This document shows positions 1-32,000 of a stretch of 32,000 nt of DNA, in pieces. The position numbers were made by a program, and so were the translations under genes. Source of the DNA: Geotalea daltonii FRC-32 (GTDB lineage: Bacteria; Desulfobacterota; Desulfuromonadia; Geobacterales; Geobacteraceae); assembly GCF_000022265.1 (NCBI RefSeq), contig NC_011979.1, forward strand, positions 3,420,001 through 3,452,000. Reading direction: 5' to 3'. The notes beneath the pieces are model-generated. The model worked only from the letters and a program-made list of their open reading frames with translations, was not told where the DNA came from and did no database searches. Each line of letters starts with the position of its first letter. Positions within the stretch are counted from its first letter, which is position 1.

Positions 1-70
1 AACATTTGCAGTTTTAACTTTTGAAATTTAGAGGCGCAGACCTTCTTCCGTGATCTAACAATTCTTGTGT

Positions 71-2554
71 CTAGCGATTCCATTCCTTTTTAAGGACTTT
101 ATCAGAAGCTTGAATTGCCCTATCTCGTGGAGTTGATACACCAAAATCGAGCCAGTGAATTACATTATAATATTGTTGTTCATCACTAGACATATAGTCT
201 GCAAGAAGCTTTATTAAGCGCTTCTTTGTTAACGCACGAATGCATTTTAAAGCTATACACTTTCGAACTTTTTCGTCCTCATATTGCAGCAGACGGATAA
301 TAGTTTCATCTGTAAGTTCGCGAAAGGCTTTGTCCGGTGTCTCAACTATAAGGTAGGACAATAGCTGGCTTGGCAGCTGCATTGACAGCAGTTCTGTTAA
401 TCTATTTCGGCCCAATGCATATATAGCTTTTGCAGAAACTTGATATTTAGAGTCTTCAGGGGTTGATAATAACAGAGTGTTTTGTCCGGCCTCCGGCCGT
501 TTCACAGAGTCGATAATTAATTTGATGTCCTCCCATTCACCAAATTTACGAAGATACTCAACATCAGTGCTGGAGTAGTCAACAAAGCCACTCTTTAGAG
601 CATTCCTTACAAGTCCCAAGTCCCGCAACTCGGCTTTTTGACAAATAATGTTTAAGCCCTTTCGAGTGAGACTTTTACGTTGATAATCTTCGATGCCTCG
701 TGTCCGTTCTATAACCTCATGGTCCATAGTAAAAATTTCGGACAGCTTATTCAGATAATTTGAAAACTCCTCTTTGAATTGTTCCTCTACTGATTTCCTT
801 AAAATATCTCCTCTTTTTTTAAATTGACGTTCAGCCAAGATGAACTTGGGGTCAAAATCAAAAATTGAGGATTTTTCGGTAATTTTTTCAAGTTCCTTTT
901 CACTTGTTAAACGCAATGTATGATGTTGGTAGTGATTCCAATATGTTTCATCAGTTATTCCTGAAGCGATGGAAAGCATTCCTAAACCGGATTTTTGAGA
1001 TGGTTTGACAAGAATTTTTTTGGCTTCGTCATTTGAAAAAGTACGGCCGTGTTCAATGAGAGTATTAATAGCTTCATATCTTACCTTTGCATCGTTGTCG
1101 CACAACAATTGCTCTACGGTATCAAGTGGCAATGCTTTGCGTTTACGAAGAATCTCTATAGCTTTACGACGTACATTATTGCATTGCTGATCAATGCAGC
1201 TAATAAGTGATTCCGTGCTCAACGCTGCTTCATTGTCAAATAGTGCTATCATTAAATCTTGGTGGACAAATGATGGCCGAAGTTCATTAAGCGCCAAAAT
1301 CGCACATTCGCGGCTTTCACGAAGTTTAATTCGGAGGAATGCATCAGTAGCAGCATTATTTGTTTGATTGTCATTCCTGTCTAGCTCGGCACGGATAATC
1401 GAAATATCTGAAGTAATGCCAAACTCGCCAAGATAATTCAAAGCTGCAACCCTAAGCGCACTTTTAGAGTTGTCAGAAAACCAAGATTTAAGTAAAAAAT
1501 CGCGATTAAAACGTTTTCCACCGGAGGGAAGTGGCTCTGAAATCAGCTTCATCGCAGTGATAGCGTTGATTCGTCGTTCCGTAGGCCCTTTAAATGTGTA
1601 AAATGGCAGAATACTATTTGAAAACTCTCCCATTGCTGCCAGCCATCGCCAAAGAGGAACATTCTCATTGCTAAAGTTACTCAACCCACTGGCAACCAGC
1701 CCGCTTATTTCATGTTGGCCCAATTTAAATTTATCTCCTTTTGCAAACATCAGGTTTGAATCGTGAACACCAAGAGAGTACTCATCATTTCCATGTTTAC
1801 CTAATATTGTTGTGAGCAATCTAAATCGTGCGATTTCTGCACCTTCAATGGGTTCTTGTTCTAAATCCCGCTCCGTTTTTGATATGAAGTCTCGCAGAAA
1901 TTGAGCACCTTCTATGGAAAGTGGTGTTTCGAGAGGTTGTGCATTTGCATCTGATGTTTGTTGTTTTTCATCTTCACTAGGTGGGGCTTGGCTCTGGCTA
2001 TTAACTCTAACTTGTCCTTCGACATTACATAGGCATTTTATGTAGTCTGCTATGCATCGTCGAAATTTCTTTTCAAAATCACTAAAATCAGAAAAATGCT
2101 CGAATAGAATTGTTTTCTCAGTGATGAGTTGTTCTTTAAAATCCAAAACTTTTTTCAGTTGTGCTCCTGGGTCACGAAGGCTATCGGTATCAATTTCCTT
2201 AAAAAGGAGACTTATTTCAGGGAGTCCATCAGCTTTTCGGCGTTCAACGGATCTGTTAAATTCTTCTTCAAAGCCAGATGAATACGTCCCAGCTACGTCC
2301 GGCGGGGTTCCCCATCTCTTCCACATTAAGCCCACAAAGAGTTCACATTGTTCTAGATCACGATTTATAAGAGCTTGGGGACGACCACATCTTGCTACAG
2401 TATCCTCCCATCCCACAAGCTCAACTTGATATCCGAGTTGTTCTGCCCATAATGAATTGAACTCATCGACCACAGTTTTTGCAATTTTGCGTTCATCGGA
2501 TAGGTCACCTGGTGATGCAAGAAACACTTTCACAAATCTTCGACTATTCGCCAT
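71..2554 (-). CDS. DUF4062-like (TIR / nucleoside-deoxyribosyltransferase-like fold) N-terminal domain fused to a long HEAT/ARM-like helical-repeat region; function unknown, candidate defence component
   Basis: Uninterrupted 827-aa ORF. The only competitors are short antisense shadow ORFs. The N-terminus (aa ~8-125, nt ~2180-2533), KVFLASPGDLSDER...CELFVGLMWKRWG, matches the DUF4062 (PF13271) pattern as I remember it. The C-terminal ~500 aa contain HEAT-like units (NVRRKAIEILRKRK; DNDAKVRYEAINTLIEHG; EDEKVRKCIALKCIRAL). AAGAGG lies 5 nt upstream of the ATG. Codon usage is AT-rich, like its two upstream neighbours. Confidence 0.6.
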   Translation of the reverse strand: MANSRRFVKVFLASPGDLSDERKIAKTVVDEFNSLWAEQLGYQVELVGWEDTVARCGRPQALINRDLEQCELFVGLMWKRWGTPPDVAGTYSSGFEEEFNRSVERRKADGLPEISLLFKEIDTDSLRDPGAQLKKVLDFKEQLITEKTILFEHFSDFSDFEKKFRRCIADYIKCLCNVEGQVRVNSQSQAPPSEDEKQQTSDANAQPLETPLSIEGAQFLRDFISKTERDLEQEPIEGAEIARFRLLTTILGKHGNDEYSLGVHDSNLMFAKGDKFKLGQHEISGLVASGLSNFSNENVPLWRWLAAMGEFSNSILPFYTFKGPTERRINAITAMKLISEPLPSGGKRFNRDFLLKSWFSDNSKSALRVAALNYLGEFGITSDISIIRAELDRNDNQTNNAATDAFLRIKLRESRECAILALNELRPSFVHQDLMIALFDNEAALSTESLISCIDQQCNNVRRKAIEILRKRKALPLDTVEQLLCDNDAKVRYEAINTLIEHGRTFSNDEAKKILVKPSQKSGLGMLSIASGITDETYWNHYQHHTLRLTSEKELEKITEKSSIFDFDPKFILAERQFKKRGDILRKSVEEQFKEEFSNYLNKLSEIFTMDHEVIERTRGIEDYQRKSLTRKGLNIICQKAELRDLGLVRNALKSGFVDYSSTDVEYLRKFGEWEDIKLIIDSVKRPEAGQNTLLLSTPEDSKYQVSAKAIYALGRNRLTELLSMQLPSQLLSYLIVETPDKAFRELTDETIIRLLQYEDEKVRKCIALKCIRALTKKRLIKLLADYMSSDEQQYYNVIHWLDFGVSTPRDRAIQASDKVLKKEWNR

Positions 2555-2674
2555 ATCAACCTCTTAGAATTTAGTATCTTTGTTCAACGCTAGGCTGACC
2601 GGCTTGACCGGTCCAGTCGTGAGTTGGTAGCCTCCCTCTAAGGCAAACTAAGCAGCGTCACTCATAGTTTTCCC

Positions 2675-4417
2675 TCAATTCCTAGAAAGCTTTTGAATTG
2701 CGGAGGCAAGGCCATTACGTAGGGATCTAACTGAATAGGCCTTTATCCCGGAAGTGTGTTCAGATAAATAGGATGCTACATACGACATAACTATTTCTAG
2801 GAAGCTCTTTTCTGCTTCAAGGAAGTCTATTATGTTGGAGGCTGAATACCTTGAGTCAACCCAATTTTGGAATTTAAGTATTGTGTCAGGACTACTTTTT
2901 ATAATAATGTTAAATAACCAGTTTGCATCAATGTCTGAAAGTACAGGAGTAGTCGCATGCTGTGTTTCATAAAACCGTTTAAAAAACTCATCAGGCTCGT
3001 TATCAAGCAAACTAAAGGTCTGTGTCACCTCTTCTTTTTGACCAATATTCTGCATCTCATCACAAATTAATTTTATGGTTGCTTTAACTGATCTGTATTC
3101 ATCTAGGTCGACATCATTAAAACTTAAAGGCGTCCATAGTATTTTATTGCACTCTAATTGTCCGGCAGCTCGAAGAACATTTAGCGCTGCAATGAATCCA
3201 TTCTCGATATCAACTGGGCTTTGAGTTATCAGCCTCTCTTTAGAAAAGAAAAACAACCTTTGAGCAAGGTTTATTAAGGTCACCGCATTTTTTATTTTAG
3301 CGCCCGCAATTTCTTCAAGAAAAGCTTTAGCTATAGTAGTCATAGACTCGTCACTGAGGAGCCAAAAATCACTATGAAACAGTTCTTCTTGAGTTCTGAC
3401 TTTAATGCTTTTGTCTTCAATATATTTGGACACATTGTCATCTAGTAGCTTTGTGTTTAGATATCCATATAGGATATAATTAAATAGACTTCCAAATTTA
3501 GGTATACCGTTGTGATTACCATGATAGTATTTTGATACTATTTTTCTAGTTACTGAGTTCTCATCTTGTTTAAATAGATAAAAGCTGGATGAAGCTTCTA
3601 AATGAGTTGCAATTTCCAGTATTGATTTATCATTAAGTAAGCCACTTTTATATTCATTCATGATAACAAGGGTAAAGTATAAAATTGAGTCTAATACATC
3701 TATATTTTCTATCGAAATGTAATCGCATACTGAATTGAATATGCTAAAGGCTTTGCTAATAGTTCTTATATTGTTGCATTTTGATATGGCGTAGTACTCG
3801 TCGAAAACCTTCTTAGTATTGGCGTAGGCGTGCTTTTTAGATGTGCCTGCAATTAACTTATTTACTACAGCATCCATGTCAGGAACATATCTGAATGTAT
3901 AACCGACTAACTTTTCCTTCTGAACAGTATATACGTCGAGGTTCTCAATCTTACTTTCATCGCAGAGGATTATCATTCTGATATGTTCATGCTCAACAAG
4001 CTTATTAAGATAACCAAGTACAGTATCAATCGGCATCTTTACGCGTTCCAGATCGTCAACACATAAAACTATATTACTAGCTCGCATGATTTCGTGAGCA
4101 TTATCCAAATCAATATGCTTTTGTGACAATGAGGATAATGCGCTAGTGACGTTGTTGGCTGATGTCAACCGAAGAAAATCAGAAATTGCAACAGTGATTA
4201 ACTGGTCAATTTCTATTTTAGACTGGATTCCATATAGGGAAATATAGGTTGTATTCCTCTCGCCATTAGGATAATCGATATAAACCCCAGCTTGTATGAC
4301 ATTTTCCCAAAAATATGTTTTACCACTTCCCCATTCTCCTGTTATTAACAATGAATACTCAGGGTGCATATCTCTTATGTACAACTTTATTGAGTCTTCC
4401 ATTTCTTTTAAGTTCAT
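2675..4417 (-). CDS. KAP-family P-loop NTPase
   Basis: 580-aa ORF. Walker A is GEWGSGKT (aa 27-34, nt 4316-4339), which fits the GxWGxGKS/T form typical of KAP NTPases. Walker B is IVLCVDDLER (D121-D122 at nt 4052-4057), which fits the hhhhDDLDR form. The long C-terminal helical region is uncharacterised. I saw no TM insertion in the NTPase domain. Confidence 0.7.
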   Translation of the reverse strand: MNLKEMEDSIKLYIRDMHPEYSLLITGEWGSGKTYFWENVIQAGVYIDYPNGERNTTYISLYGIQSKIEIDQLITVAISDFLRLTSANNVTSALSSLSQKHIDLDNAHEIMRASNIVLCVDDLERVKMPIDTVLGYLNKLVEHEHIRMIILCDESKIENLDVYTVQKEKLVGYTFRYVPDMDAVVNKLIAGTSKKHAYANTKKVFDEYYAISKCNNIRTISKAFSIFNSVCDYISIENIDVLDSILYFTLVIMNEYKSGLLNDKSILEIATHLEASSSFYLFKQDENSVTRKIVSKYYHGNHNGIPKFGSLFNYILYGYLNTKLLDDNVSKYIEDKSIKVRTQEELFHSDFWLLSDESMTTIAKAFLEEIAGAKIKNAVTLINLAQRLFFFSKERLITQSPVDIENGFIAALNVLRAAGQLECNKILWTPLSFNDVDLDEYRSVKATIKLICDEMQNIGQKEEVTQTFSLLDNEPDEFFKRFYETQHATTPVLSDIDANWLFNIIIKSSPDTILKFQNWVDSRYSASNIIDFLEAEKSFLEIVMSYVASYLSEHTSGIKAYSVRSLRNGLASAIQKLSRN

Positions 4418-4477
4418 TAAATTCTCATTATATTATTAGTAGTTTTAGCTAAGTTATATGGCTCTTTTACGCCCTGC

Positions 4478-5197
4478 TTACCGGCTTGCTTTAATAGCGT
4501 CAATAACCGTTTTCTTGACTTCATCTACTTTAAAAAAAACCTCAACTTCTTCTAAATGGAGATGTCTAACTTGCTTCATCATGAACACTACATTGCGATA
4601 TTTACCTATATAGAAGTCCTTTATTTCTTTACTTCCTTGGTTTTTTTCATAGTTTTCTAGGCACCAAATCAGATGGCTTAATTGTTCGCTTACATATGTT
4701 AAATCAAAGGATATTAGTTCTATTACACTTGTTCTGATGTCATCATATATACAAGAAATCGGGTGCGAAGGGTTTAGTTCGATTCTAATTGAATCATCTG
4801 AAATAGACCTTAATAACGTGAATACGTTAAAATCATTAGATTTGTACTTATGCTTTTGTTCAAAAAGTACTTTGTCAATAGTTTCAGCTATTCCGAATAT
4901 CAATTGCTGTAACTCTTCTAGCTTCTGCTGTGTTTTCATGTCTGTTAACTGACGTTTTTGTAGCAAAACAGTATATATAACACCAATAAAGGCAAGGAAA
5001 GCATAAATCGGATTTAACACGCCTCCAATAAAGTCACCAAAGGTGCCCCAGTCGCTTTGATTCGGCGATATGGGATATTTCATAATCCAGCCAAACCGAA
5101 TGAAGTACGCCAATGCACATAGAGCCAAAGGGACTAATGCAAGTAATACAAGATTGCGGATAAGCTTGTCGTCGATCATGTCTTTGTATTTATCCAT
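4478..5197 (-). CDS. Small membrane protein with two N-terminal TM helices; putAbiC-like (putative abortive-infection protein family)
   Basis: 239-aa ORF. The two hydrophobic helices are NLVLLALVPLALCALAYFIRFGW and IGGVLNPIYAFLAFIGVIYTVLL. The inter-helix motif WGTFGDFIGGVLNP...LLQ resembles the conserved core of Pfam putAbiC (PF16872) as I recall it. The C-terminal ~150 aa look soluble and helical. This is the first gene of the three-gene same-strand cluster. Confidence 0.5.
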   Translation of the reverse strand: MDKYKDMIDDKLIRNLVLLALVPLALCALAYFIRFGWIMKYPISPNQSDWGTFGDFIGGVLNPIYAFLAFIGVIYTVLLQKRQLTDMKTQQKLEELQQLIFGIAETIDKVLFEQKHKYKSNDFNVFTLLRSISDDSIRIELNPSHPISCIYDDIRTSVIELISFDLTYVSEQLSHLIWCLENYEKNQGSKEIKDFYIGKYRNVVFMMKQVRHLHLEEVEVFFKVDEVKKTVIDAIKASR

Positions 5198-5336
5198 CTA
5201 TATCTCACTTTCGGAGTATTATGTATGCCGATTTGTAATGTTAACATTTCTGCATTTCTGCCGCTAAAGGACTTGGGGCGCAAGTTTCTATCCTTGTTCC
5301 GGTTGTCGACCAACTCATTATTCACCGATCAGGTCG

Positions 5337-5463
5337 GCATCTAATATTATATTCCAGCATCTAATATTAGATACAGGCATGCAATATTGGATGCCACAAG
5401 GCATATAATAATAGATGCTTTTACCTGATGGGGCACTTCTCCTTTGCATCTAATATTATATGC
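5337..5463. repeat. Array of five 18-bp near-palindromic sites, consensus GCATCTAATATTAGATGC (candidate operator or iteron array)
   Basis: Copies: 5337-5354 GCATCTAATATTATATTC; 5357-5374 GCATCTAATATTAGATAC; 5377-5394 GCATGCAATATTGGATGC; 5401-5418 GCATATAATAATAGATGC; 5446-5463 GCATCTAATATTATATGC. The first three are phased at exactly 20 bp. The array lies 140-270 bp upstream of the ATG at 5197, on the island side of the GC transition. Confidence 0.75.
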
Positions 5464-5651
5464 TTTTCTAATTCCGCCCCCTTAACACTTATTTCCTTCG
5501 ATTACCAGTTCCCTGTTTTCCGCCGTTGCCATGTCGTTGCATCATATCTGGCGCAAGACCACCACTACACCAAAAATGCATGCAACTCAATGGGAAATCT
5601 AACATGATGGGGGTTTAAATGGAAATGGGGGAGAGACTCACCTGAGCAAGC

Positions 5652-5683
5652 GGCGGTGCCGCTACCGGCACCGCCACTTTTTT
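5652..5683 (+). terminator. Rho-independent terminator-like hairpin, canonical only in the + orientation
   Basis: Perfect 10-bp GC-rich stem GGCGGTGCCG (5652-5661) / CGGCACCGCC (5666-5675), with loop CTAC, followed by AC then TTTTTT (5678-5683). On the minus strand the stem is followed by GCTTGCTC, so there is no U-tract. It lies 35-43 nt downstream of the stop of the minus-strand giant gene (5718). No annotated + strand gene precedes it. Confidence 0.55.
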
Positions 5684-5717
5684 CGATATCCTGAAGCGAC
5701 TGGGAAGGCGACGACAC

Positions 5718-8700
5718 CTATTGACAGGTGCCGTCTGCAGATGTGTAGGCTGGGGTTGTCGCTTGCAGGGTGTTGCTGAAGGGTGAGAAGTCCCCTCCCC
5801 GGTATGCCCTCACCTGATAGGCGTATGCCTTCTGGGGTTCGATGGCCAGGGTGTCGGTGTAGCTGCCCGTATTGGGCACCGTTGTCACCAGCCCCATTTC
5901 TCCGGTGGGAAGCAGGCGCCAGATCTGGAAGCCGTCGGGATTTTCACAGGGGACCGGAGTGCAGGCGGCACCCGTGTAGCTCCATTCCAGTTTGATCTTG
6001 CCCGAATTCAGAGGGGTGACGGCATTAAGGCTTGGAGCACCGACGGCAGGGGTTTTCTGGCAGACAATGTTGCTTGGGGCCGAGTCACCGCCGGTGGTGT
6101 TCCAGGCGGTCATCTGATAGCAGTATTCCACGTTCTCCGTCAGGGAAGTATCCCCATGGGTAGTGAAGACCGGCACCAACGTGGGGCAGCCAATGGTTGG
6201 GCTGGTATAGTATCCGCAATAGAGTGTCGAATAGGGGATTGCCAGGTTGTTGATCTGGCTCCACGGTCCATTGCCGCCGATTGAGCGCAAGATCTTGTAA
6301 TTAGTGGCGCCGTAGACCACCTGCCAGGTAAGATCTATTCTCGCCTCGCTGATCAGCTTTGTCGTCAATGAAGGTGCAGCCGGGGTTGTGGTGGCCGATT
6401 GGATATTGCTGGGCACTGAATAACTGCCGGCGGTATTTTTTGTGGAGACGCGATAATAGTAGAGGGTACCGGCAGAAAGGCCGCTGTTGGTATAGGTGAT
6501 GGCACCTTGGGCAGGGGTAGCCACCTGCGACCAGTTGGCGCCGTCGGGGCTTCGCTCTACCTTGTACCCGTCATTGCCGGCAACGTCGTTCCATGAAAGG
6601 ATGATTTGGCCGGTGGTGATGCCGGACAGGGTATTCAGCACCGGCGGCGTGATGGGCAGGGTGGCTGCGCTCTGCTCGTTGGATGCGACAGAGTATGCGC
6701 CAACACTGTTTTTGGTATAAACGCGGTAGTAGTAGGTAGTGTTGGCAGCGGCAGTGGTGTCGCTGTAGATGGCAACATCTGTTACAGGTGTTGCCAACTG
6801 TGACCAGGCGACAGTGTCGGTTTTGCGCTCGATCTTGTAGCCGGTATTGCCGGTGATGTTGGTCCAGGAAAGATCGATTTTTGACTGGGTGATGCCGGTA
6901 AGAGGGTTGAGAACCGGCGCGTCAAGCCACGTGGTCTGTGTGACAGTAGAACTCCACGGCGAATCCCCCGCCAGATTGGCCGCGTTCAGCCTGAAACAGT
7001 AGGTGGTACCCGATAGCAGGCTGCTCACTGTCGTAGTAATCGAGTTCTGGGCAACCGACGTGGAAGTAACGCCGGTCCAGTCTTCGGTGGTGCAGTCTGC
7101 GCCGTTTCGCACCTTGTGCTGCAGATTATAGGAGGTTTCCCCGGTTTTGTCGGTCCAGGAAAGTTTGATCTGGGAACTGGAAACTACCGAGGTGCTGAAG
7201 CTCGGCGTAGGGGGAACGGTAGTTGCCATGAACTCGTTGCTGAAGGCTGAAAAGCTGCCATCGGCCAGCTTGTAGCGAATTTTGTACTTGTAGGTGTAGC
7301 CGGCTGTAAGCCCGCTGTTGTTAAAGACAACCGTATCGGCAGCCAGTGGTGTCGGTGTCCCATTGACGTAAACACTCCAGGAGCCGGTGCCTGGACTTGC
7401 CGGAGGAGTCGATTGGTATGTGGCTGCACTTCGCCACACTTCATATCCCACATCACCGGTCACATCGATCCAGGCCAGGTCGATCTGGCCTTGGGACACG
7501 CCGGTGACGCTGGTGAGCGTTGGCGGACCATAGATGGTCACGCATGCCTCGTTGCTGTCACTCGAGCTTGTGCCATTGTAGGGCTGCACCTTGAAGCAGT
7601 ATGGGATATTCATGCTCAATCCACTGACCGTATAAATGGTGGTATTTTGTGCCAGCGGCAATCCGCTGCCGGAGAGGACGACACCGTCTTTCAGCACCCG
7701 GTAATTCGTTTCACCAAAGACATCCGACCAGGAAAGGCTGACCGAGCTGTCCGTTGCGGCAGTGGCAACCAGATTTGTCGGACCGGAAACATTCGTCCGG
7801 GCCGTTACTATGGTGCTGGTATCCGAATTGACGGTTCCCACAGCCGTAACCCTCAACCGGTAAAGGTTGCCGGGGGTAAGACCGCTAATGTTCCTCGTTG
7901 TTGCGTCAACGCCCAGGTTGACCGTGGTCCAGGCGGTCCAGTAGTAATCATAGCCTGTATTCGAGGCGCAGTAAGTTTGATTCAGACAATCGGAATACTC
8001 CAGTTTGTAACCACTCTCAAAACTGTTGGGGTCGCTCCAGTTGACGGAGATTTCGCTGGTGGAAACGGTGGTTGCCGATGTAATGGCCGGCGTCTGCAGC
8101 TTGGTTCGCCCGGACTGCACCAGGCTGGCAGCGGAATCACCATCTGGATTTGTTGCCCGCAGGCGATAGTAATAGAGAACTCCGGCAACGACGGTGGTAT
8201 CTGAGAAGCTGACCGCGGCAGCACCCGGAATGGCAATAACGGTCCAGGTGCTGTTGTCCGTGCTCCGCTCTACCTTGTAACCGGTAGCCCCGGTAACTGC
8301 AGGCCAAGTCAAATCGATCTTGGCGGCGGTAATCCCGGCCAAGACATTGAGAACAGGGGCAACCTGCACATTGCTGGCGAGGGAAAGCCCGGCACTGTTG
8401 ATGGTATTGATTCGATATTGATAGACTACTCCGGCAGTCAGGGTTGTATCGTGGTAAAGCAAAGTATCGGGAGCGAGATTGTTGCCGATCTGGGTCCAGC
8501 TTCCTCCGCCTGCCATTCTCTCCAGCCGGTAGCCGCTGTTGCCGGGTATATTGTTCCAGCTGACATCCACTGACGTTGGCGACAGGAGAGACAGTTGATC
8601 AAGAACCGGCGCCTGGAGGGTTGTGGTGGCGCAGGTGGTAATCTTTCGGGAAACCAGGCTGCCGTTGTAGGCTTCGATACGGTAGCAGTACTGGGTATTG

Positions 8701-11700
8701 CCGTTGAGGCCACTGTCAACAAAAGCAGTCGTACCGGCAGAGGCGGTGTTGATTGGGGTCCAGATACTGGAAGAGGTTATGGGGCCAAGGGTCCGCTCGA
8801 TGCGGAAGCCGGCGCCGGCAGTATTGCTGCTCCAGGCAAGATCGATCCTGCTGTAATCTGCCTGTGGGGTTGCCGTGAAAGGCGCAGGAACGAGAATGAA
8901 ATTATTGACCTGCTTGATCACCAGATAATCGGCATTTCCGGTTGCATTGGCCGAGCTTCCGGCAATGAATGCCTCCCCCTGATAGTTGACGGCGATGGAG
9001 CTGGCTTCATCATTGCCATTGGCAGCGCCGTTGTAAGTGGTGGCACCCAACAGCGCCCCCTCATGGTCATAGATGAGTGACATAACGTCAATGGTGGCAC
9101 CGTTGCTGGTGTTGCCGGCAACATAGATATATCCCGAGGCGTCCACAGCCATGGCGATCGCCTGATCGTCGTTCACCGGGCGCTGCAGACTTTTCTGCCA
9201 GACCACATCCCCGGCGGCATTGTACCTGACCAGGGTCACGTCATGATCACCGGGGCCGGTCAATGTGGTCCCGGCAACGATGATCGCTCCGTCAATGGGG
9301 TCAATTCTTAACGATACTCCATCGTCATCACCGTTTGCCGGCCCGGCAACCGGGCGTTCCCAGATCCTCTGGGCGATATTGCCGCTACCGCTGTACTTGA
9401 TGGTGTAGATATCCCTGTTGCCGGCGGCGGTCTTTGCCGATCCGGTTACGTACACATCTCCTGCCGTATCTGTGGCAATGGAATTGCCCCGGTTATCCCC
9501 ACCGGAGATTACGCTGTAAAGGTCGGACCAGATGAGGGCGCCGTTGGTGCCGCTGTATTTTGCGGTAAAGAAGTTGTAGATGTTGGAACCTGGAGCCGTT
9601 TCGCTGTAACCGGTAACGTAGACGTTGCCGTCCGGCCCGATGGCTACCGCACTGGGGATGTCGTCCCCGCCACCGTCAAAGGGCACCGCGGCCCAGGAGG
9701 AAACTGCATTGCCCAGCTCATCCAGGAGAGGTGCCGCAGCATATTTGACCACATAAATGTCCTCGTTACCTGCTGCATTCTTGCCATAACCGATGACGAC
9801 GATGTTGTTACCGGCATCGGTGGTGGTGTCAATGGCCGTCGCCCGGTCATCGATGGCACCGGGGCCGTTGTACTGGCTGTGCCACAGTTCCGGAGGCCCT
9901 GCTGCAGGGTATTTCAAGGTATAGATGGAGTTGATGTTCCTCTGGGCCGGTGCGTAGAAAAGTTGCGAGTAGCCCGAGACGATGGCATTGTTGCTGCCAT
10001 CCACCGCCACGCATTTGGCCACATCCATTTCACTATCCGCATCATCGTAAAGGTGACTCCAGATGATACTTTTATCCACATTGCTCAATTTGAGGGTGTA
10101 GTAGTCGAATCCCCCCACGGCACGGAGGCTGTAACCGGTGACTACCGGATTGTTGTCCGGACCGACGGCAACGGCATTGGCGAAATCATCCATGTCATCG
10201 GGGTTGTTGTACAGATAGCTCCAGCTGGGGGCGATAAAATTGACGAACACAGTCAGGGCGCGGGCCTCGTTGCTGTAGTGGGAATCGCCGTTGGCGGCGT
10301 TGTAAGCTCGTACCCGGTAGTAGTAATAATTATTGGCAATCAGCCCCTCATCGGTATAGGTGGTGATCCCTGCTCCGACAGCGCCAATCTGGGCAAAGGT
10401 TCCCTGTTCTCCCAGCTTCCTCTCGATCTTGAACCCATCCTCGTTGCCGGAGTTATCGGTCCAGGAGAGCCCGACGCTGGTGCTTGAAATGGTTGCGGTT
10501 GCCAGACTGGTGGGGGGGTTGAGGGCACCGGCGTCGTATTTGATCAGGTAGTAGTCCAGATCGCTGCCGTTGTCCGACCAGCCACCCACCAGAACGTCTC
10601 CTGCCGGCGAAAATCCAAGGCCGACCGGGCGATCGTTCTTACCTGCAGTTCCATTGAAGCTGCTGTGCCACAACTGGTTACCGTTGTCTCTTTTGTATTT
10701 GATAGTCTGGAAGTCGTAATTTCCCGCCGCCACCGTATAGCCGGTAACGAATACATCCCCTGCCTCGTCGACGGCGATGCCGGTGGCTATTGCCACATCG
10801 GTGTTGCCGTCTCCCGAGTCGAAATTCTGCTGCCATACGATAGCACCGTTACTGCCTGAATAGCGGGCAGTATAAAAGTCGTTGGTGCCGGAAAGGGTCC
10901 AGGTATAGCCCGTAACATAGACATCACCCCCCGCGTCCACATAAAGGCCGTTGGGTTCGTCGTTGAAGGCTCCGTTGTAGGTCCTCTCCCAGACAATGGC
11001 ACCGGTCGCACCGTTGTGTTTGGCAGTATAGATATCCAGGTCCAGGTTGTTTGCCGCCGTACCGCTGACGATTACGTTGCCGCCGGCATCCATCTTCACC
11101 TGTTTCCCGGAACATACATATCCGGCCCCTGATGAGTAGCGCCGCTCCCACAGGTTGCTTCCGTCGAAGCCATATTTGATGGTGAGCAGGTCATAGGAAG
11201 TGCCGTTCCATGATTGACCCGTTACAGCAAGTCCGTCAATGCCTGCGGCAAGGGAATACAGCTGGTCGGCGCCTTGGGCTGTCCCGTTATAGGTAGCAGC
11301 CCAAAGGGGAGTCCCGTCAGGATCAGGGCCCCCGGCGCTGTATTTGAGAATGACGAGATCGTCATTGCCCGAAGCATTCTGGGTGGTCCCGCCAACATAG
11401 ACATTATTGAGGGAGTCTACCGAAACTGCGGTGCCCAGATCGTTGCCACTGGCCCCCCCGTTCCAGGTATGCTGCCAAAGCACGACTCCGGTTGCTCCGC
11501 TGTACTTGATGGTGTGGATATCCTTGTTCGTCCCGTTCCAGACATATCCGGTTACGATCACATCATTGGCTGCATCGACCACAATGGCGGTGGCCTTGTC
11601 TGAGGCTCCCGCCCTGTCATAAAAGGCACTCCAGGCTATGTCCGATCCATCCGCCTTGAATTTGACGGTGTAGTAATCGTCGTTGGTATCACCGGCAAGA

Positions 11701-11918
11701 TTCCGGTAGCCGGTTACCAGGAAATTCCCCTGGGGATCCACAATGGAAGCCTGAGCCTCCTGGGTACCGGCTTTGAGGTCGCCCTTTTGCCAGACGATAT
11801 CGCCGCCGGCGGCGAAAGAGTCGCTGAGGGAAAGGTTGACAAACGCCAGGATCAGGAATAGCCCCCCCGTGAATTGACAAAATATCCGGAAAAAGTAATT
11901 TGATTTTATAGTTACCAT
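5718..11918 (-). CDS. Giant secreted protein: signal peptide, SBBP beta-propeller region 1, FN3, SBBP beta-propeller region 2, then 11 tandem FN3 domains
   Basis: 2066-aa ORF. The N-terminal signal-like segment is FTGGLFLILAFVNLSLSDSFAAGG. The SBBP-type blade pattern recurs (D..a.avD..GNvyVtGyt....DyyTiKY...G..lW), for example DIHTIKYSGATGVVLW, DLLTIKYGFDGSNLW, DFYTARYSGSNGAIVW, DIYVVKYAAAP and DIYTIKYSGSG. By my count there are 12 FN3-like units with the LSWtD.tGe.GYkiERs...YyYRV signature. Approximate map: propeller 1 at 11800-10530, FN3-1 at 10515-10250, propeller 2 at 10240-8900, FN3 x11 at 8890-5760. Confidence 0.85.
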   Translation of the reverse strand: MVTIKSNYFFRIFCQFTGGLFLILAFVNLSLSDSFAAGGDIVWQKGDLKAGTQEAQASIVDPQGNFLVTGYRNLAGDTNDDYYTVKFKADGSDIAWSAFYDRAGASDKATAIVVDAANDVIVTGYVWNGTNKDIHTIKYSGATGVVLWQHTWNGGASGNDLGTAVSVDSLNNVYVGGTTQNASGNDDLVILKYSAGGPDPDGTPLWAATYNGTAQGADQLYSLAAGIDGLAVTGQSWNGTSYDLLTIKYGFDGSNLWERRYSSGAGYVCSGKQVKMDAGGNVIVSGTAANNLDLDIYTAKHNGATGAIVWERTYNGAFNDEPNGLYVDAGGDVYVTGYTWTLSGTNDFYTARYSGSNGAIVWQQNFDSGDGNTDVAIATGIAVDEAGDVFVTGYTVAAGNYDFQTIKYKRDNGNQLWHSSFNGTAGKNDRPVGLGFSPAGDVLVGGWSDNGSDLDYYLIKYDAGALNPPTSLATATISSTSVGLSWTDNSGNEDGFKIERKLGEQGTFAQIGAVGAGITTYTDEGLIANNYYYYRVRAYNAANGDSHYSNEARALTVFVNFIAPSWSYLYNNPDDMDDFANAVAVGPDNNPVVTGYSLRAVGGFDYYTLKLSNVDKSIIWSHLYDDADSEMDVAKCVAVDGSNNAIVSGYSQLFYAPAQRNINSIYTLKYPAAGPPELWHSQYNGPGAIDDRATAIDTTTDAGNNIVVIGYGKNAAGNEDIYVVKYAAAPLLDELGNAVSSWAAVPFDGGGDDIPSAVAIGPDGNVYVTGYSETAPGSNIYNFFTAKYSGTNGALIWSDLYSVISGGDNRGNSIATDTAGDVYVTGSAKTAAGNRDIYTIKYSGSGNIAQRIWERPVAGPANGDDDGVSLRIDPIDGAIIVAGTTLTGPGDHDVTLVRYNAAGDVVWQKSLQRPVNDDQAIAMAVDASGYIYVAGNTSNGATIDVMSLIYDHEGALLGATTYNGAANGNDEASSIAVNYQGEAFIAGSSANATGNADYLVIKQVNNFILVPAPFTATPQADYSRIDLAWSSNTAGAGFRIERTLGPITSSSIWTPINTASAGTTAFVDSGLNGNTQYCYRIEAYNGSLVSRKITTCATTTLQAPVLDQLSLLSPTSVDVSWNNIPGNSGYRLERMAGGGSWTQIGNNLAPDTLLYHDTTLTAGVVYQYRINTINSAGLSLASNVQVAPVLNVLAGITAAKIDLTWPAVTGATGYKVERSTDNSTWTVIAIPGAAAVSFSDTTVVAGVLYYYRLRATNPDGDSAASLVQSGRTKLQTPAITSATTVSTSEISVNWSDPNSFESGYKLEYSDCLNQTYCASNTGYDYYWTAWTTVNLGVDATTRNISGLTPGNLYRLRVTAVGTVNSDTSTIVTARTNVSGPTNLVATAATDSSVSLSWSDVFGETNYRVLKDGVVLSGSGLPLAQNTTIYTVSGLSMNIPYCFKVQPYNGTSSSDSNEACVTIYGPPTLTSVTGVSQGQIDLAWIDVTGDVGYEVWRSAATYQSTPPASPGTGSWSVYVNGTPTPLAADTVVFNNSGLTAGYTYKYKIRYKLADGSFSAFSNEFMATTVPPTPSFSTSVVSSSQIKLSWTDKTGETSYNLQHKVRNGADCTTEDWTGVTSTSVAQNSITTTVSSLLSGTTYCFRLNAANLAGDSPWSSTVTQTTWLDAPVLNPLTGITQSKIDLSWTNITGNTGYKIERKTDTVAWSQLATPVTDVAIYSDTTAAANTTYYYRVYTKNSVGAYSVASNEQSAATLPITPPVLNTLSGITTGQIILSWNDVAGNDGYKVERSPDGANWSQVATPAQGAITYTNSGLSAGTLYYYRVSTKNTAGSYSVPSNIQSATTTPAAPSLTTKLISEARIDLTWQVVYGATNYKILRSIGGNGPWSQINNLAIPYSTLYCGYYTSPTIGCPTLVPVFTTHGDTSLTENVEYCYQMTAWNTTGGDSAPSNIVCQKTPAVGAPSLNAVTPLNSGKIKLEWSYTGAACTPVPCENPDGFQIWRLLPTGEMGLVTTVPNTGSYTDTLAIEPQKAYAYQVRAYRGGDFSPFSNTLQATTPAYTSADGTCQ

Positions 11919-14900
11919 GGCGTCACCTTATTCCAGCTGTTATCGGGCCAGGCGCCGCCCGGATGGCAGTTGACCCCATACTGATCGGCACCACGGGGGA
12001 AACTGCCGCTGCTTGGGTTGGGATAGTTGGAATATTCAAAGGTAGCGGGGCCGTTAGACCCTGCCTGTCCGCCGGAAGCCACCCTTCCCCTGTGTCTTGT
12101 ATCAAGGCAGTTGGTCTGCATGAGGCGAGGCATGCCGCTTGTGTGTGGCGCATGGCACTTGGAACAGCTATAGGAATGCTGCGTGTTGGCTCCCCATCCC
12201 TTGACCGACTCGTGCACCCGATCGGCACTTTTCCAAGGCTGGTTCTTGTTGATGCCGTCGGTGAGCTTCGACTTGTTGTGACAGCGCAGGCAAAGCCCGG
12301 CGAAACTGCTGTCGTCCTCTGAAATCCTGGCCCCACCGAAGGTGTTCTGGTCGGTGTAAGCCCCCGGCGGCCCGTATAGCTTCTGCCCCCCCGGCGGATT
12401 AGCGGTATCTGCTATGGCCGCATCTTCCCGATATGGTGATGTAAGCCAGGTTCCCTTAAGCATCGGCACGGCAAGGGGCTGCTTCGTTCCCAAAACCGGG
12501 CTTACCCCATGGGGATCGTGGCAGGGTGTGCAGAGACCATTGATCTTGTTTTGCGCAGCAGTTGTATTGTTGAGGAAACTGGACGATTTCAAGTGCCCAC
12601 CCTTGATGGCCATATTCTTGTAAGAGTAACGGCTCATATATCCGGCAGTATCCGCCCCGAAGCGGAACGAATCAAGGTAGCCCCTGATGGGTGCAGTTGC
12701 ACCGAATGTGGACTCATATCCCCATGGGGTTACGCCCACGTTCTGGTTCAGGTGACAGTCGAAGCATTGACCGGCCCCGGCATTATAAGGATTGATGGAA
12801 CCGGCAGCGCTATTGGCCGAAGCCTTGTAGCTCATGGCGTAGCCCCCCTTGCCCGCCTGTGTTTCTTTGAGATTGGCTCCGTTGTATGTACCGTTGAAAG
12901 TCAGGTAACTTGAGGTCACACCTACTACCTTCGAGCCGTGGGAACTGTGACAGTCGAAACACTGTACGTTCTGGGCGCCGTTTCTGGTATTGGCAATGGA
13001 GCTGTCGAGGCCATTGATGGCATCGAAGCCGCCCTGGTTGGCTACTGCGTTGCCGTGGGCGGAAACCGCCTTGGTTACCCGGTCCTTCTGATTGGCACCG
13101 GGATAGGTGGTGGAGTTGTACTTGCCCCAAGACACGGTGCCCTGCTGTGAATAACGGGCAGCAACGCTCTGCAGATCCCATGCATACTGGCGCGGCGTCT
13201 TGCAGTCGTTGAACGGCACGCTGTCATTGTTCTGGTCACTGTGGCAGCTGATGCAGACATTGGTGAGCTTGGTCACTTCCGTCCGCTCATTGGCAGTGCC
13301 GATATTGCTGGCAAGGAAGCTGACGGCAGTCGTATAGAGCTTATAAACGGTGGGCCTGATGCCGGGTTCCCAGACGACCAGATCCACGGGCGCATTCTTC
13401 GCCGACGAATAATTCTTGTAGTTGTAGCCCTCATGGTGCTTCACATCGATGAGTCCTTCCGGTGTCGATTCCCAGTGGCACGAGTAACAATGCTTGTTGG
13501 TTACCGTCACCCCTTGCACATGATGGGAATTGGCTTTCATCTGCCCCATGATGTCCATACGCATGCCGATGGTGCCGCTGTGACACTTTGTGCAGTCCCT
13601 GGGCAGGCCGAACCCTGAATGGCGCGGCACCGGCTTGTTTTGGTGGCAGGTGTTGCATGGCTGGTCATCGGCATGGCTGTCGGTAAAGCGATGTTCGTGA
13701 CAGGAAGTGCAGACGCGGCTGGCATTGTGTCCGTCGCCGCCATCCACGCGGTAATGCTGGCTTCCGGCAGAATGGCAGACGTTGCAGATGCCGTTGTATG
13801 GGGCATTGATCCGGGCATAATCAAGCCCGCTCTGTTTCCTGGTGAATGAAACATCGGCCCTGGTTTTCGGAATGCCGAAGGTCCCCTCGGTGGAGGTGGC
13901 AACCTTGTTCTGGATCATAAAGATATTGCCGTCCCCATGGGGATCATGGCAGTCCCAGCAGAATTTGCCCCCTTTCCAAACGCCATCCTGGACATAGGCC
14001 CGGTTGTGTTTATAGCCAAAGTGGACAGAAGATGCCCTGGCCTTCTGAGGCTTGATGAACCGGTACTCGGCTGAAGAAAATGGCCTGAAGCCAAGAGAGT
14101 ACTTCAGTGGTTTGTTCGCGGGAGCGGAATGACAGCTGTTGCACTTGCCTCCCGTATCGTCGTCATGGCATTTGAGGCAGACCCCCATCATCAGGTACTG
14201 ATTTTTCACATCCCCCTTCTGGTCGGCAGTCCATATACCGGCACCGGCATTGTGCCGTTTCATATCATTGGTCGGGCTGGCCGGATCAACAAAATGGCAT
14301 AACGTGGTCAGACAGGATGTACCTCCACCGGACATGGGCCGGTGATCCGGACGGGGAGCGACACTGCCGTCTGGCCAGGTTGTCGAAGGGTCTGCCGGCA
14401 GCGAAGCCAGCTGCGGGGCCAGTGATTCGTCGTTGTCATGGCATGAGAGACATTCGCTGTCGAGGCCGATCATGTGACAGTAGACGCATTCTTTTTCGAA
14501 ACGGTTGGTATACTGGTCATGCTGCCGCAGCCGGAAAGGGTTGCCGGTGTCATTGTGCAGGATATTGTTATCATGACAGTACCAGCAGGGGTTGCCGGGG
14601 AAATTTGCCGCCGGATTGCCGCTTGCCGGGTATGGTCCTGCGGATATAGGCCTGCCATGTCCTGTGGTTGCCCATTCGGTAAGGTTTATTCTGGCCTGGG
14701 TGCTGTAGATCTTGAAGCCGAAGCTGTCCACATCGGGGCTGGTGGTGCCGTGGCACGTAAGACAGATGACACCCGTGTTCACCGAGCTTCCCCACTGGGG
14801 GTCTGTGCCGCCGGAATGACAGGCGGTGTTGGAACAGGTCTTGGTGACGGGATTATATGATCCCCCCTGCTTGAATACCACGTCCTTGGCCTTGTTCACG

Positions 14901-16753
14901 TGGTACGAACCATTGAGATGGGAGACCTCAGACATGCTGCCAAGGGGAATACCGGTGGCATGACAGTCGGTGCAGATGCCGTTGGTAATGGTGGCGGTAT
15001 GGCACTGATCGCAGGTAAAATTGGTATCTGCGTGTCTCTGGTGTGAATTGGCGCGGTCCGAACCGGAACCCTGGTTGGGGAACATGGGAGTTGCTGCCTT
15101 CCATTCCTGGCCGGCAGGCCAGCCGGCTTTGGCAGTCCAGACCTTACCGGTGCTGTCGGTCCTTCCATCATGGCAGAGGGTGTTTGAGCATGTTCCACTG
15201 GGATGGCCATGACAGCTGTTGCAGTCCGTTTTTGGCGCAGTCCAGGCAAAGGGACGCACGTCTTCAGGGTTAGTGGTGCCGTCGCTATGGCAGTAGACGT
15301 TGTCGCAGATCTTGTTGGCTGCGTCATACACCGGGGCAGACCTGCCGACTATCGCCCACTGGCTGCCCATTGACACATCCTTCACGCCATTGGTATGCCT
15401 TGTTTTATCGATGATATTGCCGTTGGCATCGATGGTGGCATTATGGCAGTAGGTACAGGGGTATCTGCGTATCCATTGGGGACCCACCAGTCGCGAATGG
15501 CCGTTGGAAGTAATATTGACGTAAGGGGCGCAGAAGCCCTTGTCACTGTTCCAGACGCCGCCCGTATCGGCACAGTTGGCGGGGGTATTGTCCTGGGTGC
15601 GCCCCTTGTGGCACGAGTAGCACTGCATGGGGGCGGTATCCGTCCATTTGACTGAAAAGGTCGGTGCACCACCGTCTGCATTACTGTGGCAATAGGCATT
15701 GCAGCTTTTATCTTCCGAACCGTAATTGCCCCCCTCCCTGAAGGAGACATCCTTGTTTTTGTTCACATGGCTGGCTTTGTCGGCAATGGTATCGCTGCCG
15801 TTTGCCGTCGTCTTATGACAACGCTCACAGCTATAGGCATAGCCGGAACTCCCGGTATGCTTTCCATGCCTGCCGCTGAGGTTCGTGGTATCGCCAGCGC
15901 TATCGTGGCATGAATTGCAGGATGAGGCGAATGTGGCCCCCCATGTCGGTGTAGTTTTGGGAGCTCCCTCCTGCCCGTCGCTGTGGCAGTAGAGGTTGGA
16001 ACAGCTGCCGTTTCTGTCTTCGGCCCGGGTCCGGCTCGGCAGATAGTTGGGATAGCTCAGATTCTGTGGTTTGCCATAGCCGCCGCCGCTGTTTGGCGCC
16101 ACATTAAAGGACAGGATCAGGTTTCTGCCGACACTGGTGGCATGGGAAAACGGGTTGGCACCGGCGAAATGACTGACATGGCAGATGCCGCAACTGCCAC
16201 TACCGGTGCCATAGTAGTCACCATGCTTCTTGCCAGGTCCAGAGGCAGCTGGATGATTGCCATCAGCCGGTGGAGTATCGTGGCAGGCCCCGCATCCGGT
16301 TTCTAAAGTAAGGACGGCACCGCCCCAGACAGGGGTTTCTTTCTCGAAATGGCAATTGACGTTCGTGCAGGTGCCAAGTGAAGGGGTTGAGGTCTGGGGG
16401 AAGGGAGTGGTACTGTTTTTATATGTAGCAGCCTGGGGAGAATTCTTGATGTTGGAGGACAATCCGATTACCCCATCGCGATGGCTCGTGGTGTAGCTGT
16501 CGCTGCCGGGATGGCACTTGGTGCAGCTAGTGGCATTGGCGCCGATAGCAAGATGGTTGCGATGTGTTCCCTGAAATCCGCCGGTGGTGATGTTGCGGTA
16601 GGGGGCGTCGGTGGGACGGAAATCCATGGCGGACCTGGTACCGTGGCAGTCATAGCAGCTTATTGAGGCGCCTGCACTGGTAACGGTCAGAAAAAAAGTT
16701 GTTGCTACTCCCAGCCAGATAAGAAAACGCTGCCGGTATTGAACATTGCTCAA
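11912..16753 (-). CDS. Giant multihaem c-type cytochrome (about 29 CXXCH plus 6 CX4CH and 1 CX3CH motifs), secreted
   Basis: 1613-aa ORF. The N-terminal signal-like segment is FLIWLGVATTFFLTVTSAGAS. Manual count gives 29 CXXCH motifs (CYDCH ... CSKCH). Modules of the form CX4CH-(~20 aa)-CXXCH recur, for example CTNVNCH...CGACH, CSNLYCH...CNSCH, CDNVYCH...CNSCH and CSNTACH...CLTCH. These match the Geobacter CxxxxCH...CXXCH domain (TIGR01904) from memory. The C-terminal half has CxxCHdPHG motifs typical of the doubled-CXXCH family. The start is TTG at 16753, preceded by GGGGGGGAACC. Confidence 0.9.
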   Translation of the reverse strand: MSNVQYRQRFLIWLGVATTFFLTVTSAGASISCYDCHGTRSAMDFRPTDAPYRNITTGGFQGTHRNHLAIGANATSCTKCHPGSDSYTTSHRDGVIGLSSNIKNSPQAATYKNSTTPFPQTSTPSLGTCTNVNCHFEKETPVWGGAVLTLETGCGACHDTPPADGNHPAASGPGKKHGDYYGTGSGSCGICHVSHFAGANPFSHATSVGRNLILSFNVAPNSGGGYGKPQNLSYPNYLPSRTRAEDRNGSCSNLYCHSDGQEGAPKTTPTWGATFASSCNSCHDSAGDTTNLSGRHGKHTGSSGYAYSCERCHKTTANGSDTIADKASHVNKNKDVSFREGGNYGSEDKSCNAYCHSNADGGAPTFSVKWTDTAPMQCYSCHKGRTQDNTPANCADTGGVWNSDKGFCAPYVNITSNGHSRLVGPQWIRRYPCTYCHNATIDANGNIIDKTRHTNGVKDVSMGSQWAIVGRSAPVYDAANKICDNVYCHSDGTTNPEDVRPFAWTAPKTDCNSCHGHPSGTCSNTLCHDGRTDSTGKVWTAKAGWPAGQEWKAATPMFPNQGSGSDRANSHQRHADTNFTCDQCHTATITNGICTDCHATGIPLGSMSEVSHLNGSYHVNKAKDVVFKQGGSYNPVTKTCSNTACHSGGTDPQWGSSVNTGVICLTCHGTTSPDVDSFGFKIYSTQARINLTEWATTGHGRPISAGPYPASGNPAANFPGNPCWYCHDNNILHNDTGNPFRLRQHDQYTNRFEKECVYCHMIGLDSECLSCHDNDESLAPQLASLPADPSTTWPDGSVAPRPDHRPMSGGGTSCLTTLCHFVDPASPTNDMKRHNAGAGIWTADQKGDVKNQYLMMGVCLKCHDDDTGGKCNSCHSAPANKPLKYSLGFRPFSSAEYRFIKPQKARASSVHFGYKHNRAYVQDGVWKGGKFCWDCHDPHGDGNIFMIQNKVATSTEGTFGIPKTRADVSFTRKQSGLDYARINAPYNGICNVCHSAGSQHYRVDGGDGHNASRVCTSCHEHRFTDSHADDQPCNTCHQNKPVPRHSGFGLPRDCTKCHSGTIGMRMDIMGQMKANSHHVQGVTVTNKHCYSCHWESTPEGLIDVKHHEGYNYKNYSSAKNAPVDLVVWEPGIRPTVYKLYTTAVSFLASNIGTANERTEVTKLTNVCISCHSDQNNDSVPFNDCKTPRQYAWDLQSVAARYSQQGTVSWGKYNSTTYPGANQKDRVTKAVSAHGNAVANQGGFDAINGLDSSIANTRNGAQNVQCFDCHSSHGSKVVGVTSSYLTFNGTYNGANLKETQAGKGGYAMSYKASANSAAGSINPYNAGAGQCFDCHLNQNVGVTPWGYESTFGATAPIRGYLDSFRFGADTAGYMSRYSYKNMAIKGGHLKSSSFLNNTTAAQNKINGLCTPCHDPHGVSPVLGTKQPLAVPMLKGTWLTSPYREDAAIADTANPPGGQKLYGPPGAYTDQNTFGGARISEDDSSFAGLCLRCHNKSKLTDGINKNQPWKSADRVHESVKGWGANTQHSYSCSKCHAPHTSGMPRLMQTNCLDTRHRGRVASGGQAGSNGPATFEYSNYPNPSSGSFPRGADQYGVNCHPGGAWPDNSWNKVTPW

Positions 16754-17108
16754 GGTTCCCCCCCGGGATCATGCCATTTTAAATTGAAATCCTCCGGAAG
16801 CTGCGATACTTTTCCCACCGCGTTTGGACCGAAACGATGGGAAATTTAACAGTGGTCATTGTTAAGGCAGCAAGATATTCCAGAGATAATGAGCAACTTT
16901 TATACCCTTAACCCCTTCATTTAATGAGATTAATTCGTGAGAAGTAATTGTTAGTTTTTTCAGGTAGATAGAGAGACCAGGAAGGGAAAAACTGCTAGGG
17001 GGTATCGTCTGACAATCGATCAAATAGCGGAGAAATTAAACTTGTTTCTGTGATTAGACTATAAGAACAGTCGCCCGCATTACAACTGAGCTAAAATTTT
17101 CTTATTTT

Positions 17109-17756
17109 TCAAATAATTATCTCATCAGACAGCTCATTTATTTCAGCCCCGGGAGCACGGGGGAAATGTTTGGCCAATTCTTCGCCGCAGGACTGAATTA
17201 TCGCACAAAGGGATTCACATGCCTTTCCCTGCCTGATGCCAATGGCCAACTCTGCCGCCAGGCTCTGCCAGGATTCGGGTCTGATTTTCTCGTTAATACC
17301 ACGGTCACCCAAGATCCAAACCTTGTGCTCCAGCAGGGAAATGAAAATGAGGACTCCCGTTTCCTGCTTGGTGCGATAAAGCCCCTTCTCATAAAAGGCT
17401 TTCACTGCCCTGTCGCGGACCGCTTCATTCAGCCTTTTCCTTTCGACAAAGAAAATTTTCAAACGGGGAAATATCTTGAGGATCTGGTAACAGGGCAGCA
17501 TCAGCACAAGCACCAGCGGGATATACGACCATATGGTCACATGCTGAATTGTTATGGAGACAAGGAGGGCGACAAACCCTGAAATGAACAGAACCCCCAG
17601 CAAAAGTGCCTCCCGATAACTGTCGCTTTCCTCAACGACCATGGTGGCAATCTCCCCGAAAGTCCCTTCTTCGGCTTGGGCGACCGCATGCCTGATTTTC
17701 TCCATTTCTTCGTCACTGAGAAAGCTTTTCTTTGGACTCATTGGCACCCGCTCCAT
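17109..17756 (-). CDS. TPM-domain membrane protein (COG3762-like), third member of the LemA/TPM/TPM triad
   Basis: 215-aa ORF with two central TM helices (LLLGVLFISGFVALLVSITI and IWSYIPLVLVLMLPCY). The motifs GVLIFISLLEHKVWILGDRGI and SWQSLAAELAIGIRQGK are typical of the TPM phosphatase-like fold. It sits immediately downstream of a YgcG-like TPM gene. An alternative start exists at Met6 (17741). Confidence 0.65.
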   Translation of the reverse strand: MERVPMSPKKSFLSDEEMEKIRHAVAQAEEGTFGEIATMVVEESDSYREALLLGVLFISGFVALLVSITIQHVTIWSYIPLVLVLMLPCYQILKIFPRLKIFFVERKRLNEAVRDRAVKAFYEKGLYRTKQETGVLIFISLLEHKVWILGDRGINEKIRPESWQSLAAELAIGIRQGKACESLCAIIQSCGEELAKHFPRAPGAEINELSDEIII

Positions 17757-17768
17757 GTAATTTCCGTA

Positions 17769-18632
17769 CTACCAGTCTCCCGATGCCCCGCCGCCGCCAA
17801 AACCACCCCCCCCGCCGGAAAATCCACCGCCGCCACCAAAGGAACCGCCGCCAAATCCGCCACCGAATCCCCCCCCGAACGGACCGCCGAAAAAGCCGCC
17901 ACCGCTGCCGAAAAGCAGGGGAATGAGCAAGCCCAGGACAAAGCCGGCCATGGCCAATCCCAGAAGCAACAGCAATGAAATGCCCGAAAAGGAGAGAAAG
18001 GCGATGAGGGGCACACCGACCGCACCGGCCAGGCCGCCAAGAACCCTGGAAATCGAGCCTAAAAACAGGGCAGCAAGGCCGACAAAAATAACCAGGGTAA
18101 AGATGGGATTGGCACTTTTCCGGCCATGGCGCATACCGGTGGCGGGAGCCTTGTACTCTCCCCTTACCACGGCCATGATCGCCGCGACCCCGCTGGCAAC
18201 ACCGCCGTCAAAATCCCCCTGCTTGAACTTGGGGGAGATCTCGTTGCGGATGATCCGCCCGGATACCAGGTCCGTCAGTTTGCCCTCCAGCCCCCTGCCC
18301 ACCTCGATCCTGATTTTGCGCTCGTTCTTGGCGATGAGGAGAATAGCGCCGTTGTCGATCTTTTTCTGACCAATCTTCCATGCCTCGGCAACCTTGATGG
18401 AAAACTCTTCCAGGTTTTCATCGGCAAGGGAATCTATGGCCACAACCACGATCTGGGTGGAGTCGGTCCGTTCGAACTCGGCCAACTGCTGTTCAAGGTA
18501 CTCAGCTGCTGAAGGGGAAAGGAGCGCTGCGTAGTCATTCACATGACCACGCAGGGGAGGCACTTCCAGAGCATGGGCAAAGAGGCTCGAGAACTGGAGC
18601 AACAAAAGAATGAGGATGATTTTTTTCGTCAT
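17769..18632 (-). CDS. TPM-domain protein (YgcG-like) with signal peptide, C-terminal TM segments and a Gly-rich tail
   Basis: The ORF track gives 17769-18662 from a GTG. I prefer the ATG at 18632, which yields the signal peptide MTKKIILILLLLQFSSLFAHA. The TPM core is VNDYAALLSPSAAEYLEQQLAEFERTDSTQIVVVAIDSL...GAILLIAKNERKIRIEVGRGLEG. The tail is GGGFGGGFGGGSFGGGGGFSGGGGGFGGGG. Confidence 0.8.
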   Translation of the reverse strand: MTKKIILILLLLQFSSLFAHALEVPPLRGHVNDYAALLSPSAAEYLEQQLAEFERTDSTQIVVVAIDSLADENLEEFSIKVAEAWKIGQKKIDNGAILLIAKNERKIRIEVGRGLEGKLTDLVSGRIIRNEISPKFKQGDFDGGVASGVAAIMAVVRGEYKAPATGMRHGRKSANPIFTLVIFVGLAALFLGSISRVLGGLAGAVGVPLIAFLSFSGISLLLLLGLAMAGFVLGLLIPLLFGSGGGFFGGPFGGGFGGGFGGGSFGGGGGFSGGGGGFGGGGASGDW

Positions 18633-18756
18633 CTGCCGGATCTCCAGCCCTGCTTTAACCACTTATGGGACTATGCTTCTTTATGGGTTGAGCCCTTCTT
18701 CCTAAGGGAGAAGGTAGCCCGCCCTCACCCAATCCCTCTCCCTGGGGGAAAGGGCG

Positions 18757-19341
18757 TTAGAATTTGATTTTCGGCGCCTGCTTGGCCCCCTCCTCCGCCT
18801 TGAACGGTTCCTTGCGCGACAGATGCAGCAACAGGGAATTGGTCAGAGAATTGGGGAAGGTCCTGATGCTGGTATTGAAGTCCTGTACCGCCTGGTTGTA
18901 ACGGGTTCTGGCCACATTGATGCGATTTTCGGTGCCTTCGAGCTGGTTTTGCAGATCCATGAAATTCTGGTTCGCCTTCAGGTCCGGATATTTCTCCACC
19001 ACCACCATCAGCCGCGACAGGGCACCGGAAAGCTGCCCCTGGGCCTGCTGAAAATCGCTCAGGGCTTTGGGATTGTTGACCACATCCTTGCCCACCTGCA
19101 TTGAACCCACCTTCGCCCTGGCTTCGGTAACCGCTTTGAGAGTGTCAGCTTCATGCTTTGCATACCCCTTGACTACCTCGACAAGGTTCGGGATCAGGTC
19201 GGCACGTCTTTGATAGGTAGCCTCCACATCCCCCCAGGCGGCAAGGACAGCCTCTTCTTTGGCCTGCATGGTGTTGTAGCCGCATCCACCCAGAATAGAC
19301 AGGGCAAAAACAGCAACTAAAGCGAAGAGCATTTTCTTCAT
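18757..19341 (-). CDS. lemA: LemA family protein
   Basis: The motifs [30 protein letters not shown] and [25 protein letters not shown] are typical of LemA. I trimmed the track ORF (18757-19434) to the ATG at 19341 ([21 protein letters not shown], a lipoprotein-like signal). A GGAGG lies 5 nt upstream of that ATG. Confidence 0.85.
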
Positions 19342-19408
19342 AGTCCCTCCAACATAGGATTGAGTCCATCCGCAACTACCGGATGAAATACTATTGGTGA
19401 TTAGAAAT

Positions 19409-19687
19409 TTAAGCACAGGATTTGGATTTGTCATCCTCTTTGTAAAGAATTTTCATGACGATGAGCAGCGAATAGCAGACTATGGAAAATGCGTTGGCGG
19501 CAATAAGAGGCGTGTCACCGATGATCAGGCCGTAGATGAGCCACATGGACATGCCGACGTTCAGCAGCACCGGCTGCCAGATGGAAATGTCGCGGGCCTG
19601 GCGGGTGCGATAGGTTCTGACGACCTGGGGAATCGCTGCGGCTGTGGTGATTGCTCCGGCAAGCAAACCGAGGTAAGTGACGTTCAT
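19409..19687 (-). CDS. SemiSWEET / PQ-loop (MtN3-like) small membrane transporter
   Basis: 92-aa ORF with three predicted TM helices and the PQ motif ([13 protein letters not shown]). Its ATG overlaps the upstream trmJ stop in an ATGA overlap at 19684-19687. Confidence 0.7.
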
Positions 19688-20439
19688 ATTCCTTTTCTCC
19701 CCTTGAACCCACCAGTTCCCCAGTCGATCTGGGACATCATTCCCCGCAGCACAGCCACTTCCCGTTCATCCAGCTCAGCCCTTGAATAAATCCGCCGCAG
19801 GGTGCGCATGATGTGGGCCGGATTCTCCGGGTTGAGGAAGCCGATCTTGAGCAATGTCTTTTCCATCTGCCGGTACATGGCCTCCATGGCGGCGGAATCT
19901 GCCAGCAATCTCGTATCCTGGGCAGGACTGACCTCTTGCCGCTTATGCAACTCGTAGCAGAAGATCAAGACGGCCTGGGCCAGATTAAGGGAGCCGTACT
20001 CATCGGCGGTGGGAATGGTGGATTGCCAGCGGCACAGGGCCACCTCCTCGGTTGTCAGCCCGCTGTCTTCACGGCCGAAAACCAGCGCAACCCGATGCAT
20101 GGCCGCCTGGCTCCTCACTCTTTCAGCGATTTCTTGAGGGGTCGAAATCTCCTGCCGGTATTTTCCGTGGCGCCTGGTGGTGGCAACGGAAATTTCGCAG
20201 TCGCGCAAGGCATCTTCAAGGCTGGTGAACAGCCGTGCACCATCAAGGACATCTCTGGCTGAAACGGCAAATTTGTGGGCTTCAGGATGATCAACCTGAC
20301 AGGGGTTAACCAGCCGCAGGTCGTAAAGCCCCATGTTCTTCATGGCACGGCAGACCATGCCGATGTTGCCCGGACTTTGGGTACCCACCAGAACAATACT
20401 TATTGCTGTACTTGTTTGCATATGTTCACTGTTTTCCAT
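19684..20439 (-). CDS. trmJ: SpoU-family tRNA (cytidine/uridine-2'-O)-methyltransferase, TrmJ-like
   Basis: The N-terminus ISIVLVGTQSPGNIGMVCRAMKNMGLYDLRLVNP, together with ALVFGREDSGLT and GSLNLAQAVLIFCYE, gives the SPOUT motifs. An alternative start at Met7 (20421) would remove the 14-nt overlap with dedA. Confidence 0.85.
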   Translation of the reverse strand: MENSEHMQTSTAISIVLVGTQSPGNIGMVCRAMKNMGLYDLRLVNPCQVDHPEAHKFAVSARDVLDGARLFTSLEDALRDCEISVATTRRHGKYRQEISTPQEIAERVRSQAAMHRVALVFGREDSGLTTEEVALCRWQSTIPTADEYGSLNLAQAVLIFCYELHKRQEVSPAQDTRLLADSAAMEAMYRQMEKTLLKIGFLNPENPAHIMRTLRRIYSRAELDEREVAVLRGMMSQIDWGTGGFKGRKGI

Positions 20440-21049
20440 TGTTCAGTTTCTGTTTCATCCTCTGCAGGCGCGCTCGAGCAGGTTTTTTCCGCCACCAGGC
20501 ATGGACGAAGTGGAACAGCCACATGCAGGCAATGAGCCCGAGCAGGGTCAGCATCAGGTAAGGTTCGTAGCGCTGTACATCCTCTACCAAGAGGGAGGCG
20601 CTCTTGCCGAACAGATAGCCGGCGCAGGAAAATATCGCCGCCCAGGTCAAGGCGCTGATCAGGTTCAGCCAGAGAAATCTTGAAGACGGAAGATTGGTCA
20701 TTCCCAGGATAATAGGAAGCACGATCCTGAATCCGTAGGTATAACGGGAGATAAAAGCAACGAAGTTCCCGTATTTCTCGATAAGTCTCAGAGCCTTACG
20801 GAATTTCCTGGCGATGGAGGTGAACAGCTTGAGGAGAAAGGGGCCTTTCCACCTCCCCAGATAGAAATAGAACTGGTCACCGAAAAATGAACCGGCAAAG
20901 GCGGTGAGGATGACACCGGGCAGATTGAGATACCCCTGGAAAGCGAGAAAACCCGCCATGATCAGGATCGCTTCCCCCTCAAGGAAAGTGCCGAGGAACA
21001 ATACCCAGTAGCCATGCAACTCAAGATAGTCTCTGAGAAACTGCTGCAC
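20426..21049 (-). CDS. dedA: DedA family (SNARE-associated) membrane protein
   Basis: The motifs HGYWVLFLGTFLEGEAILIMAGFLA and RYTYGFRIVLPIILGM are typical of DedA. The track ORF starts at a TTG (21127) inside a tandem repeat and translates repeat DNA (TSNFELRTSNLEPRT). I prefer the in-frame GTG at 21049, preceded by GGAGGAAA (21051-21058). Confidence 0.75.
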   Translation of the reverse strand: MQQFLRDYLELHGYWVLFLGTFLEGEAILIMAGFLAFQGYLNLPGVILTAFAGSFFGDQFYFYLGRWKGPFLLKLFTSIARKFRKALRLIEKYGNFVAFISRYTYGFRIVLPIILGMTNLPSSRFLWLNLISALTWAAIFSCAGYLFGKSASLLVEDVQRYEPYLMLTLLGLIACMWLFHFVHAWWRKKPARARLQRMKQKLNNGKQ

Positions 21050-21070
21050 GTTTCCTCCAGGCAAAAAGCA

Positions 21071-21112
21071 GGTTCGAGGTTCGAGGTTCGAAGTTCGAAG
21101 TTCGAAGTTCGA
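21071..21112. repeat. Heptanucleotide tandem repeat: (GGTTCGA)x3 then (AGTTCGA)x3
   Basis: Six perfect head-to-tail 7-mers read directly from the sequence. Each carries the TTCGA core. The array lies 22-63 nt upstream of the proposed dedA GTG start. Confidence 0.95.
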
Positions 21113-21120
21113 GGTCCTCG

Positions 21121-21155
21121 TCACCAATCACCAATCACCAATCACCAATCACCGT
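21121..21155. repeat. Heptanucleotide tandem repeat: (TCACCAA)x4 plus a degenerate fifth unit TCACCGT
   Basis: Read directly from the sequence. It starts 8 nt after the first heptamer array and ends 5 nt from the stop codon (21160-21162) of the L,D-transpeptidase gene. Confidence 0.95.
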
Positions 21156-21159
21156 TCGT

Positions 21160-21993
21160 TCACCGATACTCCGGGTTGGCGCCGATCACTTCGACCACGG
21201 GGCCGTCCTCCAGTTCCTCGGCTTCTCCCGTATCGTCTTCATAATCGTTTTCGCCGACGGCCCATTCGTAAAGCTTTTCAGAATCAAGCACAAGAGGTTC
21301 TTCCGGAATGCCGTAAACCCGATTCTGCATGCCCTCGTCCGCAAGGCCTACACAACCGTGAGAGGCAGGCTTCCCCGGCAAATCACGGGCATGGATCCAG
21401 TAGGATACGTTGTCCGGGCCAATATGGAATCGAATGGCATTATCCATGGGATACTGTGCAGTATCATCCTCGGTTTTGTAAAGGGACGAGGTATGATTAC
21501 GGTGCCGGGCATCCACCCGAAACAGTCCGGTCGGTGTTTCGTGGCCTTTCGTACCACTGGCAGCCGGCATGGAAAACTTAAGTTTACCAAATTCGTAGGC
21601 ACCCAACCACTGTTCGCCAAGGTCGATAACTATGTATTTTCTATGGCCCTTGGCAGGGGGGTACTTTGCAGGCATTGGCGTATAGCCCTTCACCGAGGCG
21701 ACATCAAGGGGTTCCTTGATGGTCATGCCCGGATAAACATGGCGGCGGTCAATCCTGTTGAAGCGTGCCACTGTCGGCCAGTCGTTGCCGTACAGGGACT
21801 CCAGAGTATCCTGCGGCCGAATGAACCGTCCACGCCAGGGAATTTTGTCCAGGCTAGGGTAGTGGATTTTCGTCAGGTCTTCCCTGGCCGGATCGTCGGG
21901 ATTGGCTCCAGGATCGGAAGTGGCGGAAGGTTTGTAACAGACAACACCAGCAACTAAAACTACGAGAGAAAAAAACAGCAATTTTCGAAACAT
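21160..21993 (-). CDS. L,D-transpeptidase (YkuD-domain) family protein
   Basis: 277-aa ORF with an N-terminal signal or anchor (MFRKLLFFSLVVLVAGVV). The YkuD catalytic motif is present: IRFHIGPDNVSYWIHARDLPGKPASHGCVGL (His...SHGC). Confidence 0.8.
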   Translation of the reverse strand: MFRKLLFFSLVVLVAGVVCYKPSATSDPGANPDDPAREDLTKIHYPSLDKIPWRGRFIRPQDTLESLYGNDWPTVARFNRIDRRHVYPGMTIKEPLDVASVKGYTPMPAKYPPAKGHRKYIVIDLGEQWLGAYEFGKLKFSMPAASGTKGHETPTGLFRVDARHRNHTSSLYKTEDDTAQYPMDNAIRFHIGPDNVSYWIHARDLPGKPASHGCVGLADEGMQNRVYGIPEEPLVLDSEKLYEWAVGENDYEDDTGEAEELEDGPVVEVIGANPEYR

Positions 21994-22090
21994 CTAAATC
22001 CTCTGCAAACAGCCTGCTGACAGGCTGCTACGACTGATAGGGGAGGGTAACTCCCCATTCATACAAAAAGTGTCACGGGAAAGCCATGAT

Positions 22091-23056
22091 TCAAGCAGAG
22101 CCGGTCCATTTGACCCTGCCGGTCTCCTCGGTCAGGACCTCCTCCACGGCGGTGTACGGGTCCTTCTCCCTGGACATCATGCCGTCGATGATCTGGCGAA
22201 AGCGGCCATTGACCTTGATGTGGGCAAAAAATTCGGAGAACAGCCGGTCTTTGAGAAGGTCCATGAACATGGAGGCGTTCCTCTCCTCCAGCAGGTGGTT
22301 AATGGCACCGGAGGAAAAGAGGAAACCCCGGTGGGCTTCCATTTCGGCGACCAGTTCATCGATACCCCGATTGCACTGGGCTTCGGTCTTGAGGACCTTT
22401 GCCTGCCACTCGCCAGGCTTCGACGGCTTCATATCCAGCATTGCGGAAAGTTCCCGGACGGTGCGATCGGCACCCTCCCGATCCCCCTTGTTAACGACGA
22501 AAACGTCTCCGATTTCCAGAATACCTGCCTTGATGGCCTGAATATCGTCGCCAAGCCCCGGCACCATGACAACGACGGTGGTATGGGCCATGCGGACGAT
22601 GTCTATTTCATCCTGGCCGACCCCCACCGTCTCGATGATGACGATGTCCATTCCCATGGCGTCCATGACGTTGACCACATTGCCGGTGGAGCGGGAAAGG
22701 CCTCCCAGGTGGCCGCGGGTGGCAAGACTGCGGATAAAGACTCCATCGTCGTCAGCATGGCGGTTCATGCGGATCCTGTCCCCCAGGATAGCTCCGCCGG
22801 TAAAGGGGCTGGTGGGGTCGATGGCGACGACTCCGACCCTCTTGCCGGCCTTGCGGTAGGCGGCGGTCAACTGGTCCACCAGGGTGGATTTGCCGGCACC
22901 GGGAGGGCCGGTAAGGCCGATGATATAGGCTCTACCCGTGTGCGGATAGAGCTTTTTCAGCTCTTCCACCGAGCTTCTGAGACCGTCGTCGATATCCCGC
23001 ATCAGCCGTGCCGCTGAACGGATATCCCCCTGAAGAATTTTTTCCGCCAATGACAT
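22091..23056 (-). CDS. meaB: Methylmalonyl-CoA mutase-associated G-protein chaperone (MeaB/ArgK family)
   Basis: P-loop GLTGPPGAGKSTLVD, plus IIETVGVGQDE and VVNKGDREGA (NKxD), and a length of ~320 aa, all fit MeaB. Confidence 0.85.
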   Translation of the reverse strand: MSLAEKILQGDIRSAARLMRDIDDGLRSSVEELKKLYPHTGRAYIIGLTGPPGAGKSTLVDQLTAAYRKAGKRVGVVAIDPTSPFTGGAILGDRIRMNRHADDDGVFIRSLATRGHLGGLSRSTGNVVNVMDAMGMDIVIIETVGVGQDEIDIVRMAHTTVVVMVPGLGDDIQAIKAGILEIGDVFVVNKGDREGADRTVRELSAMLDMKPSKPGEWQAKVLKTEAQCNRGIDELVAEMEAHRGFLFSSGAINHLLEERNASMFMDLLKDRLFSEFFAHIKVNGRFRQIIDGMMSREKDPYTAVEEVLTEETGRVKWTGSA

Positions 23057-23058
23057 TA

Positions 23059-23832
23059 TTATACTTCCTTTTCTTTGCAGCTGCCTGAGGTGTCGCGGAG
23101 AGGAAACAGGGCACTGAACAGGCCCGATTCGAGGATGCAGCCGTTTTTCAGATCGCAGTCTTCTGCGGCATTGATGGCCTTTTTTGCATAGCCAAGAGAT
23201 GGTGCGGGATTTGCGGCGATTCTTTCGGCAAAGGCAACAACCTCGGGCCAGAAGATATCAGCCGGGTGGACGCAGTTCACGTAACCCATGCGCAGGGCAT
23301 CTTCCGGGCCGTAGACATCGGAGGTCATGAAGATCTCATTGGCAAAGTTCCGCCCCAAAAGCCGCGGCAGCTTTTGAGTGCCGCAAAAGCCGGTGAGAAT
23401 GCCAAGCTTGGCACCAGGATGGGCGAATCGGAGGGCATCGCTGGCGATGCGCAGATCGCAGGCCAGGGAGAGGTCGCAGCCGCCTCCCATGGTGATGCCG
23501 TTGAGGGCGCCGATAATGGGTTTCGTGCAGGATTCCATGGCGGCAAAGAGAGATTGCCCAAGCTCGGCAAAAGCAAAGGCATGCTGGGAGTCGAACTTGA
23601 CCATCTGGCCGATGTCGGCGCCGACGGCAAAGGATTCGCCCGGATAACCGGAAAGTACGATGCATGCCGCTTCATCGGAGGCCTGAAGCTCGGCCAGGCC
23701 GTGCTTGAGCTCCTTGAGCATGTTGATGGTGAGCTTGTTGAACCTGGCACCTGAATCCATCATCATGAAACCGACCCGGTTTTTTACTTCCAGTCGCAGT
23801 TTGTTATACAAAGCCATATCCTCAAAAACCAT
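23059..23832 (-). CDS. Enoyl-CoA hydratase/isomerase (crotonase) family protein
   Basis: Crotonase signatures are present: FAVGADIGQM, KPIIGALNGITMGGGCDLSLACDLRIAS, and GILTGFCGTQKLPRLLG. Confidence 0.8.
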   Translation of the reverse strand: MVFEDMALYNKLRLEVKNRVGFMMMDSGARFNKLTINMLKELKHGLAELQASDEAACIVLSGYPGESFAVGADIGQMVKFDSQHAFAFAELGQSLFAAMESCTKPIIGALNGITMGGGCDLSLACDLRIASDALRFAHPGAKLGILTGFCGTQKLPRLLGRNFANEIFMTSDVYGPEDALRMGYVNCVHPADIFWPEVVAFAERIAANPAPSLGYAKKAINAAEDCDLKNGCILESGLFSALFPLRDTSGSCKEKEV

Positions 23833-23936
23833 AGGAGCGCCAGTACTGCAGCATGTATGACAATCCAGCTGCAGCTGCGCCCCTAAGAAAAAGCTTCTGA
23901 ACCCGAAAAGACTTTATTGCCGCTTGGAACCTCTTT

Positions 23937-24055
23937 GCCACGAATGACACGATCAACACGAATGGAAATCCTAACCAGAAACCCATGTACATTTTGATTT
24001 GAACCCAAAGATTCAGCTGTTGCCTTTATTCGTGCACAGTCGTGCTATTCGTGGC
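23937..24055. repeat. Imperfect long inverted repeat built from CACGAAT/ATTCGTG motifs in an intercistronic gap
   Basis: Left arm 23937-23964: GCCACGAATGACACGATCAACACGAATG. Right arm 24028-24055: ATTCGTGCACAGTCGTGCTATTCGTGGC. The outer 9 bp (GCCACGAAT/ATTCGTGGC) and the inner CACGA and CACGAAT blocks are complementary. The loop is ~63 nt. Confidence 0.5.
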
Positions 24056-24074
24056 TAGACAAAAGCCTTTAAAC

Positions 24075-24479
24075 CTATGCGCGGGGATGAACGTTGTTGC
24101 GCACCCAGGCAACGATGTCCTCAGTGGAGGTGCCGGGGGTGAATACCTCTCTGATGCCGGCAGATTTCAAACCTGGGATATCGTCATCGGGAATGACGCC
24201 GCCGCCGAAAACGATGATATCGTCGGCATTCTTTTCTTTGAGAAGCTGACAAACCTGGGGCAGCAGCGTGTTATGGGCGCCTGAAAGAATGGAAAGGCCC
24301 ACGCAGTCGACATCTTCCTGGATCGCAGCCGACACGATCTGCTCCGGGGTCTGGTGAAGTCCGGTGTAGATGATCTCGAAGCCGGCATCCCGGAAAGCAC
24401 GGGAAATGATCTTCGCTCCTCTATCGTGTCCGTCCAGGCCAGGCTTACCAACAAGCACCCTCAGTTTCCGTTCAGTCAT
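24075..24479 (-). CDS. Cobalamin-binding domain protein (small subunit / C-terminal domain of a methylmalonyl-CoA mutase-type enzyme)
   Basis: 134-aa ORF: [34 protein letters not shown]. It contains the DxHxxG B12-binding motif and the SILSGAH...GGVIP pattern. Confidence 0.85.
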
Positions 24480-24536
24480 TGCATTCTCCTTTTATTCAAA
24501 AGTGGTTTATCTCATCAGGGAACTGGATAAAGCGAT

Positions 24537-25067
24537 CTATTTCTCAATGCCGATCCGGGCTGGCACCCCCGCCTTGTAATAATGCTTGATCTCCGTCATC
24601 TCGGTGACCAGATCGGCCGCCGCAATAATTTTCCCATGGGCATTCCGTCCGGTCAAGACCAGCTCGACCCGTTCCGGTCTGAGAGCGATCAGCTCCAGCA
24701 CATCGTCCACATCAATGAGGCCGAAGGATACGGCTCCATTTATCTCATCGAGAATGACCATGTCATAAATGCCCCCGGTCAAGGCATCCTTAGCCTTGAT
24801 AAGGGCCTTCCGGGCAAGGCGGACATCCTCCGGGTCTGGATTATCCCTGTTGACCCACCCTTCCCTGCCGGTTTGAATTATGGTCAGATATGGGGCGAGC
24901 TTCGGTGCTGCAAGGTGCTCGCCATAGGGCCCGCCACCTTTCATGAACTGGATCATGCAGACCATCAGTTCACGGCCTACGGCACGAAGAGCCAGTCCAA
25001 GGGCTGCCGTTGTCTTGCCCTTGCAGTTGCCAGTATAGACCTGAACGCACCCCTGTTCCAGTTTCAT
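24537..25067 (-). CDS. cobO: Cob(I)yrinic acid a,c-diamide / cob(I)alamin adenosyltransferase (CobO/BtuR type)
   Basis: The motifs QVYTGNCKGKTTAALGLALRAVG (P-loop), YDMVILDEIN, LVLTGRNA and MTEIKHYY, and a length of ~176 aa, fit CobA/CobO. Confidence 0.85.
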   Translation of the reverse strand: MKLEQGCVQVYTGNCKGKTTAALGLALRAVGRELMVCMIQFMKGGGPYGEHLAAPKLAPYLTIIQTGREGWVNRDNPDPEDVRLARKALIKAKDALTGGIYDMVILDEINGAVSFGLIDVDDVLELIALRPERVELVLTGRNAHGKIIAAADLVTEMTEIKHYYKAGVPARIGIEK

Positions 25068-25070
25068 TGG

Positions 25071-25850
25071 TTACCTGCCCTTGAATTGTGCCGGACGCTT
25101 TTCAATAAACGCCGTCATCCCTTCCTTCTGATCCTCAGTGGCAAAGCAGATGGCGAAGGCATCCCGCTCCATCATGCAGGCATTCCTGAGATCAACATCG
25201 GCGCCGGCGCCTATGATCTCCTTGGCCATCTTCAGGGAAAGCATTCCACGGCTGCAGATTGTCTTCAACAGAGCCGCCCCTTCGCCAACAAGTTCTTCAT
25301 CGTCATAAACCCGATTAACCAGCCCCATACTCAAGGCTGCTTCCGCATCGATCCGGTTGCCGGTGAAGATCAGCTCCTTGGCCCTGGCCTTGCCCACCAG
25401 CCGCGTCAGGCGCTGGGTTCCGCCAAAACCTGGTATGATGCCCAAGCGGATCTCCGGTGCGGCAAAGACGGCCGAGCGGGAAGCAACGATGAAGTCGCAG
25501 GCCAGTGCCAGCTCGAACCCGCCACCCAGGGCATGCCCTTTGACTGCAGCGATGACCGGTTTGCCGACCGATTCCAGGGCAAACATCACATCCTGCCCCA
25601 GCTGGGAAAAGCGACCCGCCTCAAAGGGTGTCATGTTGCGCATGGCTTCGATATCCGCACCGGCACAGAAGGTAGCACCGGCACCGGTAACGAGAATCCC
25701 TGCCACAGCTGCATTCTCTTTCAGCGAGGCGAACGTGGACAGCATCAGCTGCAGCATCTCGGCATTCAGGCTATTCCTGACGTCTGGCCTGTTCAGGCTT
25801 ACAATTGCTATATTCTCGTCGTGTTTGACTTGTATGGGACGGTTAGGCAA
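25071..25850 (-). CDS. Enoyl-CoA hydratase (crotonase family)
   Basis: The motifs AIVSLNRPDVRNSLN, TFCAGADIEAM, KPVIAAVKGHALGGGFELALACDFIVAS, GIIPGFGGTQRLTRLVG and EGMTAFIEKRPAQF are present. The start is TTG, with GGAGAG 7 nt upstream. Confidence 0.85.
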   Translation of the reverse strand: MPNRPIQVKHDENIAIVSLNRPDVRNSLNAEMLQLMLSTFASLKENAAVAGILVTGAGATFCAGADIEAMRNMTPFEAGRFSQLGQDVMFALESVGKPVIAAVKGHALGGGFELALACDFIVASRSAVFAAPEIRLGIIPGFGGTQRLTRLVGKARAKELIFTGNRIDAEAALSMGLVNRVYDDEELVGEGAALLKTICSRGMLSLKMAKEIIGAGADVDLRNACMMERDAFAICFATEDQKEGMTAFIEKRPAQFKGR

Positions 25851-26156
25851 GGCAGTCTCTCCACGGTTTACGGAAATTTTCTAATGAAGCAAGGTGAAAC
25901 GCCGCAAAATATACCAATTCCGGGTGTGGGGTGTCAAGTTGATTCAGCCGGAATAACGATATATTAGCCCGATATGATCGCAACATCTTCTGCCTTGTCA
26001 TTCCTTAAACATGCTGCTGAAAACGTCATGAGGAGTTCGGGATGCAAGGTTCAAGCGAACGAGGAATCGAGACGTACACTGATGTATGTTGAGTTTCCGA
26101 GTGAGCGGCTACACGGCAGACTGGCCCCGCAGTAGTTTTTAGCTGTCTGTTAAATC

Positions 26157-26185
26157 TTGACATGCAATTAACCTTCTGCTATTAA
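26157..26185 (+). promoter_or_regulatory. Sigma-70-type promoter for tRNA-Val
   Basis: -35 TTGACA (26157-26162), a 17-nt spacer, and -10 TATTAA (26180-26185). The -10 ends 13 nt before the mature tRNA 5' end. Confidence 0.55.
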
Positions 26186-26198
26186 AGTCACACACAAA

Positions 26199-26273
26199 GG
26201 GCGATTAACTCAGCGGGAGAGTGCTACCTTCACACGGTAGAAGTCGTTGGTTCGATCCCAACATCGCCCACCA
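26199..26273 (+). tRNA. tRNA-Val(CAC): tRNA-Val (anticodon CAC), CCA encoded
   Basis: Manual cloverleaf fold. Acceptor GGGCGAT/ATCGCCC (7 bp). D stem ACTC/GAGT. Anticodon stem CTACC/GGTAG with loop TT-CAC-AC. Variable loop AAGTC. T stem GTTGG/CCAAC with loop TTCGATC. Discriminator A plus CCA. Total 75 nt. Confidence 0.9.
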
Positions 26274-26283
26274 AGCACATCAC

Positions 26284-26320
26284 AATGGCCAGGTCCACAG
26301 ACCCGGCCATTTCTGTTTCT
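26284..26320 (+). terminator. Rho-independent terminator after tRNA-Val
   Basis: Stem AATGGCCAGGTC (26284-26295) / GACCCGGCCATT (26300-26311) with one mismatch and loop CACA, followed by the T-rich run TCTGTTTCT. Confidence 0.55.
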
Positions 26321-26625
26321 CATCGCTGCAACACCTTACACTACACGCCATCAACAAACATAATCCCCTTAAACATCCTGCCACAGGCTCATGAGCTCCT
26401 AAGCCACCAGACTACGGACATTGAATTAAAATCTACATGTTTTTTTATTATCGTTAAAGTTACGCCAATGACAGCCCGATAATAAAAATAATTTAGTGCG
26501 ACCAGCATCGCCTTATTAAACTCCCCCTGCAGATGGAATGGCTGTCATTGTGAACGATAGCCGGGATCTAGAAAACAAGCTTGCCCAATCTCACCTATCA
26601 TTCAGTATTGCAAAAGGAGAACGTC

Positions 26626-28191
26626 ATGCGTTTATTCAGCAGCATCAAGTCCAAATTAATTGTCTTTTCGGTTTTCGCTTTCCTGGCTGTGGCTTTCAGC
26701 GTAATTTTTTCCTACTCCATCGCAGTCAAGGAAGTCAGGACCATCATGGAGGCCGATGTCAATTCAATTGCCGATGCGCTGGGCAAAAGCATCAACTACA
26801 TTGCAGCCACCAAGCCCGATGCCTATAAGGAAGAAGGATTTAAAAAATTTATTTACAGCATAAAAATCGGCAAGACAGGCTATCCTTTCATGCTGGACGA
26901 GCAGGGAACGCTGGTGGTGCATCACAAGGAGGAGGGAAAAAACCTGGCGGGGCAAAAGCATATCGACCATATCCGGAGCCATAAGGAAGGCGGCATCCAT
27001 GAATATATGGCCAAGACCACCGGACAGCAGAAGATAGTGGCCTTTCGCTATATTGAGCCCTGGAAGCTTTGGGTAGTGCCCGGAGTGAACGAAGCGGATT
27101 ACTTCGCCCGCATGAAGATTTCCTTCTTTAAATGGAACCTGCTCTTTTCCATCTTGATCATTCTTGTGCTGAGCATCATAAGCATCCGCATTTCACGCCA
27201 AATTACCAAGCCATTGAATGAGGCCATCGGCGTGGCCGACAGTCTGGCAAACGGCGACCTTACGGTGGCCATCGAGGTGAAGGACGGCGGGGAAACCGGG
27301 CGTCTTTTGACCGCTCTGAAAAACATGGTCCACGAGTTGACGATGATGGTAACGGAAATGAAAACGGCGGCGCTGCAGGTGGCCTCGGCTTCCTCTCAGT
27401 TATCGACCACTTCGGAACGCATAGCGAACGGAGCCGAAGAGGTAGCATCCAGGACCGGGACGGTGGCCACCGCCGGCGAGGAGATGGCTGCAACTTCAGG
27501 CGAAATTGCCCAAAACTGTGCCATTGCGGCAGACGGCTCCAGGCAGGCAAACGTTTCAGCAGCGGCCGGAGCGGCGATTGTTCAAGAAACTGTAGCCATG
27601 ATGGACCGTATTGCCGGCAGGGTCAAAGAATCGGCCAAAACCGTGGAGAGCCTTGGGGCAAGGAGCGATCAGATTGGCGAAATAATCGGCACCATAGAAG
27701 ATATCGCCGACCAGACTAATCTCCTGGCTCTTAACGCAGCCATTGAAGCGGCAAGAGCCGGCGAGCAGGGACGCGGATTCGCAGTTGTTGCCGACGAGGT
27801 ACGAGCACTTGCAGAACGGACCACCAAGGCAACCACAGAGATTGCCCACATGATCAAGACCATTCAGCAAGAAACCAAGTCGGCTGTCTCCTCAATGGAA
27901 GAAGGAGTGGGAGATGTGGAACGGGGAACGGCCGAGGCGGCAAAGTCGGGAGAAGCACTTCAGGGCATCCTCGATCACATCGGCTCCGTTACGATGCAAG
28001 TGGGTCAGATTGCAACTGCCGCTGAACAACAGACCTCAACAACAGTGGAGATCAACAGAAACATTCACCAGATCACCGAGGTTGTGCAGGAAACGGCACG
28101 GGGAGCGCAGGATTCGGCTGCCGCAGCGAACAACCTGGCTAAGCTGGCGGTTGAATTGAAGGGTGTGGTTGAGCAGTTCAAGGTGACCTAG
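26626..28191 (+). CDS. Methyl-accepting chemotaxis protein with periplasmic Cache-type sensor, HAMP and MCP signalling domains
   Basis: I trimmed the track ORF (TTG at 26581) to the ATG at 26626, preceded by AAGGAGA. TM1 is [20 protein letters not shown]. The Cache-like motif is [19 protein letters not shown]2 is [16 protein letters not shown]. The HAMP region is [22 protein letters not shown]. The conserved signalling hairpin is [40 protein letters not shown]. Confidence 0.9.
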
Positions 28192-28374
28192 GAATCTGTC
28201 GGATCCTCTAGGAGTCTGTCGGACTTAGGGATCGAAGCGAGAGAATGGAAAATCGAGGACGGATATTTGGAAATTTGAGAGCGAATAGTGGACCTGTTTG
28301 TCGAAAATTTACGGAGATCCGGACTGATTTGCCATTTTCGCAGCCGATTCATTCTAAGTCCGACAGACTCCTAG
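28188..28374. repeat. MITE-like / long-hairpin element: perfect 21-bp terminal inverted repeats plus an adjacent degenerate direct copy
   Basis: CTAGGAGTCTGTCGGACTTAG at 28208-28228 is the exact reverse complement of CTAAGTCCGACAGACTCCTAG at 28354-28374. The spacer is 125 nt with further imperfect complementarity. A degenerate direct copy, CTAGGAATCTGTCGGATC, lies at 28188-28205 and overlaps the MCP stop codon (TAG, 28189-28191). Confidence 0.7.
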
Positions 28375-28564
28375 GTCAGATCCATGTTGACCTTGCTTTT
28401 TTGATGCTTTTCAGGTAAAAGTCAAAAGTTAAAATTCAGCAGGCATCTTTAATCAAATCAAAGTGAATTCGCTTTAATTTCAGCGAGTTTGCCTGCCAGC
28501 CAGCTTCCTTTCCGTTCCTTGTGCGCAGACCAGCATCAGCAAAAATGTAACATGATAGGAGATT

Positions 28565-30223
28565 GTGTTGAACCAGTTTCAGACCAGGAGTGACGCAACG
28601 GGTCATCCCTCGGAACTTGCCTGCCCAGGCTGGTGGTTACCGTCATCACAGTTATCATCACATGGAAACAGCCTGTCGGAGGCGCTTCGACAGGTCACTC
28701 GCCCCCTTTACCTGGTGAAGGCCGGGGAAGCCATCTGGGCAAAGACGGATGGCAGCGCCCTCTTCGGCCAGGAAAGACCGGATGGCGGCCTGCCGATCAT
28801 GGGTCAGGCTTTACCCTGCCTGCCTGAAAAGCTGGGAGATGCACAATTTTGCCGGGACCTTGGCATCCACTACCCCTATATCGGCGGTTCCATGGCCAAG
28901 GGTATAAGTTCCGCCGCCATGGCTGAGGAGTTGGGGCGAGCGGGAATGTTCGGCTTTTTCGGCGCCGCCGGCCTCCCCTTTGCCGAGGTAGAGGCCACCG
29001 CTGACAGGCTGGGCAAGGTCGATATTCCCTATGGTTTCAACCTGATCCATTCTCCACACGAACCCGACCTGGAGGACGCCCTTTCCCGTCTTTACATCGA
29101 CAAAGGAATCCGGGTCATCGAGGCTTCCGCCTTCCTCGCCCTGACTCTCCCACTGGTCCGTTATCGGGTCCATGGCATCCATCGTGCCGCCGACGGCACC
29201 ATCGTCACCCCCAACCGCATTATCGCCAAGGTCTCGCGGGAAGAACTGGCGGCACGATTCTTCTCACCCCCGCCGGAAAAGCACCTGCGGTCATTGATCG
29301 CTGCCGGTGAGATCACCGGGGCCCAGGCAGAGCTTGCGGCACAGATTCCCATGGCCCAGGATATCACTGCCGAAGCGGATTCCGGTGGCCATACGGACAA
29401 TCGTCCCGCCATCGCCCTTTTTCCCACCATCCTTTCCCTGGCTGCCAAACACCAGGCAAACTACAGCGGCATCAGGCTAAGAGTCGGTCTGGGAGGAGGC
29501 ATTTCTACCCCTGCCGCCGCAGCTGCCGCCTTTGCCATGGGCGCCGCCTATATCGTCACCGGCTCTGTCAATCAGGCCTGCGTGGAATCCGGCACCTGTG
29601 AAGAAGTGCGGAAGATGCTGGCCGAGACACGCCAGGCCGATGTGACCATGGCCCCGGCCGCCGATATGTTCGAGATGGGAGTGACGGTACAGGTCCTGAA
29701 GCGGGGCACCATGTTTCCCATGCGCGCCGCCAGGCTTTACGAGATTTACCGTGCATACGGCAGCATGGATGAGATACCTGCTGCGGAAAAAGAGAAGCTG
29801 GAACAAACCCTGTTCCGCAACAAGCTGGAGAACATCTGGCAGGATACTCGCGCCTATTTCCAGCAGCGCGACCCGAGCCAGGTGGAGCGGGCAGACCGGG
29901 ACCCCAAGCATCGCATGGCCCTGGTTTTCCGCTGGTATCTGGGACAGGGCGCGCACTGGGCCAGGGACGGAGAACCGACGCGCAAGATGGACTATCAGGT
30001 CTGGTGCGGGCCGGCAATGGGCGCCTTCAACGAATGGACTGCCGGTTCGTTCCTGGAGCAGCATTCCCGGCGCACGGTAGTTTCGGCAGCTTTGAATATT
30101 CTCTTCGGCGCCGCTGTCCAGACCCGCGCCGCCATGCTCAGCTGCCAGGGAATTCGCCTGACCCCGGAAGAACTGCAGATACAGCCGTTGGAAACAGCAA
30201 AGATCAAGGAGTACCTTAGGTGA
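28565..30223 (+). CDS. pfaD: PfaD-family trans-acting enoyl reductase of PUFA/polyketide-type synthases
   Basis: 552-aa ORF. The motifs LGDAQFCRDLGIHYPYIGGSMAKGISSAAMAEELGRAGMFGFFGAAGL, AEADSGGHTDNR and YIVTGSVNQACVESG are characteristic of PfaD (TIGR02814-like, NPD/FMN fold). The start is GTG at 28565, after AGGAGA. The exact start is uncertain. Confidence 0.8.
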   Translation: MLNQFQTRSDATGHPSELACPGWWLPSSQLSSHGNSLSEALRQVTRPLYLVKAGEAIWAKTDGSALFGQERPDGGLPIMGQALPCLPEKLGDAQFCRDLGIHYPYIGGSMAKGISSAAMAEELGRAGMFGFFGAAGLPFAEVEATADRLGKVDIPYGFNLIHSPHEPDLEDALSRLYIDKGIRVIEASAFLALTLPLVRYRVHGIHRAADGTIVTPNRIIAKVSREELAARFFSPPPEKHLRSLIAAGEITGAQAELAAQIPMAQDITAEADSGGHTDNRPAIALFPTILSLAAKHQANYSGIRLRVGLGGGISTPAAAAAAFAMGAAYIVTGSVNQACVESGTCEEVRKMLAETRQADVTMAPAADMFEMGVTVQVLKRGTMFPMRAARLYEIYRAYGSMDEIPAAEKEKLEQTLFRNKLENIWQDTRAYFQQRDPSQVERADRDPKHRMALVFRWYLGQGAHWARDGEPTRKMDYQVWCGPAMGAFNEWTAGSFLEQHSRRTVVSAALNILFGAAVQTRAAMLSCQGIRLTPEELQIQPLETAKIKEYLR

Positions 30224-32000
30224 AAAAGAACGACGTGAAACCGGACGCGACTGCAAGCAGCACACCGCTGGCCATTATCGGCATCGGCTGCCTCTTCCCC
30301 CAGGCCAATGATCCTGATGCCTACTGGTCCAATGTTGCCGAAGGTATCGACGCCATCACGGAAATACCCGCCACCCATTGGCAGATCGCCGACTATTTCG
30401 ACGGTGATCCCAAGTCCCCGGACCGCACCTACGGCCGCAGGGGTGGTTTCATTTCACCGATCCCCTTCAATCCCATGGAATTCAACATTCCCCCCAACAT
30501 CCTGGAAGCCATCGACACGTCCCAACTGCTCGGCCTGGTGGTGGCCGGCCAGGCGCTTAAAGACGCGGGCTATGGGCCGGGAAGCGATTATGACCGCAAC
30601 CGCGCCAGCGTCATCCTCGGCGTTACCGGCACGCTTGAGCTGGTCGTGCCCCTGGGAGCGCGGCTGGGCCATCCCGTGTGGCGCAAGGCGCTCAAGGAAG
30701 CCGGAGTGGATGAAAATATCGCCGAGGACGTGGTGCAGCGTATCGCCGACTCCTATGTCTCCTGGCAGGAAAATTCGTTCCCCGGTCTGCTCGGCAACGT
30801 GGTGGCAGGGCGGATCAGCAAGCACTATGATTTGGGGGGAACCAACTGCGTCGTTGATGCCGCCTGCGCCAGCTCCTTCAGCGCACTGCACCTGGCCGCC
30901 ATGGAACTGGATTCGGGCAAGGCCGACATGGTGGTAACCGGCGGCATCGATACTTTCAACGACATCTTCATGTACATGTGTTTCAGCAAGACTCCTGCCC
31001 TCTCCCCCACCGGCAATGCCAAACCCTTTGACGCCTCGGGAGACGGTACCATTCTCGGCGAAGGCCTGGGCATTGTCGTTATCAAGCGGCTGGCTGATGC
31101 AGAGCGGGACGGAGACAGGATTTATGCAGTTGTTCGCGGCATCGGTTCCTCCAGCGACGGCAAGGGGGATGCCATCTATGCACCCAGTGCCGGGGGCCAG
31201 AAAAAAGCCCTGGTTGATGCCTATAATCGGGCAGGAGTCACTCCCGACAGCATCGGGCTCATAGAAGCCCACGGAACCGGCACCAAGGTGGGGGATGCCG
31301 TTGAGGTAAGCGCTTTGCGCGACGTCTATGGTGAAGCAGATACCCCGTGGTGCGCCCTCGGCTCGGTCAAGTCGCAGATCGGCCATACAAAAGCCTCGGC
31401 AGGCGCCGCAGGCCTCATCAAATCGGCCCTGGCCCTGCACCACAAGGTGCTTCCCCCGACCATCAAGGTGGAAAAGCCGCTGAAAGAGGTGACAGCCGAG
31501 CGTACTCCGTTCTATCTTACCACCCGGAAGCGACCCTGGCTTCCCCGTGACAACGGGCCCCGCCGGGCCGCCGTCAGTGCTTTCGGCTTTGGCGGTTCCA
31601 ATTTTCATGTGGTCCTTGAGGAATACAAACCGGCAAAAGAAGCAGCAGACTGGGACGGCAATGTCCAGCTCGTTGCCCTGTCGGCACAGGGCGCCGATAA
31701 GCTGCAGGCTGCCCTGGACAACCTGTCTGCTTCTGCTTCGTGGGAAGAAGTGCGGGCTTTTGCCGCAAAAAGCCGTGCCGCCTTTGACAGCAGAGCTCCC
31801 TTCCGCATGGCTCTTGTCGTTGAACGGGAAAAAACCAATCTGGGTACTGTTGTCAATAACGCCAAGATGATGCTCGGCAAAAATGCCGCCAGTTCCTGGA
31901 GCACCCCCGATGGCGCTTTTTTCGCCCATGGTTCGCCCCCGGGAAAGCTGGGCATGCTCTTTCCGGGCCAGGGAGCCCAATATACCGGTATGCTCAGAGA
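30220..32000 (+). CDS. pfaA: PfaA-like multidomain polyketide/PUFA synthase, 5' part (KS domain followed by the start of an acyltransferase domain); truncated by the window end
   Basis: This gene is not in the ORF track because no stop codon occurs before the window end. The frame opens at GTG 30220, which overlaps the pfaD stop (GTGA). My translation reads LAIIGIGCLFPQANDPDAYWSNV..., then the KS active-site DAACASS (Cys codon 30865-30867), EAHGTGTKVGD, KSQIGHTKASAG and FGFGGSNFHVVLEE, then GMLFPGQGAQYTGM (AT N-terminus) at the window edge. The 508-aa minus-strand ORF at 30454-31980 is its antisense shadow. Confidence 0.85.
   Translation, partial: MKKNDVKPDATASSTPLAIIGIGCLFPQANDPDAYWSNVAEGIDAITEIPATHWQIADYFDGDPKSPDRTYGRRGGFISPIPFNPMEFNIPPNILEAIDTSQLLGLVVAGQALKDAGYGPGSDYDRNRASVILGVTGTLELVVPLGARLGHPVWRKALKEAGVDENIAEDVVQRIADSYVSWQENSFPGLLGNVVAGRISKHYDLGGTNCVVDAACASSFSALHLAAMELDSGKADMVVTGGIDTFNDIFMYMCFSKTPALSPTGNAKPFDASGDGTILGEGLGIVVIKRLADAERDGDRIYAVVRGIGSSSDGKGDAIYAPSAGGQKKALVDAYNRAGVTPDSIGLIEAHGTGTKVGDAVEVSALRDVYGEADTPWCALGSVKSQIGHTKASAGAAGLIKSALALHHKVLPPTIKVEKPLKEVTAERTPFYLTTRKRPWLPRDNGPRRAAVSAFGFGGSNFHVVLEEYKPAKEAADWDGNVQLVALSAQGADKLQAALDNLSASASWEEVRAFAAKSRAAFDSRAPFRMALVVEREKTNLGTVVNNAKMMLGKNAASSWSTPDGAFFAHGSPPGKLGMLFPGQGAQYTGMLR

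Follow-up and report, generated by a model that had tools for sequence, protein, structure and literature searches.

The analysed DNA, referred to here as the window, is a stretch of 32,000 nucleotides of the Geotalea daltonii FRC-32 chromosome (NC_011979.1:3420001-3452000). Three adjacent open reading frames on its minus strand, designated gA, gB and gC, are the subject of this analysis. Together with their surroundings, they comprise the following features:

4478..5197, minus strand: gA (Geob_3129), ORF of 239 aa, membrane protein
2675..4417, minus strand: gB, ORF of 580 aa, soluble KAP-type/STAND-like P-loop NTPase, PADLOC PDC-S49
71..2554, minus strand: gC (Geob_3127), ORF of 827 aa, DUF4062/NIR plus HEAT
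2669..5211, minus strand: gA-gB two-gene cassette common to the metagenomic genome L003, extent as given by blastn
5337..5463, unstranded: array of an 18-bp palindrome, five copies of GCATCTAATATTAGATGC, perfect to degenerate
1..70, minus strand: 3' flank of gC, leading to gD, which itself lies beyond the window
Outside the window (14036-14830 of L001), same strand as gC: gD, 264 aa, 138 nt downstream of gC

The initial annotation had described three same-strand genes with short gaps and an AT-rich composition foreign to the rest of the window, and both observations held. The ORFs were found as listed, separated by 60 nt (gA-gB) and 120 nt (gB-gC), and their GC contents were 0.351 (gA), 0.351 (gB) and 0.401 (gC), as compared with 0.554 for positions 6000-32000 of the window and 0.562-0.565 for the two flanking host genes. 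The low-GC block extends beyond the left window edge into a fourth same-strand gene, gD (GC of 0.444); overall, a block of 35-40% GC sits within a chromosome of 55-60% GC. Since no terminator was detected between gA, gB and gC, the three genes may be co-transcribed, and hence somewhat coupled in their regulation.

Located at the junction of island and host DNA, the palindrome copies are 140-266 nt ahead of the gA start. A span of 127 nt holds nine half-site matches, the expectation for the entire window being 0.49. Apart from copies of the same genome, the motif was absent from the other loci examined, and the viral contigs gave two single matches, which corresponds to chance level. The array, which is located outside the gA-gB cassette, may serve as an operator or for recombination.

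As initially proposed, gA is a small membrane protein. It possesses two hydrophobic helices, which form an N-terminal membrane hairpin bearing the invariant motif DWGTFGDFxGGxLNPIYxFLAF and are followed by a cytoplasmic helical domain (approximately residues 95-239). Residues W50-F70 were invariant in an alignment of the 15 members of the gA family, and an AF2 model (pLDDT of 80.6) placed helices at residues 10-38 and 47-113, with a helical bundle after them. The suggestion that gA is putAbiC-like stood only with regard to the membrane module: residues 6-94, and only that region, show homology to the N-terminal part of proteins that carry PF16872, the putAbiC domain (hhalign, 99.6%, E of 1.3e-24), and such proteins match the PADLOC models of AbiP and AbiC. 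PF16872 itself gave no Pfam match in gA at E≤1, nor in gA and 14 close homologues when the threshold was relaxed to E≤10, whereas it was detected at the C-terminus of the four positive controls (L105, L164, L201 and L211). None of the PADLOC profiles, AbiC and AbiP models included, matched gA, which did match phrog_8999 (1e-15). Searches retrieved no related solved structure, no detectable relative of the C-terminal domain and no characterised homologue.

gB carries the Walker A motif GEWGSGKT (K33) and the Walker B motif VDDLER (D121/D122), of which GxWGSGKT and DDLER were invariant in an alignment of 26 sequences. Pfam KAP_NTPase (PF07693) matched it at 1.1e-10 (score of 41.7 bits, cutoff of 20), with the best stretch limited to residues 11-42; together with both Walker motifs, this confirmed the original KAP NTPase call. 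The trio had also been regarded as a candidate undescribed system, but gB is already catalogued: the PADLOC profile PDLC05031 (PDC-S49) matched residues 7-577 of its 580 at 1.1e-72, the other two PDC-S49 profiles, PDLC05029 and PDLC05030, matched at 2.8e-63 and 9.1e-44, and no other PADLOC family was hit. PDC-S49 is a PADLOC v2 candidate family for single-gene phage defence, of which we found no mention in the papers searched. gB further matched phrog_4740 (6e-47). A Foldseek search with its AF2 model (pLDDT of 82) retrieved ORC/Cdc6, RADAR RdrA, TnsC, CED-4/Apaf-1 and NRC2, indicating an AAA+/STAND-like fold, and gB has a variable, all-helical C-terminal half. Relatives of gB occur in prophages and plasmids, and 28 viral or prophage contigs were found to carry one; more distant relatives stand singly beside Dnd genes or housekeeping genes.

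The hallmark of the KAP family in its original description of 2004 was reportedly the presence of transmembrane helices within the NTPase domain or adjoining it. No hydrophobic 19-residue window was found in gB, and the spacing from Walker A to Walker B was 88-132 aa in all 120 homologues analysed, with no transmembrane insert. The analogy with Tmn drawn in the initial annotation is therefore unfit, and an assignment of gB to Tmn was rejected on the lack of a membrane segment and on PADLOC having returned PDC-S49 only. Neither domain nor structure searches recognised an effector domain in gB. The protein would act as an ATP-dependent switch through K33 and D121/D122, with its variable helical C-terminal region probably sensing infection.

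The description of gC as a DUF4062-HEAT protein was correct in its two domains and overstated in the length of the repeats. Pfam DUF4062 (PF13271) matched residues 9-101 at 2e-8 (score of 34.7 bits, cutoff of 24.7), HEAT_2 matched residues 448-516 at 6.8e-11 and HEAT matched at 1.5e-5, while AlphaRep/HEAT-like PDB chains matched residues 359-503; by sequence, the repeats were detectable over approximately residues 355-520 only, instead of the roughly 500 aa claimed. Besides DUF4062/NIR and HEAT, no P-loop or other domain was matched in gC, and PADLOC PDC-S60 matched (5.5e-33) within the N-terminal 182 positions only, that is, the DUF4062 part. Residues F11, Q60, W81, E97 and E98 were invariant in 18 homologues, with E97 and E98 located inside SSGFEEE[FY]. 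The search for relatives gave 792 proteins at E≤0.001, the best 120 of which are, with few exceptions, full-length proteins of about 810-860 aa, and 217 matched stretches in genome contigs encode a gC relative. In a survey of 80 loci from other genomes (homologues of 29-58% identity, flanks of 10 kb), tblastn and profile HMMs revealed no homologue of gA, gB or gD close to a gC homologue. A conserved neighbour of any other sort was likewise lacking, with each neighbour cluster confined to 9 of the 80 loci at most.

Regarding gD, Pfam DUF6602 (PF20247) matched at 8.8e-23 and PADLOC returned PD_DExK (4.1e-21) and NucC (2e-11 and 5e-9). The PDB chain of NucC, 6uxf, matched at 9.7e-5, and its alignment with gD conserves the D...EVK motif; the C-terminal 140 aa of gD gave no NucC match. 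By these profile matches, gD is a DUF6602, NucC-like PD-(D/E)xK nuclease of the Damona type.

Judged from their family assignments, the three AT-rich genes are very probably anti-phage, and the defence-gene reading of the initial annotation was upheld, since gA, gB and gC, as well as gD, all match defence-associated families. That the block would instead be mobile-element cargo serving other purposes, for example in membrane stress or NAD metabolism, could be argued from the fact that gA has no characterised homologue. We regard this as highly improbable, given the families represented (PDC-S49, DUF4062/NIR, NucC/PD_DExK and the AbiC/AbiP-type membrane module) and the occurrence of homologues of the island genes in prophages and beside Gabija, Eleos-like, Dnd, restriction-modification and toxin-antitoxin genes.

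The three genes had been proposed to form a single system with the HEAT repeats as sensor, the NTPase as switch, and both the membrane protein and the DUF4062 domain as effectors. Their common strand, short gaps, shared low GC and the absence of a detectable terminator between them would be in keeping with this proposal. Against it, the trio was present only in L001, L002 and L220, that is, in Geotalea daltonii FRC-32 itself and its own read assemblies, and it was found at none of the 80 gC loci, none of about 97 gA-like loci and none of the 28 viral gB loci. The co-occurrence across genomes expected of the three homologues was likewise not observed, with neither gA nor gB at any of the 80 gC loci. 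Moreover, the nearest gA-gB pair elsewhere (L003/L004) lacks gC, with homology stopping at the gB stop codon, the GC content of gC (0.401) is unlike that of gA and gB (0.351), and NIR-HEAT proteins are reported to work singly (bioRxiv 10.64898/2026.09.04.749371). A single three-gene system thus has very little in its favour and we consider it scarcely credible. Positions 1-5211 of the window instead probably form the right-hand part of a low-GC defence island, gained by horizontal transfer and made up of at least three separately acquired units, namely a Vulcan-type gC, the gA-gB cassette and, outside the window, gD. It is an ordinary defence island, a patchwork of kinds already described or catalogued, and no new three-gene system.

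Within this island, the relation between gA and gB requires separate consideration. In a blastn comparison, window positions 5211..2669 aligned with positions 9216..11749 of L003, an unrelated high-GC metagenomic genome, at 74.2% identity over 2544 nt, and nothing outside this segment aligned. The DNA homology ends at most 14 nt from the gA start and 6 nt from the gB stop, and protein identities to the L003 homologues were 77% (gA) and 71% (gB). In the two hosts, of 0.56 and 0.66 GC, the cassette has a GC content of 0.33-0.35 and a gA-gB spacing of 60 and 49 nt. Because the homology covers exactly gA and gB, both would travel as a unit, and the pair is, on this sequence comparison, a mobile two-gene cassette.

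Preservation of so discrete a cassette in two unrelated hosts, with similar spacing and equal GC, could point to a two-component defence in which infection is sensed by the NTPase gB, which in turn activates gA to damage or depolarise the membrane, with gC and gD being separate. That gB has neither the transmembrane insert typical of KAP proteins nor a recognisable effector domain would fit such a division of labour. In two viral lineages, moreover, a PDC-S49 NTPase adjoins a PF16872 protein carrying the gA-type membrane module, located downstream of the NTPase with a 14-nt overlap in one (L201) and upstream with a 19-nt gap in the other (L211). At 13 other loci, this membrane module also makes up the second gene of a two-gene operon that is conserved, co-diverging and not included in PADLOC; the module should therefore be able to act as a partner subunit. 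However, most of the PDC-S49 relatives examined have no such neighbour or other conserved partner (including L005, L006 and about 24 of the 28 viral loci), PADLOC models PDC-S49 as single-gene, and none of the 120 gB homologues is a gA-gB fusion. Walker-A proteins were not significantly enriched beside gA-like genes either (7/43 vs 20/198, p=0.28). Finally, gA homologues of 45-64% identity pair with quite different genes or stand alone: some adjoin Gabija (GajA, 6.5e-201; GajB, 1.5e-157) and Eleos-like dynamins, others a PD-(D/E)xK-like gene, further ones other island genes, or there is nothing relevant nearby, as where the homologue has a histidine kinase on one side and a sigma-54 regulator on the other. 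On balance, we judge a two-component gA-gB defence unlikely. The occurrence of the cassette in two hosts, of PDC-S49 beside putAbiC in two more lineages and of the 13-locus operon also suggests a broader, equally tentative and rather doubtful reading, in which the gA-type module would be a reusable membrane subunit for different cytoplasmic defence proteins and gA-gB a two-component variant of PDC-S49, its membrane part and effector outsourced to an AbiC/AbiP-like protein. Most likely, gA works independently at the membrane, in abortive infection or exclusion, and simply travels with gB; that it is the membrane effector of gB is less likely.

When the patchwork island is compared with known systems, gD resembles Damona, a single-gene DUF6602 defence reported to have secondary matches to Cas PD_DExK and the CBASS endonuclease (bioRxiv 10.1101/2024.07.02.601686), in its DUF6602 domain and in having these secondary matches too. 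NucC shares the D...E-x-K motif aligned in gD, but does not match the C-terminal 140 aa of gD. In the case of gA, the likeness to putAbiC and to lactococcal AbiC/AbiP lies in the N-terminal two-helix module with its GTFGDxxGGxLNP motif, whereas the putAbiC domain as defined by Pfam is the cytoplasmic C-terminal part of PF16872 proteins and is absent from gA and its close homologues.

gB agrees with PDC-S49 in matching all three profiles along its own whole length; the family is modelled as a single gene, whereas in the gB clade the gene of the gA membrane protein precedes the NTPase. EF_KAP, Tmn and PifA resemble gB in that an uncharacterised C-terminal region follows a KAP-type NTPase with Walker A/B motifs. 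EF_KAP, a single KAP-domain protein, has been validated as a defence that requires both the NTPase and the C-terminal region (PMC13552941). Its transmembrane helices lie within the NTPase domain or beside it, and its Walker B is at D246/D247 (PMC13552941). Such helices are also present in Tmn, whereas gB has no membrane segment and has its Walker B at D121/D122.

The closest parallel to gC is Vulcan, a single-protein NIR(DUF4062)-HEAT defence that depletes NAD+ with E98 as catalytic residue, as validated for WP_050009967.1 of Enterobacter roggenkampii, which is triggered by the lambda protein lambdap79 (bioRxiv 10.64898/2026.09.04.749371). The architecture of gC, a member of the trio proposed as an undescribed system, thus already has a name. 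The earlier view of DUF4062 as a TIR-like, NAD-directed domain has meanwhile been demonstrated experimentally in three 2026 preprints (bioRxiv 10.64898/2026.09.04.749371, 10.64898/2026.05.01.722283 and 10.64898/2026.06.25.731849), which report, among others, a DUF4062 NADase with a catalytic Glu (10.64898/2026.05.01.722283) and the F11 and Glu-Tyr motifs (10.64898/2026.06.25.731849). In Vulcan as in gC, an N-terminal DUF4062/NIR domain is fused directly to C-terminal HEAT repeats with no NTPase between them, and, just as Vulcan acts as a single protein, gC has no conserved partner in the 80 loci. The invariant E98 of gC and the catalytic E98 of Vulcan coincide in residue number, and the former would be equivalent to the latter by position and motif. 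The trigger is probably different, because the one reported for Vulcan is lambdap79. On architecture and conserved motifs, gC is probably an autonomous Vulcan-type single-protein defence, its enzymatic activity and trigger being assigned by analogy with the 2026 preprints. Its HEAT region would bind a phage protein, and binding would lead to release or oligomerisation of the N-terminal DUF4062/NIR domain and to growth arrest of the infected cell. Swarozyc and Evangelion (bioRxiv 10.64898/2026.05.01.722283 and 10.64898/2026.06.25.731849), which are single-gene defences combining DUF4062 with an auxiliary domain, have C-terminal auxiliary regions that are not described as HEAT, unlike that of gC. 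They share with gC the TIR-like NADase core, the N-terminal aromatic residue (F11) and the catalytic Glu, and would follow the same logic, in which a sensor region controls NAD+ depletion.

The DNA block under study was found to consist of three open reading frames on the same strand, separated by 60 nt (gA/gB) and 120 nt (gB/gC), and Logan assemblies of the same genome, which run past the left window edge, revealed a fourth gene 138 nt downstream of gC. The chromosome is that of Geotalea daltonii FRC-32, one protein of which is 100% identical to the gB product. The features of the locus are the following (window positions unless a contig is named):

5337-5463, no strand: palindrome array, in which the 18-bp perfect palindrome GCATCTAATATTAGATGC occurs five times within 127 nt, the copies ranging from perfect to degenerate
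5197..4478, minus strand: gA (Geob_3129), gene for a small membrane protein, ORF of 239 aa, GC 0.351
4417..2675, minus strand: gB, gene for a KAP-type NTPase, ORF of 580 aa, GC 0.351
2554..71, minus strand: gC (Geob_3127), gene for a DUF4062-HEAT protein, ORF of 827 aa, GC 0.401
14036-14830 of L001 (contig of the same genome), beyond the left window edge, same strand as gA-gC: gD, fourth gene, 264 aa, GC 0.444

Because the GC content of gA, gB and gC (0.351, 0.351 and 0.401) contrasts with that of two adjoining host genes (0.562-0.565) and of the remainder of the window (0.554), the AT-rich, closely spaced gene block noticed in the initial annotation is real. A promoter/terminator scan detected no minus-strand terminator inside the low-GC block and promoter-like sites only at chance level. 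Both contigs reaching past the left window edge end 40 nt after gD, which points to a mobile element or repeat close behind this gene. The remaining window is ordinary Geobacter-type DNA encoding TPM/LemA proteins, MeaB, a chemoreceptor and the products of two very large genes. These two genes adjoin the island (5718-16753) and encode a 2066-aa repeat protein with faint-to-weak SBBP and fn3 matches and a multihaem cytochrome of 1613 aa in which Geobacter CxxxxCH/CxxCH motifs occur.

The initial annotation had proposed gA, gB and gC as one new three-gene anti-phage system. We searched for the trio by tblastn and with three custom HMMs, and it was absent from all 80 gC loci, about 97 gA-like loci and 28 viral gB loci covered. 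Neither tblastn nor the custom profile HMMs found a homologue of gA, gB or gD within the 10-kb flanks of the 80 gC loci. All-against-all clustering of ORFs within 6 kb of gC gave no conserved neighbour, as even the most widespread ORF family reached no more than 9 of the 80 loci, and the recurring neighbours were housekeeping genes or integrases. The closest gA-gB pair elsewhere, with protein identities of 77% (gA) and 71% (gB), was found in loci L003/L004 as an insert of 0.33-0.34 GC in a host of 0.66 GC, and gC was not found beside it. DNA homology between the window and L003 extends from window position 5211 to 2669 (74.2% identity) with nothing beyond, its limits lying 14 nt upstream of the gA start and 6 nt past the gB stop. 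Since these 80 gC loci lack gA, gB and gD, and the gA-gB pair occurs without gC, the block is composed of a gA-gB cassette, gC and gD. The separate distributions of gA-gB and gC thus contradict a new three-gene system, and the locus is very probably a genuine, horizontally acquired defence island.

Directly after the gB homologue of L003 (11750-12000), some 51 nt (GGGAAACAGGGGACGCCCATGAAATCATGCGCAACTCATCTTACCGATTAA) are repeated in tandem, and part of this unit then recurs in inverted orientation; the edge of the cassette may be marked here by a repeat element. In the window, the palindrome array does not fall within the gA-gB cassette but 140-266 nt upstream of gA, and its half-sites have 9 matches in the array vs 0.49 expected across the whole window. 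It resembles a set of operators or a res-like site for a recombinase. No regulator gene was evident near it, and in viral contigs the 18-bp palindrome was matched just twice, each time singly.

gA, which had been compared with the putative AbiC family on the basis of a sequence motif, had no match in Pfam or PADLOC. A putAbiC domain (PF16872) was ruled out in gA, since neither this protein nor 14 relatives matched it, even at E<=10. Distant gA-like proteins carry PF16872 at their C-terminus, and profile-profile comparison (99.6%, E 1.3e-24) showed that gA shares with PF16872 proteins only residues 6-94, a two-helix membrane hairpin with an invariant DWGTFGDFxGGxLNP motif. Because the sharing is confined to these residues, this motif, genuine and common to PF16872 proteins, corresponds to their membrane module and not to the Pfam-defined domain, and gA differs from putAbiC proteins in its C-terminal domain. 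In PADLOC, two of the PF16872 proteins tested gave matches, one (L105) to AbiP and AbiC and the other (L201) to AbiP. An AF2 model of gA (pLDDT 80.6) comprises helices 10-38 and 47-113, then a hairpin and a helical bundle. No PDB relative was found by sequence search, a fold search with the model gave no significant match (best E 0.07), and the terms putAbiC and PF16872 were absent from the literature searched. gA is a new subfamily built on an AbiC/AbiP-type membrane module.

Close gA homologues (45-77% identity) were found directly upstream of a PDC-S49 NTPase (a PADLOC candidate defence family) twice, of a complete Gabija system (GajA 6.5e-201, GajB 1.5e-157), and of two Eleos-like dynamin GTPases or a PD-(D/E)xK-like gene. 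They are also found within other defence-like clusters, or entirely by themselves, with a histidine kinase on one side and a sigma-54 regulator on the other; more distant relatives lie between hsdR and hsdM or adjoin OLD-family ATPases. That its homologues adjoin varied defence genes or stand alone is what one would expect if gA were a defence gene acting autonomously and spreading among islands. In loci L013 (2494-6449) and L014 (248-4059) the gA homologues (56% and 60% identity) share the strand of the downstream defence genes, with gaps of 80 nt to Gabija and 46 nt to the Eleos-like dynamin pair, and in L013 a small serine recombinase gene lies just upstream on the opposite strand. In locus L108 (3311-9848), the gene of a 441-aa protein with the gA-type module separates two type I restriction-modification genes, one hsdR-like and one hsdM-like (gaps 1 nt and 38 nt).

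In agreement with the initial annotation, gB matched KAP_NTPase in Pfam (1.1e-10); in addition, all three PADLOC profiles of PDC-S49, a family not named in any paper of the literature searched, matched it at full length (best 1.1e-72). Its AF2 model (pLDDT 82) combines a P-loop core with a C-terminal half made up entirely of helices, and Foldseek matched it to ORC/Cdc6, RADAR RdrA, TnsC, CED-4/Apaf-1 and the plant NLR NRC2 (E 1e-4 to 1e-3). These matches indicate that gB is probably an AAA+/STAND-like oligomerising switch. Among 120 homologues, none has a transmembrane insert, the Walker A-Walker B spacing being 88-132 aa. In this the gB family differs from the classical KAP pattern, from the validated KAP defence EF_KAP, whose Walker B is at D246/D247 (PMC13552941), and from Tmn, so that the Tmn precedent suggested for gB does not hold. 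Relatives of gB occur in 28 viral or prophage contigs and also on plasmids, adjoining integrases, lysins, AbiTii, PD-(D/E)xK nucleases, Dnd genes and small serine recombinases, which is typical defence-gene behaviour.

It is conceivable, though we consider it rather unlikely, that gA serves as the membrane partner of gB, a KAP-like NTPase that has no transmembrane segments of its own. Two further PDC-S49 lineages with an adjoining PF16872 protein favour such a coupling: the PF16872 gene lies downstream of the PDC-S49 gene in L201, overlapping it by 14 nt, and upstream in L211, with a 19-nt gap. So does a distant subfamily of the membrane module, found at 13 loci in a tight two-gene operon with a co-diverging protein of ~270 aa. 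A crude test showed no significant enrichment of Walker-A proteins adjoining gA-like genes (p=0.28), and no gA-gB fusion was present among the 120 gB homologues. If gA works with gB, this would provide a mechanism for PDC-S49 and account for the way in which an NTPase of the KAP type gets to the membrane although it lacks membrane helices.

On the viral contig L201 (4765-8914), PDDEXK_4 nuclease, PDC-S49 NTPase and putAbiC genes lie in tandem (gaps +52 and -13 nt), which may represent a three-gene variant. The two-gene operon was observed in 13 distinct metagenomic contigs (L115, L137, L145, L147, L153, L154, L156, L159, L166, L167, L171, L172 and L173; for example L167 6044-7651), and some members recur identically in viral contigs of IMG/VR (L183-L189). 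The leading gene codes for a soluble protein (about 270-288 aa) for which no Pfam family scored above threshold; the second gene, starting -25 to +17 nt after it, codes for a ~250-aa protein that contains the two-helix membrane module of the gA type. The two genes co-diverge, their identities falling from 82%/73% to 26%/31%. PADLOC gave no convincing match, only a weak one to PDC-M02B (2e-4), and the operon may be an undescribed two-gene system.

The domain composition proposed for gC was borne out by Pfam, with DUF4062 at 2e-8 (residues 9-101) plus HEAT_2/HEAT; PDC-S60, another PADLOC candidate family, matched in the DUF4062 part only. At E<=0.001, 792 proteins matched gC, the best 120 of them being nearly all full-length (about 810-860 aa, 44-82% identity), and 217 matched stretches in genome_contigs encode a relative, which shows a well-conserved, full-length family. 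F11, Q60, W81, E97 and E98 are invariant in 18 homologues of this family. Three 2026 preprints show DUF4062 to be a TIR-like NADase with a catalytic glutamate (bioRxiv 10.64898/2026.05.01.722283, 10.64898/2026.06.25.731849, 10.64898/2026.09.04.749371): portal-activated Swarozyc has catalytic E97 (the first of these), Evangelion has motifs F11 and E87-Y88 (the second), and Vulcan is defined as one polypeptide carrying an N-terminal NIR domain and, joined directly to it, C-terminal HEAT repeats; triggered by a small phage protein, it uses catalytic E98, depletes NAD+ and arrests growth at high MOI (the third). gC is an autonomous gene, putatively of the Vulcan type, an assignment made by architecture and motifs and not by direct alignment with a validated Vulcan.

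Finally, gD matched DUF6602 (8.8e-23) and, in PADLOC, PD_DExK and NucC, and its alignment to crystal structures of NucC retains the D...E-V-K motif; it is a predicted NucC-like PD-(D/E)xK nuclease of the Damona type. The trio had been regarded as undescribed. The units of the island are of types that have an existing name or catalogue entry (Vulcan type, PDC-S49, Damona type). Annotation should treat the locus as a defence island made up of single- and two-gene modules, not as a new three-gene system, with gC as a predicted Vulcan-type NADase, gA-gB as an AbiC/AbiP-like membrane protein plus a PDC-S49 NTPase, and gD as a nuclease of the Damona type. Damona, a DUF6602 single-gene defence, has the same secondary matches as gD (bioRxiv 10.1101/2024.07.02.601686), and gC, which has the same NIR/DUF4062-HEAT architecture as Vulcan, adds a Desulfuromonadota example to this very recently described NIR-HEAT family.

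What the first reader, a model, noticed from the sequence alone, without database searches (positions are those of the whole stretch)
5718..16753. 11-kb bicistron: cytochrome with about 29 haems coupled to a 2066-aa double-propeller/12-FN3 surface protein, with no porin partner
Two giant secreted proteins are encoded back to back with overlapping stop and start codons, which implies stoichiometric co-production. The cytochrome has roughly one haem motif per 45-55 aa over 1613 aa, which is wire-like. The partner has two SBBP beta-propeller blocks and a 12-unit FN3 stalk, which is an adhesin- or S-layer-like scaffold. Known outer-surface electron conduits in Geobacter-type bacteria pair cytochromes with a beta-barrel porin, and none is encoded within the flanking DNA here. 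A cytochrome tethered to, or displayed on, a long FN3/propeller stalk would be a distinct architecture for extracellular electron transfer or mineral and partner-cell contact.
Basis: partly seen in the sequence, partly recalled or inferred. Interest (0 to 1): 0.7.

Follow-up and report, generated by a model that had tools for sequence, protein, structure and literature searches.

The report
Giant cytochrome with obligate propeller partner
A 36-haem secreted cytochrome of Geotalea daltonii is always encoded together with a giant double-propeller/FN3 protein that most likely docks an adhesin-like tail onto it; this widespread, genetically testable two-gene unit for outer-surface electron transfer does not seem to have been described as a unit.

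Summary
The window is Geotalea daltonii FRC-32.

- **Cytochrome:** gene 11912-16753(-) encodes a 1613-aa CxxxxCH/CxxCH-type cytochrome. It has 29 CxxCH plus 7 Cx3-4CH motifs, so 36 in all; GenBank says 37.
- **Junction:** its stop codon overlaps by 7 nt the start of gene 5718-11918(-).
- **Partner:** 2066 aa, made of a signal peptide, an 8-bladed SBBP propeller, one FN3, a second 8-bladed propeller and 11 tandem FN3.
- **Porin:** none is encoded in the window.

The pair is an obligate module.
- In 70 of 71 genome loci that hold a cytochrome relative, the partner sits directly 3'.
- In 46 of 47 informative metagenome loci that hold a close partner relative (or a cut-off one), the cytochrome sits directly 5'.
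- Paralogous pairs in one genome each keep their own partner, and the two proteins co-diverge (Mantel r 0.76).
- About a quarter of relatives of the cytochrome's C-terminal domain are fused to haem-free FN3/LamG tails. Half of those tails are homologous to tails of separate partners.

So the double propeller is most likely a docking adaptor between cytochrome and tail.

Localisation and function are untested. "No porin" is not unusual in itself, and clusters of cytochromes with beta-propeller proteins are already known in other bacteria. I found no paper describing this module. I rate it a new variant of a known kind, interest about 0.6.

The parts
16754..17108 (-). 355-bp non-coding region upstream of the cytochrome gene; presumed promoter region of the bicistron
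   Evidence: No ORF lies here and there is no Rfam match. One weak sigma-70-like match at 17085-17058 is not above chance. G-rich RBS-like GGGGGGGAACC directly 5' of the TTG start.
11912..16753 (-). Gene for a 1613-aa multihaem c-type cytochrome (ACM21475.1): 29 CxxCH + 1 CxxxCH + 6 CxxxxCH
   Evidence: 100% identical to the G. daltonii FRC-32 protein 'cytochrome c, 37 heme-binding sites'.
16667..16753 (-). Sec-type signal peptide of the cytochrome (residues 1-29, ...TSAGA|SIS); no lipobox
   Evidence: Read directly from the sequence. It is the only hydrophobic window in the protein.
11915..13471 (-). C-terminal six-haem domain of the cytochrome (residues 1095-1613, pI 8.9), ending in the conserved ...N-x-V-T-P-W; the part shared by split and fused relatives
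11912..11918 (-). 7-nt stop/start overlap (ATGGTAA): geometry for translational coupling
   Evidence: The same -7 overlap occurs in 49 of 118 related pairs and in G. metallireducens.
5718..11918 (-). Gene for the 2066-aa partner (ACM21474.1, 'fibronectin type III repeat protein')
11811..11918 (-). Signal peptide of the partner (residues 1-36, ...SDSFA|AGGD); no lipobox
10515..11810 (-). First beta-propeller: 8 SBBP blades (residues 37-468), pI 4.2
10272..10505 (-). Linker FN3 domain between the two propellers (residues 472-549)
8889..10235 (-). Second beta-propeller: 8 SBBP blades (residues 562-1010), pI 4.1
5772..8876 (-). Tail: 11 tandem, mutually divergent FN3 domains (residues 1015-2049; 20-51% pairwise identity), then a 17-residue end ...DGTCQ
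   Evidence: A penultimate Cys is common in orthologues.
5652..5675 (.). G+C-rich hairpin 43 nt after the partner stop codon; likely end of the transcription unit
   Evidence: The T-run lies on the + strand side, so its action on the minus-strand transcript is inferred only.

Best explanation
This is one copy of a conserved, self-contained two-gene module.

**Shown**
- The two genes are adjacent with a stop/start overlap, which implies co-transcription and translational coupling; neither was measured.
- They are almost never found apart.
- They duplicate and diverge as a unit.

**Inferred from sequence**
- Both products are exported by Sec signal peptides. The cytochrome is loaded with about 36 haems in the periplasm.
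- Both are soluble: neither has a lipid anchor, a membrane segment or a beta-barrel.

**Inferred from co-divergence, charge complementarity and natural fusions**
- The acidic N-terminal head of the partner (8-bladed propeller, FN3, 8-bladed propeller) is a docking adaptor. It binds the basic, conserved C-terminal part of the cytochrome.
- This attaches non-covalently a long modular tail to the cytochrome. In this copy the tail is 11 FN3 domains; in other copies it is FN3 with LamG, DUF2341, He_PIG or Big_9 lectin- or adhesin-like modules.
- In relatives without a propeller protein, homologous tails are fused directly to the cytochrome's C-terminus.

**Least certain step**
- The complex is released to the outer surface or matrix, plausibly by type II secretion (my suggestion; nothing here tests it).
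- There the tail would fix or aim the cytochrome at polysaccharide matrix, mineral or partner-cell surfaces.
- The cytochrome would carry electrons delivered by conduits encoded elsewhere in the genome.
For: **Forward linkage**
- Of 79 genome loci with a cytochrome relative, 71 have at least 1.5 kb downstream, and 70 of these carry a double-propeller gene starting within 1 kb.

**Reverse linkage**
- 43 double-propeller loci plus 3 cut-off ones in metagenome contigs have the cytochrome directly upstream.
- The only informative exception is a 28%-identical distant relative.
- The 14 informative loci classed as single or short propeller hits (27-35% identity) have no cytochrome.

**The unit duplicates and diverges together**
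- Geobacter sp. DSM 9736 has four pairs at four unrelated chromosomal places. OR-1 has three. G. daltonii has a second one (with the tblastn).
- Distances between cytochromes and between partner heads correlate: Mantel r = 0.76, with 0 of 2000 permutations as high.

**Coupling geometry**
- A -7 nt overlap occurs in 49 of 118 pairs and some overlap in 80 of 118.

**No third constant gene**
- Clustering of the flanks finds no recurrent porin. It finds only CarboxypepD_reg/NosD-like genes in about 17 loci.

**Which parts are constant**
- In the partner it is the propeller head. Tails vary from 1900 to 4500 aa and in module content.
- In the cytochrome, residues 900-1300 are best conserved. In distant pairs only the C-terminal 200-700 residues stay recognisable.

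**Charge**
- The cytochrome C-terminal domain has pI 8.9. The propellers have pI 4.1-4.2.

**Rosetta stone**
- 41 of the 150 best representatives of the C-terminal-domain family carry a haem-free extension of more than 300 aa (up to 1290 aa).
- The extensions hold FN3, LamG, Ig-like or RCC1-propeller modules.
- 20 of these tails match tails of separate partner proteins. Identity reaches 75% over 500 aa and runs to the very C-terminus.
- None of the fused forms has SBBP propellers. The one fused locus examined has no partner gene downstream.

**Fold and expression**
- The partner head folds confidently (pLDDT 89.9). It resembles propeller-plus-FN3 ectodomains such as Sevenless and ROS1.
- The G. 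metallireducens orthologues Gmet_2470 and Gmet_2469 are both expressed in co-cultures. Gmet_2470 is 5.7-fold higher with G. sulfurreducens than with M. barkeri as partner (PMC10989804).
Against: - No direct evidence exists for complex formation, for localisation or for any role in electron transfer.
- No secretion or anchoring signal beyond the Sec peptides was found, so how the complex would leave the periplasm or stay on the cell is unknown.
- The AF2 model of the cytochrome was useless (pLDDT 36).
- The invariant C-terminal Trp could partly reflect the overlapping ATG (CCATGG) rather than a docking peptide.
- The fused tails are homologous to tails of other partners, not shown to be homologous to the pure FN3 tail of this window beyond generic FN3 similarity.
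- PSORT-type predictions quoted in the literature give 'unknown' for Gmet_2470.
Confidence: 0.55

Rival explanations
1. A periplasmic assembly. Both proteins stay in the periplasm, where the 36-haem protein serves as an electron store or bridge and the partner is a periplasmic scaffold.
For: The only export signals present are Sec signal peptides, and no outer-membrane or secretion signal was found. PSORT gives 'unknown' for Gmet_2470.
Against: The partner has 11-30 FN3, lectin and Ig modules and reaches up to 4500 aa. Such an extended array should be longer than a periplasm is wide (my estimate from typical FN3 dimensions). LamG, DUF2341, He_PIG and Big_9 modules are typical of surface or extracellular proteins. 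The closest structural analogues are ectodomains.
Confidence: 0.12
2. An enzyme with its own wire. The propellers are catalytic or cofactor-binding, as in 8-bladed PQQ dehydrogenases or cd1 nitrite reductase, and act on an extracellular substrate. The cytochrome is their dedicated electron acceptor or donor.
For: Each propeller has eight blades. The best single-domain structural match is the propeller of the enzyme CylK, with TM about 0.45. The pairing with a redox protein is strict.
Against: The invariant columns of 30 partner heads are almost all structural G, W, D and Y. No His, Cys or Met is invariant that could bind haem, copper or another redox centre. Fused relatives lack any SBBP propeller but keep the tails, so the propeller is dispensable when the tail is attached covalently. 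That fits an adaptor, not a catalytic centre.
Confidence: 0.1
3. A helper rather than a working partner. The propeller protein is needed only for folding, protection or export of the giant cytochrome and takes no part in its function.
For: Translational coupling and strict co-occurrence are also expected for a dedicated chaperone or export factor.
Against: A chaperone has no need of a 1000-3500-aa variable tail of adhesin-type modules that diversifies between paralogues. Nor would its tail be found fused permanently to the cytochrome in other lineages.
Confidence: 0.08
4. Mainly an adhesin or matrix system. The partner is a cell-surface or biofilm adhesin whose function does not depend on electron transfer. 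The cytochrome merely anchors it, or is a passenger.
For: FN3, LamG and DUF2341 modules are adhesin-like. An NHL propeller protein of G. metallireducens was interpreted as acting through adhesion (bioRxiv 10.1101/2022.05.06.490989).
Against: More than 30 haem motifs are conserved, with distal His residues invariant over 16-30 sequences. That shows strong selection on the redox function of the cytochrome itself. This reading overlaps with the best explanation rather than excluding it.
Confidence: 0.1

Closest known systems
Multihaem cytochrome gene clusters with NHL-repeat beta-propeller proteins and no porin: Desulfovibrio ferrophilus IS5 DFE_0448-0451 and DFE_0461-0465. Also Gmet_0556 of G. 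metallireducens (NHL repeat protein; that it adjoins Gmet_0557/0558 is from memory), and UetH/UetI of 'Ca. Tenderia'
   Same: Secreted multihaem cytochromes are encoded next to beta-propeller proteins, with no beta-barrel gene. The propellers were proposed to act as protein-protein interaction sites that stabilise the cytochrome complex (PMC5815863; PMC9769857; bioRxiv 10.1101/2022.05.06.490989).
   Different: Those propellers are single 6-7-bladed NHL proteins of ordinary size, in clusters of several small cytochromes. Here there is one 31-56-haem cytochrome and one 200-450-kDa protein, with two 8-bladed SBBP propellers (Pfam SBBP, not NHL) and a long modular tail. The linkage is strict and one-to-one, and split and fused forms exist.
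Free-standing outer-surface cytochromes of Geobacter: OmcS, OmcE and OmcZ nanowires, and PgcA
   Same: They are Sec-exported multihaem cytochromes that act outside the outer membrane and are encoded without an adjacent porin. They depend on conduits encoded elsewhere (my own knowledge of the field).
   Different: Those are 3-8-haem subunits, the Omc ones polymerising into filaments. Here a single chain holds about 36 haems and has a dedicated non-haem partner. A profile of the family finds no PDB entry at all, so it has no detectable sequence relation to the solved OmcS, OmcE or OmcZ structures.
Porin-cytochrome conduits (MtrCAB; Geobacter OmbB-OmaB-OmcB, the PccF/G type, ExtABCD)
   Same: Multihaem cytochromes for extracellular electron transfer in the same organisms.
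   Different: The defining beta-barrel and the pair of periplasmic and lipoprotein cytochromes are absent from the window and from all related loci.
Large archaeal multihaem cytochromes fused to S-layer domains (ANME-2, 'Ca. Methanoperedens'). Recalled from the literature and not checked here
   Same: A very large multihaem cytochrome is joined to a non-haem cell-surface scaffold. The fused relatives found here follow the same logic.
   Different: Archaeal, with S-layer-type domains, always one polypeptide, and no propeller adaptor.
The 'most complex' cytochromes of Geobacter genomes (34-37 haems; Gmet_2470, named as a 34-haem cytochrome)
   Same: This is the same protein family. Gmet_2470/Gmet_2469 is the orthologous pair at 57% identity. 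The haem-count class was noted in comparative genomics (PMC2996986).
   Different: The literature I could search treats the cytochrome alone, in expression tables. The obligate partner gene is listed only as 'Fibronectin, type III'.

Membership tests
CxxxxCH/CxxCH-domain c-type cytochromes (Pfam PF09698, NCBIfam TIGR01904) | Repeated domain with a CxxxxCH motif followed by CxxCH, scoring above the curated cut-off | tested here: met
   PF09698 scores 73.9 bits against a cut-off of 21.7, in 3 stretches. TIGR01904 scores 136.3 bits against 27, in 5 stretches. There are 6 CxxxxCH motifs.
CxxxxCH/CxxCH-domain c-type cytochromes | Export signal, so that haem can be attached in the periplasm | tested here: met
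   N-terminal n-h-c region with an AGA|S cleavage site. It is the only hydrophobic window in the protein. No signal-peptide predictor was available, so this is a reading of the sequence.
Porin-cytochrome conduit (Mtr/Pcc/Ext) | Gene for an outer-membrane beta-barrel in the same cluster | tested here: not met
   No porin or beta-barrel family was found among the window ORFs. There is no recurrent third gene of that kind in the 79 genome-derived related loci plus L001 and L002.
Porin-cytochrome conduit (Mtr/Pcc/Ext) | A periplasmic cytochrome plus an outer-surface lipoprotein cytochrome | tested here: not met
   There is a single cytochrome gene, and no lipobox Cys follows the signal peptide.
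Cytochrome nanowires (OmcS/OmcE/OmcZ) | Sequence relation to a filament-forming subunit | tested here: not met
   A profile of 16 family members finds no PDB chain at E <= 0.01.
Cytochrome nanowires (OmcS/OmcE/OmcZ) | Polymerisation into a continuous haem chain | not testable with these tools
   The AF2 model of the cytochrome failed (pLDDT 35.8). No multimer prediction or haem modelling was available.
NHL-propeller/cytochrome clusters (D. ferrophilus type) | Beta-propeller protein encoded next to secreted multihaem cytochrome(s), without a porin | tested here: met
NHL-propeller/cytochrome clusters (D. ferrophilus type) | The propeller belongs to the NHL repeat family | tested here: not met
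   Pfam and NCBIfam give SBBP, delta-60 repeat and the LipL53-like SBBP family, with no NHL match. One homologue out of 120 carries a precomputed PF01436 NHL hit.
SBBP beta-propeller / FN3 secreted proteins | SBBP repeats and FN3 domains above the curated cut-offs | tested here: met
   SBBP scores 62.5 bits against 20.5. fn3 scores 141.8 bits against 25. There are 16 blades and 12 FN3 by iterated profiles. The AF2 model has pLDDT 89.9.
Obligate cytochrome/double-propeller module (defined here) | Cytochrome ending in ...T/S-P-W, directly followed by a gene whose product starts with propeller-FN3-propeller | tested here: met
   Window. Family.

The most novel reading that the evidence does not exclude
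The module is a plug-in system for directed electrical contact.

- A single-chain cytochrome of about 36 haems acts as a monomeric 'nanowire' segment.
- It is coupled non-covalently, through a dedicated double-propeller socket, to an interchangeable adhesin tail that decides what the cytochrome touches: matrix polysaccharide, a particular mineral surface, or a partner cell.
- Paralogous pairs with different tails in one genome would then be different 'addresses'.
- The fused forms in other lineages would be the hard-wired version.

This would be a way of building extracellular electron-transfer contacts that needs neither a dedicated porin nor polymerisation.
Probability: 0.3. Interest if true: 0.8.

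Novelty: new variant of a known kind. Interest (0 to 1): 0.6.

Why it matters
Geobacter-type bacteria carry dozens of uncharacterised giant cytochromes, and the largest ones (34-37 haems) have no assigned role. Three findings turn an anonymous cytochrome into a defined two-part machine with a clear hypothesis.

- This family never occurs without a 200-450-kDa double-propeller protein.
- The unit has multiplied within genomes, with diversified tails.
- Other lineages fuse those tails directly to the cytochrome.

The module occurs in genetically tractable species, as Gmet_2469/2470 in G. metallireducens. It also occurs in groundwater Nitrospirota and other uncultured Thermodesulfobacteriota. Knock-outs, localisation and pull-downs are therefore feasible, and the result would bear on mineral reduction, interspecies electron transfer and bioelectrochemical systems. 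It also gives a concrete role (cytochrome docking) to SBBP-type propellers, and by extension a testable role for the NHL propellers seen beside cytochromes in other bacteria.

Tried and rejected
1. **AF2 of the cytochrome** (residues 414-1613, 30-sequence alignment): pLDDT 35.8, unusable. No statement on haem geometry is made.
2. **Profile search of the PDB** with the cytochrome family: no hit.
3. **Structure search of the partner head:** only generic propeller/FN3 ectodomains and the CylK propeller, nothing related to cytochromes.
4. **Riboswitch or other RNA element upstream:** none in the window and none upstream of the pair in 12 related loci. The two c-di-GMP-I aptamers in L018 lie on the opposite strand.
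5. **Promoter and terminator scans:** not above chance.
6. **A recurrent third gene or porin:** none. CarboxypepD_reg/NosD-like genes follow the partner in only about 17 loci and are absent here.
7. **Direct fusions of the cytochrome with SBBP propellers:** none among 150 representatives. The fusions that exist are to the tails.
8. **The shared ~400-aa terminal tail module ending ...YNTREFLP:** no Pfam or PDB relative, and it is not present in this window's partner.
9. **Literature searches for the pair** (SBBP, DUF2341, fibronectin plus propeller, locus tags): no paper describes it.
10. **Whether G. sulfurreducens GSU0702 (35 haems) or OmcN belongs to the family:** this could not be tested, because no sequence was reachable.
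11. **The terminal Trp as an outer-membrane beta-signal:** rejected. There is no alternating hydrophobic pattern in ...WPDNSWNKVTPW.
Full report
**1. What is in the sequence**

The window is part of the chromosome of Geotalea (formerly Geobacter) daltonii FRC-32. The larger ORF product is 100% identical to ACM21475.1, 'cytochrome c, 37 heme-binding sites'. The second is identical to ACM21474.1, 'fibronectin type III repeat protein'.

Both ORFs lie on the minus strand at exactly the coordinates given.

It also has one CxxxCH and six CxxxxCH. These extended motifs are the signature of the Pfam/NCBIfam 'CxxxxCH...CxxCH' domain, which the protein matches well above the curated cut-offs. That gives 36 haem sites, about one per 45 residues. 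They are dense over residues 30-1100 (30 motifs) and sparse over 1100-1613 (6 motifs).

The last two sense codons and the stop codon (CCA TGG TAA) contain the ATG of the next gene, a 7-nt overlap.

**2. The partner protein**

Iterated profile searches within the protein resolve this layout:
- a signal peptide (1-36)
- eight SBBP blades (37-468)
- one FN3 (472-549)
- eight more SBBP blades (562-1010)
- eleven tandem FN3 (1015-2049)
- a 17-residue end

An AlphaFold2 model of residues 37-1100, built on 30 homologues, is confident (pLDDT 89.9). It shows 32 strands for the first propeller and a seven-strand sandwich for the linker FN3. For the second propeller it shows 31 strands within the block. 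The short strand 516-519 just before it would bring the count to 32 only if it is a closing strand, which I assume and did not verify. I could not inspect the coordinates, so ring closure rests on the strand count.

The FN3 units are old and divergent, at 20-51% pairwise identity.

Neither protein has a lipobox, a second hydrophobic segment or a recognised sorting signal. The mature cytochrome is basic (pI 8.2; its C-terminal domain 8.9) and the propellers are strongly acidic (pI 4.1-4.2).

**3. Surroundings**

Upstream lie TPM, TPM and LemA genes, then housekeeping genes: SpoU methylase, DedA/VTT, YkuD, MeaB, enoyl-CoA hydratases, a B12-binding domain protein, CobO, a tRNA, a chemoreceptor and PfaD.

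Downstream, directly after a G+C-rich hairpin, begins a 5-kb island of 34-41% G+C carrying candidate defence genes.

Nothing in the window resembles a porin. Three ORFs matched no family. One is a small two-TM island protein and one looks like a spurious antisense frame. The third, at 30308-30937(+), was not inspected further.

**4. Is the pairing more than chance?**

Yes, overwhelmingly, and in both directions.

*Forward direction.* I scanned one genome per GTDB species with a 16-sequence cytochrome alignment, which returned 79 loci. In 70 of the 71 loci with at least 1.5 kb of downstream sequence, a gene for a double SBBP propeller starts within 1 kb of the cytochrome's end, on the same strand. 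The single exception is a Polyangiaceae MAG contig.

*Reverse direction.* I scanned metagenome contigs with the partner-head alignment. All 46 close or cut-off relatives with enough upstream sequence have the cytochrome directly 5'. The only informative double-propeller locus without it is a 28%-identical outlier. The 14 informative loci classed as single or short propeller hits (27-35% identity) have no cytochrome.

*Taxa.* By record title the genome loci come from:
- Geobacter, Geotalea, Geoanaerobacter and other Geobacterales (42)
- other Desulfuromonadia (9)
- Nitrospirota/Thermodesulfovibrionia MAGs (12)
- unclassified 'Deltaproteobacteria'/Thermodesulfobacteriota (14)
- one Desulfobulbia MAG and one Polyangiaceae MAG

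*The pair moves and multiplies as a unit.*
- The complete genome of Geobacter sp. DSM 9736 has four pairs at four unrelated places.
- Geobacter sp. OR-1 has three.
- G. daltonii itself has a second pair (with the tblastn).
- G. metallireducens has Gmet_2470/Gmet_2469 with the same 7-nt overlap.

*Co-divergence and spacing.*
- Pairwise distances between cytochromes and between partner heads are correlated over 68 pairs: Mantel r = 0.76, with none of 2000 permutations as high.
- In the 118 scorable pairs of 119, the start of the partner overlaps the cytochrome gene in 80. In 49 the overlap is exactly 7 nt.
- No third gene is constant. The only recurrent neighbours are a CarboxypepD_reg/NosD-like protein and a small CarboxypepD_reg protein in about 17 loci, and both are absent here.

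**5. Which parts are constant**

Cytochromes of the family have 31-39 haem motifs as a rule (median 33, maximum 56). This one has a ~150-residue, three-haem insertion.

Conservation is highest over residues 900-1300. In the most distant pairs only the C-terminal 200-700 residues remain recognisable. The chain nearly always ends ...N-x-V-T-P-W.

In the partner, the propeller-FN3-propeller head is constant. The tail ranges from about 900 to 3500 residues and changes its content: FN3 only, as here, or FN3 with DUF2341, LamG, He_PIG or Big_9.

The invariant columns of 30 heads are structural G, W, D and Y. There is no invariant His, Cys or Met, which argues against a redox cofactor in the propellers.

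**6. Natural fusions**

I searched 1.84 billion representative proteins with the six-haem C-terminal domain (residues 1095-1613). This finds 208 clusters at E <= 1e-30 and 400 at E <= 1e-3.
- Of the best 150, 109 end shortly after the last haem motif, and 79 of those end in Trp.
- The other 41 continue with a haem-free extension of more than 300 aa, up to 1290 aa.
- Pfam finds FN3, FN3-like, LamG, Ig-like and Gly-rich modules in these extensions, and in one case an RCC1-type propeller.
- None contains SBBP blades.
- Twenty of the 41 tails match the tails of separate partner proteins from the paired loci. Identity reaches 75% over 500 residues and 45-52% over ~540 residues in several others, aligned to the very C-terminus. 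Others match the LamG module that follows the propellers in another partner.
- The one fused gene whose context I could read has no partner gene after it.

The same tails are therefore either attached covalently to the cytochrome's C-terminus or carried by a protein that begins with the double propeller. The simplest reading is that the double propeller is the non-covalent substitute for the peptide bond: a docking adaptor for the cytochrome. This is an inference of the Rosetta-stone type, not a demonstration. For this window's pure FN3 tail, the homology to fused tails is only generic.

**7. Most likely mechanism**

*Shown:* an obligate gene pair, adjacent with an overlapping stop and start. 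Co-transcription and translational coupling are implied by that arrangement and were not measured.

*Inferred from sequence:* both products are Sec-exported and soluble, and the cytochrome matures in the periplasm.

*Inferred from sections 4-6 and the charge complementarity:* the acidic head binds the basic, conserved C-terminal part of the cytochrome.

*Least certain:* the complex is released to the outer surface or matrix. The length and module types of the tails, and the ectodomain-like fold, argue for an extracellular location, and type II secretion is my guess for the route. There the tail would fix or aim the cytochrome at polysaccharide, mineral or cell surfaces, while electrons arrive from conduits encoded elsewhere.

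The only functional hint in the literature I could reach is expression of both G. metallireducens genes in DIET co-cultures. Gmet_2470 is 5.7-fold higher with G. sulfurreducens than with Methanosarcina barkeri as partner (PMC10989804).

Rival readings are listed with their weights in the report sections: a periplasmic assembly, a catalytic propeller, a mere helper, or a pure adhesin.

**8. Comparison with what is known**

The pair is not a porin-cytochrome conduit, because the defining features were tested and not met. It has no detectable sequence relation to any solved structure, the nanowire cytochromes included.

The nearest published arrangement is the set of cytochrome clusters with NHL beta-propeller proteins and no porin in Desulfovibrio ferrophilus. 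There the propellers were proposed to stabilise the outer-membrane cytochrome complex (PMC5815863; PMC9769857). A similar note exists for Gmet_0556 and for the Tenderia Uet cluster. So the idea of a propeller in place of a barrel is not new.

What I found in no paper, over nine full-text searches, is this specific module:
- its strict one-to-one linkage
- the double 8-bladed SBBP head
- the diversifying tails
- the split and fused duality

A recent survey of Desulfuromonadia cytochromes does not mention propeller or FN3 partners (PMC11492766). Absence from the searchable library is not proof of absence from the literature.

**9. Verdict**

- 36 haem motifs rather than 29
- 1 + 11 FN3 domains
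- 8-bladed propellers

Coupling is very well supported. The contrast with porin conduits is of little weight. The picture of a stalk-mounted display is one of several possible geometries.

Novelty: a new variant of a known kind. Interest: about 0.6. The case for that score is a clean, widespread, previously unremarked module in tractable organisms, with a sharp hypothesis that can be tested by experiment. The case against a higher score is that the function is unproven and the components come from known families.

Noticed in passing
window 1-5200: A low-GC island (34-41% against ~55%) lies directly 3' of the partner gene. It holds an 827-aa DUF4062+HEAT protein (PADLOC candidate system PDC-S60, E 5e-33), a 580-aa KAP-family NTPase (PDC-S49, E 1e-72) and a 239-aa two-TM protein with no family. 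It is probably a horizontally acquired defence islet.
   Followed up: partly
window 5337-5465: Five copies of an ~18-20-nt palindromic unit, GCATCTAATATTAGATGC, spaced 20-45 nt apart. They lie between the partner gene's end and the first island gene, and look like an operator array for a dimeric regulator.
   Followed up: no
L018:20522-23396, L049, L065, L074, L075 and about 12 more loci: In about 17 related loci the partner gene is followed by two further genes. One encodes a ~675-aa protein with CarboxypepD_reg domains and a NosD-like right-handed beta-helix. The other encodes a ~265-aa CarboxypepD_reg protein. They may be optional accessory subunits, and both are absent from this window. 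In the one locus without a partner (L048), the NosD-like gene sits right after the cytochrome.
   Followed up: partly
partner C-termini in L084, L105 and L119; fused cytochromes P0337, P0317, P0355 and others: A conserved ~400-aa terminal module ending ...EHxxYxxxYNTR(E/I)F(L/S)P is shared by some partner tails and by many fused cytochromes. It has no Pfam or PDB relative. It could be an anchoring or sorting domain.
   Followed up: partly
window 15550-16150 (cytochrome residues ~200-400): This cytochrome carries an insertion of about 150 residues with three extra haem motifs (at residues 279, 309 and 351), relative to most family members. That explains 36 motifs against the family median of 33.
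   Followed up: partly
L018:9291-9544 (minus strand): Two tandem c-di-GMP-I riboswitch aptamers lie just upstream of the cytochrome gene but on the opposite strand. They serve the divergent gene, not the pair.
   Followed up: no
window 5718-5723 and the partner C-termini of related loci: Partner proteins very often end with a penultimate Cys (...TCQ...TCP...SCP). Its purpose is unknown; an intermolecular disulfide is one possibility.
   Followed up: no
L161:3-6524: The fused cytochrome/RCC1-propeller gene P0333 is preceded by another giant gene (2173 aa, cut by the contig end) of unknown content.
   Followed up: no
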